DNA of 64,000 nt from an uncultured virus (IMG/VR IMGVR_UViG_3300042386_000493) (lineage: Duplodnaviria; Heunggongvirae; Uroviricota; Caudoviricetes): the IMG/VR virus record IMGVR_UViG_3300042386_000493, one strand, 5' to 3'. Of the stretch, positions 1 through 64,000 are shown in pieces. Within the stretch, counting starts at the first letter, position 1; every line of letters starts with the position of its first letter. The notes under the pieces were generated by a model. It searched no databases and had not been told where the DNA came from. It saw only the letters and a list, made by a program, of their open reading frames with translations. Made by a program: the position numbers and the translations under genes.

Positions 1-1723
1 TAGGGTCTTTCGGGTCTCGGTGGTAAGTCAAAAAATCATCAGCCTTGCTACCAAATTTAGTTCCGCCCTCGTTGTCAGCCATAGAAGGTATTTGCTTCTT
101 ACCATTAGCGTCTTTAGTTCGCATCGCTAAAGTATTCGTGTGGGTGTTCAAAAATATCATACTATCTTCTTGCTTAGTCCATACTCTCATTTCCGATAAT
201 TGCTGGTACTGATAATCGTGGCTATTCATTCCAAAAGGTATCTTGGGTAAAATAGAGTTAAATGGGTCAATAAACATTCCTATCGTGCTATGCTTCGCTC
301 GAACCGTGCTACCCATTTCTAGCATTTGCTCGTGGCTATATAAATTATCGTTTTTAATCATAAAGAAATGTTCTTGCACAAACTCGTATGCCTTTCGGTA
401 TTCCAAGTCATTCATATCCTTAATGCTCTTTCCGATATAAAAACCCATAAGCGTACTTCGAAGAGCCGCGTTCTTGTTCTCATTACTAATTATCGTCCAT
501 TTCCAATCGTGGATAATTGAGGCAAGTAAGAACTTGTACATTGCTACCGTTGTCTTTCCGACGTTAGGAAACCCGTTGATAATGTTAAACTGTTGCTTCT
601 TGAATAAAAAGTAAGGGTCTAGTGACTTAATTCCTGTGCTAAACCCTAGTTGCAAACTTCCGTTACGGACGCTTTCAATATAGGTTCGCATTGTGGTTTC
701 ATCTTCTAAAAAAGACAAGTTCTCGTCAATAACTATTTCTCTATCTTTTTTCTTGTCTACCTTTCTTTCTTCGTTTCTAGTTCCGTAGCCTTCTGCGTTT
801 AATTGGGAAGCGGCTCTGCTATAATCACCATTGCATTCAAGCATAGCGTAAACCGTTGCTGGTTTATACGCCTTTTGTGGCTCAAACTCCGTACTTGTGC
901 TAAACACACTAAACCAACGTAATTTCTTGTCAAAATTTCCGCTATGTGCCGACGTGGTGTGACCAACTCTCTTAACAAGTACCTTATCGCCTTTTTCGCC
1001 CACAATAGTCCATCCATTTCGCACTAGGACACCTACTACATCACCTCGCTCATTAAAGTCGTTTAATGGGGTTATATGGAAGCCTTCTTGTGCTTTCTCC
1101 GACACCTTTACTTCTACCTCAACCAATCTTTCGTTAAAAGAACGGGCAGTATTAATCAAAATTTCTCTCTCTTCCTCCGTGATAGTCGGTATATCGGTAA
1201 AACTTCCTTTGGCTAATCCATACCCCTTGCTTGGATAAATCATAAAGTAACCGCCTTCTCCTCGTGTTTCGATTAAAACTCTTACCTTATCGTGCTTAGA
1301 AGCCTTATCTGCCTCTTCGGGTGTTTTACCCTTGGATATGTTTAGTTCATAAGTAGCGTTCTTTTCCTCTACCGTGGTGTCTCTATTGGCTAACTTTTGG
1401 TTTCCTTCAATCTTTGAGCATCGGTATATCAAGTGAAAACCGTTGTTCATTGTCTTTTGAATAACTAGGCGGGACAACAAAGATGGACACAAATCATTTA
1501 CAATTTCTTTGTATCGCTGGATAAGCGTACCTGTTATATCGTACTTCAAGTCAAAGTCTAATCCTTCTACGCCACCCGAAGCTGAACCGCATACTAAACC
1601 AACGTAATTAGCGTCGGTTATCTCACTTGATTGCTCTTTCCACTTTCCAGTTGGAGTCTTATCGGACTTTAGTTGAATCAACTTCAAACCCGCGTCTTGC
1701 ATTTGTTGTATTAAATTTTCCAT
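1..1723 (-). CDS. Primase-polymerase (Prim-Pol) fused to a C-terminal SF4/DnaB-like helicase; 3' end runs off the window
   Basis: Absent from the ORF track because it has no stop in the window. Manual translation from ATG 1723: MENLIQQMQDAGLKLIQL...GLVCGSASGGVEGLDFD...GFHLIYR...ETRGEGGYFMIYPS (Prim-Pol motifs). Walker A GFPNVGKT at ~551-574 is in frame, followed by Walker B-like MFIDP and ADDFLTYHR at the window edge. Confidence 0.85.
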   Translation of the reverse strand, partial: MENLIQQMQDAGLKLIQLKSDKTPTGKWKEQSSEITDANYVGLVCGSASGGVEGLDFDLKYDITGTLIQRYKEIVNDLCPSLLSRLVIQKTMNNGFHLIYRCSKIEGNQKLANRDTTVEEKNATYELNISKGKTPEEADKASKHDKVRVLIETRGEGGYFMIYPSKGYGLAKGSFTDIPTITEEEREILINTARSFNERLVEVEVKVSEKAQEGFHITPLNDFNERGDVVGVLVRNGWTIVGEKGDKVLVKRVGHTTSAHSGNFDKKLRWFSVFSTSTEFEPQKAYKPATVYAMLECNGDYSRAASQLNAEGYGTRNEERKVDKKKDREIVIDENLSFLEDETTMRTYIESVRNGSLQLGFSTGIKSLDPYFLFKKQQFNIINGFPNVGKTTVAMYKFLLASIIHDWKWTIISNENKNAALRSTLMGFYIGKSIKDMNDLEYRKAYEFVQEHFFMIKNDNLYSHEQMLEMGSTVRAKHSTIGMFIDPFNSILPKIPFGMNSHDYQYQQLSEMRVWTKQEDSMIFLNTHTNTLAMRTKDANGKKQIPSMADNEGGTKFGSKADDFLTYHRDPKDP

Positions 1724-2583
1724 TGCGCTGCCTCCCTTATATTTTGTTCTGCTTTTGTGTAAGAAGTCAAATCTGAAATCATTTTTCTATCGTCAGGAGG
1801 AAAACGGTCTATGTCGGATTGGTACAATATCATAAACCTACGTTCTTCTAAAGTAAACCTTGTTTCGTCAAATGGTCTTTGTTTAATTCTTTCAAGAAGC
1901 ATATTGTACCTTTTCTCTTTAGTGTCAAACTTTGTTAAGTCGTTTGCGCCTTCCAGTGAAACAAATCGTTCTAACTTATCTCCTCTTGTTATAAATTCTA
2001 AAGTTGCGTAACAATAATTATTGTCTTTATGAAAAGAGTCTTCGTGTAAAGACTTTAACGCTTTCTTCAAATCTTCTATCTTATAGCCCTCTTTTACCCT
2101 TGCGCTATATTGTGACTTGCTTTTTTTACATCCTCTGCTTTTACGTTGAAACAAATCATTGTAATAACTTACAAAAATCGGGTATGTTTCTTTTATATAT
2201 ATATCTTTAGTATCTTGTTTCTTTATAATAGGGGCACTTTCAGCGACCTCGCTATTTGTGCCTCTCGCTAACAGTTCGTTCGGGTCAAGACTAAATCTAT
2301 GTTGCCACCCTTCAAAATCACCGTTATCCTTGTGTGTTTTTTCACTAGCTATGTAGCCTTTTAGTCGAAGGCTTTTAAACACACGGTCAACAGTTCCTTC
2401 TAACTCTCCCATCATTAAATGCAAATTTGATTTGTAAATGACAAAAGTTTCAGGTAGGCTATTCAAAAACAAAAGCAACCCCTTTTCTTCCAAAGAAAGT
2501 TCTTTCGATTGAGCAACAGAATTTGGTATAACCGTAAAACCACCCCCAAGTTGCACTTTTATTATTCTTCCGCTATTAGCCAT
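1711..2583 (-). CDS. Phage replisome organiser/replication initiator (N-terminal wHTH, C-terminal Phg_2220_C-like domain)
   Basis: FTVIPN...LSLEEKGLLLFL...LRLKGYI N-terminus; ARVKEGYKIEDLKKA...ATLEFITRGDKLERF C-terminus; lies directly upstream of the primase-helicase. Confidence 0.7.
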   Translation of the reverse strand: MANSGRIIKVQLGGGFTVIPNSVAQSKELSLEEKGLLLFLNSLPETFVIYKSNLHLMMGELEGTVDRVFKSLRLKGYIASEKTHKDNGDFEGWQHRFSLDPNELLARGTNSEVAESAPIIKKQDTKDIYIKETYPIFVSYYNDLFQRKSRGCKKSKSQYSARVKEGYKIEDLKKALKSLHEDSFHKDNNYCYATLEFITRGDKLERFVSLEGANDLTKFDTKEKRYNMLLERIKQRPFDETRFTLEERRFMILYQSDIDRFPPDDRKMISDLTSYTKAEQNIREAAQWKI

Positions 2584-2609
2584 TTTGTTTGATGTTTATC
2601 ATAAGTTTT

Positions 2610-2712
2610 AAAAAAAGAAAAACCCCATAGGGACAAGCTATGGGGTTGAGTTAAGCAAGGTATTTAATCTTACTCGCCAAAACCCTCGAAGGCTTGTCCT
2701 ACTTCGAGAGTT
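2610..2712 (-). promoter_or_regulatory. Structured 5' leader (attenuator) of the replication operon: two hairpins with complementary loops, the second an intrinsic terminator
   Basis: Stems 2681-2691/2702-2712 and 2621-2630/2638-2647; loop sequences GGACAAGC and GCTTGTCC; U-tract follows on the minus strand. Confidence 0.7.
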
Positions 2713-2726
2713 GCGGCTATACTAGG

Positions 2727-2734
2727 CAAATATA
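2727..2734 (-). promoter_or_regulatory. Bacteroidota sigma-A -7 element TATATTTG
   Basis: Matches TAnnTTTG; intergenic, upstream of the structured leader. Confidence 0.7.
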
Positions 2735-2741
2735 CAAAAAA

Positions 2742-3017
2742 TCAAATTACAACTGCTTCTTCCTTAAAAAATAAATACTCGTCCCGATTTAAAAATCGCA
2801 TTAAGAGAGAAACGTAAAAGGCGTCACACACATCATTTAAATTAACCTTCCTACTCCACTTGTACCCGTCACCAGTATTAACGACAGTTAGAATGTGTTT
2901 ACCCCTACAATGTTCTTCCCATAATCTATTATCGGAATGAAAAAGAGCGCACTCGTCTTCCGCTTGGATTAGATAATACTCATCTTCCCATTCCTTGTTT
3001 CGAATTACGTACTTCAT
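2742..3017 (-). CDS. Hypothetical protein
   Basis: 91-aa ORF in operon order. Confidence 0.7.
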   Translation of the reverse strand: MKYVIRNKEWEDEYYLIQAEDECALFHSDNRLWEEHCRGKHILTVVNTGDGYKWSRKVNLNDVCDAFYVSLLMRFLNRDEYLFFKEEAVVI

Positions 3018-3172
3018 TAGTTTTCTAGTTTTTTAGACCACTTCTCTTGAAACTCGTAGATTTCGTCGTCAATTTGATTGGCTACTGGAACGTTAGCAAA
3101 TGCACCGCTAAGGGCAAAGGACTTCCAAGAATTTAAATTTTGGAGGTGTTTGTAATAGTTGTCTTTTGTCAT
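3017..3172 (-). CDS. Small hypothetical protein (51 aa)
   Basis: Manual: MTKDNYYKHLQNLNSWKSF...KKLEN*; A-rich leader; TAATG overlap with the next gene. Confidence 0.6.
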   Translation of the reverse strand: MTKDNYYKHLQNLNSWKSFALSGAFANVPVANQIDDEIYEFQEKWSKKLEN

Positions 3173-3184
3173 AATGTTTTATTT

Positions 3185-3312
3185 TAAAAAATGCTCGTCT
3201 TTCCGAGCCGTCAACAAAACTTAAATCTTACCTACGAGAGAGAGGTATTCTGTGTGGTTGTTCCCATTGCCTAGGCAGTGTCTAGTATGCCTTTGGATGC
3301 CTCTCGTGTCAG
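3185..3312 (-). ncRNA. Candidate small structured RNA or leader with its own promoter and terminator
   Basis: TACATTTG at 3316-3323; ACGAGAG/CTCTCGT closing stem; AGGCA/TGCCT hairpin; terminal GCTCG-GAAAGA-CGAGC followed by a U-tract. Confidence 0.45.
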
Positions 3313-3354
3313 CTACAAATGTAAGGCAAGTGTTCTGCTAAATAAAAGCCAAAA

Positions 3355-3645
3355 TTAGTTAACTTCTTGACGTATCGTTTTGTAATACTTCCCGTCTTTG
3401 TTGATTGTTGTTCGGATAGTGGGAAGCGGGTAAACGTCGTAACATATTAGCATCTCCACCACTTCACCATACTCCTCAACCGTTTTATTCCTCACCACTT
3501 TAGTCTCCAGCAAGATTTTATCACCTATTTTATACTTAGAGTTCTCTAGTATAAACTTTTGCTCTAATCCAATCATTGCAGCCCTTATTTCGTGGTGCTT
3601 TTTAATAGAACGGGTATGTAAGTCTAGCAATTCTTGTGATGTCAT
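3355..3645 (-). CDS. Hypothetical protein
   Basis: 96-aa ORF with a KYKIGDKI motif common in small phage beta proteins. Confidence 0.7.
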   Translation of the reverse strand: MTSQELLDLHTRSIKKHHEIRAAMIGLEQKFILENSKYKIGDKILLETKVVRNKTVEEYGEVVEMLICYDVYPLPTIRTTINKDGKYYKTIRQEVN

Positions 3646-3827
3646 TTGATGCTATCTAAATAGTTCTCAATGCACTTTTCTATTACACCTGAAAAACTCA
3701 TATCGGTTTGAACGGCTTTTCTTTTTACTCTATCTAGCGTTTCTTGGCGCACCATAAATCTGTAAGATACACGACCCACGCGGGTGCGGTAGGGGTTAGT
3801 CTTTGTAATATCGCGTTTTGGGTTCAT
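3642..3827 (-). CDS. Ribbon-helix-helix (CopG/Arc-like) DNA-binding protein
   Basis: Start revised to ATG 3827; VSYRFMVRQETLDRVKRKA...MSFSGVIEKCIENYL fits the RHH pattern. Confidence 0.6.
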   Translation of the reverse strand: MNPKRDITKTNPYRTRVGRVSYRFMVRQETLDRVKRKAVQTDMSFSGVIEKCIENYLDSIK

Positions 3828-4018
3828 TGTTTGTGTTTTTCTATGTTTATTAGTTTCTTTGTGTAGACGGCGGAGTCTAGTAACTCCTCGTATAAGTGTT
3901 GCAACCAGTCTACACGAGTAAGGTCGGTGCGGTCTACCGTACAACCGTATTCTTTTAAGCCTTTTCCCTCTCGTTTTTCAAGGTCGGCACATATTTCTTT
4001 TACTATTTCTGATTTCAT
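3824..4018 (-). CDS. Small all-alpha protein, possibly MazG-like nucleotide pyrophosphatase
   Basis: KGLKEYG.TVDR.DL...WLQHLYEELLDSAVY with an EExxD acidic motif. Confidence 0.5.
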   Translation of the reverse strand: MKSEIVKEICADLEKREGKGLKEYGCTVDRTDLTRVDWLQHLYEELLDSAVYTKKLINIEKHKQ

Positions 4019-4022
4019 AAGT

Positions 4023-4901
4023 TTAATTTATTTCGCAACCTCCCGTGTCGCAGCTAGAAAAATCATCAAATTCAAGTTTAAGCTGGGGTTTCCAATTCAT
4101 AATATCCTTGAAACTACAATCGTCTCTAAATGTAGCGTTAAGTTCTAATTCCATATCGTTAAAAGCCTCAATCTTGTTTCTATTATCACTAAAGTTGTAT
4201 TCCCAATTAGTGTACATCGGGTCAGCCCAATAGCAACCTCGGCAATTATTAATAGAAGCAAACTTAACAGGTTTGTCTTTCCAAAACTCAATAATGTCTT
4301 TTTTTAAAATACCATCATTAATTAAAGGGAAATTAAGTTTTTGCCAAGCAAATTCCTCCCACTTGTTTTGTCCTTTATCACCCCTCCAGCCTTCGGTGTG
4401 CTTAGAAACGGTATGCTTTAATACAGAAAACCCATTTATATCTGTTTTAGCTATTGCTCTTTCGGCTCTTTCAGTTTCATTTGCCCTAAAACCAATATTC
4501 ATTTCAACGGGTATTTGAGCGTTAAAATAAAACCACTCAAAAATAGGAATTAACTTCAACTCGGTAGTGCAAAACCGACTGTGCATATTAGGCAAATGCT
4601 TTCTATCCCTAACCATTTCCTCAAAAGTAAACTTAGAAGTAACCCATTGAATAGGCTTCCCTAAATACTGCTCTAAATTAAGCATTGTGGTTATGATAAT
4701 ATCATCCTCTAACGTGCCAATGAAGTCCATCCCAATTCTATCCTCAACTATTCTTTTAAGAACCAAATCCTTAAACATAGTTTTAGGGTTACTAGACCGA
4801 ACTAGAGAAAAAATATTGTATTGAGTAGGGTAGTTTGCGGCTAAATACGCGCTTGTCATTCCCCCACTAACACTTGTTGCGGTTATTAATTCTGATTTCA
4901 T
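4023..4901 (-). CDS. PAPS-reductase-like (PP-loop) protein with Cys clusters
   Basis: SVSGGMTS PP-loop, RFCTTELK, IGFRANETERA, NCRGC, C-terminal SCDTGGC. Confidence 0.75.
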   Translation of the reverse strand: MKSELITATSVSGGMTSAYLAANYPTQYNIFSLVRSSNPKTMFKDLVLKRIVEDRIGMDFIGTLEDDIIITTMLNLEQYLGKPIQWVTSKFTFEEMVRDRKHLPNMHSRFCTTELKLIPIFEWFYFNAQIPVEMNIGFRANETERAERAIAKTDINGFSVLKHTVSKHTEGWRGDKGQNKWEEFAWQKLNFPLINDGILKKDIIEFWKDKPVKFASINNCRGCYWADPMYTNWEYNFSDNRNKIEAFNDMELELNATFRDDCSFKDIMNWKPQLKLEFDDFSSCDTGGCEIN

Positions 4902-5053
4902 TGCGCTTTAATTACTATATAAGGACAAGTGTTTGGAATAGCAGCAATTAAATTGCCGTTTTTATAAAAGAAAACTTTTATATCGTCAACATTAATGCTA
5001 TCAGCCTCAAACACAATCTCGTGCGCGTGGTAATATACTTTGTACGTTTTCAT
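4898..5053 (-). CDS. Small hypothetical protein (51 aa)
   Basis: Manual: MKTYKVYYHAHEIVFEAD...; ATGA overlap with the next gene. Confidence 0.55.
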   Translation of the reverse strand: MKTYKVYYHAHEIVFEADSINVDDIKVFFYKNGNLIAAIPNTCPYIVIKAQ

Positions 5054-5121
5054 TGTTTAATTTTTGGCTAAGATACTAGACTCTTTATGCAATCAAGTTT
5101 CTATTGTGATATTTTAACACA

Positions 5122-5298
5122 CTATTTTCCGTTAATATTTGATATTTCTAATTCGTCATCCTCGATTAAGCTACTCACATACCCACACTTACATTTATAC
5201 ACGTTGTAGGTGTGATTGTAAATACCGAAAACTGATTCGGTGTGTGAGAGGGTGAGGGGAGAAAAACAAGAGGGGCATTGGTTTATTTTTTTAGCCAT
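5122..5298 (-). CDS. Small zinc-ribbon protein
   Basis: CPSC...CKCG; probable start MAKKINQC. Confidence 0.6.
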   Translation of the reverse strand: MAKKINQCPSCFSPLTLSHTESVFGIYNHTYNVYKCKCGYVSSLIEDDELEISNINGK

Positions 5299-6332
5299 TC
5301 TGATATGCTCCAATAAGGTGTGACTTCGTGTTTATTAGGGTCAAGCGTGAAACAAGGAAAATAATCTTGATGCTTTAGGGAGAATAAGCGCTTACCGTAG
5401 CCGCTATTTTGCAAACTACCACAATTTAACGCCACTCTCATTTTACCGCCTTCAACGTACTTAATAAGCCCCGCAACGTGGCTATCTCCAGCAGCGCAAA
5501 CTTCTCTATCATTCGCTTCCATACGCATATATCGCATAAGTGAGTGACAAGGGTTAAGCATAGTTCGACCTCTAAAGAAATGGGCTACGGCTAGTTTGTA
5601 AATCTCTTTACCAACCTTAACATCTACGTGTCCAATACCTGAATGATAAATGGTGTGACGCTTAAATATCTCCGCATACGCAGAATAACCCACCGCATTC
5701 TCCTCTCTCATTACAGAGTGGTTGTCCCAAGTAGAGCAGATGACCTTGTGCTTAACAGACATTAGCCAGCTCTCCAAGAAACGTATCTGCCAGTATGGAG
5801 GTAGGGCATTATCCGACACCTCTAGTACACCTCTTAGCTTGATACTCATTTGTAATAAGTCACCAACTAGGATAACGTAAAGGTTTGGGGTGTTTATGAT
5901 TTCGTCAGTAATAGCAATTAGCTTGTCGTAATCGGTAGCCCAACTTCCCATATGCGTATCACCCAACACTAAAATACATATTGGTTTCTTTGTTTTAACT
6001 TCCCAACTTGCGTAATCTTGTGACCCTTTGTGAGCCTTAAACAATTTTTGAAAAGTTTGTAGAGGCTTAATAGCGTCTCTCCAGTCAAACTCACCCAATT
6101 CCGCCTTGTCGGTAGCTATATCTTCTGTTTGGTATTGCTCCAAATCCCTAGATTTCTTAGAGGTTACGTGCGTGTGATACATTCTACGCAAAGTTCCTTC
6201 CGCTACTCCATAGTCTTTTGCTAATCTTTTAATGTACTTTGCTTGTGACTCTTCTTCATTTTGTCGTTCCGATTGAAAAACCGAAATCCATTTAGACGGT
6301 TGTTTGTTGTTCATTTGTTTTGTTTTCGTCAA
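5283..6332 (-). CDS. Calcineurin-like metallophosphoesterase with N-terminal HTH-like region
   Basis: LGDTHMG, VGDLL, DNHS, AH and GDSH motifs. Confidence 0.8.
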   Translation of the reverse strand: MTKTKQMNNKQPSKWISVFQSERQNEEESQAKYIKRLAKDYGVAEGTLRRMYHTHVTSKKSRDLEQYQTEDIATDKAELGEFDWRDAIKPLQTFQKLFKAHKGSQDYASWEVKTKKPICILVLGDTHMGSWATDYDKLIAITDEIINTPNLYVILVGDLLQMSIKLRGVLEVSDNALPPYWQIRFLESWLMSVKHKVICSTWDNHSVMREENAVGYSAYAEIFKRHTIYHSGIGHVDVKVGKEIYKLAVAHFFRGRTMLNPCHSLMRYMRMEANDREVCAAGDSHVAGLIKYVEGGKMRVALNCGSLQNSGYGKRLFSLKHQDYFPCFTLDPNKHEVTPYWSISEWLKK

Positions 6333-6684
6333 TACTATTTTGATACACCAACGTAGTGCCGTACTTGCAGTTACTCCACGCTTGGATGAATACGTCGAAA
6401 TCTATATCTACGATGTATTCGTGTCCCAAATCGGTTATAACTTTTGTAATTAAATAGGTTGATTCTTCTTCGTCTTCGCTCTCGGTGTAGAAATAACCTA
6501 GCGCTTCCTTCACACTCATTAAGTCTAGCCCTATTGGATGCCACTCGGCAATAGTTTCAGCCAGTTCGGGATACATTTTTTGCGCGTCCTCTAGGCTAAC
6601 TCCCATTGACATTGCCTTTTCAGCTATCAAGCTATCAGAACTCTGCAAATATGTAGTAACGTATATCTTCGGTGTTGCTTCCAT
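6292..6684 (-). CDS. Acidic hypothetical protein
   Basis: 130-aa ORF preceded by TATATTTG at 6714-6721. Confidence 0.65.
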   Translation of the reverse strand: MEATPKIYVTTYLQSSDSLIAEKAMSMGVSLEDAQKMYPELAETIAEWHPIGLDLMSVKEALGYFYTESEDEEESTYLITKVITDLGHEYIVDIDFDVFIQAWSNCKYGTTLVYQNSIDENKTNEQQTTV

Positions 6685-6761
6685 CGGACTGCTATTTACG
6701 AGTTCGTTAAATACAAATATACCCCGATTTTTGGTCGGGGCGTTATAATTTGTGTTAAAAG

Positions 6762-6944
6762 TTAGGCAATTTTTGGTAGATAGTAAAACTCGATAGCTAC
6801 ATCGTTATAAGCCCATCCCGTGCCGTTCCAAGTCTCTAAATGAGTCTTTCCGTCCCTTCTTACGACTAGGTATCGCCCGTGTTTTAGGTCGGGCTTGTTA
6901 TATCTTATGTATAAATGCGGAAAAAGTATTGGTAGTTGTTCCAT
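6762..6944 (-). CDS. Small hypothetical protein (DUF551-like pattern)
   Basis: GRYLV...WNGTGW...IEFYYLP. Confidence 0.55.
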   Translation of the reverse strand: MEQLPILFPHLYIRYNKPDLKHGRYLVVRRDGKTHLETWNGTGWAYNDVAIEFYYLPKIA

Positions 6945-6987
6945 ATTTTTATTGAAAATTCATGCAAAATATTACTCTAATTTATTG

Positions 6988-7416
6988 TTAACCAAATATT
7001 TCCATTTGTTCGTTAGGCAACGGTATAATTATGCCTAGTATTTCCGCTCCAAACCGCACAACCCTTTCAATGTACTCCGAGAACTCTTCCGTGCTTAGTT
7101 CGGACGTTCCTCGCGGTATCTTAAACACCTCTCCAGTATCCTCATTTACCAATTCCTTGTAGTTGAAACTAGCTTTGAGAAAGTCGTGTGTTTCCTCGAT
7201 TGAAACGTCGTGACCTAAATCTATTAGCCGTCTGCATACCATTTGGTTGACCGCCGCCCATAAGTACGAATTTTGACTATTACTTCGTTTCTTCTTTTTT
7301 TCTTTAATCTCCATTATGTAATCCCCGTCTCTTAGACAAGCAATGGTATTGTTAAATAACGGGCGGTTGGTTAGGGCAAGATTGCCTTTACTTACTTTGG
7401 CTTGGAAGCAATGCAT
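6988..7416 (-). CDS. NinB-family recombination protein
   Basis: KRSNSQNSYLW...TSELSTEEFSEYIE...GIIIP signature. Confidence 0.75.
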   Translation of the reverse strand: MHCFQAKVSKGNLALTNRPLFNNTIACLRDGDYIMEIKEKKKKRSNSQNSYLWAAVNQMVCRRLIDLGHDVSIEETHDFLKASFNYKELVNEDTGEVFKIPRGTSELSTEEFSEYIERVVRFGAEILGIIIPLPNEQMEIFG

Positions 7417-8044
7417 CTTCTTCTTTATTTGGTTTTATATTGTAATAATAACTATCAGAATCCTCCGAAATCCACTTGTCGGATTGAGCCTCGACAGACT
7501 CAATGTGAGTGTCAACTTTAAATGTAGAAGGCTCCATAGGGAATTGTTTTGTTACCCAGTTGGAGTCTCTCCAAAATATCCTATTGTTAGGTTGACAAAG
7601 CAAGTACCCGTCATCAGCTATAAGTATATGCCCGCACTTGTAGTCAGAAGGTTCATCCGAGTACGGGTTTCTATACCAATCAACAGTCATAAGGTAGGTA
7701 GCCCATATCTTGTTACCATCTTTTAATACCACTTGACACCTTTTCTCGTAAAGATAGTCGTAAGTAATTACGCTTACATTTTCAGAGAAACAATCCCAAA
7801 GTTGTTTAAAATGAAACGGGATGTCATCCTTAGGCTCCTCCATAAATATCTCGGATATAGGAACCCTTGACCGTAGCATACCGTATTCGGTCATAACGTG
7901 GAAGGTTAGTATCTTACCAGCTAAGGACTGTATGGCAAAAGCATAAACTTTGTGGTATGTGTTTTCATCCTCTTCCTTTTTAGTGAAGTGAGATGCCCTT
8001 ACATAGCACTTAAACAGCTCTATGTTCTCGTTTAGTTTACTCAT
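7388..8044 (-). CDS. Conserved phage hypothetical protein
   Basis: 218-aa ORF with QLWDCFS and QPNNRIFW motifs. Confidence 0.7.
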   Translation of the reverse strand: MSKLNENIELFKCYVRASHFTKKEEDENTYHKVYAFAIQSLAGKILTFHVMTEYGMLRSRVPISEIFMEEPKDDIPFHFKQLWDCFSENVSVITYDYLYEKRCQVVLKDGNKIWATYLMTVDWYRNPYSDEPSDYKCGHILIADDGYLLCQPNNRIFWRDSNWVTKQFPMEPSTFKVDTHIESVEAQSDKWISEDSDSYYYNIKPNKEEDALLPSQSK

Positions 8045-8307
8045 TTTGTATAGTAATTAAATAATTGTTCTTTCGATTGAAACACCCCATCGCTGGTAGT
8101 AAACTTACCACCCACCGTACAAACACTGCAAATGATAGCGTCACCCTTCATCAAAAGAAAGTAGGAACGCAAAATAGGTATCAAGGTCATACTGCTTGCT
8201 TTTTCCTTCATCGTAATGCGATTTGATGCGATATGAGGGGATTATGCCTCGTTGTTTTTGTTTGTTCAAATGTACTAATAATGAGGGAGGGGAAAGGTTA
8301 AAGGGTG

Positions 8308-8886
8308 TTAAAACTCACTATCACCACCATTCTTAGGTTCGTAAAGAACTACATAATCACTATACTTCTTAATCCTACTGCCGTTAAAGTAAATAGCGGG
8401 GTTTATCCAAAACACATCCTTGTGATTCATCATAGGGTAGATATAACAGTATCTACACAACTCTTCAATAGCCTTCTTATAAGTAGCCAACAAAGTAGTC
8501 CCCGACTCTTCCATATACCTTACGTGGTTAATCCACAAGTAATCCTTGTTAATATCCAGCTCATACGTTATCCATACAAACAAACGCATAGCACTTGCAC
8601 TTAATCCCATTGTCATTAACCTATTCGCTGACTTATTGTAAATACTTGTCTTAGTATCCCTCTCCAAGTCATAATAAGTCTCAACCAAATCACCATCACC
8701 ATCCTTCTCATACTTACCTTGATTCAACTTCTTGCCAACCAAAACCTGAAAATCATTAGACACAAAAGGATTAACACCTATCTTACTCTCATCAACAACC
8801 TCCCTTTTAGGTCGTTTAGCAGTACTTATTACCTCAATCTTAGGTGTTTTTAAAATTCGATTTGCCCTCCTTTTCTTATTATCCAT
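8308..8886 (-). CDS. RepL-like winged-helix protein
   Basis: LSASAMRLFVWI...YKKAIEEL...FWINPAIYFNGSR resembles the RepL C-terminus; promoter TATATTTG at 8965-8972. Confidence 0.6.
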   Translation of the reverse strand: MDNKKRRANRILKTPKIEVISTAKRPKREVVDESKIGVNPFVSNDFQVLVGKKLNQGKYEKDGDGDLVETYYDLERDTKTSIYNKSANRLMTMGLSASAMRLFVWITYELDINKDYLWINHVRYMEESGTTLLATYKKAIEELCRYCYIYPMMNHKDVFWINPAIYFNGSRIKKYSDYVVLYEPKNGGDSEF

Positions 8887-9803
8887 TTGTGTATTAGTTA
8901 GTTACAACGAATTATTGGTAGACTCGATTCGTCAAGTATATCTCTTTGACGAAATGAACTTTTGCAAATATACAAACAAGTTGTTGAAAATAAGCAATAT
9001 AGAGGAAGGTTTAACAAAAATTGGATTTAACTTTTATTGTGAATATTGGGTGATAGAAACGAAGCCTGTGAAAAGTGAACGCACTAAGCTGGTAGCAGAT
9101 AGTAGCTATGGGGTAAGATTGAAACTTGAAAAAAGTGAACGTACTAGAGGGGTGTATGTGACGAAGGTAATAACTAGGATTGTTTTTGCAGAAATATGAA
9201 CGTAGGAGAGGGGTAGTCCCCCCACCAACCTAGCCCCCTCCCGCCCCCACCGAAGTCGATTTTTACGGAAGGGGTGCCCTAGAATAATCGGGAATTGAGG
9301 GAATAGGGTTTTTAGTAGAAAGGCTTGGGTTCGTCCCACCAACCTAGAAAGGAAGCAAAACACATAATAAGTAGTTATGTATAGTCTAAACAAATGTTAA
9401 ATAGGTATCGAGTGCATAAGCTAGTAAAAAAAAGTCAGAGAACACACCTTGTATATATGTATAGTATAGGAGCGAAATAGGAGCGTGAATAGGTAGAAAG
9501 TGACGGGTGAATAGGTGAGAGAATAGGAGGGTAAAGTAGCACCCCCACAAACCCCACAATCAACCTCCAATCAACCCCCTCAAAAGGGTGCAAATTTCCC
9601 GCTTTCCAGTTGTTTTTTGGTGTACGTTTTTTGCTTTCTTGTGTTTACTTTTGTTCGAAATAGGTATATTTGGTGAAAAATCTTTTGTTGAGTATCAACG
9701 AGTTATAGAGATAATTGTTAACAAATGTTAAAAAATGGGGTGTAGGTATTGACATTGTCAAATATTGGTGTATGTTTGTACCACAATAACGAACAATAAC
9801 ACA
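8887..9803. other. Divergent non-coding control region (candidate origin, genome terminus or packaging site)
   Basis: Gene orientation switches here; direct repeats, G/C runs and inverted repeats. Confidence 0.6.
9771..9778 (+). promoter_or_regulatory. Early promoter -7 element TATGTTTG, with TTGACA-T-TGTCAA palindrome at 9749-9761
   Basis: TAnnTTTG about 25 nt before ATG 9804. Confidence 0.7.
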
Positions 9804-10163
9804 ATGTATAAAATAGCTTTTCATCTAGCAAAGGGCGCGAACTTTCAAAAGTTTCAAATAAGAGACGCTAACAACGAAGCGACATACATAGAGCCTAACG
9901 ACTTCGACATAATTTTAAATAATTGCAAGTTGAAAAATCAAAAGGGCGCTTCGCTTCGCATATTTAACGGCGGCGCAAAAGAACGTTGTTCGTGGATAGA
10001 GTTTGAGTCTTATGAAATAGTAGCGAAGGCTAACTATGTATCGGATATTGAAGTGCGTTTCAACCCTAGAGTCTCACCGACTTGGTTGGTAGGCGGTGTA
10101 AACAATCAAGACAATAGCACGTTCGCTCAATTACGTACAAACGGGCGCAAAATTTACAAATAA
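9804..10163 (+). CDS. Early hypothetical protein
   Basis: Start revised to ATG 9804 after an A-rich leader. Confidence 0.75.
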   Translation: MYKIAFHLAKGANFQKFQIRDANNEATYIEPNDFDIILNNCKLKNQKGASLRIFNGGAKERCSWIEFESYEIVAKANYVSDIEVRFNPRVSPTWLVGGVNNQDNSTFAQLRTNGRKIYK

Positions 10164-10181
10164 TCAATAACAAACAATACA

Positions 10182-10331
10182 ATGAAAACTCAAAAAACAC
10201 TTTTAGCCGTTCTTATCTTAGTAGTAACTATTTCGGTTCTCTCATCTTGTCAAGGCAAGAGCCTCACCAGTAGTTCACACTATACCAAATGTACTAAAAA
10301 CGGGTTAGATGGGTGCGGATGGCACAACTAA
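10182..10331 (+). CDS. Small lipoprotein (49 aa)
   Basis: Manual: MKTQKTLLAVLILVVTISVLSSCQGK...CTKNGLDGCGWHN; lipobox LSSC. Confidence 0.7.
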   Translation: MKTQKTLLAVLILVVTISVLSSCQGKSLTSSSHYTKCTKNGLDGCGWHN

Positions 10332-10340
10332 GCAAACCAC

Positions 10341-10386
10341 CACCACCAGCGCCCCACCTCTACCAAGTTGTGGGGTTTTGGGGTGC
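10341..10386 (+). repeat. Intergenic GC-rich hairpin element, copy 1
   Basis: CACCACCA..GCCCCAC...GTGGGGT..TGG.GGTG followed by ATAATTTAAAACATAAAACAATG. Confidence 0.55.
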
Positions 10387-10416
10387 AAAGCAATACATAA
10401 TTTAAAACATAAAACA

Positions 10417-10593
10417 ATGAACAATTACTTTATTTGCAACGTAGATGATTACGGACAAAGAACGGGAACCTACACCACCGCTCAACTAAGCGAAGGCGAT
10501 ATCAAGATTGATAGCTACGGAAACAAACTAACACTTGAAGGTAGATTTCTTTATGACAACGAGATTGAAGTTATAAGAGCCTGTCAAGATTAA
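10417..10593 (+). CDS. Early hypothetical protein
   Basis: Start revised to ATG 10417. Confidence 0.65.
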   Translation: MNNYFICNVDDYGQRTGTYTTAQLSEGDIKIDSYGNKLTLEGRFLYDNEIEVIRACQD

Positions 10594-10617
10594 ACCAACC
10601 CCCATAAAATTAATACG

Positions 10618-10752
10618 ATGAAATTTGCCCTTTTAGTATCTTCTCTAGTTTGCTTGATAGCAAGCGCTTGTATCGGTGACCTATTCTTGTTTGGAATCTC
10701 AGTATTGTCACTATTCAGCTCAATTCTTCTAAACTTTCAAAAGTCTAAATAA
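10618..10752 (+). CDS. Small membrane protein (44 aa)
   Basis: Manual: MKFALLVSSLVCLIASACIGDLFLFGISVLSLFSSILLNFQKSK. Confidence 0.55.
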   Translation: MKFALLVSSLVCLIASACIGDLFLFGISVLSLFSSILLNFQKSK

Positions 10753-10771
10753 CCCTTTAAAAATTAATACA

Positions 10772-11299
10772 ATGAACACAAAAAAAACACAACTAGAAAT
10801 TAAGGTTCTTGCAATCAACTTGTTTAACGAGTTCGCTACTATCGCCGTAGCTTATGAAAACGAACACTTCAAACAATTTCTTGGTAAAGATATTTTTAAG
10901 GTTGACGGCAGCGTAAAACAAAAATACCAGCACGAACCGCAAACTTTTAAAGGCACATTGAAAGACGGAACGCACTATAGCTTTCATTACTGGTTTTCAC
11001 CTTCAAAGTATTCGTTTGATATGACAATGAAAATATGTATAAACGGAGGCAGTTATGACTTACACCCTTCAAATGCCTTTTGTTTGTACTATGAAACCAC
11101 TACCGAATTATTTGCAAAAGAAAACGGAGTATTGATTGAGTCAACAAGACAACGTCACGACTTCACAAAGCGCTATTCAGTTGATGAATTATTGAAAGCT
11201 AACGAAGCAGTAAAACAAGCGGAGGAGGTTTATAACGAAGCTAAAAAAAGCGTTCCTTACGACTTTCACTCTGTTTTAAACATTGGATATATCCGCTAA
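10772..11299 (+). CDS. Early hypothetical protein
   Basis: 175-aa ORF with A-rich leader. Confidence 0.75.
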   Translation: MNTKKTQLEIKVLAINLFNEFATIAVAYENEHFKQFLGKDIFKVDGSVKQKYQHEPQTFKGTLKDGTHYSFHYWFSPSKYSFDMTMKICINGGSYDLHPSNAFCLYYETTTELFAKENGVLIESTRQRHDFTKRYSVDELLKANEAVKQAEEVYNEAKKSVPYDFHSVLNIGYIR

Positions 11300-11322
11300 A
11301 ACCCATAAAACAATACAAGACA

Positions 11323-11550
11323 ATGAAAACAACAATAAACAACGACTTAAGAGTTTATCAAGTTATTACTAGCGCTGGTAAACAATTCTTTTGCAACATT
11401 GAACAGCTCAACTATGTAATAAACTCCGAATGTAAAAAAGGGGAGTTTAAAATATACCACTTCTGGAATAACAAACCCCAACGCTTGACTAAAAAAACCC
11501 TTAAAGAAATGTTTGAGGGTTCACAATTACAACAAGAATTTAACTACTAA
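11323..11550 (+). CDS. Early hypothetical protein
   Basis: ORF track; A-rich leader. Confidence 0.7.
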   Translation: MKTTINNDLRVYQVITSAGKQFFCNIEQLNYVINSECKKGEFKIYHFWNNKPQRLTKKTLKEMFEGSQLQQEFNY

Positions 11551-11554
11551 AGCA

Positions 11555-11740
11555 ATGATAAAAGTACTATCAGCAAACGGATACGACTATTATAAATCTG
11601 ACGCAAAAGATAGAAAAACGGCGCAAAATAATAGAGAATATTACAACCTAGTAATAGAGGGGGACACCCCACCGAGCGGAGGGTATTATGACTCCGATAT
11701 AATTTGCAGTATTAAGAAAGTCCCCAACCTATTTAAGTGA
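11555..11740 (+). CDS. Early hypothetical protein
   Basis: Start revised to ATG 11555. Confidence 0.65.
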   Translation: MIKVLSANGYDYYKSDAKDRKTAQNNREYYNLVIEGDTPPSGGYYDSDIICSIKKVPNLFK

Positions 11741-11747
11741 ACCCCAT

Positions 11748-11791
11748 CCACCACCCTTTGCCCCGCACTCACAATGCGGGGACTTGGTGGT
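11748..11791 (+). repeat. Intergenic GC-rich hairpin element, copy 2
   Basis: CCACCA...CCCCGCA...TGCGGGG..TGGTGG followed by ATAATTTAACCCATAAAACAATG. Confidence 0.55.
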
Positions 11792-11822
11792 AGAAACAAA
11801 TAATAATTTAACCCATAAAACA

Positions 11823-12119
11823 ATGAAAACAATACAACAACAATTCGACGCCCTGACAACTATCAGAGTATTTGAAATACTGGTAACTGACAAAAGGACT
11901 AACGATAAAGAATATATCCTATTCGATATAGATATAAACGGGAACAACCTAGAAGCCACACACGAAGCACTAACAACAAAGCAAGCGAAAAGCAATAAAA
12001 TAGCTTTTGTAAGTATTGAAATAGACGAGAACTTTTCTTTAGATGAAAACTTGCAAGAACTATATACCCAATGTGATAGCGCCTTAATGGCTTCGGAGTT
12101 TTTCGAAATACTAGACTAA
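11823..12119 (+). CDS. Acidic early hypothetical protein
   Basis: Start revised to ATG 11823. Confidence 0.7.
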   Translation: MKTIQQQFDALTTIRVFEILVTDKRTNDKEYILFDIDINGNNLEATHEALTTKQAKSNKIAFVSIEIDENFSLDENLQELYTQCDSALMASEFFEILD

Positions 12120-12135
12120 CATAATAAATAAACCA

Positions 12136-12414
12136 ATGAAAACTTTACAGAAATTCGCAGAAATGCACAACCTTGAACTCGTGACTATAAACTATAGAAA
12201 CCAAGGTTTAAGAGTAACGCGCAAAGGATACGACCTAATAAACGAGAATCGAGAAATAAAACTCTCTTTAGAGCCTGTCTTCTATTCTAATGGGGATAAA
12301 TGGCTAGTAAGAGAGGGACACACGCCGCACACCTACTTAAAAAGTGTTAGCAAGTCTTTTCTCGATTCAATAGACTTGAGTAAGCCAACACGCACCCGTC
12401 TAAAAAACTATTAA
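12136..12414 (+). CDS. Early hypothetical protein
   Basis: ORF track. Confidence 0.7.
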   Translation: MKTLQKFAEMHNLELVTINYRNQGLRVTRKGYDLINENREIKLSLEPVFYSNGDKWLVREGHTPHTYLKSVSKSFLDSIDLSKPTRTRLKNY

Positions 12415-12425
12415 GAAAAATACTA

Positions 12426-12512
12426 ATGCAACCTAACAAACTATTCAACCTCCTATTAACCCTCCTATTCGTAGCTTATTTAATATGGCTATTGAGCTGG
12501 ATAACACAATAA
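12426..12512 (+). CDS. Single-TM peptide (28 aa)
   Basis: Manual: MQPNKLFNLLLTLLFVAYLIWLLSWITQ fills the intergenic gap. Confidence 0.45.
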   Translation: MQPNKLFNLLLTLLFVAYLIWLLSWITQ

Positions 12513-12515
12513 ACA

Positions 12516-12995
12516 ATGAAAAATGTAATTTTAATTCAAAATATTAACGGCAGATACGCGCACGCTGGATATGCTGGTGCAATTATTTGGAAAGATAATG
12601 TATGCAAAGCAATTCATTTTAATAAACTAAAAGACGCAAAGCAATACGCAAAAGATAATTCCGAAGCACTAAAAATGAATGTAAAATTTCAAAAGGTTTC
12701 TTTTATATACTTCATTGAAAAATCTTTTGTTGACTATGTAAGGTTTGAGTCGGGCGATAGGTTTGGGCAAATTGGGTGTATTGATATTTATTCGGTATGG
12801 GGCAAAAGCACAAAAGCAGTTAAAGACTGGAATAATAATGAAAAACTATTTGCTATTAATACTTATGGCGGGAGGTTTGGAAGTTATGACGGAATAATGG
12901 GGTTAAGCGGAGTTAAAAGCGATAGCTTAAAAGCACAATGTTTGGAAGCATATCACAACGGCGAACGTTATAAAAGCGCTATGACATCTTGGTAA
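12516..12995 (+). CDS. Early hypothetical protein
   Basis: 159-aa ORF. Confidence 0.7.
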   Translation: MKNVILIQNINGRYAHAGYAGAIIWKDNVCKAIHFNKLKDAKQYAKDNSEALKMNVKFQKVSFIYFIEKSFVDYVRFESGDRFGQIGCIDIYSVWGKSTKAVKDWNNNEKLFAINTYGGRFGSYDGIMGLSGVKSDSLKAQCLEAYHNGERYKSAMTSW

Positions 12996-13022
12996 ATTAA
13001 CAAATAAAAAACACAATAAACA

Positions 13023-13220
13023 ATGAGCAACGTAAAAACAAGTTACCAGCTTTGTAAGCAAGAATACATAGAACTATGTAAAGTGTTCGGTTCACATTCA
13101 ATAGATATGGCAATAGGAGACCTAAAAGCATATTACAAATATGTTTGGAAAGATAACTTACAACGAGATTTTATAGAAATGTTAAATACACCTTGTCACG
13201 ACTGGCAAGCGGACTGTTAA
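13023..13220 (+). CDS. Early hypothetical protein
   Basis: ORF track. Confidence 0.65.
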   Translation: MSNVKTSYQLCKQEYIELCKVFGSHSIDMAIGDLKAYYKYVWKDNLQRDFIEMLNTPCHDWQADC

Positions 13221-13241
13221 ACAATCAAACCACATAAAGCA

Positions 13242-13388
13242 ATGAAACAAAGAATAGAGATGCTATACCTTAGCTATGTAAACGACTTTTTAACAGTCGG
13301 CAGATTCTCTGAATACTACAATATTACCATAGAAAAGGCAAATAAAATTATCAATCTAGGAAGAAAACTAAACAATACAAAACAATGA
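13242..13388 (+). CDS. Small early protein (48 aa)
   Basis: Manual: MKQRIEMLYLSYVNDFLTVGRFSEYYNI...; ATGA overlap with the next gene. Confidence 0.65.
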   Translation: MKQRIEMLYLSYVNDFLTVGRFSEYYNITIEKANKIINLGRKLNNTKQ

Positions 13389-13783
13389 AACAACAATTTA
13401 CCAACGTAGTATCTCTAGTGGATACCAAAAATGTTAAAGCCGTTCTTAATAGTTCAACTTGGGACTACGAGTATAGCGGACACCAAACAAAAGGCTCGAC
13501 TATTGTGGCAATCATTAATAGACTTGAAAAGGGACTGTTTAGTGAGAAGGCAATAATTGAAAAGCTGGACGAATGTAAAACATACGACTCTAGTGTAACT
13601 ATTTTCGACGATTACTATAACGAAATACACCCCTATAAAGTAGGCGAAGATTTAGACTTATCCGACCTCATCGACAACGTGAACTACTGGTTCGCTCAAT
13701 TCATCGCTAGTGATATGGCGGCAGCAATGATACCTGACGAACACAAGCACGTACTAGAATCCTATACTTTTTCAATCAAATAA
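13385..13783 (+). CDS. Acidic early hypothetical protein
   Basis: 132-aa ORF. Confidence 0.7.
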   Translation: MKQQFTNVVSLVDTKNVKAVLNSSTWDYEYSGHQTKGSTIVAIINRLEKGLFSEKAIIEKLDECKTYDSSVTIFDDYYNEIHPYKVGEDLDLSDLIDNVNYWFAQFIASDMAAAMIPDEHKHVLESYTFSIK

Positions 13784-13801
13784 CCCAATACACATAAAGC
13801 A

Positions 13802-14053
13802 ATGAAAACCAAAGTACAATATTTAATTCATCCCGAAGACGAAACGCGAACAATCTTCGCACTATTCACAGACCTAAAAGAAGGAACGAACACCGTTCTA
13901 TCTTATGAACACGTAGGGCAACATTCTGAATGCAGTTTAGAATATGCTGATGAATGTTATGAGGCAGCCCCCGACCAATACGAAGACCTACACAAAGAGT
14001 TGACTAACTTGGTAGGATATGATTTAGAAGTAATAAACGAATACAATTTGTAA
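13802..14053 (+). CDS. Acidic early protein with SYxHVGQHS motif
   Basis: IFALF...SYEHVGQHS...YEDLHKEL...GYDL. Confidence 0.7.
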   Translation: MKTKVQYLIHPEDETRTIFALFTDLKEGTNTVLSYEHVGQHSECSLEYADECYEAAPDQYEDLHKELTNLVGYDLEVINEYNL

Positions 14054-14054
14054 G

Positions 14055-14375
14055 ATGAAACAATTACTAGACCTTTGCGCCTCTATAATAGAAGCGACAA
14101 CAACGCCCGATATTAAACCTATAACTCATTCTATTCACGTAGTTAGTGACAGTATTGAGGGTAAAGTATTTATTGATACTAGTTACGCACTCCTAACTGT
14201 TACAAGCACCCGAAAAGATTTGTATACTGAAATTACCATAAACTTAAAACAATCCACAGACCGACAGCCAGTTGAAGTTATTGAGGAACTAACTAGCATA
14301 GCCCTAAAAGAATGGAGCGAATGCACGTCCGAGTATTTGATTGATAACAAGATAAAAAACCTATTGAAAAAATGA
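14055..14375 (+). CDS. Early hypothetical protein
   Basis: ORF track. Confidence 0.65.
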   Translation: MKQLLDLCASIIEATTTPDIKPITHSIHVVSDSIEGKVFIDTSYALLTVTSTRKDLYTEITINLKQSTDRQPVEVIEELTSIALKEWSECTSEYLIDNKIKNLLKK

Positions 14376-14544
14376 GTCAAGAAATATTTAGCCACAACGC
14401 GACCATCTACGAGGGTTCACTCAAACAAGCCCTGAACGCCTACAAAGCATTAAACCGTAGTTACTTGACTATTGGAATATTGCACGATGCGGAAGCGTAC
14501 ACCTTTGAAGATTATTTGAAAGATAACTATAAAACCATAAAACT

Positions 14545-14799
14545 ATGAACACAATATACAAAAGACCTGACAGATTTAAAAAACTGAACACTAAAGAAGT
14601 ATTAGAAGCTATGATAAATGGCGCTATACTAGTAAAAACATACGGTGTGTACTCTTATTGGAGTCTAGAATTTTCTGATGGAAGCAAACACTACAACATT
14701 AGAAAAGGCGCAGCCCAAAGTGCTACATCTAGTAAAAATGTAGTTTTGATTGAGGCAAATAAACACGGCGCTTCTTATAAAATAACCCAACCACAATGA
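14545..14799 (+). CDS. Early hypothetical protein
   Basis: ORF track. Confidence 0.65.
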   Translation: MNTIYKRPDRFKKLNTKEVLEAMINGAILVKTYGVYSYWSLEFSDGSKHYNIRKGAAQSATSSKNVVLIEANKHGASYKITQPQ

Positions 14800-15059
14800 A
14801 AAAAGTATATTTCACTTGCCCAATAGCTTTCGCGCTATACATTAAGGGTGAACCCCAAGAAATACCCTCCTATCGAAACAAGCGAAAAAACGTCATTGAA
14901 TACTATTTGAACGGAAGCCTAGTCGGAAAGCAAGTGACCACCGAGAATGACGTATTTGGGGGCTGGATAGACACACTTTCTATACCCATACCAAAGGAGA
15001 ACCTCAAAAAAAGAAATGCGTTGTCCTATGACTACGTAAAGCATTCAGACAAAGGATAA
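14796..15059 (+). CDS. Early hypothetical protein
   Basis: ORF track; ATGA overlap. Confidence 0.65.
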   Translation: MKKVYFTCPIAFALYIKGEPQEIPSYRNKRKNVIEYYLNGSLVGKQVTTENDVFGGWIDTLSIPIPKENLKKRNALSYDYVKHSDKG

Positions 15060-15230
15060 GGGGTTAATAGCGTACAAAAATAGAAAGGCAAAACGATTGA
15101 ATGTTAAATAGTGTAAAAAATTGTAACAAAGCTATTTAACGATTATATTTACACCCATAAAAACAAATCAAACAATGAAAATATTGTACTGGATTTTGAT
15201 GCGTTTAGCAAAACAAATAAACGAAAGAAA

Positions 15231-15416
15231 ATGACACCAACCCAATTTATAGCAGAATACGAAGAGTACCTAAACATAGACGCATTGGCTAGGTTTGCTG
15301 GAATGAACAAAGTAAGTTTCAGAGACCGAATAAAGGACGAGGCAAAACATCACTTGATTGATGAAGCTACAAAGAACCTGTTTCTAGATATGCGTAATAA
15401 ACTTAATAAGATATGA
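15231..15416 (+). CDS. Small HTH-like protein
   Basis: LNIDALARFAGMNKVSFRDRI resembles a helix-turn-helix. Confidence 0.5.
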   Translation: MTPTQFIAEYEEYLNIDALARFAGMNKVSFRDRIKDEAKHHLIDEATKNLFLDMRNKLNKI

Positions 15417-15573
15417 CGTACCGCCTCATCTACCAGCTCGGAAGCAAATGGATGCCCCTCACGAATCCTTGTAGCTACGCCCTATGTAAGTTCAAAGAGA
15501 AAGAATACAAGGGAAGGAAAGGCTTTGTAAAGCTACACATAGTTAAAGCGGAAACCGATTTAAGCACCCATAT

Positions 15574-15786
15574 ATGGCAGTAAAAAGGGAGTTAAGGGCT
15601 AGAAGAATAACTTTATTCTTTATCGACAACCCCTTTCCGCTTAACAAAGTAGCTAAGATATACTACCCCCTGCGTTCTTACAAACTGATGAAGAGGGTGT
15701 TTCAAGACAATAACACGTATGTAGACGAAGACCTAAAGGCGTGGGAATTTATAATAAAACGAATCAAAAAACAAATAACAAAATGA
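15574..15786 (+). CDS. Hypothetical protein
   Basis: ORF track. Confidence 0.55.
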   Translation: MAVKRELRARRITLFFIDNPFPLNKVAKIYYPLRSYKLMKRVFQDNNTYVDEDLKAWEFIIKRIKKQITK

Positions 15787-16277
15787 AAGCAACAGTAATC
15801 ACCGTCTATGATAACGACGGCAAAGAAATTAAGAACGTGTCAACTGAGATAGTTCTCAATGGCGAGACTTATGTGAAAAGGGAAATGGATAACCCACTAC
15901 CATCTACTCCAGCCAAACCAATTTGGGAAACGTGCCGTGAGACGATGTGGTACTATAATCCATACAAATGGATAGGCACTTCAGATGAGGAGGGAACTAG
16001 TCAGCAAGATTCTTCATTATGCAAACTCAACAAACACCTGAACGCCCTTGCCTATCTTTCAGAAGTGGCGCGACGATGCAACGGGGATAGGGTGGTGGAG
16101 TGGGCAAATAATAAGCAAGATAAATTTACTGTTCAACGGTGGGATAATAATTTGAGTAAATTTGTACGCTGTGCGATTTTCCAACAAATAGCATTCCTCG
16201 ATATAGAAGCCCGTGACCATTCATTCGAAGTTGACCTTCACATTTGGAATGATTACTATGGATTGCCAAATGAATAA
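15783..16277 (+). CDS. Hypothetical protein
   Basis: Start revised to ATG 15783. Confidence 0.7.
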   Translation: MKATVITVYDNDGKEIKNVSTEIVLNGETYVKREMDNPLPSTPAKPIWETCRETMWYYNPYKWIGTSDEEGTSQQDSSLCKLNKHLNALAYLSEVARRCNGDRVVEWANNKQDKFTVQRWDNNLSKFVRCAIFQQIAFLDIEARDHSFEVDLHIWNDYYGLPNE

Positions 16278-16302
16278 CCAGTATAAATAAAACACAGACA
16301 AA

Positions 16303-16503
16303 ATGAAACTAAAACAATACATTATTTTAATCAATGAATTTGCAAAACAAAATCCCGAAACACTAGATTTTGACGTTATTTTCTCGTCTGATGATGAAGG
16401 AAATAGCTTTCATTTGATTAACTACCCGATAAGTAAGGGACACTTTAGCGGATATGAGTATGACACGAGCAGCGAAACTCCCAATTCTGTATGTATAAAT
16501 TAA
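16303..16503 (+). CDS. Small phage protein with SDDEGN motif
   Basis: VIFSSDDEGNSFH. Confidence 0.7.
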   Translation: MKLKQYIILINEFAKQNPETLDFDVIFSSDDEGNSFHLINYPISKGHFSGYEYDTSSETPNSVCIN

Positions 16504-16512
16504 AAAAACAAA

Positions 16513-16875
16513 ATGAAAAGAAGGGCGTCAAGAATACAACGGGCTAGAAACGAACAAGTCAATAAGCTGGAGGTTAGACTCAACAAACTTCGCGTAGAGC
16601 AATCCCTTGTTAGACGCACCAAGACCTTGATGTTGAAGATACCAATGTTGTATCGGACGAGCGGAAAGGCGATAGTATTCTTTGACTACTTGTTTTTAGA
16701 AATAGAGCCAAATATTCTTAAAAGACGAAATCGGTTAAAAAGAATATTTAACTTGCGCCCAATCTCAAGCGACAAACCTTATATCGAGATTATGATTAAG
16801 GAGTCTGCAAAACACCGCAAACGAAGTAGATTACTAGGTATTAAACACGGATTAATCAAAATAACAAAACAATGA
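16513..16875 (+). CDS. Very basic hypothetical protein
   Basis: Arg/Lys-rich 120-aa ORF. Confidence 0.6.
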   Translation: MKRRASRIQRARNEQVNKLEVRLNKLRVEQSLVRRTKTLMLKIPMLYRTSGKAIVFFDYLFLEIEPNILKRRNRLKRIFNLRPISSDKPYIEIMIKESAKHRKRSRLLGIKHGLIKITKQ

Positions 16876-17483
16876 ATCTTTTACAAAAATTACACGACAT
16901 TCAAGAGAAAGTATCAGGACTTGGTAAAGACAAAGACACCAAGAGTCAGTACAACCCTAACGGATTTAAGTACGTTACTGGTGACAAAGTAATAAGCGCA
17001 ATTAAACCGCTTATGAATACGCACAAAATCATTCTCAAACAAGAAATTATGAGTATGCACAACCAACCCATTACTTATGTCAATGCTAAGGGTAATAACA
17101 AGACCGAGGTTTTAACATCTATGACGTTCAAGTTTACTTGGATTGACACGGAAAGCGGAGAAAGAGAAGAGTGTTTGTTTGCTGCCAATGGTATGAACGA
17201 CTTTGATAAGGGAGCTGGGAGCGCTTGCACATACGGTTCTCGTTACTTCCTTCTAAAGTTCTTCCTTATTGCTACCGACGAGGACGATGTTGATGCTATC
17301 GTGCGCGACTATATGGATAGCCAACCAGCTCAACCCACCCCTAAAAAAGTAGCTATCACCGCCGACAAAGTAGACGGCTTGGTAAAGTGGATGAAAGACA
17401 ATAACAAAAGTATTGTGGAGGTAAAGGAATTGTATACTATCTCCGCAGATATTGAGAAACAAATTAACGAAAAACTTAAATGA
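16872..17483 (+). CDS. ERF-family ssDNA-annealing protein
   Basis: LLQKLHDIQ...FKYV...IKPLMNTHKI...DKGAGSACTYGSRYFLLKFFLIATDEDDVD. Confidence 0.85.
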   Translation: MNLLQKLHDIQEKVSGLGKDKDTKSQYNPNGFKYVTGDKVISAIKPLMNTHKIILKQEIMSMHNQPITYVNAKGNNKTEVLTSMTFKFTWIDTESGEREECLFAANGMNDFDKGAGSACTYGSRYFLLKFFLIATDEDDVDAIVRDYMDSQPAQPTPKKVAITADKVDGLVKWMKDNNKSIVEVKELYTISADIEKQINEKLK

Positions 17484-17606
17484 AATTCCTTACCGACCAA
17501 GAACGTGAAAGGCTAAAAGTTAGAAACCGAATAGCCAACCATTTCACACACCACTCTCAACGAGAGTTATCAATCATCGAATTACAAACCATTCACACAA
17601 TCATTT

Positions 17607-18071
17607 ATGGAACAAATACAGATAGTAAACACGAAGTTATTGACTAAGGTCGGAATCACCGAAACCGCCAGCCAAATAGTTCAAGCCCTAGACAACGGAG
17701 ATGTAAACCCCCTAGACCTCAAATTAGCATTTAAAGCTATTGAGGATTTAGGAAAGAAGGTTAAGGGTAGTTTAGATACCCACCTAGTAGAAGAAGCCTC
17801 TAAATACACTAAAACGTTTATGTATAAGGGGTCGGAGTTCACCACGATGGAAGCTGGAACTAGATACGACTACTCCGAATGCGGACACCCTGAATACAAC
17901 GACTTAGTAGCCCAAATCAAAGTGTTGGACGCTAGAAAGAAAGAAATTGAGGAAGACTTGAAGGGTATTAAGGGAAGTAGAACGGAGGTTATTGAGAGTA
18001 CGGGAGAGATTGTCAAGCTATACCCTCCTAAAAAGACAAGCACAACAACAGTATCAACAACAATCAAATGA
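17607..18071 (+). CDS. Conserved Bacteroidota-phage protein next to ERF
   Basis: GDVNPLD...EAGTRYDYSECG...PPKKTSTT. Confidence 0.7.
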   Translation: MEQIQIVNTKLLTKVGITETASQIVQALDNGDVNPLDLKLAFKAIEDLGKKVKGSLDTHLVEEASKYTKTFMYKGSEFTTMEAGTRYDYSECGHPEYNDLVAQIKVLDARKKEIEEDLKGIKGSRTEVIESTGEIVKLYPPKKTSTTTVSTTIK

Positions 18072-18316
18072 AAGCAGTAAAAGGAATAGTTAGGCTCAAA
18101 CCTATAATCGAGTATCGCTCCGAACTCCTTAACGTTCAAAACAAGACCGTCATCCAATGTATCGTAACCGATGCTGGAGAGGGGTGTGAATGTAAAGTAG
18201 GGGACAAGGTTCTTATCCGTAAGACTCCCGTATTTAAATTTGAGATTGAAGGTATTGACGGGGAATTGCTCGTAAACGAAGAAAAAACAATAATCGGAAT
18301 ATTCAATGAAAGCTAG
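18068..18316 (+). CDS. GroES-like co-chaperonin domain protein
   Basis: IVRLKP...CIVTDAGEG..CKVGDKVLI...FEIEG...LLVNEE.TIIGIF fits the Cpn10 pattern. Confidence 0.6.
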   Translation: MKAVKGIVRLKPIIEYRSELLNVQNKTVIQCIVTDAGEGCECKVGDKVLIRKTPVFKFEIEGIDGELLVNEEKTIIGIFNES

Positions 18317-18503
18317 AATCGAATACACAATACAAGTCAGGGTCTACCAAGAGGTAGAACTATCCGACCAAGAGTTTATGGACATCAAAACGTCCCGCAA
18401 GGTCTACGAAAACACCGACCTATACAACCGAATCACCGAACAAGTGAAGATTGGTCAAATAGAGTGGTGGGGAGATATTGAACAACTAAAAATTGATAAG
18501 TAA
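18306..18503 (+). CDS. Hypothetical protein
   Basis: ORF track. Confidence 0.65.
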   Translation: MKARIEYTIQVRVYQEVELSDQEFMDIKTSRKVYENTDLYNRITEQVKIGQIEWWGDIEQLKIDK

Positions 18504-18745
18504 TGAAAGACGAAATCCTTAAAGAGCTGGCAAAACTTGTAGCTTATAAACTACACTCCGACCCTTCAACCCTCCTAGATATATTCATTGGAGAAGAATT
18601 GTTTGTGGTAGAGTTATATGATTATAAGTCAATATACGACGCAGAGGTTAAGTCTATTAGTTGGACGGACGAGCAATTTGCGGAGTACGAAGACCTTGAC
18701 TTTTTTGATGATTTACTTCAAGAAGAATTATACCTACAAAGATGA
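18503..18745 (+). CDS. Highly acidic small protein
   Basis: Asp/Glu-rich 80 aa. Confidence 0.65.
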   Translation: MKDEILKELAKLVAYKLHSDPSTLLDIFIGEELFVVELYDYKSIYDAEVKSISWTDEQFAEYEDLDFFDDLLQEELYLQR

Positions 18746-19050
18746 ACTTACAACCCATCCGTTACTACCTACAAAACGAGGTTTCCAAATCTACCTTAGA
18801 CTTTGCTGACGCAAGGAAAGGCAAGTTAATTCACTTCTTTTACTTAGAAGGAGAGAACTATGCTTTATTTGTGGATGACAAGGGAGAGGTGAGGGAAACG
18901 CTGGCGGGATTTATTAAAGTAATTGGGGATGACACCAAGAGAACTTTAGCCCAAGCCGCAGAAAATATTAAAAACTTAAAAGAATACTACGTGCCGCAAT
19001 CACTACATTTGCAGTTCGAGAAGGACGTGGATAAAATCAAAGAACTATGA
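18742..19050 (+). CDS. Hypothetical protein
   Basis: ORF track. Confidence 0.65.
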   Translation: MNLQPIRYYLQNEVSKSTLDFADARKGKLIHFFYLEGENYALFVDDKGEVRETLAGFIKVIGDDTKRTLAQAAENIKNLKEYYVPQSLHLQFEKDVDKIKEL

Positions 19051-19406
19051 CAATACCCCACAAATACATTTACATAGCACTAGGAGTTATTATTTTGTTC
19101 CTAGTGGGCTATCTTGCTTTTAAGGAGCATAACTCCCCATACGGGCAAATACAAAAACAAAACGCTGAACTGCTCAAAGAGGTAGACAAGATAGAACGCT
19201 TAGTACACGACCTAGGAGTGGAAAGGAAGTTAAGAACCGACACTATCCGAGAGATAGAAACCCGATTAAAAATTAACGAAAAATCATACTACAATGAAAT
19301 TGCTTATATTCTTAGCGCTGATTATCGCACTACCGATTCAGTCTATTGGGTCAACTCCCGTAGATTCGATTCCTCCTTCTACGCGGGACAGTTTAATCCG
19401 AGGTAA
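19047..19406 (+). CDS. Putative i-spanin (Rz-like)
   Basis: N-terminal TM followed by coiled coil; overlaps the next ORF by 113 nt. Confidence 0.55.
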   Translation: MTIPHKYIYIALGVIILFLVGYLAFKEHNSPYGQIQKQNAELLKEVDKIERLVHDLGVERKLRTDTIREIETRLKINEKSYYNEIAYILSADYRTTDSVYWVNSRRFDSSFYAGQFNPR

Positions 19407-19731
19407 CGAGAAACAACGTTTTAACCTAGCCTACACATCGCTTCTCTATTGGTGGCAATACGCCATTGAGCAAGAGAAGATTATTATTCAACAAGACAGT
19501 ATCATTAAAACGTATGAGACGGAGACAGGTCTTCAAGCGAATAGCGTAGAGGCTTTGAAAGAAGTAATCCGTAACAACGAGATGATAGATGATAGCGTGT
19601 GTGAGGATAAGGTGAATAAAGCGGTAGAGAAGAGTGATAGAAGAAAGAAAAGCTGGAGAACTACGGCTATTGTAGTCGGTGGAGTAGCGGTTGTGGAGGG
19701 AGTGTTAATCTACATTATTAGCGTTTTTTAG
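19294..19731 (+). CDS. Putative second spanin subunit (signal peptide, coiled coil, C-terminal hydrophobic segment)
   Basis: MKLLIFLALIIALP... N-terminus; TAIVVGGVAVVEGVLIYIISVF C-terminus; Rz/Rz1-like overlap. Confidence 0.5.
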   Translation: MKLLIFLALIIALPIQSIGSTPVDSIPPSTRDSLIRGNEKQRFNLAYTSLLYWWQYAIEQEKIIIQQDSIIKTYETETGLQANSVEALKEVIRNNEMIDDSVCEDKVNKAVEKSDRRKKSWRTTAIVVGGVAVVEGVLIYIISVF

Positions 19732-19754
19732 CTTTTTCCTTTTACTAGAATAGA

Positions 19755-19762
19755 TACATTTG
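19755..19762 (+). promoter_or_regulatory. -7 element TACATTTG
   Basis: TAnnTTTG upstream of ATG 19786. Confidence 0.6.
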
Positions 19763-19785
19763 TCTAAACAATAACAAACAACACA

Positions 19786-20025
19786 ATGATTAAAGTAGAA
19801 CAAAAACCTATTAAAACAATTCAGTATTTTGAAGGCACAGCAGCCCTAGACCAAAACTACACTTTTACGATTGTAAAGTCTATCAACGGCACTCAAAAAT
19901 ACACCGTAGAAAATATCCAACCCGAACCAGCAAACGTAGATGTTCTTGAAATGATTGAGAAAACAGTTCAGAATTATGCTTTGAGAGAAGGCGTTGGTGT
20001 TACAAACATTAACACAGAACAATAA
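19786..20025 (+). CDS. Hypothetical protein
   Basis: ORF track. Confidence 0.7.
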   Translation: MIKVEQKPIKTIQYFEGTAALDQNYTFTIVKSINGTQKYTVENIQPEPANVDVLEMIEKTVQNYALREGVGVTNINTEQ

Positions 20026-20384
20026 TGAAACAAGAAGAAAAAACACCTTTGCTTATTACGGCAATCCTACACGGGTTCTGCATCATTAACGCCGCAGACG
20101 AACTAGGTAACGACTACATTAAGCAAGAAACAAAGCAATCGCTTAACCGTTTTATCCAAACCTTTATGAAGGCGCACAAAGAACAAATTGCTTCAATGTT
20201 CAACACCCAAACCGACCATAGCGAGCATAGAGGCGACGCCTTGATTGAGGGGCAAACTATCGTAGAGATTTTAGGTAAGCAAATTGGTAGTATGCCATAC
20301 CACACATATCCTGACCTTATCAATTTGATTGAGGGATATAAGAACGGAACTGTTGTGCTAGAAAAAGACTTTGAAAAGAAATGA
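20025..20384 (+). CDS. Hypothetical protein
   Basis: ORF track. Confidence 0.7.
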   Translation: MKQEEKTPLLITAILHGFCIINAADELGNDYIKQETKQSLNRFIQTFMKAHKEQIASMFNTQTDHSEHRGDALIEGQTIVEILGKQIGSMPYHTYPDLINLIEGYKNGTVVLEKDFEKK

Positions 20385-21226
20385 AAATCCACATCCTATC
20401 TTGCATTTGGAGACGCCCCCAAGTCACCGAACTATTCCTAGCTGGCATTAGAAGATTACAAAGCGACTTTGATGTTAGCGGTACTATCGTAGTATCAACT
20501 GACGAAGATATGGCTTTAGTGACCTCTCTATTGCCTTCTAACTTTGAGGTAATCTCTTATCCCAATAACCCTTTATCAAATAAGTTCAACCAAGGGTTAT
20601 TTCACGCTATGAAGTCGAATTGGGACGGATTGCTTATTATGGGGTCGGACGACCTTCTATCTAACGAGGGGCTTTTACTACTAATTAGTTCTAACAAACC
20701 GTACGTGGGTTTCGGAGATATTCACTTCTTTAGCACAGAAACTAGAGAGTGGAGATACTTCAATCACGATAGCACTAGACTTATTGGTGCTGGACGATTG
20801 ATTAGAAGAGAAGTGTTAAACCTTCTTTGCAACCGCGTTACTTGCTATTTTAGAAAAGATAGAGATATTGCGGGGGTAACGTACAAGGCTAGAGAACCTT
20901 TTGAAACGACTTTTGACGTAGCTAAGTACTACGAGGGAATGGACTACGTAAGAGATATTTCCCGTCCTCGTAACAAAGGACTTTGGGAAAATGGGTTGGA
21001 GAAAGGATTAGATAATTCGTCGGAACTTCATTTAGCAATGTTGGGATTTGCGCCATTTAAAATTAAGGACGAGAAGGTACATTTGATTGACGTGAAAACA
21101 AATCAAAATGTAACTAACTGGAACAAGTTTGCTGATTGTAGAGAAGGGTATAAGCCAACTTGGTTTATGAGTGAGGAGGAGATTAATTTGTTAAACCACA
21201 TTAAATTTGACCAAGATGAAGCCTAG
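20381..21226 (+). CDS. GT-A fold glycosyltransferase (GT2-like)
   Basis: IHILSCIWRRP, LSNKFNQG, LLIMGSDDLL (DxD-like), GAGRLI, GLD. Confidence 0.7.
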   Translation: MKIHILSCIWRRPQVTELFLAGIRRLQSDFDVSGTIVVSTDEDMALVTSLLPSNFEVISYPNNPLSNKFNQGLFHAMKSNWDGLLIMGSDDLLSNEGLLLLISSNKPYVGFGDIHFFSTETREWRYFNHDSTRLIGAGRLIRREVLNLLCNRVTCYFRKDRDIAGVTYKAREPFETTFDVAKYYEGMDYVRDISRPRNKGLWENGLEKGLDNSSELHLAMLGFAPFKIKDEKVHLIDVKTNQNVTNWNKFADCREGYKPTWFMSEEEINLLNHIKFDQDEA

Positions 21227-21364
21227 ACACTTACCTACTAAAAACACTCGAACACGAGATTTGAGAAATTATCAGCTAACGCCTAAAGACGCTTTTATTG
21301 CTATGCTAGAGCGTGACGAAAACGAAGTGCGGAAACAAATTGAATTGGAAGAAACTAAATGGGA

Positions 21365-21907
21365 TTAATTCCAGTATCGGCTAACTTGATAAATAGAAGT
21401 CTTTAACCTTTTTTTCTTAAACACCCCGTCCCTACCTGTTGAAGTTTCGCGGGTATCGGCTTGGCTCGTATTGCCCTCAATAGTTTCAACCCATTTATTT
21501 CCCCAAGCGGTTAGTATTCCTGTATGACCCACCCGCTTTAGGTTTGGATAATACAACGTAAAAACGTCCCCTCCTACGGGAGTTACATTGTTCTTAGCGG
21601 GATAACGTCTATCGTATATGCGGTTATTTGCAGTAGCAGAAGCCGACCACGCAGTAACCTTGTTAGGTATCTTACACTCGTCGAGTATGAATTTTACAAA
21701 GCAGCTACACCACGCAGCGGGAGTAGTTATACCCGCGTTTAGCAAGTATTCAGTCACTCTCTTCCCTTTATTGTTACCTCCCTCTTCTCTAATACCAACT
21801 TCCTTTTCAGCGTTCTTAATTATACATTCGCGCTTCGTCATCTTGCAAGTGTCGCAAGTGAATGAGGTTAATGAGATTAGGAGGATTAGGGCTAGTAGTT
21901 TCTTCAT
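21365..21907 (-). CDS. CHAP-domain endolysin with N-terminal signal sequence
   Basis: Start revised to ATG 21907 (MKKLLALILLISLTSFTC); AWCSCFV, GHTGI, TIEGNT. Confidence 0.85.
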   Translation of the reverse strand: MKKLLALILLISLTSFTCDTCKMTKRECIIKNAEKEVGIREEGGNNKGKRVTEYLLNAGITTPAAWCSCFVKFILDECKIPNKVTAWSASATANNRIYDRRYPAKNNVTPVGGDVFTLYYPNLKRVGHTGILTAWGNKWVETIEGNTSQADTRETSTGRDGVFKKKRLKTSIYQVSRYWN

Positions 21908-22239
21908 ATAATCGCTAAGATAATTAGTCCAAACGCTCCTAGATACAAGCAAAGCAATTTGAAGTAATCTTGGGGCATCTTTCCATTACCATCCAACCAA
22001 GTCTTATACTCATTGAATACACTCGGTTGATTGAACTTAATCGCCCCGTGAGCAAGAGCATTACCACTTAGAATAGTGATAGCCGCCATTACAATAGTCT
22101 GCACCCAGTCATCTTGATAAATAGCGTTGGTGCTATCCATCCACAACAATACTTTTTGCAAAAAAACAAGTCCTAGAATAGCTATTGGAATAGCAAATAT
22201 TTCGGGGTATAGGCGGACAATTTTGAATAGTTTTTTCAT
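21904..22239 (-). CDS. Three-TM membrane protein, holin candidate
   Basis: Hydrophobic segments; adjacent to the endolysin. Confidence 0.6.
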   Translation of the reverse strand: MKKLFKIVRLYPEIFAIPIAILGLVFLQKVLLWMDSTNAIYQDDWVQTIVMAAITILSGNALAHGAIKFNQPSVFNEYKTWLDGNGKMPQDYFKLLCLYLGAFGLIILAII

Positions 22240-22475
22240 TTCTTGTATCGTTTTTTAATGTTATCAATCAGCCTTAGTACCATAACTATAAAACCAGCGA
22301 TAGCAGTCAAACAACCAAATATAACTGATACAAATTTTACCCACTCTTGCATATCAGGCACATAAGCGGGTAGTGATAATATAACCCAAGCTGTTATCCA
22401 CTTTCCAAACACCACTACATCGTCTTGATTACTATCAAAAACCCCCGCAAAGTGCATAAATATGTTTCTAATCAT
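22236..22475 (-). CDS. Two-TM membrane protein, holin/antiholin candidate
   Basis: Two hydrophobic stretches and a basic C-terminus; promoter TATTTTTG at 22493-22500. Confidence 0.6.
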   Translation of the reverse strand: MIRNIFMHFAGVFDSNQDDVVVFGKWITAWVILSLPAYVPDMQEWVKFVSVIFGCLTAIAGFIVMVLRLIDNIKKRYKK

Positions 22476-22533
22476 TGTAATTAACGTTTACGCAAAAATA
22501 CATTAAAATTCTCTTATTTTAGTTATTAAAACT

Positions 22534-25500
22534 TTATCTTTTAAACTCTTGCAACTTACTCTTATACTCCTCTTGAACCTTCCACATTCTAGTAGGTATA
22601 TCATAACCTCTTGTCTTACAAAACTCTTGGAAAGCCGCATCAGTAGCGATTGAATTTAATAGTGTCAACTCTTTCGCAATAGCTTTAGGAATTTCATTCT
22701 CCTCTAAAATGTTTATCATTTCCGATTGAATCTTAATTCTATCACTACTAACTGTTAAGTCCAGCTCTTGTCCTTTAAGACTCAAACGTGCCGTTGCTTC
22801 TTTCTTAAGATTATCGTAAGTTGCCGTACCTACCTTGGGTAAATTAACGTCTTTAGGCGCTCTTTTTTCGGGATTAGACTTGTAGTAAGCCTCTAATAAA
22901 GTGCCGTATTTAACCGCTTTAGCATAACTAAAATCGTAGTATTCTTCCTCCGTCATAGTTCTGCCTTTCCCATCATTGCCGATAACCGTTAAATTAGGGT
23001 CTAGCACCGAAGGGGTGTTTAAAGACGGCTTGTATTTATTTTGAAACAAATCTATTTCATCAGCACCATCTTTCTTTGACATCGATTTAACAAAACCTCT
23101 TGTGCTATTTGCATAAACGTCTGCTTGGTCAAACGAACGCCCTCTATAATCAAAAGCCTTTCTATCTACCATAAACGACATAATACCACTTTGCTTGTAT
23201 AGCTGCTCTTTAAGACCGATAGGGTTCTTTGCTTCCGAATTAGCCATATCTACACCTTGTCTAAAAAAGCCTGTTGCTGGTACAATAGCGCGGGTTGAAA
23301 ATTCCGCAATAGTTCTATTCCAATACTTGCTAGACTGTACGGAGTTTTCGGTAGCCAACGACCTGTAAAGACTTTGCATACCTCTTAGGTATTCATCATC
23401 TAAAATACCAACCATTACACGTTCTCCAATAGTCATTACCGCATTGTCAGCGTCTTGGGCTTTAACTGCGGTTAACCTTTTTTGCTCACGCTTCCAGTCC
23501 TCATACACCCCTAATAAAATTAGGTTTAAGTCCATCGTGTTTGTAGCTTGGAATGGTATAGTATAACCATTGATAGTTATTGAGTTTGAAGGTCTAATGG
23601 TTCTCTCAACTTGGTTGTCCCTCCAATCGGTAGTGCCTTGCGCGGTTATAGCCTTTCCGCTTTCTTCGTCGTCGTCAGCCCAACTGTAAAGAAGTGCCGC
23701 TATTAATCCTCCAATAGCTGCTCTCCAAGCGTATTCGCCAGCTCTTCTATAAGCTAGGTCTTTTTGCATTTGAGTCTCACTAAGAAGCCCTTTACCCACA
23801 TAAGCAAGTGATTTAACCGCACCGTATGGAGCAATTAACTCTAATCGTTTCTCTAGGATATTCGTGATACCTTTTAAGAACGGAAGTGTTTGAAGGAAGA
23901 TAATGTCATTGACAACTTTTGCCGAAGACTTAGCTATTTCTGCGGCTCTAGGGTTAGTTTTCTCCAACTTCATTGCCGCCAAGTTTACCGCTTGCGGTAA
24001 AGTCTTTTTAAGTTGAAGCAATCCAAAGTAAAGAATCCCGCTAATTCCCGCGTCAGGGGCTTTAAAGGTGTATCTATTAGCAAAGTAAGCGCCTTCTTTA
24101 ATAGCTTCTTTCTCTCTAGTTTGAGTTACAATCTCCTGAACGCGACGGTTAAATCTAAATCTATCCGCTTTAGAATCAGTTAACTCAATATCTCTATCCT
24201 TAAATTCTTTTGTCGCTTCTATTTCCGCTTCTTCGATTTGCTTCACATACATTATTTCGTATGCACGTTTAGCGGCTTCTGAATTGCTTAAAGTAGGGTC
24301 GTTTCGTTTTACTTGTTGCTTAATGAAGTCATACTCTCCAACTTCTTTTAACACCGAACCGTTGAGTGCGTCTGCGGCAGAAATAAGTCTACTTAACACT
24401 TTCTCTAAGTTCATTCCCGCAAGTCTAGGGTAATATATAGCCTTTCCAAGTGCGGTCATTCTAGGGTTTAACTTCTTGTGTTCGATATAACGAATACGAG
24501 GCGTACCCTCTTTTGTTTCGGTTGTTTCGCTAAACGCAGAGCCTAAGTCAACCCCACCGTTCCATAGAATATCTAGAAAATTAGCGGCAGCTTGTCCCGT
24601 AGATTTTCTTACTACCCTTAAAATCTCTTTATCTCCCTTGCCTTGCACTAACGCTAGGTTATTTACAAGCACCTTGTACGTTACCATATTCAAAGCTGTA
24701 AACACACCTAAAGCATTCTTTAAGATAGTAATGCCACCAGTTAATATTCTAGCCAACATACGCTCTACCGTTGCTTTCCAAAGGTGCATATAGTCCTTCT
24801 TGTCGAGGAAGTACAATAGCTTTTCTTCTAGGTACTCTCTTTCTGCGCCCATTGGCGAACGGTCAATCGCTTTAAGCATTGCTTCGATATACTCTTCATC
24901 CTCTAGCGTTATTTGCTTTAAGCCTATTTCTTCCGCCAGCTCATTACGTACATCTTCTTTGGTCAATGCACCCGTATTGTACATTTCAATTAACTTCTCT
25001 ACCCTTGTTTTTCTTCTAGCACGATTGAAGTTACCTCTTTTACGAGCAATAGTATTTACCGTTGCCTGTACGGCTCTTATCTTTTTATCGTTTACCGTAG
25101 CAAAGAACATATCTCTAAGTAACGGCTCTTGAATGGCGTAATCGGACGGTGATAGCGTTGCCTTGATAATCGCGTCTACTTTAGCCCACGCCGCATCGGG
25201 TGTTTTAGCGCCCTTTACCACGCTTTCCCAATCCACTACTTTTACAGTATTTCCTTTGACTACTTTCTCCTTAAAATAACCCGCGTCAATCATTGCCTTA
25301 TTAATCGACTTAAGAATTTCCGTAGGTTTCAGCGCCTTCTCTTGTTGCTTACCTTGTAGATATGCTTCGGCTTGTTTAGAGAATTTATCGGTATTATATA
25401 AAGCGTCTAATTCTGCGGCTTTCTCTCTAACGTTTTCCTCTTTTGTTTTACGGGCTTGTGCGTCCTTGATAGGTTGAGAAAGTAAACGACCAAAGGCGCT

Positions 25501-28500
25501 TGCTTTCGACTTTTTATCTTGCGCTTTTAGATAGTTTTCTACCGCATCAATATATGCGCTTCCGCCAATTTTAGCATCCAATTCATTTGCCGCCGCCCTT
25601 AATCTATCCTCTCTTTTAACGGGAGTTTTATTTGTAGGTTGTTTTGCTTGAAGTTGTTTTTCTAATTTTTCAACGTCCGAAATTAGTTTATTTTGTTCGG
25701 CTACTTTTGCTTTATTGGCAAAGTAATCGTCAACAAGTTTAGTATTTTCGGTTGTTCCTAACTCTTGGTCTAATCGAGCCGCTTCTTCACGTAGTTTTTG
25801 CTCTCTAGTTCGATTGTCAGTTGTTGGCTTTTTAGCGCGGTCTTGTAGGCTTTTTTCTAACTTGGCAACATCACTAGCAAGTTTACTTGTTTTTGCTTGG
25901 TCTAACTTTCTACTAAAATAGTCATTAACCATTTCAGTAAATTCAGTTGTATTTTTTTCAGCATCTAATCTAGAAGCCTCCTCTTTTAACCTTTCTTCCC
26001 TTGTTCTGGCATCTGTCTTAGGTTTATTTACTCTTTCTTCAAATTCTTTTTCAAACTTTGCTATATCACTAGCTAATTTATCATTCTTAGCTTGCTCTAA
26101 CTTTTCTTTAAAGTAATCATTTACTGCTTTAGTGTACTCGGTAGTTTCCTTTTCGGCATCTAGTCTAGCGGCTTCTTCACGTAACTTCTCTTCTCTAGTT
26201 CTATTATCTACTTTAGGCTTCTTCTCTCTTTCCTCAAACGCCTTTTCAAATCGTGCAATATCACGCTCTAATTTTTCTTCTTTAGCATCTTCTTCGCTTA
26301 TTCCAAAATACTCGTTAGCAGCATTACTGAAAGAGTCTGTTCCTAGAGAAGCATCTAAATCATCAGCTAACTCTTGAATCTTTTGCTTTCTAGTTTTATC
26401 GTCTTTTACTACTGGTAGTTGCTCTGAAAGGAATTTGCCAAACTTATTTATTTTAGAAGAAATTTCAGCGTTTCTTTTCTTATCCTCAATCTCTCGTTCT
26501 AACGCTTCAATCTTAGTTAAAGTCTCTAAAACCTCTTCATCGGTATTGAAGCCTTCCGCTCCATTTTCTACACTTTTATCTCTTAGATTAGAATACAAAT
26601 CGCCATACGTTTCTTGGTACTGACCACCCGTATTTTTACGCATCCAATCGTAGAAGTCTTGAAAAGAACGAACACCCTCTTGAACACCGTAAGCCCCAAT
26701 AACCCCTAGTTTCTTGTAAAGAACAGGGTCTAAAAACGGATTAGCACTAAGACGGACGGGGAGTTTTAACGCTTCCTTAAAGTCCTCTTTGCTAACACCA
26801 AAGTTTACACGCTTTCCTTTTGGCTTAGATATAGAAACAGTATTACCCGTTTTCTTTCCTTTAAGACCCTCCAGCTCTTTCTCTAAACGCTTAATCTCTT
26901 CTTGTTGCGCGTCAATAGTTTTAGCTTGGGTTTCTTCATTAAACACTTCTCCTAACGCTTCGTGAGTAGCTGTCGGGTCGTTGAGTACATCAACTATCTT
27001 TTGTGCGTTCTTGTCTGCGTTTTTAGCAAACAAGTCATTACGCTTTTTAACTGCTTTTCTAGCCTCTAGGATAACCGCTAGAGGTGACTTGTAGTAAATG
27101 TTGCGAACATAACTAATACCTCGACCAAAATCTCTTAAAGTATTGTCAAGTTTATTCGCCATTTCTATTTGCTTCTCCGCCCAATTCTCTTTATCTGCCC
27201 TAGTTTTTGCTTTCTCTTGATTTAACTTGTATGTGTTTATTGCCTGACCATACACGTACACCTTGATAACTGGCAAAACATTATTACTTTCTACATACTC
27301 TAAAGCCTTTTCTAAGCCCCCTAATTGCTCTATAATGGCATTACCCATAGCAATTACCTCGTCGTCGTGAAGTACGTTGTAAAACTCTCCTAATTCGCTA
27401 TTAATCTTTTCTTTTACATCTTCACTAAGGGTAGAATTGTTTAAAGCATCAATAACCGCTTTAAGTCTTTTTTCCGAAGGTGCTTTCTCTCCCGAATGAA
27501 TGTTTGGTGTTTCAGGTGTGATAGGAGTATTGAAGTCCATAAACACGTACTCTAGGAACTCATCAAAAGTTACCCCTTTCTCCTTCTCTACCACCTCACG
27601 AATAGCCGCGTACTTTTCACCTAGCAAGACTTCGGAGATATCTTCCATTGACATTCCTTTGTCTAGCAACTCTCCAATTTTAGACACAACTTTCGAAGAT
27701 ACCGTATTGGTAAGTTGAGGCATAATTTGACCGTCAGCTATCTTAACCCCCGTTTCCGCTTTCAATACCGCACCTACTCTTAAAGCACTTGCAAATTGTT
27801 TAGCAAAAGCCATTACGTCCGCGTCGGTGTTTAACGGTTGGGTAAGTTCTATCCCTAAAGAAGATAGGATAGATTTAAAGAAGTCCGCAATATCATTCCA
27901 TATAGTTTGACCTACTAGGTTTTTATGTTTGCCTATTGCTACGTTAGAAAGGAACTCACATACAATCTCAATATCTTTCTCCGCTTGGGTATAAGGCGCT
28001 AGATAATTACTATCCACCCACTCACCATACGTTTGTCCGTTAGGAGTTTGAACGTTTCTTAGTTTAGAAGCAAACGCGGTTGCAAGTTCGGGACGGGCAA
28101 GTATAACCGCCGCAATAACAGGGTGAGCCGCCTCGTGCGTTAGTGTGTTTGCGCCAGCCATTAAGCGATTAACTACGATTGAATCGGTAGATGCATCGTA
28201 AAAAGCCGCACTATTTTTAGCGTCCCTTTCATTCATTCCCGACTCCATTGCTTTCTTTTCGTAATCTTTGTGACCAAGCACGGTGATAGAAAGGTTTGGT
28301 GCTATTTTAGAAAGGGCTTTAACTACTTTCTTTACATTGCCTCTCATTGCCCTGAAAGGATATGTGTCAGTAATTTGCGCCTTTGGTGATAGGTCGGAAA
28401 GTAAATCGTCAAAAGAGGACTCAATTACTTCTTTTGAAGTAGCCGTTTTTTCAAACTCTTTAAGTTGCTTTTCAGCTTCTTTTCTTAATTCTTTTGCGGT

Positions 28501-28656
28501 TGGCTCTAGTTCTTCCTCCTCTTTAATAACTTTAGGGGTAAACAAGTCTATGACGGTAGCGGTATTCGCTTCATTACCCATCAATTTCTGCGTCAATAAA
28601 GCCTTAAACTCTTTCTCGGAGTATTCCTTACCCTTGTATGTGTAGACACAAGCCAT
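22534..28656 (-). CDS. Giant internal virion/ejection protein with zincin metallopeptidase motif and helical tandem repeats
   Basis: 2040 aa; THEAAH at 28123-28137 with downstream EIVCE; ~65-aa repeats; located after the tail genes. Confidence 0.75.
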   Translation of the reverse strand: MACVYTYKGKEYSEKEFKALLTQKLMGNEANTATVIDLFTPKVIKEEEELEPTAKELRKEAEKQLKEFEKTATSKEVIESSFDDLLSDLSPKAQITDTYPFRAMRGNVKKVVKALSKIAPNLSITVLGHKDYEKKAMESGMNERDAKNSAAFYDASTDSIVVNRLMAGANTLTHEAAHPVIAAVILARPELATAFASKLRNVQTPNGQTYGEWVDSNYLAPYTQAEKDIEIVCEFLSNVAIGKHKNLVGQTIWNDIADFFKSILSSLGIELTQPLNTDADVMAFAKQFASALRVGAVLKAETGVKIADGQIMPQLTNTVSSKVVSKIGELLDKGMSMEDISEVLLGEKYAAIREVVEKEKGVTFDEFLEYVFMDFNTPITPETPNIHSGEKAPSEKRLKAVIDALNNSTLSEDVKEKINSELGEFYNVLHDDEVIAMGNAIIEQLGGLEKALEYVESNNVLPVIKVYVYGQAINTYKLNQEKAKTRADKENWAEKQIEMANKLDNTLRDFGRGISYVRNIYYKSPLAVILEARKAVKKRNDLFAKNADKNAQKIVDVLNDPTATHEALGEVFNEETQAKTIDAQQEEIKRLEKELEGLKGKKTGNTVSISKPKGKRVNFGVSKEDFKEALKLPVRLSANPFLDPVLYKKLGVIGAYGVQEGVRSFQDFYDWMRKNTGGQYQETYGDLYSNLRDKSVENGAEGFNTDEEVLETLTKIEALEREIEDKKRNAEISSKINKFGKFLSEQLPVVKDDKTRKQKIQELADDLDASLGTDSFSNAANEYFGISEEDAKEEKLERDIARFEKAFEEREKKPKVDNRTREEKLREEAARLDAEKETTEYTKAVNDYFKEKLEQAKNDKLASDIAKFEKEFEERVNKPKTDARTREERLKEEASRLDAEKNTTEFTEMVNDYFSRKLDQAKTSKLASDVAKLEKSLQDRAKKPTTDNRTREQKLREEAARLDQELGTTENTKLVDDYFANKAKVAEQNKLISDVEKLEKQLQAKQPTNKTPVKREDRLRAAANELDAKIGGSAYIDAVENYLKAQDKKSKASAFGRLLSQPIKDAQARKTKEENVREKAAELDALYNTDKFSKQAEAYLQGKQQEKALKPTEILKSINKAMIDAGYFKEKVVKGNTVKVVDWESVVKGAKTPDAAWAKVDAIIKATLSPSDYAIQEPLLRDMFFATVNDKKIRAVQATVNTIARKRGNFNRARRKTRVEKLIEMYNTGALTKEDVRNELAEEIGLKQITLEDEEYIEAMLKAIDRSPMGAEREYLEEKLLYFLDKKDYMHLWKATVERMLARILTGGITILKNALGVFTALNMVTYKVLVNNLALVQGKGDKEILRVVRKSTGQAAANFLDILWNGGVDLGSAFSETTETKEGTPRIRYIEHKKLNPRMTALGKAIYYPRLAGMNLEKVLSRLISAADALNGSVLKEVGEYDFIKQQVKRNDPTLSNSEAAKRAYEIMYVKQIEEAEIEATKEFKDRDIELTDSKADRFRFNRRVQEIVTQTREKEAIKEGAYFANRYTFKAPDAGISGILYFGLLQLKKTLPQAVNLAAMKLEKTNPRAAEIAKSSAKVVNDIIFLQTLPFLKGITNILEKRLELIAPYGAVKSLAYVGKGLLSETQMQKDLAYRRAGEYAWRAAIGGLIAALLYSWADDDEESGKAITAQGTTDWRDNQVERTIRPSNSITINGYTIPFQATNTMDLNLILLGVYEDWKREQKRLTAVKAQDADNAVMTIGERVMVGILDDEYLRGMQSLYRSLATENSVQSSKYWNRTIAEFSTRAIVPATGFFRQGVDMANSEAKNPIGLKEQLYKQSGIMSFMVDRKAFDYRGRSFDQADVYANSTRGFVKSMSKKDGADEIDLFQNKYKPSLNTPSVLDPNLTVIGNDGKGRTMTEEEYYDFSYAKAVKYGTLLEAYYKSNPEKRAPKDVNLPKVGTATYDNLKKEATARLSLKGQELDLTVSSDRIKIQSEMINILEENEIPKAIAKELTLLNSIATDAAFQEFCKTRGYDIPTRMWKVQEEYKSKLQEFKR

Positions 28657-29150
28657 TATTTACCTAGTTTTTCGTCGATTTCAAGAAGTGCTGCGCTATT
28701 ATCTTTAGCGATATTGAGTAGGGAAAGAATGTCCTTCACCTCTCCTACTGCTTTTCTTTGAATTTCTATAAATTGTAGAAGAAACTGTGAGGTTACACAA
28801 TCTTTCATTTTATCTTCCGCTGACTCGTAAAACTGAACGTAGAAGTCTAGCAATGACTTTTCGGTTTCGTACACAATCTCAAAAGCGTCTAACAATCCTT
28901 TCGCTTTGTCCTTTTGTGCTTCTACAAGTGGTATTTCAGCCACGTCACCTCTATCGTTAATGTAGTCAACCAATATTTGATAGTGACCAAGTTCCGACTC
29001 CGCTTCCGAGTTAAAATACTTTTGCGTTCCAAAGAAACCAATAGCTTGCATTTGTGCGGCAAGTGAGCGATATAGATTGTGAGCGTACAACTCGTGACCT
29101 ATTGCTTTGATTAAACTTGCTTTTGTTTCTTTCTTTAGTAGTGATTCCAT
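28656..29150 (-). CDS. Non-heme ferritin
   Basis: HELYA..LY, YFNSEAESELGH, YINDRG, YETEK, D..TSQFL..FIEIQ: four-helix ferroxidase pattern; 164 aa. Confidence 0.9.
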   Translation of the reverse strand: MESLLKKETKASLIKAIGHELYAHNLYRSLAAQMQAIGFFGTQKYFNSEAESELGHYQILVDYINDRGDVAEIPLVEAQKDKAKGLLDAFEIVYETEKSLLDFYVQFYESAEDKMKDCVTSQFLLQFIEIQRKAVGEVKDILSLLNIAKDNSAALLEIDEKLGK

Positions 29151-29151
29151 T

Positions 29152-32100
29152 TTAGCACTTTACTTTTAGTATGTTATTGCCTTTAGCGTCTTTTACCTCT
29201 TTTAAGGACTCAATTATATCCTTGAAATTTGATTCTACAAATATAGCCTTTTCTCCTACTTCTCCGTATTCTTTTACGGCTTCTTCCATAGCTTCTTTTT
29301 TACCCTTTACGGTTTTCTTAGTGCGTTGGGCGTTTTCGATAGTATCAAATACTTCTAAGAGGGTTATTTCTTCGGCTGCTGGTTCTTGATTTTCTCTACC
29401 ACCTTCTTTAGAAACAGTTTCTTTAGTTCCTTCTTGATTTTTTGTTCTTTGTTCATTGCTTATTAATTCATTAAGTTTAACTTCATCTATATTGCCATCC
29501 GCGTCGATAGCGTCACCATACTTAGCTTCAATCTCTTCAATAGACATTTCGTCTATATCCATCATAGCTTCAATTACTTCAGCGGAGAACAACGCTTCAT
29601 AGGCTTCTTGTGCCTGTCTTTCCTCTTCAAACTGTTGTATCTCATAAAACTCTGCCGAGTCTCTTTCAAGGCGTTTATATTCCTCGTATTGTCGGGGCGT
29701 CATACCCATCATATCAGCATCGGTTTCAGCCAAGTAATCTTCTTCTAGAGTTATACGCATATCTAGCTTAGACTCCGAATTAAGAATGTCGATAATTATA
29801 CTCCTAATATCGGGTTGGTAAACCATTTCTTGCTGTTCTTCGGTTAGCATTGAGTGAATACTCTCGGACAACCTCTCAATAGAAATTGAATCTTTTTTAT
29901 GAAGCCCTATTTTCTTTTGTAACTCCTTATTCTTCCCTCTTAATCCTAACTCTTTTATCAACGACTCGGTAGAAACCTTACCTCCACCTGAAAAGTATTG
30001 TCTAATATAGGTTTCAACCGCTTTATCGGGGTCACGAGGTTCAAATTCTAAAGTGGCTTCTCTAAATCTTTTTCGTGCCGCCGTTTTATTCTTTTTCTTT
30101 GCTTTCTTAGCTGGAGTTTGCTCTTTTACGATATTTAATTCCGATAACGCCTCCGAAACGACACTCTCAATTTGCGTCTCTGTTTCTTGCGCCTCGGTTG
30201 TTTCTTGGACGATTTGTTCTACCGCTTCCTTACCTAAAATTTCATCAAACATTTTACGCAATTCGGGTGTTAATCCTTTGCCCGAAATTGATTTGTAAAC
30301 TGATTTAAAGGCTTCGCTTATTAGGTCTAAAACTTTTTGGAATGCTTCGCTAAATCCTTTGCCTCCTTCGGTATGGTACTTCTCCCAGCTTTCAGCAATG
30401 AACTCTTGTACTGCTCTGTATTGTTTGCTTGTTGTGCCTTCTTTAAACGCATCGTTACCCGCAATCAATTCGTCAACCGTTACTTGGCTTTTAGGGTTAG
30501 CCTTGTTAAATTCATCAACAATAGTTTGAGTGTGTTTAGTTCCTACTTTATTCCCCTCTTTTGCCCCGTCAATAATTGCCACTACCGTTGGGTGCATTAT
30601 CTCGTGTGTAAGCGCTACCGTTGCTCTTGGGCTACCGTTAAAGTCTTTGATAGCCTCTACTATGTTTTTACCATTTTCTATTCTGTATTGAGCGTTTACA
30701 CCTTGCTTTAAGGACTCTATATCTTTAGCACTTTTTATACTTGCTTCAGCCATCCCAACTTGGTTGCTACCTAAATTTGTAGACCCTTCTTTTGGATTAG
30801 CAATATCTTTTATATGACTTGTTTCAGATAGTATATTTAACCTAGGTCTTTTGCCGTCATTTTGCTTAATATGAAATGGATAACTTTCGTGTAACCCTTC
30901 AACTACTTCTACAGGCTTAGAAATTTCAATTGTTGCATATGCGTGACTATTAGGGACTCCTTGTGTCATTTCATCGGCAAATAATGCACCAATTGCATCT
31001 CGTATACCAGCCTCTCCAAATGTTATTTTTCTGCCTACTTCTTTAGAATTTAAAGCATCCCTTATATCATTTATGTTCTCGTGTACAGCCTTGCTATTTT
31101 CAGCAATATGATTTATTACATCTCTTACGAAGAAACCTCTCCCTTTAAAAGAAGAATCATTTACTCCAAAAAACTTTTTAGCTATATCTTCGTGAATAGA
31201 TTTTGAGTCTAATTTGCCATTAAAATCGATTCCTTGTGCCTTACCCGCTGCTATTAAAGCGTTTCTAAAATCTCTTAGCGGAATCATTCCATTATCAACC
31301 AAATATTCAACCACCGACATTGCTCCTTTAGCACCTGTTTGAGATGTTAAAGATTTACCTAAAGACCCTTTGGTTACAACAATATGTATTACTCCATTCC
31401 CGCCATTTTTTATATCAATTTCTCTTGCTGAATTTATATATTTTGCAAGAGTACTAGCGGTTGCTTTATCTGAAGACGCCCAAACATCACCAAATTTTGA
31501 TACAAAATGAATCCCTCCGTTAGCATTTAAAACAGGCTTACCATCTTTAGAAAGTATTTGACCAGTAATCATATTATCAGGGTTGATAATAACAACAGGC
31601 TTACCCTCAATTGATTTTATGTCAAAACCTTCTTTTATATAACCACTTTCTTTGAGTTTTTTATACTCAGCAGTTTCTTCAAAACCTATTTTTTCAAACG
31701 CTCCATATTTTTTAAACAAAGGTTGTCCGCTCTCTGCTTGTGCTTTTAGTTCAGGGGTTATGTTTATGGAGTGTTGTTTTAACTCCTCTGTTATTTTAAA
31801 TTCTTTTTTATAATTATTTATAGCTTCACTCTTTGTGTTCCCGCCAATTCCACGTTCATTTACAACACCATTTTTCGTAGCGACAAATCTTTTAAACGGC
31901 TTTATGTCGGTTGACATTGATTTGTACACAAAGTCTTTAGCTTCTTTTTTGGACTTAAATTCCTTTAGTGTAGTTTCTCCTTTTTCATTTTTTGTAATAG
32001 CCAAAAAAAACCCGTCTTTTTCTACCACAAAGTTATCTTTGCCATCTTTATGAATTAAGCTTTTAAATGTTGTTATGTTTCCGCTTTCGTTTTCGCTTAT

Positions 32101-35100
32101 TTGTTCTATCGGCGTTAATTCCTCTAAAACAGCATCGTATATTACGTCAACTTCTTCGGTTAGATTAACAATTTTCGGCTCTTGCTTAAACAAACTCTTA
32201 GCTACATTACCCACTATGCCTAAACTACCTTCTGTTGGTGAGCCGTAAAAGCCTTTCATTCCTTTGCCGCCTACGGAAAGATTTTCGCCAGTTAATGACT
32301 TAACTCCTTCTACATAGCTTTCTACATCTTCGCCCAATGAATTAGACATTCTATCCGCTATGTCTTTTCCAAGTTCTGATTCAACGGTTTTTAAGTCGGC
32401 ATATTCTTTTGAGCCTATTTCTACTCCGTTTTTAATAGCGGAATAATTGTATGTCCCGTCTCCGTTGTCGTTGTATTGTATTTCATCTACTTGCTTACTT
32501 AAATCATACCTATCATTTTGTTGCTCACCAGTAGTCCAAGCTATCTTATCAGCACCTTGCTTAACCGCTTCTTTTAAAGCTACTTTTAAACCTAATTTAG
32601 TCCAAGCGTTTGTGTCGATTACAAAGGGGGCGGTGGGGATACCCATTGTATTAAGCGCTTTCAAGGCTCTTTCTTTAGCGTCAATTTCCGTATCTCCGTC
32701 AGCTATTATTCTCCCTTGTGGGTCAATTACTTCAAAATATTCGATAACAGTATTATCTTTAATACTTGACTTTACGCTTTTAATTTTGTAATCAACAGGT
32801 AAATTTTTAATATTTTTAATAAACCCTTCCTTCTTCCCTTGTTGCCCCCAATCGCTTTGCACTTCTTCTAAGAACAATACTTTCTTGCCTTCCGCATCTA
32901 TACGGGTATTCATTCTTAAATGAACAAGGATGTTGGGTTCTTCAAAGTGGGAGGAATTGAATTCCTTAGAGCTTAATCCCGCTTTTTCAGAATAATATTT
33001 CGATTCTGATTCCTTTTTAGCTTCTGCAAGTGAAGAATACGTCCCTATATTTGTTTCTACTGGGTCGCCATTTACCGCTCTAACTGAAAAAGCGGCATAT
33101 CTTCCTTCTTTTGTTTTTATAATTTCAATACTACTTTTCGCATCAACCCAATTACCCTCTTCAATTTCTTCCCACTCAAATATTTTATCAGTTCTTTTGT
33201 TAGGCAACGTAACCAATACCTCTTTGTAGTTTTCTTTTTCTCCTTCTAATTGGTATTCAGAGAATTTGGTTTCATTTAAAGTATTTACCCTATCTAAATT
33301 ATTGCTTGTTAGTATGTCAAAGGCGTTTTGCTCCGCTTCTGACATATCATCGTAGTCAAATGCTTCTTCGTCTTTTTCTACATAAGTATCACCATTTCTA
33401 TCGGTAATAACATCATACCCTTTATCCTCAAAAACTTTTCTTGCATCAGCTTTTGACATAGTTGCTTCCGCCCCTTTAACCACCTCAACAATTTCAATCC
33501 TATTGTCTTTTAGGTATTGTTGTATGTCCGCTTTAGATACCGAACCTTGTTGTTGAGAGAGCCAATCTTTTAATCCAGTCCATTTCGCTTCTTCACTATT
33601 AGCATATTTTTCTAACCATTGTTTTGCGGGAAGTTTATCTTGCTTAACACCATTAATTATTGCTTCTAATGGTGAGTAAAATCCGTTTACTACATCGGGC
33701 GAAATGTTTTTTACTTGCACGTCCTCCCCGTTAATCTTTAACGAATAAGGCTTTTCACTTCCTTTACCAATACCAACCCAATCACCAACGGTTTTAGCTG
33801 CCGTAAGCCCCGCTTTTTTCAAGCCACTAAACACTTGTGAGATAACATTATGTACTGGTTCTACATCAGCCTTATTAACCCCAAAGTTTTCAATTTGTTG
33901 CTTTGTTTCCGCCTCTTCCTCTACACCTTCTTGTGGTTGACCCATTTGCTTAACGTCTTGAGTATTTTCACTCAATGGCTTTGCTTTAGCATCTTCGGCT
34001 TCTTGCTCGTCTAACTCTGCATTCATTTCAGCCAAACGCTTTGCTCTAGCATTTTCTTTAACAGAATCAACTTTGGCGGTTGATTCAACAATAGGAGCCT
34101 CAATCTTATTTATTACAATTTCTTGCTTTTGCTCCATAGACATTTTATCTATATCTTCTTGCTTATAGCCAAGTTTTAATAGCGGTTTGTCAAATGAATT
34201 TGGCTTTGTTTGAATTTCTAATTGTGGCAAATCAAAAGAAACGCTAGGCGACACCCCTTCGGGTACGATTTCCGCTACTTCTTCCGCTTTTATACCCGCT
34301 TGGGTACTCGTAGGCTTGCCTACATTTGTGATTAAGTCGTTATACTTATCGTAGATAGGCTTATATATAGCATACAAGTCATCGGGCATATTGCCTTGAT
34401 TTTCACCGTATGTATCAAACTCACCTATGTTGGGTATAGCCTTAGCTAACTCCTCTTGTTCTTGTTTTCTATATTCAGCAACTAGTTCCGCGTCCTCTTG
34501 GGTGCTTTCTACGATAGGGGTTTCTTGGGTAACTTCTGCGGTTTGGGCAGCATTTGATTTCTTGCCTCTAGCTAAAATTGGCAAATCAACTTCAACAGTC
34601 CCGTTTCTCCAATAAATGTTTGAACTATCTAGTCCTAAAGACTCCATATATGGGGTTAGTGCTTGTCTTACTATGTCAAACTCTTGGTTATTTTTAACTT
34701 CAATAACATCAAAATCCCCCGCTTTTACATCAATCCCTAACTCATTTACTATCGCGTCGCCATTTATAGCAACTCTATTTGTTTTTAATTTACCATTTTC
34801 ATCATATTGCAAGTCGTACCCTCTACTTAATTGTTGTTCCCAAACTCTTAGTCCGTCAGTAGATATGCTAGTTTTTTCAGTATATTCGTGTCCTTCGGGA
34901 AGTCTTGCTTGAACTTCTGAAATCATTGTTTTGAAATTACCCTTATTCCTAGATTGATTTTCAAACTTTGAACTCCATTTGTTTGTTGGCTTTCCATCTT
35001 CGTATAATCTATAAAACCCAACAAAATCACGTCCCGAAACACCGCTTACTACAATATCAACAACTCCCGTATTAGGATTTGAAAACTCAACGACATCAAT

Positions 35101-37968
35101 TCCATCTACAATATTATGATTAGAAACAACTGAATTTACACCACTACCTCCTAACTCATTAGAGAAAATACCTACATCCTCAAATAAAGAAGGATTAAGC
35201 ATTTGAGAAGTAAAATCACGCTGCTCAACAACATTTTCGTTGATTAACTCATTCCCCACGACATTAGTTACCTTTTCATCCGCCCCAGCTTCTACATCGT
35301 ATGTCTCTCCTACTTTCTTACCATTAAATACCGCATCTACATCACTATCTATCTTTTCGATTTCCGCTTGGATGTTCGGGTCTTTCACTCCCGCTTCTTT
35401 TTGCGCTCTTTGTAATTGCTTCTTTCTAAACGATTCGGATATAACAAAGTTCTTCTCCGTTTGGCTTAATGCCGTGAAAGAAGGTAGTTGACGCATACCC
35501 GCACCGATTCCCTGTATCTCGGTAATTACCGCTACGTTTTCGGGAGCAATAGTCGCAACTCTCAATACGTCCTCCTCCGTTGTTTCAGCAATAGCGCCTA
35601 TCAAAGATTGTTGGGTAGGGCTTTTTTGGTCGGGACGGCTTATAGCGGTCATCGCACCACCTACCATAGCGCCAGCAGTTATGGCATCAAACAAAGCATC
35701 CGCCTTGAATAAGTCTTTGTAAATTTCTTTTTCCTCTGCGAAGTTCAATATTGATTTAGTCACATCAACACCGATATTCTCCGCGCCTTCTTCCGCGCCT
35801 TCTTGAAGCATATTCTTTGAGTACGCCTTCAAACTTTGGGGCATCGCTTTTAACCCTTGCTTAATAGCGTCTTGAACCGAAGCCCCTTTTTTAATAGATT
35901 GTAAAATTGAAGCCCTAACTGCGCCGTCTAAATACCTAAAATCAGGTACTGCTAACTCTATCGTTGCTGAAATACCGCTAATAGCCGAAGAGTATAAACG
36001 CGCTTCGGTGGGCGATAGTCCGTTGCGTAGTGCTTCTTGGTAGTTATTACCTTCTTGAATTACAAAAGCAGTTCCCCACAAACTCATTAGTCGAGGTATT
36101 TTGGTAATAGCGAGGACTTCACCGCCAGCTATAAATGACATAAGACTACCTATACCCGAACCAAATAGTTCCGCTTTCTTCACAAAGTAAGGAATTTCTA
36201 CGTTTTCCCCGTATTCCAATTTCTCGTAGTTTTGCTCAAACTGTCTATTAACTGCATCGTCTAGCCAATCGGTAAATAGATAGTCAAGCATACCCGTTTG
36301 GTCAACAAAAGGTATTCCTAAATCTTTTTTAACTACACCTAAGACTATTTTAGGCAATTGTTTGACATTTAATCCCGCGGTCTCTAAGGCTTGTCCTGTC
36401 GCAATAATACCAGCCGCTACTGCTTCTTTAGCCTCTCCCGACTGTTCGGTAAACTCTAATCCTCTAGCTTTTTGTTCTTCACCTTTTTTAATCGCCTCAT
36501 ACAAGCCTTTATATTCTTTTACTCCGTCGGTTAAAATGCCACTTATTTGACTATTAAATGTTGCGGCGTTATTGATAACATTTAGCTTGTCTTGTGACAC
36601 TCCGTACTTTTCACCTAAAGCGTTATATTGTTCAATAACTTGATTTAGCTGGTTGTCAATTACAAGCGCTTTCTTTTCTTCTTCTGTTTGCTTTAACTTA
36701 CCATTCTCAAACAAATAAGAATAGTTTTTTTGAAGGTCGTTAGCTTGGGCTTCTAAAGCAGTTGCTCTTTGTTGTAGCCCTTCTACATAACCTCTTTTAC
36801 TCTCGTCTTTTAACATCCCGTCTTCGCCTACGTAACTAGAAAATTCAGCGCCAATGGCTTCTATTTCTTTGTTTAAAGCACCCATTTGAGAGTTGTACTC
36901 TTGGTACTTATTGCCTAGACTATTTTTTGGTGAGCCATCGGGGTTTACATACTTATCCCTTTCCGTTTTAAGGTTCTTAATCTTTTCTTCGTACATTGTG
37001 GCGTCTACACTATAAGCGTCGTAATCCATTGAGTACATTACTTTCTTCGCTTCTCTATTAGCGTAGTTTGCTTTAAGTTGTAGCGCTTCTTTCTCCAAGT
37101 CGTACAAGAACTTTTGTTCTTCAATGTTAGGTTCGCTTAATTTTGTTTCTATCTCCGATATACGCGCTTTAATATCCGAAGACCTTTCGGGGTCTGCTTT
37201 ATCTAAGTACGTCAAGTAATCGCCTACAAGGTTCTTTTTAAGTCCTTGTAAGTATTGTTTAGCCGATTCATCGTTAAACTTAGTCGCGTTGTTGTATGCG
37301 GCTGAAATTTCAGTCATAGGGGTTTTAGACATAGCCCCAAAATTATCCGCAGCCTTGTCGTAAATATCTTGTTGTATTCTAGCTGGCTCTTTTTCGTAAA
37401 ATTCGTTAGCCATCCCCTCTATTCTCTCAACAACCGTCGGATTCTTTTTTATTTCTTCCCATTCTTTTTGAGTCATTGCTTGTTCAAGAGTCGGGTCTTC
37501 CATAGACTTAGCCGCTTCTTTAAACGTTTGTTTAGGCACATCAATTCCTTTCATAGCTTCTTTAGACGAAACTACTTTAGGTGCTTTAGGCGTACTCTCC
37601 TTGAAATCCTCTAGACCTACATTTAATTGCTTTTGTTGCGGAACTACACGTTGGCTTGTTGGCTCTTCTCTGTATAATCCAATTTTAAGAGGATTTCCAC
37701 TCGGTGTTGAAGGCGTTACGGGCGGCGTTGATTGAGCGTTTGAACTTGCCCCACCATTGCCCGAAGGTGAGGCGGGTTGCTTTCCCAAGCCTAGTTGCGC
37801 GTCAAAGTCAGCCTCGTCTATAAACAAACCTTTTGTAGACTTTTCAGAATTAAACAACTCAAATACCGCTTTTTTATCTTTTGCGATTTGCGCTCTAAAG
37901 TCTGCTTCATCAATAAATAAACCTGTGCTTTTTACTGCGCTATATGCGTCTTTTATTTTATCGGGCAT
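29152..37968 (-). CDS. Giant polyvalent ejection protein (membrane-like segment, GNAT-like region, EEVQSDW domain, zincin motif)
   Basis: 2938 aa; QEGAEEGAE/GAMVGG segment typical of DNA-transfer proteins; LFLEEVQSDW at ~32850; THEIMH at 30592-30606 with downstream QEFIAE. Confidence 0.75.
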   Translation of the reverse strand: MPDKIKDAYSAVKSTGLFIDEADFRAQIAKDKKAVFELFNSEKSTKGLFIDEADFDAQLGLGKQPASPSGNGGASSNAQSTPPVTPSTPSGNPLKIGLYREEPTSQRVVPQQKQLNVGLEDFKESTPKAPKVVSSKEAMKGIDVPKQTFKEAAKSMEDPTLEQAMTQKEWEEIKKNPTVVERIEGMANEFYEKEPARIQQDIYDKAADNFGAMSKTPMTEISAAYNNATKFNDESAKQYLQGLKKNLVGDYLTYLDKADPERSSDIKARISEIETKLSEPNIEEQKFLYDLEKEALQLKANYANREAKKVMYSMDYDAYSVDATMYEEKIKNLKTERDKYVNPDGSPKNSLGNKYQEYNSQMGALNKEIEAIGAEFSSYVGEDGMLKDESKRGYVEGLQQRATALEAQANDLQKNYSYLFENGKLKQTEEEKKALVIDNQLNQVIEQYNALGEKYGVSQDKLNVINNAATFNSQISGILTDGVKEYKGLYEAIKKGEEQKARGLEFTEQSGEAKEAVAAGIIATGQALETAGLNVKQLPKIVLGVVKKDLGIPFVDQTGMLDYLFTDWLDDAVNRQFEQNYEKLEYGENVEIPYFVKKAELFGSGIGSLMSFIAGGEVLAITKIPRLMSLWGTAFVIQEGNNYQEALRNGLSPTEARLYSSAISGISATIELAVPDFRYLDGAVRASILQSIKKGASVQDAIKQGLKAMPQSLKAYSKNMLQEGAEEGAENIGVDVTKSILNFAEEKEIYKDLFKADALFDAITAGAMVGGAMTAISRPDQKSPTQQSLIGAIAETTEEDVLRVATIAPENVAVITEIQGIGAGMRQLPSFTALSQTEKNFVISESFRKKQLQRAQKEAGVKDPNIQAEIEKIDSDVDAVFNGKKVGETYDVEAGADEKVTNVVGNELINENVVEQRDFTSQMLNPSLFEDVGIFSNELGGSGVNSVVSNHNIVDGIDVVEFSNPNTGVVDIVVSGVSGRDFVGFYRLYEDGKPTNKWSSKFENQSRNKGNFKTMISEVQARLPEGHEYTEKTSISTDGLRVWEQQLSRGYDLQYDENGKLKTNRVAINGDAIVNELGIDVKAGDFDVIEVKNNQEFDIVRQALTPYMESLGLDSSNIYWRNGTVEVDLPILARGKKSNAAQTAEVTQETPIVESTQEDAELVAEYRKQEQEELAKAIPNIGEFDTYGENQGNMPDDLYAIYKPIYDKYNDLITNVGKPTSTQAGIKAEEVAEIVPEGVSPSVSFDLPQLEIQTKPNSFDKPLLKLGYKQEDIDKMSMEQKQEIVINKIEAPIVESTAKVDSVKENARAKRLAEMNAELDEQEAEDAKAKPLSENTQDVKQMGQPQEGVEEEAETKQQIENFGVNKADVEPVHNVISQVFSGLKKAGLTAAKTVGDWVGIGKGSEKPYSLKINGEDVQVKNISPDVVNGFYSPLEAIINGVKQDKLPAKQWLEKYANSEEAKWTGLKDWLSQQQGSVSKADIQQYLKDNRIEIVEVVKGAEATMSKADARKVFEDKGYDVITDRNGDTYVEKDEEAFDYDDMSEAEQNAFDILTSNNLDRVNTLNETKFSEYQLEGEKENYKEVLVTLPNKRTDKIFEWEEIEEGNWVDAKSSIEIIKTKEGRYAAFSVRAVNGDPVETNIGTYSSLAEAKKESESKYYSEKAGLSSKEFNSSHFEEPNILVHLRMNTRIDAEGKKVLFLEEVQSDWGQQGKKEGFIKNIKNLPVDYKIKSVKSSIKDNTVIEYFEVIDPQGRIIADGDTEIDAKERALKALNTMGIPTAPFVIDTNAWTKLGLKVALKEAVKQGADKIAWTTGEQQNDRYDLSKQVDEIQYNDNGDGTYNYSAIKNGVEIGSKEYADLKTVESELGKDIADRMSNSLGEDVESYVEGVKSLTGENLSVGGKGMKGFYGSPTEGSLGIVGNVAKSLFKQEPKIVNLTEEVDVIYDAVLEELTPIEQISENESGNITTFKSLIHKDGKDNFVVEKDGFFLAITKNEKGETTLKEFKSKKEAKDFVYKSMSTDIKPFKRFVATKNGVVNERGIGGNTKSEAINNYKKEFKITEELKQHSINITPELKAQAESGQPLFKKYGAFEKIGFEETAEYKKLKESGYIKEGFDIKSIEGKPVVIINPDNMITGQILSKDGKPVLNANGGIHFVSKFGDVWASSDKATASTLAKYINSAREIDIKNGGNGVIHIVVTKGSLGKSLTSQTGAKGAMSVVEYLVDNGMIPLRDFRNALIAAGKAQGIDFNGKLDSKSIHEDIAKKFFGVNDSSFKGRGFFVRDVINHIAENSKAVHENINDIRDALNSKEVGRKITFGEAGIRDAIGALFADEMTQGVPNSHAYATIEISKPVEVVEGLHESYPFHIKQNDGKRPRLNILSETSHIKDIANPKEGSTNLGSNQVGMAEASIKSAKDIESLKQGVNAQYRIENGKNIVEAIKDFNGSPRATVALTHEIMHPTVVAIIDGAKEGNKVGTKHTQTIVDEFNKANPKSQVTVDELIAGNDAFKEGTTSKQYRAVQEFIAESWEKYHTEGGKGFSEAFQKVLDLISEAFKSVYKSISGKGLTPELRKMFDEILGKEAVEQIVQETTEAQETETQIESVVSEALSELNIVKEQTPAKKAKKKNKTAARKRFREATLEFEPRDPDKAVETYIRQYFSGGGKVSTESLIKELGLRGKNKELQKKIGLHKKDSISIERLSESIHSMLTEEQQEMVYQPDIRSIIIDILNSESKLDMRITLEEDYLAETDADMMGMTPRQYEEYKRLERDSAEFYEIQQFEEERQAQEAYEALFSAEVIEAMMDIDEMSIEEIEAKYGDAIDADGNIDEVKLNELISNEQRTKNQEGTKETVSKEGGRENQEPAAEEITLLEVFDTIENAQRTKKTVKGKKEAMEEAVKEYGEVGEKAIFVESNFKDIIESLKEVKDAKGNNILKVKC

Positions 37969-37977
37969 TTCTTAAAA

Positions 37978-39510
37978 TTATTTGGTTGGTACTTTACCGC
38001 CTTTTGCTATATATGCTTGTCTTTCCGAAAGACTCATTGCTCTGTAATCGTCCATACTTATACTTGGTGCGCTTGAACTTGCCGACTTAGGCGCGTCCTT
38101 CTCGTACTTCTTAACTTCACTATCGAAGTCAATTCCAAAGTGAGTGTTTAAGCGCGACTTATTTGCTGGACTCAAAGGTATGGAAATAGGATTAGTATTT
38201 AAAGAAATAACTTGATATTCTCCATTACCTATGTCTATAAACTCTACGTCTTGACCCGAATAATCTGATTTTTCTTCCGCTTTAATAATAGACTTAGATT
38301 GACCTTCCTTGCCCTCGACTCTCCAAAACTCACTACCATCTGCACCTCTTGTTCTATAATAACGAAGTGGCACAAAAGCTATATCTCTATTGTCTTCGCT
38401 AATTACGTTAATAACTTTTACGTCACCCGTTTTCCAGTCGGTTACGTCTAGTCCTTTAAGCGGTCTAGTCGCCTTAACATTCCCCATCTCCTTTTTCAAT
38501 CTTATCAACTCTTGGTTTTCCGCGTCAGTTAAGAAGTTGGTATTAGTATCCACGGCGTTTTGATACTTCGCCTCTAGTTCTTTTATTCTTTGTGATTTAC
38601 CCGAACTTGAAGTAGGTGTAAATCCTTCGTCGTAAATAGGGGACAAGCCAACCTTACTCTTTTCTCTATCACCTCCAAAGCTGCTTGAACTATACCCTGT
38701 AATATTGTATGTTTCATTACCCTTAGCCATCACCTCGTCAGTCATATGCTCTAGGAATCCATCCGCGTCTTTCCAATAACCCGCTTTCAATCCAGCTTCG
38801 TAGGTACGAGTCATATCGTCTGCGGTTGTTGGGTCAAGAGTAAATTTCTTAAATTGACCGTCTACAAACGTCCTTACCTTATCTCGATTCAATTTCCCCG
38901 TTTGTCCTATCACTCCACCTCCTAACATTTTGTCTTTAACGTCTGCGGCGGGCATCAACTTAACAATAGCGTTTTGAATATCAAACGGTTTTTGAGGTAG
39001 TGGGTTGTTGTCTTTATATTCAATTCTTGCCGCTAAATTAGGCTGGGCTTTCAATCCCTCGTACCATTTCTTCACATCTTCGGGGTCATACTCCCCTTGA
39101 CTATTGAACAAATCTTCTGAAAACTTGTATAAATCATCCCCTTCTTTCTTTGCTTTCGCTATTCGTTGCATATAAGGCATAATAGCCTTTTGGTACTCTA
39201 TACTATCGGGGTCTAGTCCACTTGCCGCCGCTTCTGCCGCTACATTAGAAATTTCTTCTACCGCCTTTGTTAAATCCTCTTGGTTAGCCCAGTTCAATTC
39301 ATTAATATCAGGTAGCTTGTAGTTATTCCACTTCGCCTTACGCTCTAACTGTTGTTTCGCTTTAGCGGTTTCTTTAGCCTCCATCTCCGTATTCATATTC
39401 TCTAGGAATTTGATAGGGTCAAAAGAACTTTGGTCGAGAACTGCGGCGTAACCCGTATTAGCTTTTTGCGTTACCCCTAGTGGGGTTGCGTTTGGTATTC
39501 CTAGTTCCAT
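37978..39510 (-). CDS. Internal virion/ejection protein
   Basis: 510 aa, helical, no Cys; position between pilot-like and giant proteins. Confidence 0.6.
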   Translation of the reverse strand: MELGIPNATPLGVTQKANTGYAAVLDQSSFDPIKFLENMNTEMEAKETAKAKQQLERKAKWNNYKLPDINELNWANQEDLTKAVEEISNVAAEAAASGLDPDSIEYQKAIMPYMQRIAKAKKEGDDLYKFSEDLFNSQGEYDPEDVKKWYEGLKAQPNLAARIEYKDNNPLPQKPFDIQNAIVKLMPAADVKDKMLGGGVIGQTGKLNRDKVRTFVDGQFKKFTLDPTTADDMTRTYEAGLKAGYWKDADGFLEHMTDEVMAKGNETYNITGYSSSSFGGDREKSKVGLSPIYDEGFTPTSSSGKSQRIKELEAKYQNAVDTNTNFLTDAENQELIRLKKEMGNVKATRPLKGLDVTDWKTGDVKVINVISEDNRDIAFVPLRYYRTRGADGSEFWRVEGKEGQSKSIIKAEEKSDYSGQDVEFIDIGNGEYQVISLNTNPISIPLSPANKSRLNTHFGIDFDSEVKKYEKDAPKSASSSAPSISMDDYRAMSLSERQAYIAKGGKVPTK

Positions 39511-39511
39511 A

Positions 39512-40345
39512 TTAACTATTTCTTAAAAGTTGAGTCATTAAAGCAAATTGCTCTTGTGTTATTTGTCCTTTCGCTAAAGCGGCTTTAATACCCTCTATCG
39601 TTGCGTTATCAAGAACCCCTTGCGCCCCACCTATGGTAGCCGCATTGCTTTTAGCTAGATTATCGACAAACTCTTGTGAAGCCTTCGCGCCATTATTGGA
39701 ATAATTTTGAGTCATTGCGTCTGCGGGTAGTGAGGATTGGTTGCCTTGAAACGCTTTTAACCACGCCGCATTATCCTCGTTAGCGTTTTGCATCTTCATC
39801 CCCATCACTCCAGCGCCAACTACGCCCTTCATTCCCTCGTACTTGTTTCTCATTCCCGCCTCACCTAGCGCTTGTGCCGCCGCTGCTTTCTCTTGAAAGG
39901 GTTGGTTCACGTTGTAGTCCCACGCCTTATCTTGGTATTCCGCATACTTATTTAACTCTCCTAACACCGCGTTTTGACGTAATTGGTAGTCTTGGGCAGC
40001 GTTTAAACCTAATTGATTCTCTTGTCCCATTTGGTTAGAATAAACTCCCGATAAAGCCGCTAGTGCCTCTACTCCGCTTGACGAGTTTTGGTTAATATCG
40101 TACAAGGCGTTTGCACTCGCTTGGTCAAGTCGTTGCTCCACGTTTGCTTGTCCCGCCATATTCATTGACGAAGCTAAATTCTTTGAGCGATTTAACGCTT
40201 GGGTTTTTGCTTCGGGAATATTGTATGTAGGGCGTTGTAGGTTCTTTAGAATGTCTTTTGAACGTGCGCCTTGAATTAATCCAACCACACCCTGCGTTGC
40301 TGCAGGAATGGCTGATAAAGCAGCAAGAGTAATCGGGTCAAACAT
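39512..40345 (-). CDS. Pilot-like ejection protein (Ala/Gln/Gly-rich)
   Basis: MFDPITLAALSAIP...GVVGLIQG N-terminus; promoter TATATTTG at 40365-40372. Confidence 0.65.
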   Translation of the reverse strand: MFDPITLAALSAIPAATQGVVGLIQGARSKDILKNLQRPTYNIPEAKTQALNRSKNLASSMNMAGQANVEQRLDQASANALYDINQNSSSGVEALAALSGVYSNQMGQENQLGLNAAQDYQLRQNAVLGELNKYAEYQDKAWDYNVNQPFQEKAAAAQALGEAGMRNKYEGMKGVVGAGVMGMKMQNANEDNAAWLKAFQGNQSSLPADAMTQNYSNNGAKASQEFVDNLAKSNAATIGGAQGVLDNATIEGIKAALAKGQITQEQFALMTQLLRNS

Positions 40346-40448
40346 AGTGAGCGAATTTAAGATACAAATATAGTGAAATTATAGCACTAATAAGATAAAC
40401 GCCATTTTTTGTAAACAATTTTGATTTGCTATTTAACTAGCTTGTAAA

Positions 40449-40480
40449 ACAAAAACCACCTCAACTAAGAAGTGGTTTCA
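40449..40480 (-). terminator. Intrinsic terminator after the tail nozzle gene
   Basis: AAACCAC...GTGGTTT inverted repeat with minus-strand U-tract. Confidence 0.55.
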
Positions 40481-40525
40481 TTAATATTGAAATTGATTAA
40501 GTTATTTCACTTTTATTGATACAAA

Positions 40526-43500
40526 TTATTCCGCGCTTTCACTCGGCACGTAATTAACCTTCGCGCTAAACAACACAACTTTTTCAGCGCTTGTCACGCT
40601 CACCTTTTGTAAGGAGCTATAACACCTTAAAATTCGTCCGTTTACCCTTGCTAGTTCTGTTGTTTTCAAGTATGGAATGCCAGCAGCTACATTTAGTTCA
40701 TCTCTAGTTACATCACTCCAAAAGCCGTTTTCGTACAACTTGAAGAGTGTGTTGGCGATAGTCGTTTTCATTGCGCTATAACTTGCTTGGGCGCTTACAT
40801 TTACCTCTACCGTTGGGGCTTGGTTAATTCTGTACCCTAAGTTCAAAGGGACTTTCATATAGTTTGGAACAGCGTTAAAAGCGTATGTTACCGAGAAGGT
40901 TCTTGGCACACCAAAGAAGTCAAGAGAATCGCCACCGTTGCTTTCATACAGCTCCCCGCCTAGAAATTCTACCGAGTAGAAACCTAGATTTTCAGTCCAT
41001 TCAGGGAAGTAATCTACCTCACTTCTCCATCTACCGTCTTTGTAATTAAACACCGCCCCAATAGCGGTTTCCCCTTGAACAAAGTAGCAACGGTATTCGT
41101 TGTTGAATGAGTCGATAGCGCTATTTAATTCCGCACCCGATTGTACGAATTGCGTTAGTTCTAACGTCCTTTTATTGAACTTAAACTCTCCATCCGATAT
41201 ATCCTGTTGCCCGTTGTTTAATGAGCGAATAAACATACCGTTATGGAAGTCGTAGTAAAATAATTGTCCGTCTACTACTCTTACGCTTGTCTTGTGGATA
41301 GTTCCATAGAGGGTGTCGTAAGGGTTAACACCACCAAACGTTTGGTTTCTTGGAGAGTAGGAGAGCTGGTTTTGACCGTCCGCGCCTACCGCCAACGTTC
41401 TTTGTATGTAAATGCTTGTTTCCTTTCTTTCTTGCAAGACTTTTAAGGTGTAGCCGTTGATTACTATTCGGGTAATTTGACCAAACTGTTCATCTAGGTC
41501 TACTTTGTTTAAGACGTTGAAGTCAAAAGAACAAAAGTTATTTTGTAGGGTGTTGTCGATGAACGCCCCTCCGTGAATAATAGATGCTTTGAGTTCAGTT
41601 CTCTTAAATTTCGAGTCTTGAATACCGATACGCCCGTAGTCACTAGCGTCGGATAGATAGTAGTCGGAAACGCTTGGGTCTTCAACGTAGAACCTCCAAA
41701 TAGAGTCAACCGTTAAATTTGTGTTTACTCTTTGAGAGAGTCGAGGTCTAACGTACACATCACCAAAGTCTAGGTTTAGTAACCCGTCAAGAGTAGAGGT
41801 TTGACTTGTATTAAAGTTCATACTAAGGTACGTAGCTAGAGTAGCGTTGTTAGCCGTAGTAATTGTTGTAGTGTTCGTAACGGGGTCGTATGTTGCAGTC
41901 AAAGCAGCCGTAACCAAAGGAAGTCCTACTGCGGGGGTAAATGTAAGAGTGTAGCCAATAGAACTTAAATACTCCAAATTCCCCTCGACAACCCACACGT
42001 TATTGCCTATACCTGCTTGGGTTACTATTTTTATTGAGTATTGTTGCCCTTCGTGTACCCTTTCGTCCGTACTTGCGTTCAACACCCTTTTAATTTCTCC
42101 TATCTCAAACCAAGGCTCTTCTATCGTTTGTAAGTTAGGGGTGTAGATTTCAATTAAGAAACCCGTAGTTTCCCTATTGATAGTTTGATAATCGTATGTT
42201 CTTACCCATACCGCTTCTTGACCACCCACACCACCACTTGCATCATACCTTAACACTTCTAATTCGACATATCCATTAGCATACGCGGGTAGAGACTGGA
42301 CAAAAGAAGCGCTATCGGTTACTACGCGAACAATATCACCTACTTGAATTTGGTGGTTGATATTCGCACCGTAGGCGGTTTCGTAGTAGTTGTCAAGGCT
42401 TAATTTGTAAAGATTAGGTGAGGCAGGGTCGGTTGCTAGGTCGGTAACGGTTCGGTACTGAAAGTCACGAATATTCGTTGTTTTCCTAGTCATTATTTGG
42501 TAGTACTCCGCCCATTCGGGAGGTGCATCGCTTATTATAAATCTAGGGTAAACCGTATAAGGACTATGAGTGTCTGCGAATAAAGTTGCAATATTAAGGT
42601 CTTGTGAAGGGAAAGGGACTTCTAAAATCATATCATCATTAGTCAACACCCCACCGCTTCTTAGCCCTCTATCGTAGTATTGTATTCCAAACTCGTGTCT
42701 TGCCCCTTTCTTCAATGACTTCTTAGGTCTTGTAGGGTAGAGAGAACGCATTGAACGTATCCCAAAAGTGTCAACTTGAACTCCCGTAAAGGCTATTGTA
42801 TAAATAATAGGCGTACCTCCCGATAAAGAACCCGAAACGGTATAACCTAAAGAGTCTAACAAAGCCGTTAATTCATCCCCAATTTTCTCAATAATATATT
42901 GGTTAGCCGCCGTTACGGATAGTCCGTCCACCGCCGTCATATCAGCAGAAGTAATTGTGTATGTAAAAGTAGTAGTAGTGCCGCCTTGAATTGTATTGTC
43001 ATTTGTAAAATAAAACGAACACACATCTCCTTCTTGATACGGGAATACCGCCCCCGCCGAAAGAGAACTCTCGCTATTGATAAACAAAGAAGTTCCCGCC
43101 TTGTAATATTCTACAACGGGCGTCATTATTGTCGTATCTCTTATCTCTTCTAATATCCTTTCTATTGCTACTTTAACGTCTATTGGGTCATACCCCTCCA
43201 CAAAGTTTGCAAACGCACCTTGCTTGGTAGGTAGAACTTCTAAGTCTTCGGCTATTTGCGGAACTCTATCATATCCTCTCAATGTTTCCATTAAGCCTAA
43301 CGGTTTAATAGCGTTGTTACCGTCAAATACTACGGAGTAAGTCGTGTCATTCGCTATGCCTAGAATAGTTTTATCCAGCTCCGTAAATATTCCAAACTGA
43401 CCGTTATTCAAGTTTCTCACCGCTACCCGAATAGTTCTTACCAGCTCACTACCTGTCGGTACACTCAAATTAATAACGTTATCCGCGTTAGGACTCAAAT

Positions 43501-44212
43501 AGTTCCTTCCGCTTATAAACTCCCATTCTTGCGGAATAATCAACTTAGAAATAGGCGACCACGTACTCTCTTGCCCCTCTTGGTATATCCATTGAATCGA
43601 AAATTGATAGAGCGAACCGTACAACTTGTTTGAATCTCCATTGCTATCAAACTCCAACAAATCATTCGAAGTGTAAGAAGGGTATTTAATAAAATCAAGT
43701 AACTGCTCGGTAGTCGTGTAAGTCGCGTCTATTGCCGCTTGAATGTTTAGATTTCTAGGCGGATTGAACTGCCATATACCATCTACGTTCTTCAAATAAG
43801 ACTCGAAGTAACCGTCCGTCCAATATAAAATTCCATTCACCACCCTTGCGCCTACTATCTTATTCGCTATTTGCAAATTGAGAAGCGCGTCCGTTAAAAC
43901 TAAAGTAAAAGAATTATCAGTAGTGTCGTATTGAAAGATAGAATGGTCGTCGTTTGAGTTGTGTACAAAGAAAATAATTGAGTTTGCTTCTACCCAAGGG
44001 CAAGAACCAATAACGGTATTAGTACCCGCTGGTAAATCTACGTTCTCATAGAGAAGGTTTCCCGTCATTGACACTAGCGCACCATCCTCACCCTCGGAAG
44101 CGTTACCGCTACGGGCGTAAAGGGCGGTTCTGTAATCTCCTTGCGCTATTGCTCTTTCGGTGCTATCGGTGTCTATACCGCCGTAGAAGAACGACTCTTG
44201 ACTTTCTTTCAT
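40526..44212 (-). CDS. Tail nozzle/stabilisation protein (crAss muzzle-like)
   Basis: 1228 aa; GGIDTDS.ER....GDYR.A, LYWTDG, YQFS, SLKKG..HEFGIQYYD..LRS. Confidence 0.75.
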   Translation of the reverse strand: MKESQESFFYGGIDTDSTERAIAQGDYRTALYARSGNASEGEDGALVSMTGNLLYENVDLPAGTNTVIGSCPWVEANSIIFFVHNSNDDHSIFQYDTTDNSFTLVLTDALLNLQIANKIVGARVVNGILYWTDGYFESYLKNVDGIWQFNPPRNLNIQAAIDATYTTTEQLLDFIKYPSYTSNDLLEFDSNGDSNKLYGSLYQFSIQWIYQEGQESTWSPISKLIIPQEWEFISGRNYLSPNADNVINLSVPTGSELVRTIRVAVRNLNNGQFGIFTELDKTILGIANDTTYSVVFDGNNAIKPLGLMETLRGYDRVPQIAEDLEVLPTKQGAFANFVEGYDPIDVKVAIERILEEIRDTTIMTPVVEYYKAGTSLFINSESSLSAGAVFPYQEGDVCSFYFTNDNTIQGGTTTTFTYTITSADMTAVDGLSVTAANQYIIEKIGDELTALLDSLGYTVSGSLSGGTPIIYTIAFTGVQVDTFGIRSMRSLYPTRPKKSLKKGARHEFGIQYYDRGLRSGGVLTNDDMILEVPFPSQDLNIATLFADTHSPYTVYPRFIISDAPPEWAEYYQIMTRKTTNIRDFQYRTVTDLATDPASPNLYKLSLDNYYETAYGANINHQIQVGDIVRVVTDSASFVQSLPAYANGYVELEVLRYDASGGVGGQEAVWVRTYDYQTINRETTGFLIEIYTPNLQTIEEPWFEIGEIKRVLNASTDERVHEGQQYSIKIVTQAGIGNNVWVVEGNLEYLSSIGYTLTFTPAVGLPLVTAALTATYDPVTNTTTITTANNATLATYLSMNFNTSQTSTLDGLLNLDFGDVYVRPRLSQRVNTNLTVDSIWRFYVEDPSVSDYYLSDASDYGRIGIQDSKFKRTELKASIIHGGAFIDNTLQNNFCSFDFNVLNKVDLDEQFGQITRIVINGYTLKVLQERKETSIYIQRTLAVGADGQNQLSYSPRNQTFGGVNPYDTLYGTIHKTSVRVVDGQLFYYDFHNGMFIRSLNNGQQDISDGEFKFNKRTLELTQFVQSGAELNSAIDSFNNEYRCYFVQGETAIGAVFNYKDGRWRSEVDYFPEWTENLGFYSVEFLGGELYESNGGDSLDFFGVPRTFSVTYAFNAVPNYMKVPLNLGYRINQAPTVEVNVSAQASYSAMKTTIANTLFKLYENGFWSDVTRDELNVAAGIPYLKTTELARVNGRILRCYSSLQKVSVTSAEKVVLFSAKVNYVPSESAE

Positions 44213-44423
44213 TGGGAATTTCTTTGAGCAAAGATAATGAAAAAAGGGCGCTAACCGAAGTTAAACACCCTCTCTTTATCTATGATAACACGCAAGTTTT
44301 AAATCTGTTCACAAAGATACAATGTTCAAGGAAAGTGAACAAGCCAAGAAAAGTTAATGCATAGCTTTACAAGTAAATGATAAAAGCAAGTATATAGCTT
44401 TACAAAATACATAACTAATTGAT

Positions 44424-45158
44424 TTATCGTAAGTTAAACCCACTTGCCATATACAAGCTATCTAGTAACTCGCTGACAGTAGGTGACTTAGCAAGAATAT
44501 TTGCATCCCAAACGGTTTCTTTGTATTGTCTTTCGTAGTCCTTGCTCATACTAAACAATCTTTCGTTATCGCTTAACTCCGCACATTTCCACATCAATAG
44601 ATTTCTAAAAGAATCTACGTAAGCAAGTGGAACAAACGTATCTTCATTAACGTTTCTACCCATACTCAAATACTCAATCACGCCTTTCCCGACTGGAATA
44701 CTCTCGCTAAATAATATTCTTCTTCTTTGCCAATCTACTCTGTAATAGTTGACGTTCTTACCCCCACCCTCTCCGTATCTTGTGTATTGTCCCCAAGCGT
44801 AACTTGGTACTCCTCCGCTTGTTTGCGCTAGGTTATTTGTTGGGGCTTCACAAGGTTCAGGGTAATCCGTTAAATCTAAAGTGTCGTCTTGCGTTAAAGT
44901 CCATATTCTTTTGTTATCACGATAACCTACCTTGCCTAACGCCACGAAGTCAGATGGTAAGTTCCAAACCCTATTTGCTAAATTGATAGGAATTTCAATA
45001 GTAACAACTGACGGCATATTAAAGCCTTGCATCTTCTCGGAATAAGAAGCGGTTGCGACCTCTAAAATATCCATATAATCCGTAGTAGATACCCCGAAGT
45101 TTTTTAATCGGTTTATCGTACTCAATACTATATTTCCTATTGTCTTTTCAGCGTCCAT
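44424..45158 (-). CDS. Tail ring/adaptor protein
   Basis: LPSDFV...IEYLS.G motifs; position in the tail cluster. Confidence 0.65.
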   Translation of the reverse strand: MDAEKTIGNIVLSTINRLKNFGVSTTDYMDILEVATASYSEKMQGFNMPSVVTIEIPINLANRVWNLPSDFVALGKVGYRDNKRIWTLTQDDTLDLTDYPEPCEAPTNNLAQTSGGVPSYAWGQYTRYGEGGGKNVNYYRVDWQRRRILFSESIPVGKGVIEYLSMGRNVNEDTFVPLAYVDSFRNLLMWKCAELSDNERLFSMSKDYERQYKETVWDANILAKSPTVSELLDSLYMASGFNLR

Positions 45159-45751
45159 TATTTAGCAGGTTGAGTTGGTTTATCCGTATCGGCGACTTTA
45201 TTATTGTAAATTTCTTCTAGCTGACTCACGTTATCACGCATCTTAGCCATTACCATTGAGAAGATTTCACTCTCCACTCCCTCTACACACACATTTGAAT
45301 CTTCACCCAAATTAGCGAAGTCGGGAAGAATATCTAAAGTAACAGTAGTAGTATTAGGGTCGGAACTAAAGTATAATTTATTCTCTACAATGTTCTTTGC
45401 CGTACACGTTACGAAAGGCATAATCTTAGCCATTATATTCGTTTGCTCTAGTCCATTGCTAACGGGAATAAAATCTCCATTAAGCCCCGTTACCCAAACC
45501 ACGCCATTCAAAAGATTAAGCGGCTTTACAGGTAAAACTACGTAGTAAGTATTGTTAGAAGTAACTACCGTTGCCGTATAAGACAAAGCCATATTGCGAA
45601 CTTTCTTCTTGTTTTGAGACGCTATATCCGCGTACACCAAAGCAATAAGCCTATCTATTACTTGTTTAGGGTATTTACCTTGAACGTCGGCTGGAGCGTC
45701 ACCACCCGCTAGTCTGTTCTGTATAAGTTCTATCAATACTCTTTTCGTCAT
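45158..45751 (-). CDS. Tail ring/adaptor protein
   Basis: Position; YYVVLP motif. Confidence 0.6.
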   Translation of the reverse strand: MTKRVLIELIQNRLAGGDAPADVQGKYPKQVIDRLIALVYADIASQNKKKVRNMALSYTATVVTSNNTYYVVLPVKPLNLLNGVVWVTGLNGDFIPVSNGLEQTNIMAKIMPFVTCTAKNIVENKLYFSSDPNTTTVTLDILPDFANLGEDSNVCVEGVESEIFSMVMAKMRDNVSQLEEIYNNKVADTDKPTQPAK

Positions 45752-46470
45752 TGTCCTTGTGTAGTTGGTGAGGTTTGTAAGGTAAATTCACTACGTATCT
45801 TCTTAGAGAAGTCTTGAATAATCAAATTAGCCAAATCGTTATACACGGGTAATGGGTATTCAAATTCTACGCTTTCACTTATCGTGCCTACGGGTAAAAC
45901 CGAAGAGTTTACGTGAGGCTCATTAGGGGGTAAGTAAACAACTACACCATCTATCAAGTCGTAGTCGAAGTAAGGGTTAGTCGGGTTCTTTACATACGTA
46001 AAAGCTACCGATTGAATACCTAAAGGTCTAACTAGGAACTTATCATTCTCGTCTACCGCGATTGGATTGTCCATCGTAGGTGCGAGTAACTCGGTTGAAA
46101 TTCGGTAATTGAAATCTTGTTGGTCAATGAACTGAACCATTCTTGCGTTGGACGAGAATCCTCCGCAATGATTAAGGTACTGCATATAACTTGACCTTGC
46201 AAAGTAGTAGTAGTCTTCGGGGTATTCTCCATAGCCATAAGTATCTAAATTAATAGCGGGGTAATCGGGGCTGCCTAGAGTGATAATGAACGGTTGAAGG
46301 TCGCGGGAAATCTCCCTCTTTTCTTCAAACACCTTCAACAACTCATTCATCTTGATAATGTTTACCCAAGATATAGTGTTATTAAAGTTGTACGGGGTTA
46401 CATACGCCCCGTACTGGTCTTTATTGAGTATCTCTAGTACCCTTGTGTATATATCTCCTAAGTTAAGCAT
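45748..46470 (-). CDS. Tail ring/adaptor protein
   Basis: IYTRVL.ILNKDQ.GAYVTP.NFN...YPEDYY...YVKNP..P pattern. Confidence 0.7.
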   Translation of the reverse strand: MLNLGDIYTRVLEILNKDQYGAYVTPYNFNNTISWVNIIKMNELLKVFEEKREISRDLQPFIITLGSPDYPAINLDTYGYGEYPEDYYYFARSSYMQYLNHCGGFSSNARMVQFIDQQDFNYRISTELLAPTMDNPIAVDENDKFLVRPLGIQSVAFTYVKNPTNPYFDYDLIDGVVVYLPPNEPHVNSSVLPVGTISESVEFEYPLPVYNDLANLIIQDFSKKIRSEFTLQTSPTTQGQ

Positions 46471-46488
46471 TATATCTAGTCTTTATTT

Positions 46489-48759
46489 TTAATACTGTCT
46501 GTAAGCAAAACCGTCAACAGCATAGAAGGTGTTAGTAAAGGCAACCCCTGAACCTACAACGTTAATGACGGTTGGGGTATTAAACGGAAGCAAGGTAGTT
46601 GGGTCGATAGTGAAGTCTCCTATCACCGCTAACGAGCCGCCAATATTAACTGTGCCCCCTATCTTCCAAGTCAAATCGGCTGAGATGTAGCACATATTAA
46701 GCTGTATGTCATATGCGTTATTGCCAACAGCCACACCGAATATAGTCGTGTTAATATTTGTGTTAACCAACTTAATCACATCTGCTGGGTCTGTAGATGT
46801 TCCCTTTATATTAAACTTGTAAACTATTTTTTCACCTAGCCAGTCGGCTGGAATAAATAAATTTACAGCGGCGGGAGAGGACTCATCAACATAAAAACCT
46901 AGCAATCTAAACTTATTCAAACCGTTAACCGTAGCCGTTAAAGTGTTTACCTCGTTTGTCAGGTCTAATAAATTATTATACAAGTTTGAAATAACCGTTT
47001 GAATGTCGGTAAGCCAAGCGTTGATTAAATTTATTTGATTCCCTAAGCTAGTCACCTCGTTAAGTATAGTAGCGATGACATCCCAAATAGCTTGAATATC
47101 ATCAAGGTATGTGCTAGGTGTTAATGACGCTAAAAATAATTGAAGTTCGTCTATTGCGTCTTGAATATCACTAGCTGCATTTTGAGATTGAGTTAAATAC
47201 GTAGCAATGTTTATCGTGTATTGAGAATATTCGGGGAAGTCCGCAATGAACGCATCAAGCAACGCTACTATTCCATTTAAATCCGTTACGACAAATCCAA
47301 ACGAAACTTCTAAGGCGTCCGCCCAAACCTCTAATTGGTCAACATCATCCGCAAATGTTGAAGACGTTGGGTCTAGCGCTAGAGCCGCTGATTGTATTTG
47401 AGTTACTTGCGCTAAAATACCAAGAAGGTCTGCATCGTATGAGGCAATAGCGGCAATAATAATATTGTAAGCCTCTAGCGCATCCGCATTCTCTTGAACC
47501 GCATTGCCAAGTCCGAGAACTTGAAGGCTTAAATTGTCTATTTCCTCTTGAAGTTGAGTAATAATAGAAGTCGCATCTAAATTACTATTATCAACCCAGT
47601 AAGGGACGTCTTGATTCTCATCGCAACAACCACAACTACATTGACCGCTTTCATTAAGCACAGACTCTAGTTGAGCCACGGTTGCAGCATACATAGCGTT
47701 GTTACCGCAAGTCTTGTACTCTTTAGCCAAAGCGTATAATTGAAGAACAAGTAATATAAGGCTATTTAAACCGCTATCTTGACCTTTTATATAAGAGGCA
47801 TTAAACTTATCCTTTAAACTTTCAATACAAGGTGTCAATCCACACAATGTGCCAACGCAAGTAACCAACGTTTCTCCCGTGTCTCTTACTTGATAAGTAT
47901 AAACTAGACCGTCGCTTTGCGTCACACTCATATTCAAAACAAGGACGTGAGTCCAAGTGCCTACCGCTAATTCAGAAAATGTAAGGCTATTTGATGTTGT
48001 TGTTTGAGGATTTGTTGCTGGAGCTGGATACAATCCATTTGGATAATAACCACTTAAATCTCTTGAAATAACTGTTTGACCGTTTAAAGCCGTACTGTCT
48101 TGAAAAACAATACTACCAAATTGTGTGCTTTCACAATCATAAGTAACCGTAACCGATGGAGTAACTAAATTACATCCGTTAAACGTGTAAGTAGACCCCG
48201 CGAAGTTAGCCCGTGTTACATCAAATGAATAAGTACCCGTCGCAATCGCTTCGTTCACCAAAGTTGTTTGTGTCACTACAATGGTTGAATTATCAAGACC
48301 TTCATCAAACGCCGCAGTAGATACGGTGAATGTACCGTTATTCGCCGCTTGCGTATTAGCCGTAGTTACCAAGCTATCTCCCGCGATTAGCACTCTTCCC
48401 GCATTGGTAAACTCTAGTTCAAAAGTAGAAGTAGTGGCTACCGAGTTAACAACACCCGCCGTGATGGCGTAGCGTAATGAGTATGTGAACGAGTAAGTCC
48501 CGTTCAAAATCTCTCCGTTAGAATCTAATGGCAAGTTAAACCAAGCACTTGTTGTTGTAGAAGCAAGGTTTACTAGCGGTGAACCTACCGTGCTGCCGTT
48601 GACAATTATTGCCCCCGTTGGACTATAAACATTTCCTAGTCCTTTTGCTGAAAGTTGAGACAAAACTATACCCTCTGCGGTATAATTACTAGCGTCTACT
48701 ATTCGACCTTTCTTGGTAGTGTTGTTGATTTCGAGATATACGTTTGCCGTAAGTGCCAT
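46489..48759 (-). CDS. Tail hub/fibre-associated structural protein
   Basis: Start revised to ATG 48759; beta-rich N-terminus, Cys cluster CSCGCC, long acidic heptad region; promoter at 48778-48785. Confidence 0.6.
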   Translation of the reverse strand: MALTANVYLEINNTTKKGRIVDASNYTAEGIVLSQLSAKGLGNVYSPTGAIIVNGSTVGSPLVNLASTTTSAWFNLPLDSNGEILNGTYSFTYSLRYAITAGVVNSVATTSTFELEFTNAGRVLIAGDSLVTTANTQAANNGTFTVSTAAFDEGLDNSTIVVTQTTLVNEAIATGTYSFDVTRANFAGSTYTFNGCNLVTPSVTVTYDCESTQFGSIVFQDSTALNGQTVISRDLSGYYPNGLYPAPATNPQTTTSNSLTFSELAVGTWTHVLVLNMSVTQSDGLVYTYQVRDTGETLVTCVGTLCGLTPCIESLKDKFNASYIKGQDSGLNSLILLVLQLYALAKEYKTCGNNAMYAATVAQLESVLNESGQCSCGCCDENQDVPYWVDNSNLDATSIITQLQEEIDNLSLQVLGLGNAVQENADALEAYNIIIAAIASYDADLLGILAQVTQIQSAALALDPTSSTFADDVDQLEVWADALEVSFGFVVTDLNGIVALLDAFIADFPEYSQYTINIATYLTQSQNAASDIQDAIDELQLFLASLTPSTYLDDIQAIWDVIATILNEVTSLGNQINLINAWLTDIQTVISNLYNNLLDLTNEVNTLTATVNGLNKFRLLGFYVDESSPAAVNLFIPADWLGEKIVYKFNIKGTSTDPADVIKLVNTNINTTIFGVAVGNNAYDIQLNMCYISADLTWKIGGTVNIGGSLAVIGDFTIDPTTLLPFNTPTVINVVGSGVAFTNTFYAVDGFAYRQY

Positions 48760-48804
48760 CTTATGATAATTTGATAGCAAATATAACACAATTTTAGTTA
48801 AGAA

Positions 48805-48840
48805 AACAAAAACCCCTCGAACTTAATCAAGGGGCTTTGA
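48805..48840 (-). terminator. Intrinsic terminator
   Basis: CCCCT...AGGGG stem with minus-strand U-tract. Confidence 0.55.
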
Positions 48841-48898
48841 CAATAACACAATTTAACTTAACACTTTTTAAACCGAGACAAACATAAGGACAAATATC

Positions 48899-49927
48899 TT
48901 ATTCCTCCAAGCCTTTAGCATTTTTTAACGCTTCAATACGGCTTAGGTAAGTTTCTCCCGTATTCAAGTCCAAACACACCTCGTACACGTCATTCTTTCC
49001 TTGTGCTGGTTTTAGTTGTGGTTGAAACGATAGTATCGCTTGTTTAGTTGGGTCGTAAGTGAACGTATGGGTGTCGGCATCATAGCCAACGTTAGTTCCC
49101 GATACGATACCAACCGCAGTTGCTCTAAAGTCAGACTTAGAAGGAATACGAACTGTTCCCGCTTCTCCAAAGTTTCCTTCACTCAACCATTGTGGAGTAC
49201 CAACAAGTTCGTGTTCATTATACAACACCCAATCTACTACGAAGTCTTGCCCCGACTTGCCAAATGGGAATATCAAGCTACCGAAATTATACTTGGTGAA
49301 ACTCTTTCCGTTTACCAAAACGTCTGCAAACGCTTCTCCGTTCTCTACCTTTAGCGTAGAGAAGATATTAGCTATGTGGGTATTTGTATCTACCTTAACA
49401 CCGTTCCATACCCATCCTAATCCGTTCAACCACTTAATAACATCTCCTTCGGGTGAGCCTAATTTCTCCGCTATTTGAGCTGAATTGTAAGTGCTTTCAA
49501 GAGTAGTTGTTACTCCGTTAGTTCGCATAGAAGTAGTAAACGTTTTAGAACGGATACCGTTGTCGATAGTCATTATGAACTTATCGCCAATATCCAATCG
49601 CATCTTAGTTCCATCTCCCTTTACGAAAATAAAAGCATCTCCGTCTTTACCGTCATACGAGTAACCGTAATCTAGTGTGTAAAAGGCAATCATATTGAGA
49701 AGCCCAATACCAAAGACACCGTTGGAAAATGAATGAGATAGGTTATCCACCCATATTTTTTCACTTTTAGTAATGGTTCGGTTAGGAATAGTCGGGTGAG
49801 GAACTTTAGATGTAACTACCTTTGCGGTTACGCGGTTAGTAATTTTATGTTCTTCTTTGTTGGTAATAACCTTATCTATTGCAAGGTCGTACAATTCTTG
49901 TGGAATTTTTAATAGTTCAGCGCTCAT
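48899..49927 (-). CDS. Hypothetical beta-rich protein
   Basis: 342-aa ORF downstream of the tail fibre genes. Confidence 0.7.
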   Translation of the reverse strand: MSAELLKIPQELYDLAIDKVITNKEEHKITNRVTAKVVTSKVPHPTIPNRTITKSEKIWVDNLSHSFSNGVFGIGLLNMIAFYTLDYGYSYDGKDGDAFIFVKGDGTKMRLDIGDKFIMTIDNGIRSKTFTTSMRTNGVTTTLESTYNSAQIAEKLGSPEGDVIKWLNGLGWVWNGVKVDTNTHIANIFSTLKVENGEAFADVLVNGKSFTKYNFGSLIFPFGKSGQDFVVDWVLYNEHELVGTPQWLSEGNFGEAGTVRIPSKSDFRATAVGIVSGTNVGYDADTHTFTYDPTKQAILSFQPQLKPAQGKNDVYEVCLDLNTGETYLSRIEALKNAKGLEE

Positions 49928-49941
49928 TTTATTTTAAGTAA

Positions 49942-50217
49942 TTAAATTTCATTTGGTGGTATTTCCAAGTCAGGTATAGGCTCTAAAATATCTACACCCT
50001 TTACAATCGCGTTGTACTGTGCAAGGGTAAGGGTCGTGGTGTCTTCCGTCCCTACAAAGGTTTTAGAGTAGATTAAGTACATCTGCTGTTGTACTATCAA
50101 CTTAGTGTCTTGCAAACTTGCGGCATAGTCAACGTCCTCACATTTTTGAGTGATGGATATAACCGCTTTCTTAGAGTCGTCGTCGTTAAACGTATATGTG
50201 TATTTGTAGTATATCAT
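49942..50217 (-). CDS. Small protein after the tail fibre (possible fibre chaperone)
   Basis: ATGA overlap with the fibre gene. Confidence 0.55.
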   Translation of the reverse strand: MIYYKYTYTFNDDDSKKAVISITQKCEDVDYAASLQDTKLIVQQQMYLIYSKTFVGTEDTTTLTLAQYNAIVKGVDILEPIPDLEIPPNEI

Positions 50218-52508
50218 CGTATTAAATTAAAAGATTCGCCACACCAATCAACTGATGCAGTCCTAAAGTTTGAAGTTCCTACTGTACCTGCCAATCTATA
50301 AAATGGAAGCCCTCCATAGTTACCCGTAACTCTTGTGAATCTATATGCAAATGAGTAGGTTATACCGTCTGTTGAATAGAAGAAAATAGCATCACCGTTT
50401 GTAGATGTACTAAATATTCCTAGATAAATATAAGTATTGGCGGTAATGGGAACGGAGGTTGTTGTTAGTATAGTTAAAGCACCTACCGAATTTGTAATTC
50501 TGATATTCCAGAAAGCAGGAGTCACACCACCTGATGCAAATGTTGGCATCTCCCACATTAAACCAAATTGCCCTCCCGATACTAAAGACGATGCACAATT
50601 CAATCCAGCATTAAAATTAAAATCTTGTGCTGCTGTTGGCAGTGTGACAATTTTTGTTTTTGTTACCCATAGTTGAGGGCATAAACCATTAACACCAAAT
50701 ATCGAACTTGCTCCAGTTCTTCTATAATCTACACTTGCATATAAAAATCCAGTAGCTGTTGTCCCTGCTGTAAGTAGCATTACGCCCCAAGCAGTTGATG
50801 TGTCTCCACTAGAAAGTAAACCCGCACCTGTACTTCCCGCTCCCACTACTCCATAAAACATTTTAGTTGCCTGAGAACCTGCGGTTGGGTTGAGATTTTC
50901 AAAGTCATCATAGAAATCAAAGCCGCCTTGATTTGGGTGGGTGTTAAATTGAGCCCATCTTGTTCCCGTGTAGAGAAATGTTATCTCTCTTTCAGGCATT
51001 AAGAAGTAAGGAGACTTTTGAGCCAACTTAAATCTATTAGCGGCGGTAGACGTGGTAGCTTCATTCTCAATAATAACAAGATTATTTGTTGAACTATTTA
51101 CTATTGTAACTATCTTACCCGCCGACGGATTTGCTAGTCCACCTATACTTATAATATTGTTTGTGTTGTTCGGGGTAAAATCAATAACTTTAATTGTACT
51201 TGCCGACCAACCAGTCGGAGACCAATTGTCCTCCCGCGCATTAGTGCTTGTTACTGAAATTAAAGACAAATTAACGTTGGGTACATCCTCGTTTGACCAC
51301 ACCCCAACCACCGAGTCATACAAAAGAGTTTGACCCGTTGACGGGGACGATATAAGGACATTATGAAGTTCGTCTAACTCATAGCCGTTGTCTACCTTTA
51401 CAAATATTTTTCCGTGAATTGCGTGGGCGTACTCCACGTACCCCACAATGACAGAGTGCTGCGGCGCCGTCGGCTTAACGTTGGTGATGGCGCCAGCCGT
51501 TGTTGGAGAAAGATAAAGAACTTGACCGTCCACCCAAGTCTCTCCCTGTAAAGAGCCCGTGGTGTTGATTTCTTTTACCTGCCCCAACACGGTAATAAAA
51601 CCTTCTTGATTTCCAAGGATAGTCTCGGTAACTATACCAAGAGTACCCGCCGAGTTAGCGTCGTTATTCCCCTGTGCAAGCCTAACCGATAGTCTTTGAC
51701 CCGTGGCGCCAGTAACTAGCACCACTTGATAATTAGCTTCTAATAAATCTATGAGCGGGGTCGTCTTGTTGACCACCCTTGCCACTTGCTCTTGTCCAAT
51801 TTGAAGCGTCACGTTGTTACCCTTCAACCTCAAATCCATCGTGCCGTCGGTATCGTTCCATCGCATTCTACCCACTTGTAAGGCGTTAGTAGGGGTTAGG
51901 TCGGCTTGAAAAAAATCTGACGTGATACCGTGAGTACCCAAGTCAACATCACCCGTTGCGCCCGTATAAGGCACAAAACTTCCACCTCCACCGCCAATTT
52001 GAACATAAGCCGCGCCGTCCCATAAGAACAAAGCGGGAGTAGCCATATCAACGTACAACGTTTCTACAATTCCAGTTGCGGGAAAACTTGCCTCGTCCGC
52101 ATACCACAAAATACTATCCGTACTCGTATTGCAACAACCAACAAAAATATTACCCACCAAATACTCATACGCATCTCTCACCTTGGTGAGATAAGTATTC
52201 ATATCGTAGTCAGGTTGAGTTAGTGCCGTATAAGGTTTGCCGTCAATATCCGTCAAGCCTATTACCGTAAACTTGTAGAACGAACTATTAAATCCCATTG
52301 GAGTATTAGACGCCCCGCTTTGGTTAGGTACGCTCGTCCCTCCACCATCTTGTATTACATAAATATACCCTCCGCTATACTGCATTTGTATTTGGGAGGT
52401 TTCGCTTAGACCTAATACACAAACACCGTCGGCATCAAAAAATAACACACGACCTTTTGCCGATTTGCTAATAGTAGCTATATCCGATTCTAGTTGCTGG
52501 AAGTACAT
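50214..52508 (-). CDS. Tail fibre/receptor-binding protein
   Basis: VPYTGATGDVDLG, LYLSPTTAG, NGYELDELHNV modules; Gly/Thr-rich; lectin-like C-terminus. Confidence 0.75.
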   Translation of the reverse strand: MYFQQLESDIATISKSAKGRVLFFDADGVCVLGLSETSQIQMQYSGGYIYVIQDGGGTSVPNQSGASNTPMGFNSSFYKFTVIGLTDIDGKPYTALTQPDYDMNTYLTKVRDAYEYLVGNIFVGCCNTSTDSILWYADEASFPATGIVETLYVDMATPALFLWDGAAYVQIGGGGGSFVPYTGATGDVDLGTHGITSDFFQADLTPTNALQVGRMRWNDTDGTMDLRLKGNNVTLQIGQEQVARVVNKTTPLIDLLEANYQVVLVTGATGQRLSVRLAQGNNDANSAGTLGIVTETILGNQEGFITVLGQVKEINTTGSLQGETWVDGQVLYLSPTTAGAITNVKPTAPQHSVIVGYVEYAHAIHGKIFVKVDNGYELDELHNVLISSPSTGQTLLYDSVVGVWSNEDVPNVNLSLISVTSTNAREDNWSPTGWSASTIKVIDFTPNNTNNIISIGGLANPSAGKIVTIVNSSTNNLVIIENEATTSTAANRFKLAQKSPYFLMPEREITFLYTGTRWAQFNTHPNQGGFDFYDDFENLNPTAGSQATKMFYGVVGAGSTGAGLLSSGDTSTAWGVMLLTAGTTATGFLYASVDYRRTGASSIFGVNGLCPQLWVTKTKIVTLPTAAQDFNFNAGLNCASSLVSGGQFGLMWEMPTFASGGVTPAFWNIRITNSVGALTILTTTSVPITANTYIYLGIFSTSTNGDAIFFYSTDGITYSFAYRFTRVTGNYGGLPFYRLAGTVGTSNFRTASVDWCGESFNLIR

Positions 52509-52512
52509 TTAG

Positions 52513-52520
52513 CAAATTTA
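52513..52520 (-). promoter_or_regulatory. -7 element TAAATTTG, 4 nt before ATG (probably leaderless)
   Basis: TAAATTTG-CTAA-ATG. Confidence 0.6.
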
Positions 52521-52572
52521 ACAAAAAAAGGGTAGCAACCGCCACCCTCTTTCATTATTATTTTACTAATTA

Positions 52573-53502
52573 TCAGTTCAAATACGACTTCAAAGTAGTT
52601 TCTTCGTTTGGTTGTGAGATAAGCCAATCAACTAAATGAGTGCGCTTTTCCCCCGCGTTATCTCCCGTAGCCAATACAAGCGTTCTTTCTTCGTTGTTTA
52701 CCGAAGTAATCCACCACCCGTCTTTCTCTTTCAAAACCTTAGCTTTAACCAAGTCTTTTACTAGATTAATTAAGTCGTCAATCTTGTTTGAGCCATCACG
52801 AGCCGACAATGCTTCAATATTATTCTTAGCGTGTTCGTAGCGTTCACGGAACTTATGAGCGTTTGTTTCAGAAGCGTAGTCATAAAGAGTTACGCGGTCA
52901 TCTTCCTCTACTCCGATTGATGTCATACTCAATGCGTTGAACATTGATAAAATCCACTTGTAATCCTTACGAGTTCCTTCTACCAATAGTTCGTTAGCAA
53001 ACGTAGCTTTCATTGAAATATCACTTGCCTTAGCTTTCGCTTTAACTGCTGGTATTTCAAATTGGTATCTTGCGCCTTCACGCTTTTGTTTACCGTTTGT
53101 AAACTCGTTAGAGTAGTAATATAGGAAGATAATCTTTTCTAAGTCTACCGTGCCGTCAATTACCATATCATCCTTTAATTCAAACCTACGGAGGTTATTG
53201 AATAGGTAGTTACCCGCCTTATCCGTTGAAGGAGGAGTCTTAGTATAAACTACCTCTTTTCTAATACCGTCTTTAGGGTCTATAAACATAACCTTTGGGC
53301 TAGTCAAAGAAGGAGGGGTAGTGATACGGAAGTTGCGGACGGCGGTATCCGTTTGATTTGGAATAAATACGGGAGCAAACCTAACTATTGAGTTAGATAG
53401 CTTAATTCGAACACCATTAGTTTGGAAGTTAGGGAACAATCCCTCTAACTCCGCAATTTCGGTTTTGAAATCCGTTTTGCGTTTTTCTTCAATGTAAATC
53501 AT
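52573..53502 (-). CDS. Conserved virion protein downstream of the major capsid protein
   Basis: 309 aa; syntenic with the crAss-like post-MCP gene; promoter TATCTTTG at 53527-53534. Confidence 0.6.
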   Translation of the reverse strand: MIYIEEKRKTDFKTEIAELEGLFPNFQTNGVRIKLSNSIVRFAPVFIPNQTDTAVRNFRITTPPSLTSPKVMFIDPKDGIRKEVVYTKTPPSTDKAGNYLFNNLRRFELKDDMVIDGTVDLEKIIFLYYYSNEFTNGKQKREGARYQFEIPAVKAKAKASDISMKATFANELLVEGTRKDYKWILSMFNALSMTSIGVEEDDRVTLYDYASETNAHKFRERYEHAKNNIEALSARDGSNKIDDLINLVKDLVKAKVLKEKDGWWITSVNNEERTLVLATGDNAGEKRTHLVDWLISQPNEETTLKSYLN

Positions 53503-53553
53503 TTCTTTTGAGTTTTATTTATATGACAAAGATAAGCAAAGTTACATTAAAAC

Positions 53554-53585
53554 AAAAAAGCTACCCCCGAAAGAGTAGCTTTTTT
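53554..53585 (-). terminator. Terminator after the major capsid gene
   Basis: AAAAAAGCTAC...GTAGCTTTTTT. Confidence 0.75.
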
Positions 53586-53601
53586 AATATAGTTGGTTAG
53601 T

Positions 53602-54990
53602 TTATGACAATGATGCGTTGTAGAAGTATCCACATTGCTTGATTGCAAAGAAGTCAAGACCGAAGTGCGTCAAGTAGTTAGTCACACGGTTGTCAATGTC
53701 ATTGGTTGGTGTTGGTGCATTCGCTCCAGTCTCCCAAATCTTGAACATACGTGATTGACCGTTGTCGCCGTTTTCCGCGTAAGTCAACTCCATATTTCTA
53801 CGCATTACACCCGTTGGGTCAGTCGCTTTACCCGAAGGCATAAAGTATGCAGTAGAACAGAATTGGTTGAACTCGTGGTCAAGACCGAACAATTCAGGGT
53901 CGTATGATACGTCGAACAAACGAAGGTTGAACGTCATACCCTCTAGTGTCAATGTTTGGTAGTCAAACGTTGCCATCAAGCCTTCACTCGCTTCACCCGC
54001 ACCGAAAATCATTTCAGCAGAGTGACGACGAACCGCCTCAATGTTAGCGTTCTTAGTATAATCAAACAAAGCAGTTTGAAGTGGACGGTTCACGTTACGT
54101 GTCAACCAACCCATATAGTTGTTTGGAACAGCATTTGGCTTCAATACGTCAATCAAGTCCTTCATTGTGTCCAAATCAACACCCGCTTGAATGTCAATAG
54201 AGTTTGCTCTTGTTGCAAAGGTATCCATCATACCGCCCGTAGTTTGTGTAACTCCAGACGCAGTTGATTCTTTACCCAAGATAAGCTGACCCATTGATTG
54301 CTTCAAGTGACGGAACTCCGCTTGTGTGCGTTGAACACCACCCCAATTACCAACTACGTTTCCTAGTTCGTCAGTTTCAGGGTATAGTTTATCAACCGCA
54401 GCATCACCCGTAATCAAAGCAGATGTTTTTAGCTTTTGAAGTTTGAAAGAGTATTTAGTCCAAAAACTTGACTTAGCGTCGGGCTGACCCGTGTTTTCGC
54501 CATAAGCGTTGGTGTAAATACCGAATTTCTTACCCGCAGTTGGAACGGTAGCGGTTTGACCGTTAATCTCTTTCGCTTTAAAAGTGAAGTCAGTACCGTC
54601 GTCGGTTTTTGAATAAACTTCATAACGCTTGAAAGTTACAGGGTCAATAATGAAATCACCTTCGTTCAAGTAGCAAGTACGAATACTTCCTACCACTTCG
54701 ATTTGTGAAGTAGCAATCTTGAAGCCAAGTTCACTTCCCGCCGTACCCGCGTTTGCTTTAACCTCGATATAAGTATCGTAACGGTCTTCTTCAAAGTGGA
54801 AACCACCTTGTGCGTTACGGATTGCGCGAGTCGCTTGCATTCTCTTCAATAGAAGGAACTCTTTAGCGAATTGGTCGCCATACTGATTGAACAGTTTTGT
54901 TTGAAAGTCAGGACGTACAAAGTCGGAAGCCGCTAAGATTCCCGATTGAGCGTACCCTGCTGTATTTGGTGCTACACTATTTGGTTGCAT
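53602..54990 (-). CDS. Major capsid protein (crAss-like)
   Basis: 462 aa; follows portal and scaffold; strong terminator; YGENTGQP, ITGD, TGANAPTPTN motifs. Confidence 0.8.
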   Translation of the reverse strand: MQPNSVAPNTAGYAQSGILAASDFVRPDFQTKLFNQYGDQFAKEFLLLKRMQATRAIRNAQGGFHFEEDRYDTYIEVKANAGTAGSELGFKIATSQIEVVGSIRTCYLNEGDFIIDPVTFKRYEVYSKTDDGTDFTFKAKEINGQTATVPTAGKKFGIYTNAYGENTGQPDAKSSFWTKYSFKLQKLKTSALITGDAAVDKLYPETDELGNVVGNWGGVQRTQAEFRHLKQSMGQLILGKESTASGVTQTTGGMMDTFATRANSIDIQAGVDLDTMKDLIDVLKPNAVPNNYMGWLTRNVNRPLQTALFDYTKNANIEAVRRHSAEMIFGAGEASEGLMATFDYQTLTLEGMTFNLRLFDVSYDPELFGLDHEFNQFCSTAYFMPSGKATDPTGVMRRNMELTYAENGDNGQSRMFKIWETGANAPTPTNDIDNRVTNYLTHFGLDFFAIKQCGYFYNASLS

Positions 54991-55015
54991 TTTTTAATTT
55001 TTTTATTGGTTAGAA

Positions 55016-56167
55016 TTACTTACCAAAGCTATTCAAGAACTCCTCGGCTGGGCTTACTACTTTGTCAACGGGTTTAGTTGGAGCGGGTCTATCCGTGATA
55101 GGGGCGAGATTATGCTTTTCAGCTATAATGCGTTCTCGTATCTTCCCCTCTGCCGCTTTGATACCTTCAACTACAAAAGCCTCAATCTTGCTATTCCGCA
55201 AGGACGACTCTATCGCTGAACGCACGGCTTGGATTCCCTTTTCATCGGGATTCGCCATTCCTAATACTCCGACACTTTTAAGATTTTCAAGTGCTGACGA
55301 TACTTCTTGTTCGCTAACCGCGAGTGTAATCGGTATCTTGCCAACTCCTTCAACCTTAGTGTCAACTTCCATAGTTACTGCCTTTACTGAACTCTTCACA
55401 CTAGGTAGTTGTTGCTCCCATTGTGCGTCCCTTTCAGAAGTCAACCTTTGTTGCTCTTGGGCTTGGTTTTGCAAAGTTAGGAAAAAGTTGTCATTTCCTA
55501 CAAATTCTTCTTTCTTTTTTTCTATGTTGTTCAATGCTTTAACACCATCGACTTGAAGTGATACAGGAAGTTCATATCCTTCTTCACCATATTCACTCAA
55601 ATCTACCCCGTTTTTGTTAGCCACATAGGTTCTTAACTTGTCTAATCCTATCTTAGCTAATTCAGGGTCGCTAATAGCTTCATTTAGCACGAGGGCTTGT
55701 AGCGGGTCTTTGCTCAACTGCTCTTTTGTTGTCGATAAAACTTGTTGTGCAAGGTTAAAGTCATTGATGCCCGTCTTAGCAATAAAGTTGTTGATTTGCA
55801 TAATCGTTTCATTAGCAAATGGATTCCTTACGTGTTCTAGGGCGGACGATTCTTGCTTTAATGTGTTGTAATCCGATTCAAGAGTATTGTACTTATCTAG
55901 TCTTTGTCTCAACTCATCCTCACTTGTTACACCAAACTTTGAAAAGTCATAAGACTGTGTTGGTTCGGGAGTATGAGCTGGTTCTCCGTTTGTCGGCGCA
56001 ATAGGTTCGGGCGTTGGCGTAGGAGCTGGTTCGGCTGACGGTGTAGGTTCGTTTTGAGGTGACGGGTTCTCTTGTAGATACTGCGCTCTCATATCGTCCT
56101 CACTACCGCTTGGGTTGCGTTGTGCAAAGTCCATTGCGTACTCTGCGGGAATTGTTACATTTTCCAT
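55016..56167 (-). CDS. Scaffolding-like protein
   Basis: Pro/Glu-rich N-terminus, acidic and helical; between portal and MCP. Confidence 0.65.
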   Translation of the reverse strand: MENVTIPAEYAMDFAQRNPSGSEDDMRAQYLQENPSPQNEPTPSAEPAPTPTPEPIAPTNGEPAHTPEPTQSYDFSKFGVTSEDELRQRLDKYNTLESDYNTLKQESSALEHVRNPFANETIMQINNFIAKTGINDFNLAQQVLSTTKEQLSKDPLQALVLNEAISDPELAKIGLDKLRTYVANKNGVDLSEYGEEGYELPVSLQVDGVKALNNIEKKKEEFVGNDNFFLTLQNQAQEQQRLTSERDAQWEQQLPSVKSSVKAVTMEVDTKVEGVGKIPITLAVSEQEVSSALENLKSVGVLGMANPDEKGIQAVRSAIESSLRNSKIEAFVVEGIKAAEGKIRERIIAEKHNLAPITDRPAPTKPVDKVVSPAEEFLNSFGK

Positions 56168-56189
56168 TTATTTTTTGTTTTTATTTGTT

Positions 56190-58532
56190 TTAAATTTTAC
56201 CCGTTATCTCAAGACCTTGCATAGCTTGTAGGCTACCCTCCAAAGTCATTGTTTCTAAGTCAGCGTTCTTTTGCGCTTCAATCTTCATCAAGTCCGCTTC
56301 TAGTTGCGCCCCAATCTTAGCCGTATCTTCCCCTAGTTTAAGTTGAGATACCACTTGCATTTGTTGAGTTTTCATTTGCTCCGCCGCTTGTGCTGATTTA
56401 ATTTGATTTTCCGCGTTAATAGCGCTCATTCGCTCTTGGTTCGCTTGAATTTGTTTAGCTACTCTTTCCTCACTTATAATGATGAACTTTTGAGCCAACT
56501 CGTCGTAACCATCTTCTAGCAATCTTTCCACAAACATAGCATCCGCACTTGTCACGCCCACTTGTCCGTTCTTACCTGCTTTCAATGACTCCGCAAGAAT
56601 ACCCATTATATAAGCCTTTCTTTGAGCCGTAGTTGTTGACTTTAACTTGATACCGATAGATTCCAAGCTAAGTGTTTCTATGCTATCTACCGCCGCGAAG
56701 AACATATCTCCAAGAATGCCTTTGTAGTATTTTTTACACTTAGGGTCTCCCGCGATATTAACGCGAACCTTTTGTATCATCTTCTTTGCCGCTTTCTCTT
56801 TCATTCGCATTATTGCAAATCTCAAAGCGTTCAAAGCATTATTGGTAGTGTCAATCTCCATTTGAGCCACACCCTTCAACTTCTCCGCACTAGCCATTGG
56901 CGTTGCTACCGCCGCATCCGTCAATCCCGCCACTCTTTGCATTGTAGCTTCAATATGAACTTGGTAGGTTAACCATTCATCTAATTGCGTACCGATACCG
57001 TTTTGAAGTTCCGTAATGGCACTAGCGTTGTTGTAACGTTGCCCTACCTCATACCTAGACGCAAAGAATTGGTTACCCGTTTCTCTACGTACCCTTGCGA
57101 TTTCTAAAGCCGTGCTTTTTCCTAATCCAAAGTCTACGTTACTCAAAATACCCACGTCAATAGCCAAACCCTTAGGGGCTGCGGCTAATACTGCGGCACG
57201 TAATTTATAAGTAGCCATTGCTTGGTCATCTAATAGAGAAACCCATCTTTCAACCACGCTTCTACCCGCCATTCTTTCGTGGAAGTAACTTAACGTCACC
57301 CCGCCGTCCGAGTCGCGCATCATATTCTTTTGTAGCCCGTAGTCGTAAACGTGAGGCGTATTGATAATCCAATATCCTTCGTAAATTACTTGCTCGTAGA
57401 ACGTATCTGTTTTTCTTTCACGACCATCCGCGTAAGATTTCTTTACTCTATCCTCTTGCTTGTAAACGTAATTACCGTTACTTGCTTTTCTGCCCACAAA
57501 GTGTTTTTGGTCGTCACTCTTATACTCAAAGTGCATAACGTCAATCAAGAAGTCATACCATAGGTAACGAGAAGTAACAGGGTCGCGGTTTTCCCAATTA
57601 TAAATAGTTGGGTCTGCAATACCATTTGCGGCACTAAACATTCGCGCAATACCTCTTAGTTCATCGTCGCTAATGCTTGGCATTTTTGCCTTAATAACAT
57701 ATAAAGGAACTCTTTGTATATACCCCGCAAATGGAGGGTCTAAATCAGGGTTATTATCGTCGTAAACGGTAACGTAGTAAGCGGGGTTTAAATACTCCAT
57801 TCTTACACTTCCGTCATTATGAGTCTTTACCCTTCCGCAAACAAAAGCCGTTTGCAATCCAGCGTCTAACATTTTATCTCGAACCTTTGACCAGTCGGAA
57901 ATATCAAATCCGTGTTCGGCTATCATTGAGAGTGCGGTTTCTAGTGGTAATCTAAAACCGTTAATGTTTTCGTATAGTTCTAACTCCGCTTTCGTTTGTG
58001 GGGCAAAGTCGGGTTCTTGAAAAGGCACACCTAATTCTTTCTTTAGCGGATTGAATAGTTTTGCATCCACATACATTTTCCACTTCTTTACGTTCTTCTC
58101 TTTAATAGAGGCGTAGCTATTAGAACTAACCACTACTTTATAATCCGATTGCGTAAGAAGTGCTTTAATAGTCGCTAGAAACATTGGTGCGGAACTAACA
58201 ATAGAATTTTGGTCAAACCCAATATTGTTATATCCTTTTCTATGATTCTCTGAATATTGATTGCCGTTACCTGCCGCAGTAGAGTTTTTAGCACTCTCCC
58301 CACGATACTGCTTACGGTATCTATCGGGTGATTGACGACCCTCTGCGTATGCCTTAATAGTATTGAAATAGGATAGGTTGCCGTATGGCTGACCACCCGC
58401 GCCGTATGGGTATGGTGCGGAAAACCAACGCCCATAGATAGCTTGGGCTATTTGCTTACCATACTCTTGCGTTTCTTTTTTATCCCTTGAAACTTCGTCG
58501 CTTGGGAAAGTTGATTGATAGACATTAATCAT
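56190..58532 (-). CDS. Portal protein
   Basis: Start revised to ATG 58532 (the track's TTG lies inside the promoter at 58554-58561); FPSD...YAEGRQS..RY, PKGLAID, ETGN, Q-rich C-terminal barrel. Confidence 0.85.
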   Translation of the reverse strand: MINVYQSTFPSDEVSRDKKETQEYGKQIAQAIYGRWFSAPYPYGAGGQPYGNLSYFNTIKAYAEGRQSPDRYRKQYRGESAKNSTAAGNGNQYSENHRKGYNNIGFDQNSIVSSAPMFLATIKALLTQSDYKVVVSSNSYASIKEKNVKKWKMYVDAKLFNPLKKELGVPFQEPDFAPQTKAELELYENINGFRLPLETALSMIAEHGFDISDWSKVRDKMLDAGLQTAFVCGRVKTHNDGSVRMEYLNPAYYVTVYDDNNPDLDPPFAGYIQRVPLYVIKAKMPSISDDELRGIARMFSAANGIADPTIYNWENRDPVTSRYLWYDFLIDVMHFEYKSDDQKHFVGRKASNGNYVYKQEDRVKKSYADGRERKTDTFYEQVIYEGYWIINTPHVYDYGLQKNMMRDSDGGVTLSYFHERMAGRSVVERWVSLLDDQAMATYKLRAAVLAAAPKGLAIDVGILSNVDFGLGKSTALEIARVRRETGNQFFASRYEVGQRYNNASAITELQNGIGTQLDEWLTYQVHIEATMQRVAGLTDAAVATPMASAEKLKGVAQMEIDTTNNALNALRFAIMRMKEKAAKKMIQKVRVNIAGDPKCKKYYKGILGDMFFAAVDSIETLSLESIGIKLKSTTTAQRKAYIMGILAESLKAGKNGQVGVTSADAMFVERLLEDGYDELAQKFIIISEERVAKQIQANQERMSAINAENQIKSAQAAEQMKTQQMQVVSQLKLGEDTAKIGAQLEADLMKIEAQKNADLETMTLEGSLQAMQGLEITGKI

Positions 58533-58597
58533 TGGGCGTCCAACTATTTTGAGCAAATTTAACGAAAATTTACGTTTGTTGGCAAATTTTTATTATA

Positions 58598-61000
58598 TCA
58601 ATCGTACATTTCAATCAAACCGCCACCGTCTTGTTTGTCGTCATTCCTTTTCATTAACTCCGTAAACTTGCTTTCAGCACCAAGTAGCGCCATACCCCCA
58701 GCCGCAAATAAGTCTAAGTCCGTCATATCTTCAAAACTTTGAGCGTCACCAATTTCCTCCAACAACTCCAAGTGTCTTGCCCTATGACCCACATTGTTTA
58801 CGTAGTCACCGTACTTGCTAAATATTCTTTCCTTAGTCGCGTTATCCGTCCATACACCCACTACTTTTTCAAATTCTCCCCTAACGTGGTTGAACATTGG
58901 TAATAAAAATGCGCTTGCGTTATTTACCTTAAAGTAAGTTATCAAGTGACCAACGTTTCTTTCCGACACCACCATAGAGCCAAATAGAGCCGCCGCCATT
59001 AGCATATCTTCGCAATACTCGTCCGTAGTTTCAGTCCTGTTGTTATACGTCATTACAAAGTCTCCCGTGATGTGGTCGGATGGTGACTTATCCGCAGAGT
59101 CAATTAGCGGGTTAGTAGGCATAAACATTGCCCCACCACCGTTTGATTTCTTCTTACTTGTTGTGTCTGCGGCGTTAAAGCTAAATGGGTCACAACCTAG
59201 CACATACCTACCTAAAAGTTCGGTCTTAGGCTTAAAAGAATTTTGAGCGTCGTCCCAAATAAATTGGTTTCGATACATTTCGGCTGGCGGTAAACTTAGA
59301 ATAAACTTACCCTCTTCTCCTTCGGGTGGGTCTACAATTTCTATCGTACTCCATCTCCCTTGCGTCCATTTCAAATTTACACTTCTCGTTTGGTTGTCCA
59401 CAAATTTTAAGTCTGCCATACGACCCATCAACTTGCTAATATCCCAAAAGTTTGTCTTATTCGCCTTACTTGCCGCTTCTCTTAGAGTAAATGGGTTGTT
59501 ACGCTTCTCTGTGTTCAACGCCACAAAGTTCTTTTGTTCCTCGTAAAACTTTCTATTTTTTAGCAAATAAGACTTAGCTCCTTCTTCAACTAATATCCCG
59601 TCCAAGTTTTTAACCACGGGGAATGGGTCTTCAATTATTGAGTACCCGAACTCATCTACGAATCCGTCGTAACCGTCGTATGCTGGAATAAACAAAGTTA
59701 CTAGCCCCGATACCGTTTGACCATTATCGTTTCTCTTATGACTAAAGGACTGCTTACATAAATCAAAATACTCCTTACCCCCGCCGCTTTCAAACTCTCC
59801 AAAAGTAGAGGTGTAAATCGCTAACCCGTGAACCTTTTGACCTTGTGCCAATGCGTTCTTAATTGTATCAGCAAATTCAAAGGCAATATCCGCGTTTTCC
59901 TTTTTTCCCGCCTCGTCATTTAAGTAAAAGAATAGCTTGTTACCGTCAAACGCTTTGTTGGCGGAACTACGTGGTATAATCCAACCGCCGTGACTTACTA
60001 TGTCATCACCGAAATTAGTAGCGCCCTTCTTAGTAAAAACTAGAGCGTTAGTGTCGGACGGGTTAGCGGTTGGCTTAAAAAAGAACGGGTAGTGATACCA
60101 GCTCTTTAATATCTTGCCTTGATAAACGTCTTTTGTTGCCGTTTCCTCCGTCAATGCTTGAATAGCGAAAGTCCCCATTGAGTTGTCTATCGCTACTCTA
60201 GTTCCTACGTGCGCTCCCATAAATGTAGCCCCAACCCTTCGACGTTTCGGGAACACAACCCCTAGCACCGTTCTAAAGTCCATTTCTACATTCTTAAAAC
60301 CCTTTCCGTTGTTGTCGTCCAAAATATAATCGTTACCACCCGTTTCAAGTCGGCAGTATTGGTTCGCGCTCATTAAATTGTTGAAATACTTGGTTCGTAC
60401 TTCTCCTCTCTTTCTAAATGTAGCCTTGTACTTGAAGTTAGTTTCGGTTGTGGTATAAGCCCACTTAAAGAAGTGGAATATTCGTCTATCTACGTCACGG
60501 TAGTCGGGGAGTCTATCCCTTCTCCTGTCGTTGTCTATAAGCCAATAATTGAGGTAGGTAAAGTGCCATCCGCAAATGTAGGTAGGGCGACCTTTGATAA
60601 AACACCAATACCCTTGCAGACTTCTCTTAATAATGACTTTCATCCATTCTATTTCGTCTTTGTAGAATAAAGGATTGGACTCAATTTCATCAAAAATATC
60701 TTCGGTGTATATCTTCTTGTCGTCTTTTATGTTGTACTTGCGACGCATATTTTCTTCTATGTTCGCTAGTTTTGGAGGCAGTTTAAACAAGCCCCCATCT
60801 CGATAAGTGTCGAACTTTTGTTTTTCGGGCGGCAAACCGTAACCGTCAATTTCTTTAATTGCTTCTAGCCACGGCTTTCCAAAAAACGATTCAACACTTG
60901 GCATTCGAACTTCAATCCCACCTTCAACGGCAAGGTCAGGGTCGTTCTCGTTATAAAAAATTGAAGTTTCTTCTTTTATGTATTGGTCTAGGTACTCCAT
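58598..61000 (-). CDS. terL: Terminase large subunit
   Basis: Walker A-type PKRRRVGAT, Walker B YLNDEAGK, nuclease LGCDPF, ERN, DLFAA. Confidence 0.9.
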   Translation of the reverse strand: MEYLDQYIKEETSIFYNENDPDLAVEGGIEVRMPSVESFFGKPWLEAIKEIDGYGLPPEKQKFDTYRDGGLFKLPPKLANIEENMRRKYNIKDDKKIYTEDIFDEIESNPLFYKDEIEWMKVIIKRSLQGYWCFIKGRPTYICGWHFTYLNYWLIDNDRRRDRLPDYRDVDRRIFHFFKWAYTTTETNFKYKATFRKRGEVRTKYFNNLMSANQYCRLETGGNDYILDDNNGKGFKNVEMDFRTVLGVVFPKRRRVGATFMGAHVGTRVAIDNSMGTFAIQALTEETATKDVYQGKILKSWYHYPFFFKPTANPSDTNALVFTKKGATNFGDDIVSHGGWIIPRSSANKAFDGNKLFFYLNDEAGKKENADIAFEFADTIKNALAQGQKVHGLAIYTSTFGEFESGGGKEYFDLCKQSFSHKRNDNGQTVSGLVTLFIPAYDGYDGFVDEFGYSIIEDPFPVVKNLDGILVEEGAKSYLLKNRKFYEEQKNFVALNTEKRNNPFTLREAASKANKTNFWDISKLMGRMADLKFVDNQTRSVNLKWTQGRWSTIEIVDPPEGEEGKFILSLPPAEMYRNQFIWDDAQNSFKPKTELLGRYVLGCDPFSFNAADTTSKKKSNGGGAMFMPTNPLIDSADKSPSDHITGDFVMTYNNRTETTDEYCEDMLMAAALFGSMVVSERNVGHLITYFKVNNASAFLLPMFNHVRGEFEKVVGVWTDNATKERIFSKYGDYVNNVGHRARHLELLEEIGDAQSFEDMTDLDLFAAGGMALLGAESKFTELMKRNDDKQDGGGLIEMYD

Positions 61001-61003
61001 AGA

Positions 61004-61720
61004 TTAATCTCCTACTTCGGAATATATTTTTCCACCCTTAGCTTGATGCGGCTTTTCCACCTTGTAGTTTTGCATCACACGCTCCTCTACTCGCAAACCG
61101 AGTGTAGCGTAAGCAACAAACTCGCTTACTTCTTGCTCTAATATTTTGCTCTTATCATTCTCCAGCATTCGCTTCTTACACTCCTCAATTTGTTTTCTAA
61201 TGTCCTCAATAGCCTTTTGTCTTGCCACTTGTTTTGTTGGGTCGTCTGGCAGTTTCATACTAAGCACCTCTTCCAAGTCCTCTTGCGACTTTAGCATAAT
61301 AGCCCAATCGCTTGAACATTGCAACGTTAGGAAAGCCGCTATCTTTTTTAAGATTAAACGGTTCTTGTTCGCCAACATATCACTTACGTTCCTTTCGTAC
61401 TTGTTCTCTTTGTTGGGAAAGATATTAAGCATTTCCATTATCTTAGTTTTCCGCTTTCCTATCTTTGGGTAACTATCGATATAACTACTTCCTAGCGCGT
61501 ACATCATTATAATATACCGCATTACAAGTTCGTTGTCTAGCCCGTTTAAGGTCACAAGACGCACCTCTTTGCTTGTTTCTCCGTCATCACCCACTATCTC
61601 TACTTCTAATTCCATTTCGGTAGTTGTAAAGACTTCTAATGAGTTTAGTTCTGCGTGGGCGGTAAATACAGACTCGCTACCAAGCCTGTACTTACCAACC
61701 GTTTCAGTTTTCTTTTTCAT
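61004..61720 (-). CDS. Helical protein upstream of terL (small terminase candidate)
   Basis: Position and coiled-coil character only. Confidence 0.4.
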   Translation of the reverse strand: MKKKTETVGKYRLGSESVFTAHAELNSLEVFTTTEMELEVEIVGDDGETSKEVRLVTLNGLDNELVMRYIIMMYALGSSYIDSYPKIGKRKTKIMEMLNIFPNKENKYERNVSDMLANKNRLILKKIAAFLTLQCSSDWAIMLKSQEDLEEVLSMKLPDDPTKQVARQKAIEDIRKQIEECKKRMLENDKSKILEQEVSEFVAYATLGLRVEERVMQNYKVEKPHQAKGGKIYSEVGD

Positions 61721-62423
61721 CTTTTGTTTGTTTTGCTAATATGTCCGTCGACCGAAAGTAATAGAACTCGTCTAGTTCACTACGATAGTCGTCCTCCAAC
61801 TTCCCCGCCACCCCGCCATTTGAGTCTATTTTGACGGTATCTCCTATTTCACATCGGATAATTTGTCTACCACTAGCGTATTTACCGTGAAAACTTGGCA
61901 CGTACACAACTTTAAACCTATCGGGTGGTGGCTCAGATAAACTCGAAACGCTTAAATCGATTATACTGCTTTTTACCGCTTCGGTTTTTACCGCAATACA
62001 CCTATCATTCAAGGCTATCATCTTGTCGCCTCTTTTCGCTAAATAGATTTCGGGATATGGAATAATAATATACTCCTTGCCGTCTACTTCAAATCTTGCG
62101 TTCTCTTTTAGCAAGAGCAAGTTACCCGTAGCGTTAGCGCTCCACCACACTTTATCTCCCACCTCCAGCTCCATTTCGCTTTTGAAGTCGTAACCCATTT
62201 GTAGAATATCAGTATTCACGGGTATCTTTATAACCAATCCACTACGGGCGGCAAAACTTGAACGGGTTTCATCTCCAACTGGGTTAATGTGGATTGAGCC
62301 TATCTTGGACGTTTCAAATTCATCGACCAAAATAAGAACGCGCCCGTCTTTCATTACCATTCGGTCAAACTGTTCTTTTGTTAAATTCATTTTGTTTATA
62401 AGTATAGCCCCAACAATATCCAA
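61704..62423 (-). CDS. Tandem double GroES-like protein
   Basis: DGRVLI..SGLVIKIP..LEVGDKVWW..FEVDGKEYIIIPYPEI, then LNDRCIA..IGDTVKI..YYFRSTDILA. Confidence 0.7.
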   Translation of the reverse strand: MDIVGAILINKMNLTKEQFDRMVMKDGRVLILVDEFETSKIGSIHINPVGDETRSSFAARSGLVIKIPVNTDILQMGYDFKSEMELEVGDKVWWSANATGNLLLLKENARFEVDGKEYIIIPYPEIYLAKRGDKMIALNDRCIAVKTEAVKSSIIDLSVSSLSEPPPDRFKVVYVPSFHGKYASGRQIIRCEIGDTVKIDSNGGVAGKLEDDYRSELDEFYYFRSTDILAKQTKDEKEN

Positions 62424-62794
62424 ATAGTAGCCATATACCCGATTAAGAGTAAGTATAGCCTAGTGGAATAAGTAAACGAAAAGATAGCGGTTGTACCGTG
62501 ACTTTGCGCTTTCCATTTTAATTTATATATCGTCGGGTTCAATTTGTTTCTAACTACGTAATAAGCCCCGTCGTGGTAGAAAGGGAATGTTAAGGTTGCG
62601 GGAATAAACATCAGGTAACTGCATTTAAGCCCGTAAATAAGCGTTGTCACTATAACACCTCGGATAACCGTAAAGAGTACGTGTATGTGCTTGTATTTGA
62701 ATCCAAGGTCTGGACGAAGGTGAAATAAAATAGCTTCTTGCTCTCCCAAGATTATCGCTACTACCGTCCATAATGTTAAGAATAACAATTCCAT
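62396..62794 (-). CDS. Membrane protein
   Basis: Several hydrophobic segments and FPFYHDGAYY; TATATTTG-CCTT-ATG promoter at 62799-62806. Confidence 0.65.
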   Translation of the reverse strand: MELLFLTLWTVVAIILGEQEAILFHLRPDLGFKYKHIHVLFTVIRGVIVTTLIYGLKCSYLMFIPATLTFPFYHDGAYYVVRNKLNPTIYKLKWKAQSHGTTAIFSFTYSTRLYLLLIGYMATIWILLGLYL

Positions 62795-62888
62795 AAGGCA
62801 AATATAGTGTAAAAGCCGAACCCCTCACGAAAGAGGGGCGCGGTTTATTAAACAAAACAAAATGAAAACATTTGTACCGAACGGCACA

Positions 62889-63113
62889 TCATTTCACAAA
62901 GTTACGCTTATAATTGTCGTATGCCGCACCCCCTCGGAAATAAATTGTAACAATAGCCGCCACAAAGATTAGCGGTACTGACCAAACACTCCAATTCACC
63001 AAATACTCATAGTTTTTCGTGATTGTAATCACCGAAAATAGGGTAAAAATGGTGAACAGGACAATTAGGTTGGTGTAATTGTTCCTTTTAAAATACTCTC
63101 GTTTAGTTATCAT
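62889..63113 (-). CDS. Two-TM membrane protein
   Basis: Two hydrophobic stretches. Confidence 0.6.
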   Translation of the reverse strand: MITKREYFKRNNYTNLIVLFTIFTLFSVITITKNYEYLVNWSVWSVPLIFVAAIVTIYFRGGAAYDNYKRNFVK

Positions 63114-63637
63114 TTTAGTTCCTTTATCTTTTGTTTGTACACCTCTATCAGTTCTTTGATTTCGGGTATTGTTAGTTTTAACTCTCCGTTTCTTCTCTCA
63201 TTTAATTTATCAAACTCCTCTTGCCCTATTCGATTTGGCAATCTTAATGCGTACTCTACTAGGTTTCCGTGTAGGTGGAGATTGCAATGGGAGCAACTTC
63301 TAAAAACGTTCATTTCATCAAATCTAAGATTGGGATAACTGCCTACTGACCAAAAATGGGAAGCGTGACCGTTTGTCACGGGTCTATCACAACTAATACA
63401 AGGCAACCCCTTATCTCTCTCTCTTATGTAAGTATTGAAAACTTTTTGAAGTAAGTTACGCCAGTCACTAGCCGTCATTAATGCCTCTAGCCTAACCTTC
63501 TTTTCTTTTGCCCAGCTCTTTTTACTTTCCTTTTTACCTTCCGCTATTGCACACGCTACTGAGCAAGTCTTTTGAAAAGAGTTATTGGGACTAAACTTGT
63601 TTCCGCATTGCTTACATTTCTTTTCTTTAGTTCGCAC
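63110..63637 (-). CDS. ninG: NinG/Rap-family endonuclease
   Basis: CKQC..CSVAC, QKVFNTYIRERD..LPCISC, HASHF, LRFDEMNV..CSHCN. Confidence 0.9.
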   Translation of the reverse strand: MRTKEKKCKQCGNKFSPNNSFQKTCSVACAIAEGKKESKKSWAKEKKVRLEALMTASDWRNLLQKVFNTYIRERDKGLPCISCDRPVTNGHASHFWSVGSYPNLRFDEMNVFRSCSHCNLHLHGNLVEYALRLPNRIGQEEFDKLNERRNGELKLTIPEIKELIEVYKQKIKELK

Positions 63638-63669
63638 CTCGTTTTAAATTTAAGTCAATCTCATTGTAG

Positions 63670-63810
63670 CAGTAATAGTGTAAAATGAAATAGAACCGTT
63701 GGTTTCGGTAAGATGCAGAGGCTAAAGTTTCGACGAAGAAACTTCTTTGTTCTCCGCTATACTTATTCATCCAACTTGCCGAGTGGTCAACGGTTCTTTT
63801 CACATTACTG
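63670..63810. ncRNA. Candidate multi-stem structured RNA
   Basis: Nested inverted repeats CAGTAAT/ATTACTG, AGAACCGTTG/CAACGGTTCT, TCGGTAAG/CTTGCCGA, AAGTTTC/GAAACTT. Confidence 0.5.
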
Positions 63811-63840
63811 TCGGGTAATTAGTTCGTATTCACATAGTTA

Positions 63841-64000
63841 TCAAAATGGTAACGAATCCGAGTCACTATCATTTCCTTTTCCGCTACTAGCGCCTTCTTT
63901 AAAAACACCCCAAGCCTCGCACTTAGTGTACCATTGCCCGTTGTATTCGCGGCTTTCAGGCTCGTTATACTTCACCGTTACGGTGTCTCCTAAACCTACT
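63841..64000 (-). CDS. DUF3127-family ssDNA-binding protein (5' end outside the window)
   Basis: Manual: GDTVTVKYNEPESREYNGQWYTKCEAW...DSDSDSLPF*, with an SSB-type acidic LPF tail. Confidence 0.8.
   Translation of the reverse strand, partial: VGLGDTVTVKYNEPESREYNGQWYTKCEAWGVFKEGASSGKGNDSDSDSLPF

Follow-up and report, generated by a model that had tools for sequence, protein, structure and literature searches.

Cryo-EM of the pre-ejectosome of cyanopodophage A4 (Anabaena phage A-4L) revealed a disulfide between gp27 Cys1715 and gp26 Cys5, which the paper, in the parts available to us, describes as one stabilizing contact and does not generalize (PMC12002296). The cargo of crAss001 must partly unfold to exit the tail, and its ejection order is described as likely set by packing and interactions, with nothing further in the available parts of that paper, where the disulfide passages are about tail and vertex proteins (PMC10172136). 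Neither "cys" nor "disulfide" occurs in the available text of the phi14:2 preprint (bioRxiv 10.1101/2020.03.07.982082). Schitoviridae ejection proteins (N4 gp50 and DEV gp71) show a strong suppression of Cys, attributed in the portion of the source consulted to passage through the oxidizing periplasm (PMC11445570). Phage polyvalent proteins are very large mosaics with HExxH metallopeptidase motifs, and the available text of the paper describing them mentions neither cysteine, disulfide, nor ferritin (PMC5512222). Within the literature covered (main texts, mostly outside subscription journals), we found the A4 bond and no general account of terminal-Cys chains, of a split domain, or of a junction ferritin. 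Here, we analyzed a window of 64,000 nucleotides from an uncultured virus of the Caudoviricetes (IMG/VR IMGVR_UViG_3300042386_000493), in which two giant cargo proteins carry Cys at their facing ends.

Results

Facing ends of two giant cargo proteins carry cysteine

The genes of the locus, with Cys counted by script, are as follows.

39512..40345, minus strand: 277-aa protein, no Cys, hydrophobic N-terminus; likely the first ejection protein
37978..39510, minus strand: 510-aa protein, no Cys; likely a small ejection protein, judged by its position after the tail genes
29152..37968, minus strand: giant cargo protein 1, polyvalent type, 2938 aa
28656..29150, minus strand: ferritin, 164 aa (PF00210, E = 2e-20, 73.5 bits vs a cut-off of 24.5)
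22534..28656, minus strand: giant cargo protein 2, 2040 aa, Cys at 3, 233, and 2013

The script agreed with the initial annotation, made by reading, that the single Cys of the 2938-aa protein is its final residue (Cys2938), that the 2040-aa protein has just two Cys besides Cys3, and that the 510-aa and 277-aa proteins have none. The giants had also been taken for direct neighbors, which they are not: the ferritin ORF separates them, beginning 1 nt past the giant 1 stop and overlapping the giant 2 start by 1 nt. Giant 2, the final gene of the cargo block, has no Cys at its C-terminal end; its two further Cys (233 and 2013) are a caveat to any pairing of the giant ends.

Together, the four cargo-block proteins contain 4 Cys where 35 would be expected (Poisson P ~3e-11), at the rate of 43 in 7000 aa found in 14 other minus-strand ORFs of at least 190 aa from position 40400 on. 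Given the counts, the probability of a Cys in the last ten residues of one giant together with one in the first ten of the other is ~5e-5. A separate contig, ~95% identical, has an identical terminal Cys arrangement, which excludes a sequencing slip.

Each giant has an HExxH motif (a single one at residue 2455 in giant 1, and one at residue 174 in giant 2), and giant 2 has a single hydrophobic stretch (1304-1322). No Pfam family, intein included, matched either giant. Residues 2099-2382 of giant 1 weakly match an elemovirus 3694-aa "structural protein" (E = 2e-11), and a counterpart of the 510-aa protein, equally placed and Cys-free, is found in elemovirus, phi38:1, and Panino. Terminase and portal matches listed by tblastn include Flavobacterium elemoviruses and Cellulophaga, Tenacibaculum, and Maribacter phages, at 22-27% identity. 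Judged by where their genes lie, their low Cys content, and the weak match to a protein annotated as structural, both giants are likely packaged and injected into the host with the DNA.

Terminal cysteines occur in upstream-downstream pairs

Homologues (586) were picked by internal domains, and Cys positions were counted in the best 120 of them. Sixty-four of the 102 Cys in these 120 lie within the terminal ten residues: 22 in the first ten (a frequency of 1.8%) and 42 in the last ten (3.5%), with 38 elsewhere in 357,485 residues (0.011%). Among loci gathered blind to Cys, ten had a terminal Cys and a partner gene, two a terminal Cys without a partner, one a partner but no terminal Cys, and 107 neither; the associated Fisher P of 6e-12 overstates independence because the rows are related. 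These counts are raw, with 59 ends left out of the pairing for insufficient flank. By eye, L077 was a start-site artefact, so nine of the ten pairs remain; L027 was a different protein, L116 a frameshift, and L098 an unrelated neighbor.

A search pattern blind to both Cys and ferritin gave 71 matches, 60 of them real and 41 of these 60 overlapping a locus set gathered earlier. All 60 end in Cys, with the stop within two residues, and 59 are followed by ferritin and then by a gene with an N-terminal Cys, the remaining one being cut by a contig end. The middle protein of three-member chains (phi14:2, crAss001, and L013) has Cys at both ends, and first members have no N-terminal Cys and last members no C-terminal Cys. 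Elemovirus, phi38:1, and Panino each have a single giant, which contains no Cys. Thus the co-conservation in syntenic pairs put forward by the initial annotation was seen as co-occurrence, and terminal Cys appear, from these comparisons, almost only as pairs of an upstream end with a downstream start.

The cysteines flank a probable break in a domain that is fused in relatives

The two ends correspond to the following putative half-domains.

29155..29370, minus strand: C-terminal half-domain of giant 1, ~70 aa, helices and then a short strand to Cys2938 (codon 29155-29157)
28537..28656, minus strand: N-terminal half-domain of giant 2, ~40 residues, with Cys3 (codon 28648-28650), a beta-hairpin, and then a helix

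In an alignment of 35 junction ends, the Cys and one Leu of the C-half are invariant, and the Cys is likewise invariant among 35 starts of the N-half; besides the junction Cys, neither alignment holds an invariant His, Cys, Glu, or Asp. The N-terminal Cys of relatives is found between positions 3 and 7, and the residues ahead of it vary. In most relatives residues also follow the C-terminal Cys, up to 8 in some, and an Asn precedes it in a high-GC group, though not in this phage. AlphaFold modeled the C-half with a pLDDT of 88.6. Neither half-domain matched the PDB by sequence or fold; the C-half fold search, and a fold search of a viral library with the fused domain, returned nothing at E ≤ 0.001. 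Searches with the phage's own ends retrieved near-copies and L002 only, and L004 proved a chance match.

The single fused ORFs that the initial annotation had proposed looking for do exist. Four giants of 2813-3582 aa, which form one lineage and share 95-97% identity across the domain, hold both halves consecutively in one chain and are free of Cys, both junction Cys included, and the N-half of giant 2 aligns to the second half of this fused domain. In three free second halves, Cys5 is the sole Cys, and one such Cys5 half is 75% identical to a fusion from residue 1508 onward. The two junction Cys map to adjacent residues, G1505 and K1506, of the fused protein P0072, at a turn between predicted strands in a model (pLDDT 80, pTM 0.56) whose alignment covered the first half only. 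Since a normal peptide bond links these positions in the fusions, the Cys pair is likely a disulfide coupler that reunites the products of a split gene as one thread.

A ferritin gene often lies at the junction

The best PDB matches of the ferritin are bacterial non-haem ferritins (E = 2e-20). Six residues (E20, E49, E53, H56, E97, and Q131), presumably the iron ligands by assignment from FtnA, are invariant in all 65 distinct viral copies. Of 80 loci retrieved with ferritin as the sole criterion, 52 have it at the giant junction and three more are truncated on one side; when all loci are clustered at 90% identity, it is at the junction in 31 of 38 clusters, from phages of 34-66% GC. These counts are biased, because junction copies made up most of the query. 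Elsewhere, it mostly lies after the portal gene. Among 50,697 phage records, one matched, and was unannotated. The ferritin tree requires at least four changes between junction and non-junction positions, without giving their direction, and therefore the gene moves.

Ferritin is, on this comparative evidence, dispensable for the link. L308 keeps the same pair of halves but lacks an intervening ferritin; all seven inspected portal-ferritin phages (of 19, closely related) carry a single unsplit giant without terminal Cys; and phi14:2, crAss001, and A-4L, in which Cys chains are present, have no match to this ferritin profile. L021 carries its ferritin after a single Cys-free giant. The ferritin may be a late-expressed, iron-binding passenger inherited with both halves as one cassette.

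Discussion

We consider it probable (roughly 0.75) that the giant ends are halves of one small domain, locked by a disulfide that replaces a peptide bond, a reading based on comparison: Cys are depleted, terminal ones occur in pairs, fused counterparts exist, and the two junction Cys map to consecutive residues. The last ~70 residues of giant 1 would dock with the first ~40 of giant 2, and a Cys2938-Cys3 disulfide, at the site of the fusions' peptide bond, would yield a single chain of ~4,980 residues. Both giants would be packed in the head, their halves docking through non-covalent contacts while assembly proceeds in the reducing cytoplasm, and the bond would form after lysis, in air. As the cargo partly unfolds during ejection, non-covalent contacts would fail; the bond would keep the chain continuous so that giant 1 pulls giant 2, and the Cys-free interior would prevent wrong pairing in the periplasm. 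Cytoplasmic reduction may then part the giants, as an optional step. Release had been part of the initial annotation, and is probably not the purpose of the link because close fused relatives cannot be released in this way. Such a coupler would also allow a gene, here ferritin, inside the cargo reading frame.

The tail-to-head pairing proposed by the initial annotation gained support from co-occurrence and from the Cys-free fusions, to which the chains and the solved A4 precedent add. Of the two links it offered, a disulfide or a metal bridge, the former has the better support. Iron from the adjoining ferritin, or zinc, might be held by the two Cys, bridging the ends and possibly ring subunits, and pairwise conservation suits any two-Cys link; we nevertheless regard this as improbable, since neither half offers a further invariant His, Cys, Glu, or Asp, the fusion has the two positions side by side, and the single solved case, A4, is a disulfide (PMC12002296). 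Somewhat less improbable, though still doubtful, is that docking is non-covalent and each Cys serves otherwise, by self-pairing in a ring or by modification. A homotypic virion bond is known from crAss001 gp57 (47-47; PMC10172136), and some C-ends run on past the Cys. Yet this would leave unexplained the joint loss of both Cys in fusions, the Cys-less outer ends of chains, and the adjacent mapping. Hardly credible, despite the terminal Cys and the Asn before it in the high-GC group, is a peptide bond made by trans-splicing or ligation in the manner of a split intein: Hint halves, a Cys or Ser at position 1, and a terminal Asn are absent here, no Pfam family including intein was matched, variable residues precede the N-terminal Cys, and residues trail the C-terminal Cys in most relatives.

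As an addition compatible with the disulfide reading, ferritin could belong to the coupler as a specialized component, with a di-iron center that oxidizes the thiols or supplies oxidant in the procapsid, so that the link forms before lysis. The junction position across loci, clusters, and GC contents, the presence of ferritin in 59 of the 60 ferritin-blind matches, and the invariant predicted ligands speak for this role. We think it unlikely on balance, given L308, the ferritins beside unsplit giants (the seven portal-ferritin phages and L021), the three Cys chains lacking a profile match, and the query bias; moreover, tight linkage alone suffices to explain the matching identities. Equally speculative is a mobile cassette of C-half, ferritin, and N-half that enters giant ejection genes across bacterial phyla, the halves restoring one domain, the disulfide mending the break, and ferritin acting as a sealing oxidase in the cytoplasm. 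Were this true, the cassette would resemble an intron, but at the level of protein, and would serve phages as a universal plug for mixing effector chains injected as one thread.

For the disulfide-locked split domain, a covalent tail-to-head tether would offer a concrete mechanism for the ordered exit of megadaltons of unfolded cargo through a podovirus tail, and the fused and split pairs would reveal what it replaces, one peptide bond within one small domain. The ends would form a compact, redox-cleavable two-part coupler of possible use in engineering. Through the ferritin cassette, virion assembly would be tied to an iron protein in two widely differing groups of phages. New here are a terminal-Cys pair in a non-crAss phage without RNA polymerase, its mapping onto fusions, and the three-part cassette (C-end, ferritin, N-start) spanning phages of 34-66% GC.

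Comparison with known systems

In A4, as here, the sole Cys of the upstream protein is at its C-end and a Cys of the downstream protein at its N-start; Cys1715 and Cys5 are the sole Cys of gp27 (1717 aa) and gp26 (1114 aa), whereas giant 2 has two extra internal ones. In A4 the contact is made by a long helix lying in a cleft; here it would be a predicted split beta-meander. A-4L belongs to another phage group and lacks a ferritin match. The precedent is an analogy, because neither the gp27/gp26 ends nor the crAss ends match our half-domain profiles. Crassvirales RNA-polymerase cargo (phi14:2 gp67-gp66-gp65 and crAss001 gp47-gp50-gp49) follows the same terminal-Cys chain rule, but with other end modules; neither giant has D[FY]DxD or, by blastp, any match to the cargo of crAss001 or phi14:2, and, judged from its sequence, the phage carries no crAss-like RNA polymerase. 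Like polyvalent proteins, both giants have HExxH and mosaic matches, and their homologues carry LPD1, LPD23, LPD38, ART-PolyVal, and PBECR1 domains; unlike them, this phage's own giants match no Pfam family. The ferritin resembles bacterial non-haem ferritin of the FtnA type in its above-cut-off PF00210 match and its predicted iron ligands, but is phage-borne and sits within the block of virion genes, either at the cargo junction or behind the portal gene. Finally, the Schitoviridae giant is one Cys-free chain, whereas here the depletion spares precisely the facing termini.

Cysteine content of the window giants

A recount bore out the cysteine numbers of the initial annotation for the two giant proteins, which we infer to be packaged and injected, and for the two proteins upstream of them (510 aa and 277 aa), which have no cysteine.

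29152-37968, minus strand: giant 1, 2938 aa; its sole cysteine is the final residue
22534-28656: giant 2, 2040 aa; cysteines at residues 3, 233 and 2013

Together, these four proteins contain 4 cysteines versus ~35 expected at the rate of 14 other ORFs of the structural region. A 164-aa ferritin gene (PF00210, E 2e-20), overlooked in the initial annotation, lies between the two giants. Both giants carry an HExxH motif, and polyvalent-protein domains were found in their homologues; neither has an RNA-polymerase motif, and the cargo proteins of crAss001 and phi14:2 match neither. Part of giant 1 does match the one giant of elemovirus (3694 aa), which carries a structural annotation. The window terminase and portal share 22-27% identity with those of Flavobacterium elemoviruses and of Cellulophaga, Tenacibaculum and Maribacter phages, which points weakly to a Bacteroidota host. 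We noted a small hydrophobic ORF and an endolysin-like gene (PHROGs 9589) directly after giant 2 (21365-22239, minus strand), and a GroES-like gene (61704-62423, minus strand) immediately upstream of the terminase region, as also in elemovirus, phi38:1 and Panino.

Terminal cysteines among homologues

An internal region of giant 1 retrieved 586 homologues, and the best 120 were surveyed. Their 357,485 residues include 102 cysteines (the ten N-terminal positions account for 22, the ten C-terminal positions for 42 and all others for 38), 14 of which belong to a single protein; 34 proteins have cysteine at the end, 15 at the start, seven at both and 64 at neither. Gene context was assessed at loci fetched by two Cys-free domains, the partner gene being sought within 6 kb and 59 ends being set aside for a missing flank. 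The co-occurrence anticipated by the initial annotation was seen: a terminal cysteine had a matching partner gene in 10 cases and lacked one in two, a partner without cysteine occurred once, and 107 ends had neither; because these rows are related, the associated P value does not amount to an independent test. By eye, nine pairs were genuine and the exceptions were artefacts. The cultured single giants of elemovirus E, phi38:1 and Panino contain no cysteine. In three-member chains (phi14:2 gp67-gp66-gp65; crAss001 gp47-gp50-gp49, with gp47 on the opposite strand; and locus L013), the middle protein has cysteine at both ends and the outer ends have none; for crAss-like cargo, this pattern was checked on the phi14:2 and crAss001 genomes.

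At four loci (L138:10801-15892, L032, L064 and L068), 0.7-5.1 kb of other genes separate the Cys-ended from the Cys-started giant; therefore, the partner gene need not adjoin. L064, L068 and L090, two of them phages of 49% and 63% GC, have a second junction type with other end sequences and without ferritin, implying further, putatively independent coupler families. Close internal cysteine pairs, 8-22 residues apart, occur in otherwise Cys-poor cargo proteins (P0014, P0037, P0046, P0054, P0036, crAss001 gp45 and phi14:2 gp69); several adjoin hydrophobic stretches, and the pairs are possibly periplasmic loop disulfides.

A domain split between two proteins

The last ~70 residues of giant 1 (C-half) and the first ~40 of giant 2 (N-half) each form a conserved family. 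The C-end profile also matches inside P0072, a 3582-aa giant, with the N-start motif directly after it. The single fused ORF envisaged by the initial annotation was thus found, in four instances: P0072 and three further fusions (one lineage), all devoid of cysteine. Three free second halves each have residue 5 as their sole cysteine. One of them, P0128, shares 75% identity with P0072, starting at residue 1508 of the latter. The C-terminal and N-terminal cysteines correspond in P0072 to the neighbouring residues G1505 and K1506. Thus, among close relatives, one protein exists in two forms, continuous through a peptide bond or divided, with a cysteine flanking the break on each side. A structure model of the fused stretch (pLDDT 80, pTM 0.56, its alignment covering the first half only) places both positions in a turn between a short C-half strand and the N-half hairpin. 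Judged from sequence, the end of giant 1 and the start of giant 2 are two halves of one domain.

Ferritin at and away from the junction

A ferritin-only retrieval (query: four junction copies and one other) was analyzed for the best 80 of 120 loci. Ferritin lies between Cys-ended and Cys-started giants in 52 of the 80, with three more cut on one side; in 19 its neighbours are the portal gene and a likely scaffold gene, and six have it elsewhere. Across all loci, junction copies make up 31 of 38 ferritin clusters at 90% identity, spanning 34 to 66% GC. A C-end DNA pattern specifying neither cysteine nor ferritin gave 71 matches, 11 of which were chance hits and 60 real; all 60 end in cysteine and 59 continue with ferritin and a Cys-started gene; 41 overlap the ferritin-fetched set and most belong to one high-GC group. 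The same C-end on short contigs in bins labelled Burkholderiales, Rhodoferax, Sulfuricella and Cyanobacteriota hints at phages of other host phyla, with the caveat that bin labels can be wrong.

Away from the junction, ferritin usually follows portal directly, and does so in phages of unrelated types (the L160-L193 group, L190, L195 and L221): the 19 loci have window-like portals, and in three of the six others PHROGs identifies a preceding portal gene (families 12082 and 21), suggesting a tie to head assembly. In L145, L156, L197 and L211, the cassettes (C-half, ferritin, N-half) are near-identical although the flanking giants vary in domain content (Zeta-toxin-like, ART-PolyVal, PBECR1 and LPD).

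Several phages argue against a requirement of ferritin for the proposed link. L308 has both halves without ferritin; the portal-ferritin phages have one unsplit giant without terminal cysteine (7 of 7 inspected), their relative L153 having a split giant with ferritin at the break; L021 has ferritin 3' of a Cys-free single giant; and phi14:2, crAss001 and A-4L gave no ferritin match. On the simplest reading, ferritin is a late-expressed accessory gene carried in the cassette.

A possible role of the paired cysteines

We postulate, with a probability of roughly three in four, that the C-half and N-half dock during assembly, that a disulfide between the two cysteines would form after lysis and lock them, and that the split cargo would leave the tail as a single ~4,980-residue thread, a peptide bond serving likewise in fused relatives. 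Cytoplasmic reduction, as the initial annotation suggested, may free giant 2; such release is not required, since fused relatives remain joined by a peptide bond.

That the ferritin encoded between the halves oxidises the cysteine pair is unlikely. Homotypic or independent roles for each cysteine are very unlikely, as they leave the fusions unexplained, and a metal bridge between the two cysteines is most improbable given that no additional conserved ligands were found.

Comparison with known systems

A literature search, with subscription papers and supplements outside its reach, returned no general account of terminal cysteines, split-domain description or ferritin cassette. One report documents cysteine suppression in Schitoviridae ejection proteins and ties it to periplasmic passage (PMC11445570); another describes a crAss001 tail stabilised by disulfides and a cargo that must partially unfold to exit (PMC10172136). 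One solved disulfide case is already known: in cyanopodophage A4, cryo-EM reveals a disulfide between gp27 Cys1715 and gp26 Cys5 (PMC12002296), and these proteins (1717 aa and 1114 aa) contain no other cysteine. Their ends, however, are not homologous to those of the window giants; therefore, A4 demonstrates that cysteines placed in this way can be disulfide-bonded, but does not demonstrate such a bond in the window giants.
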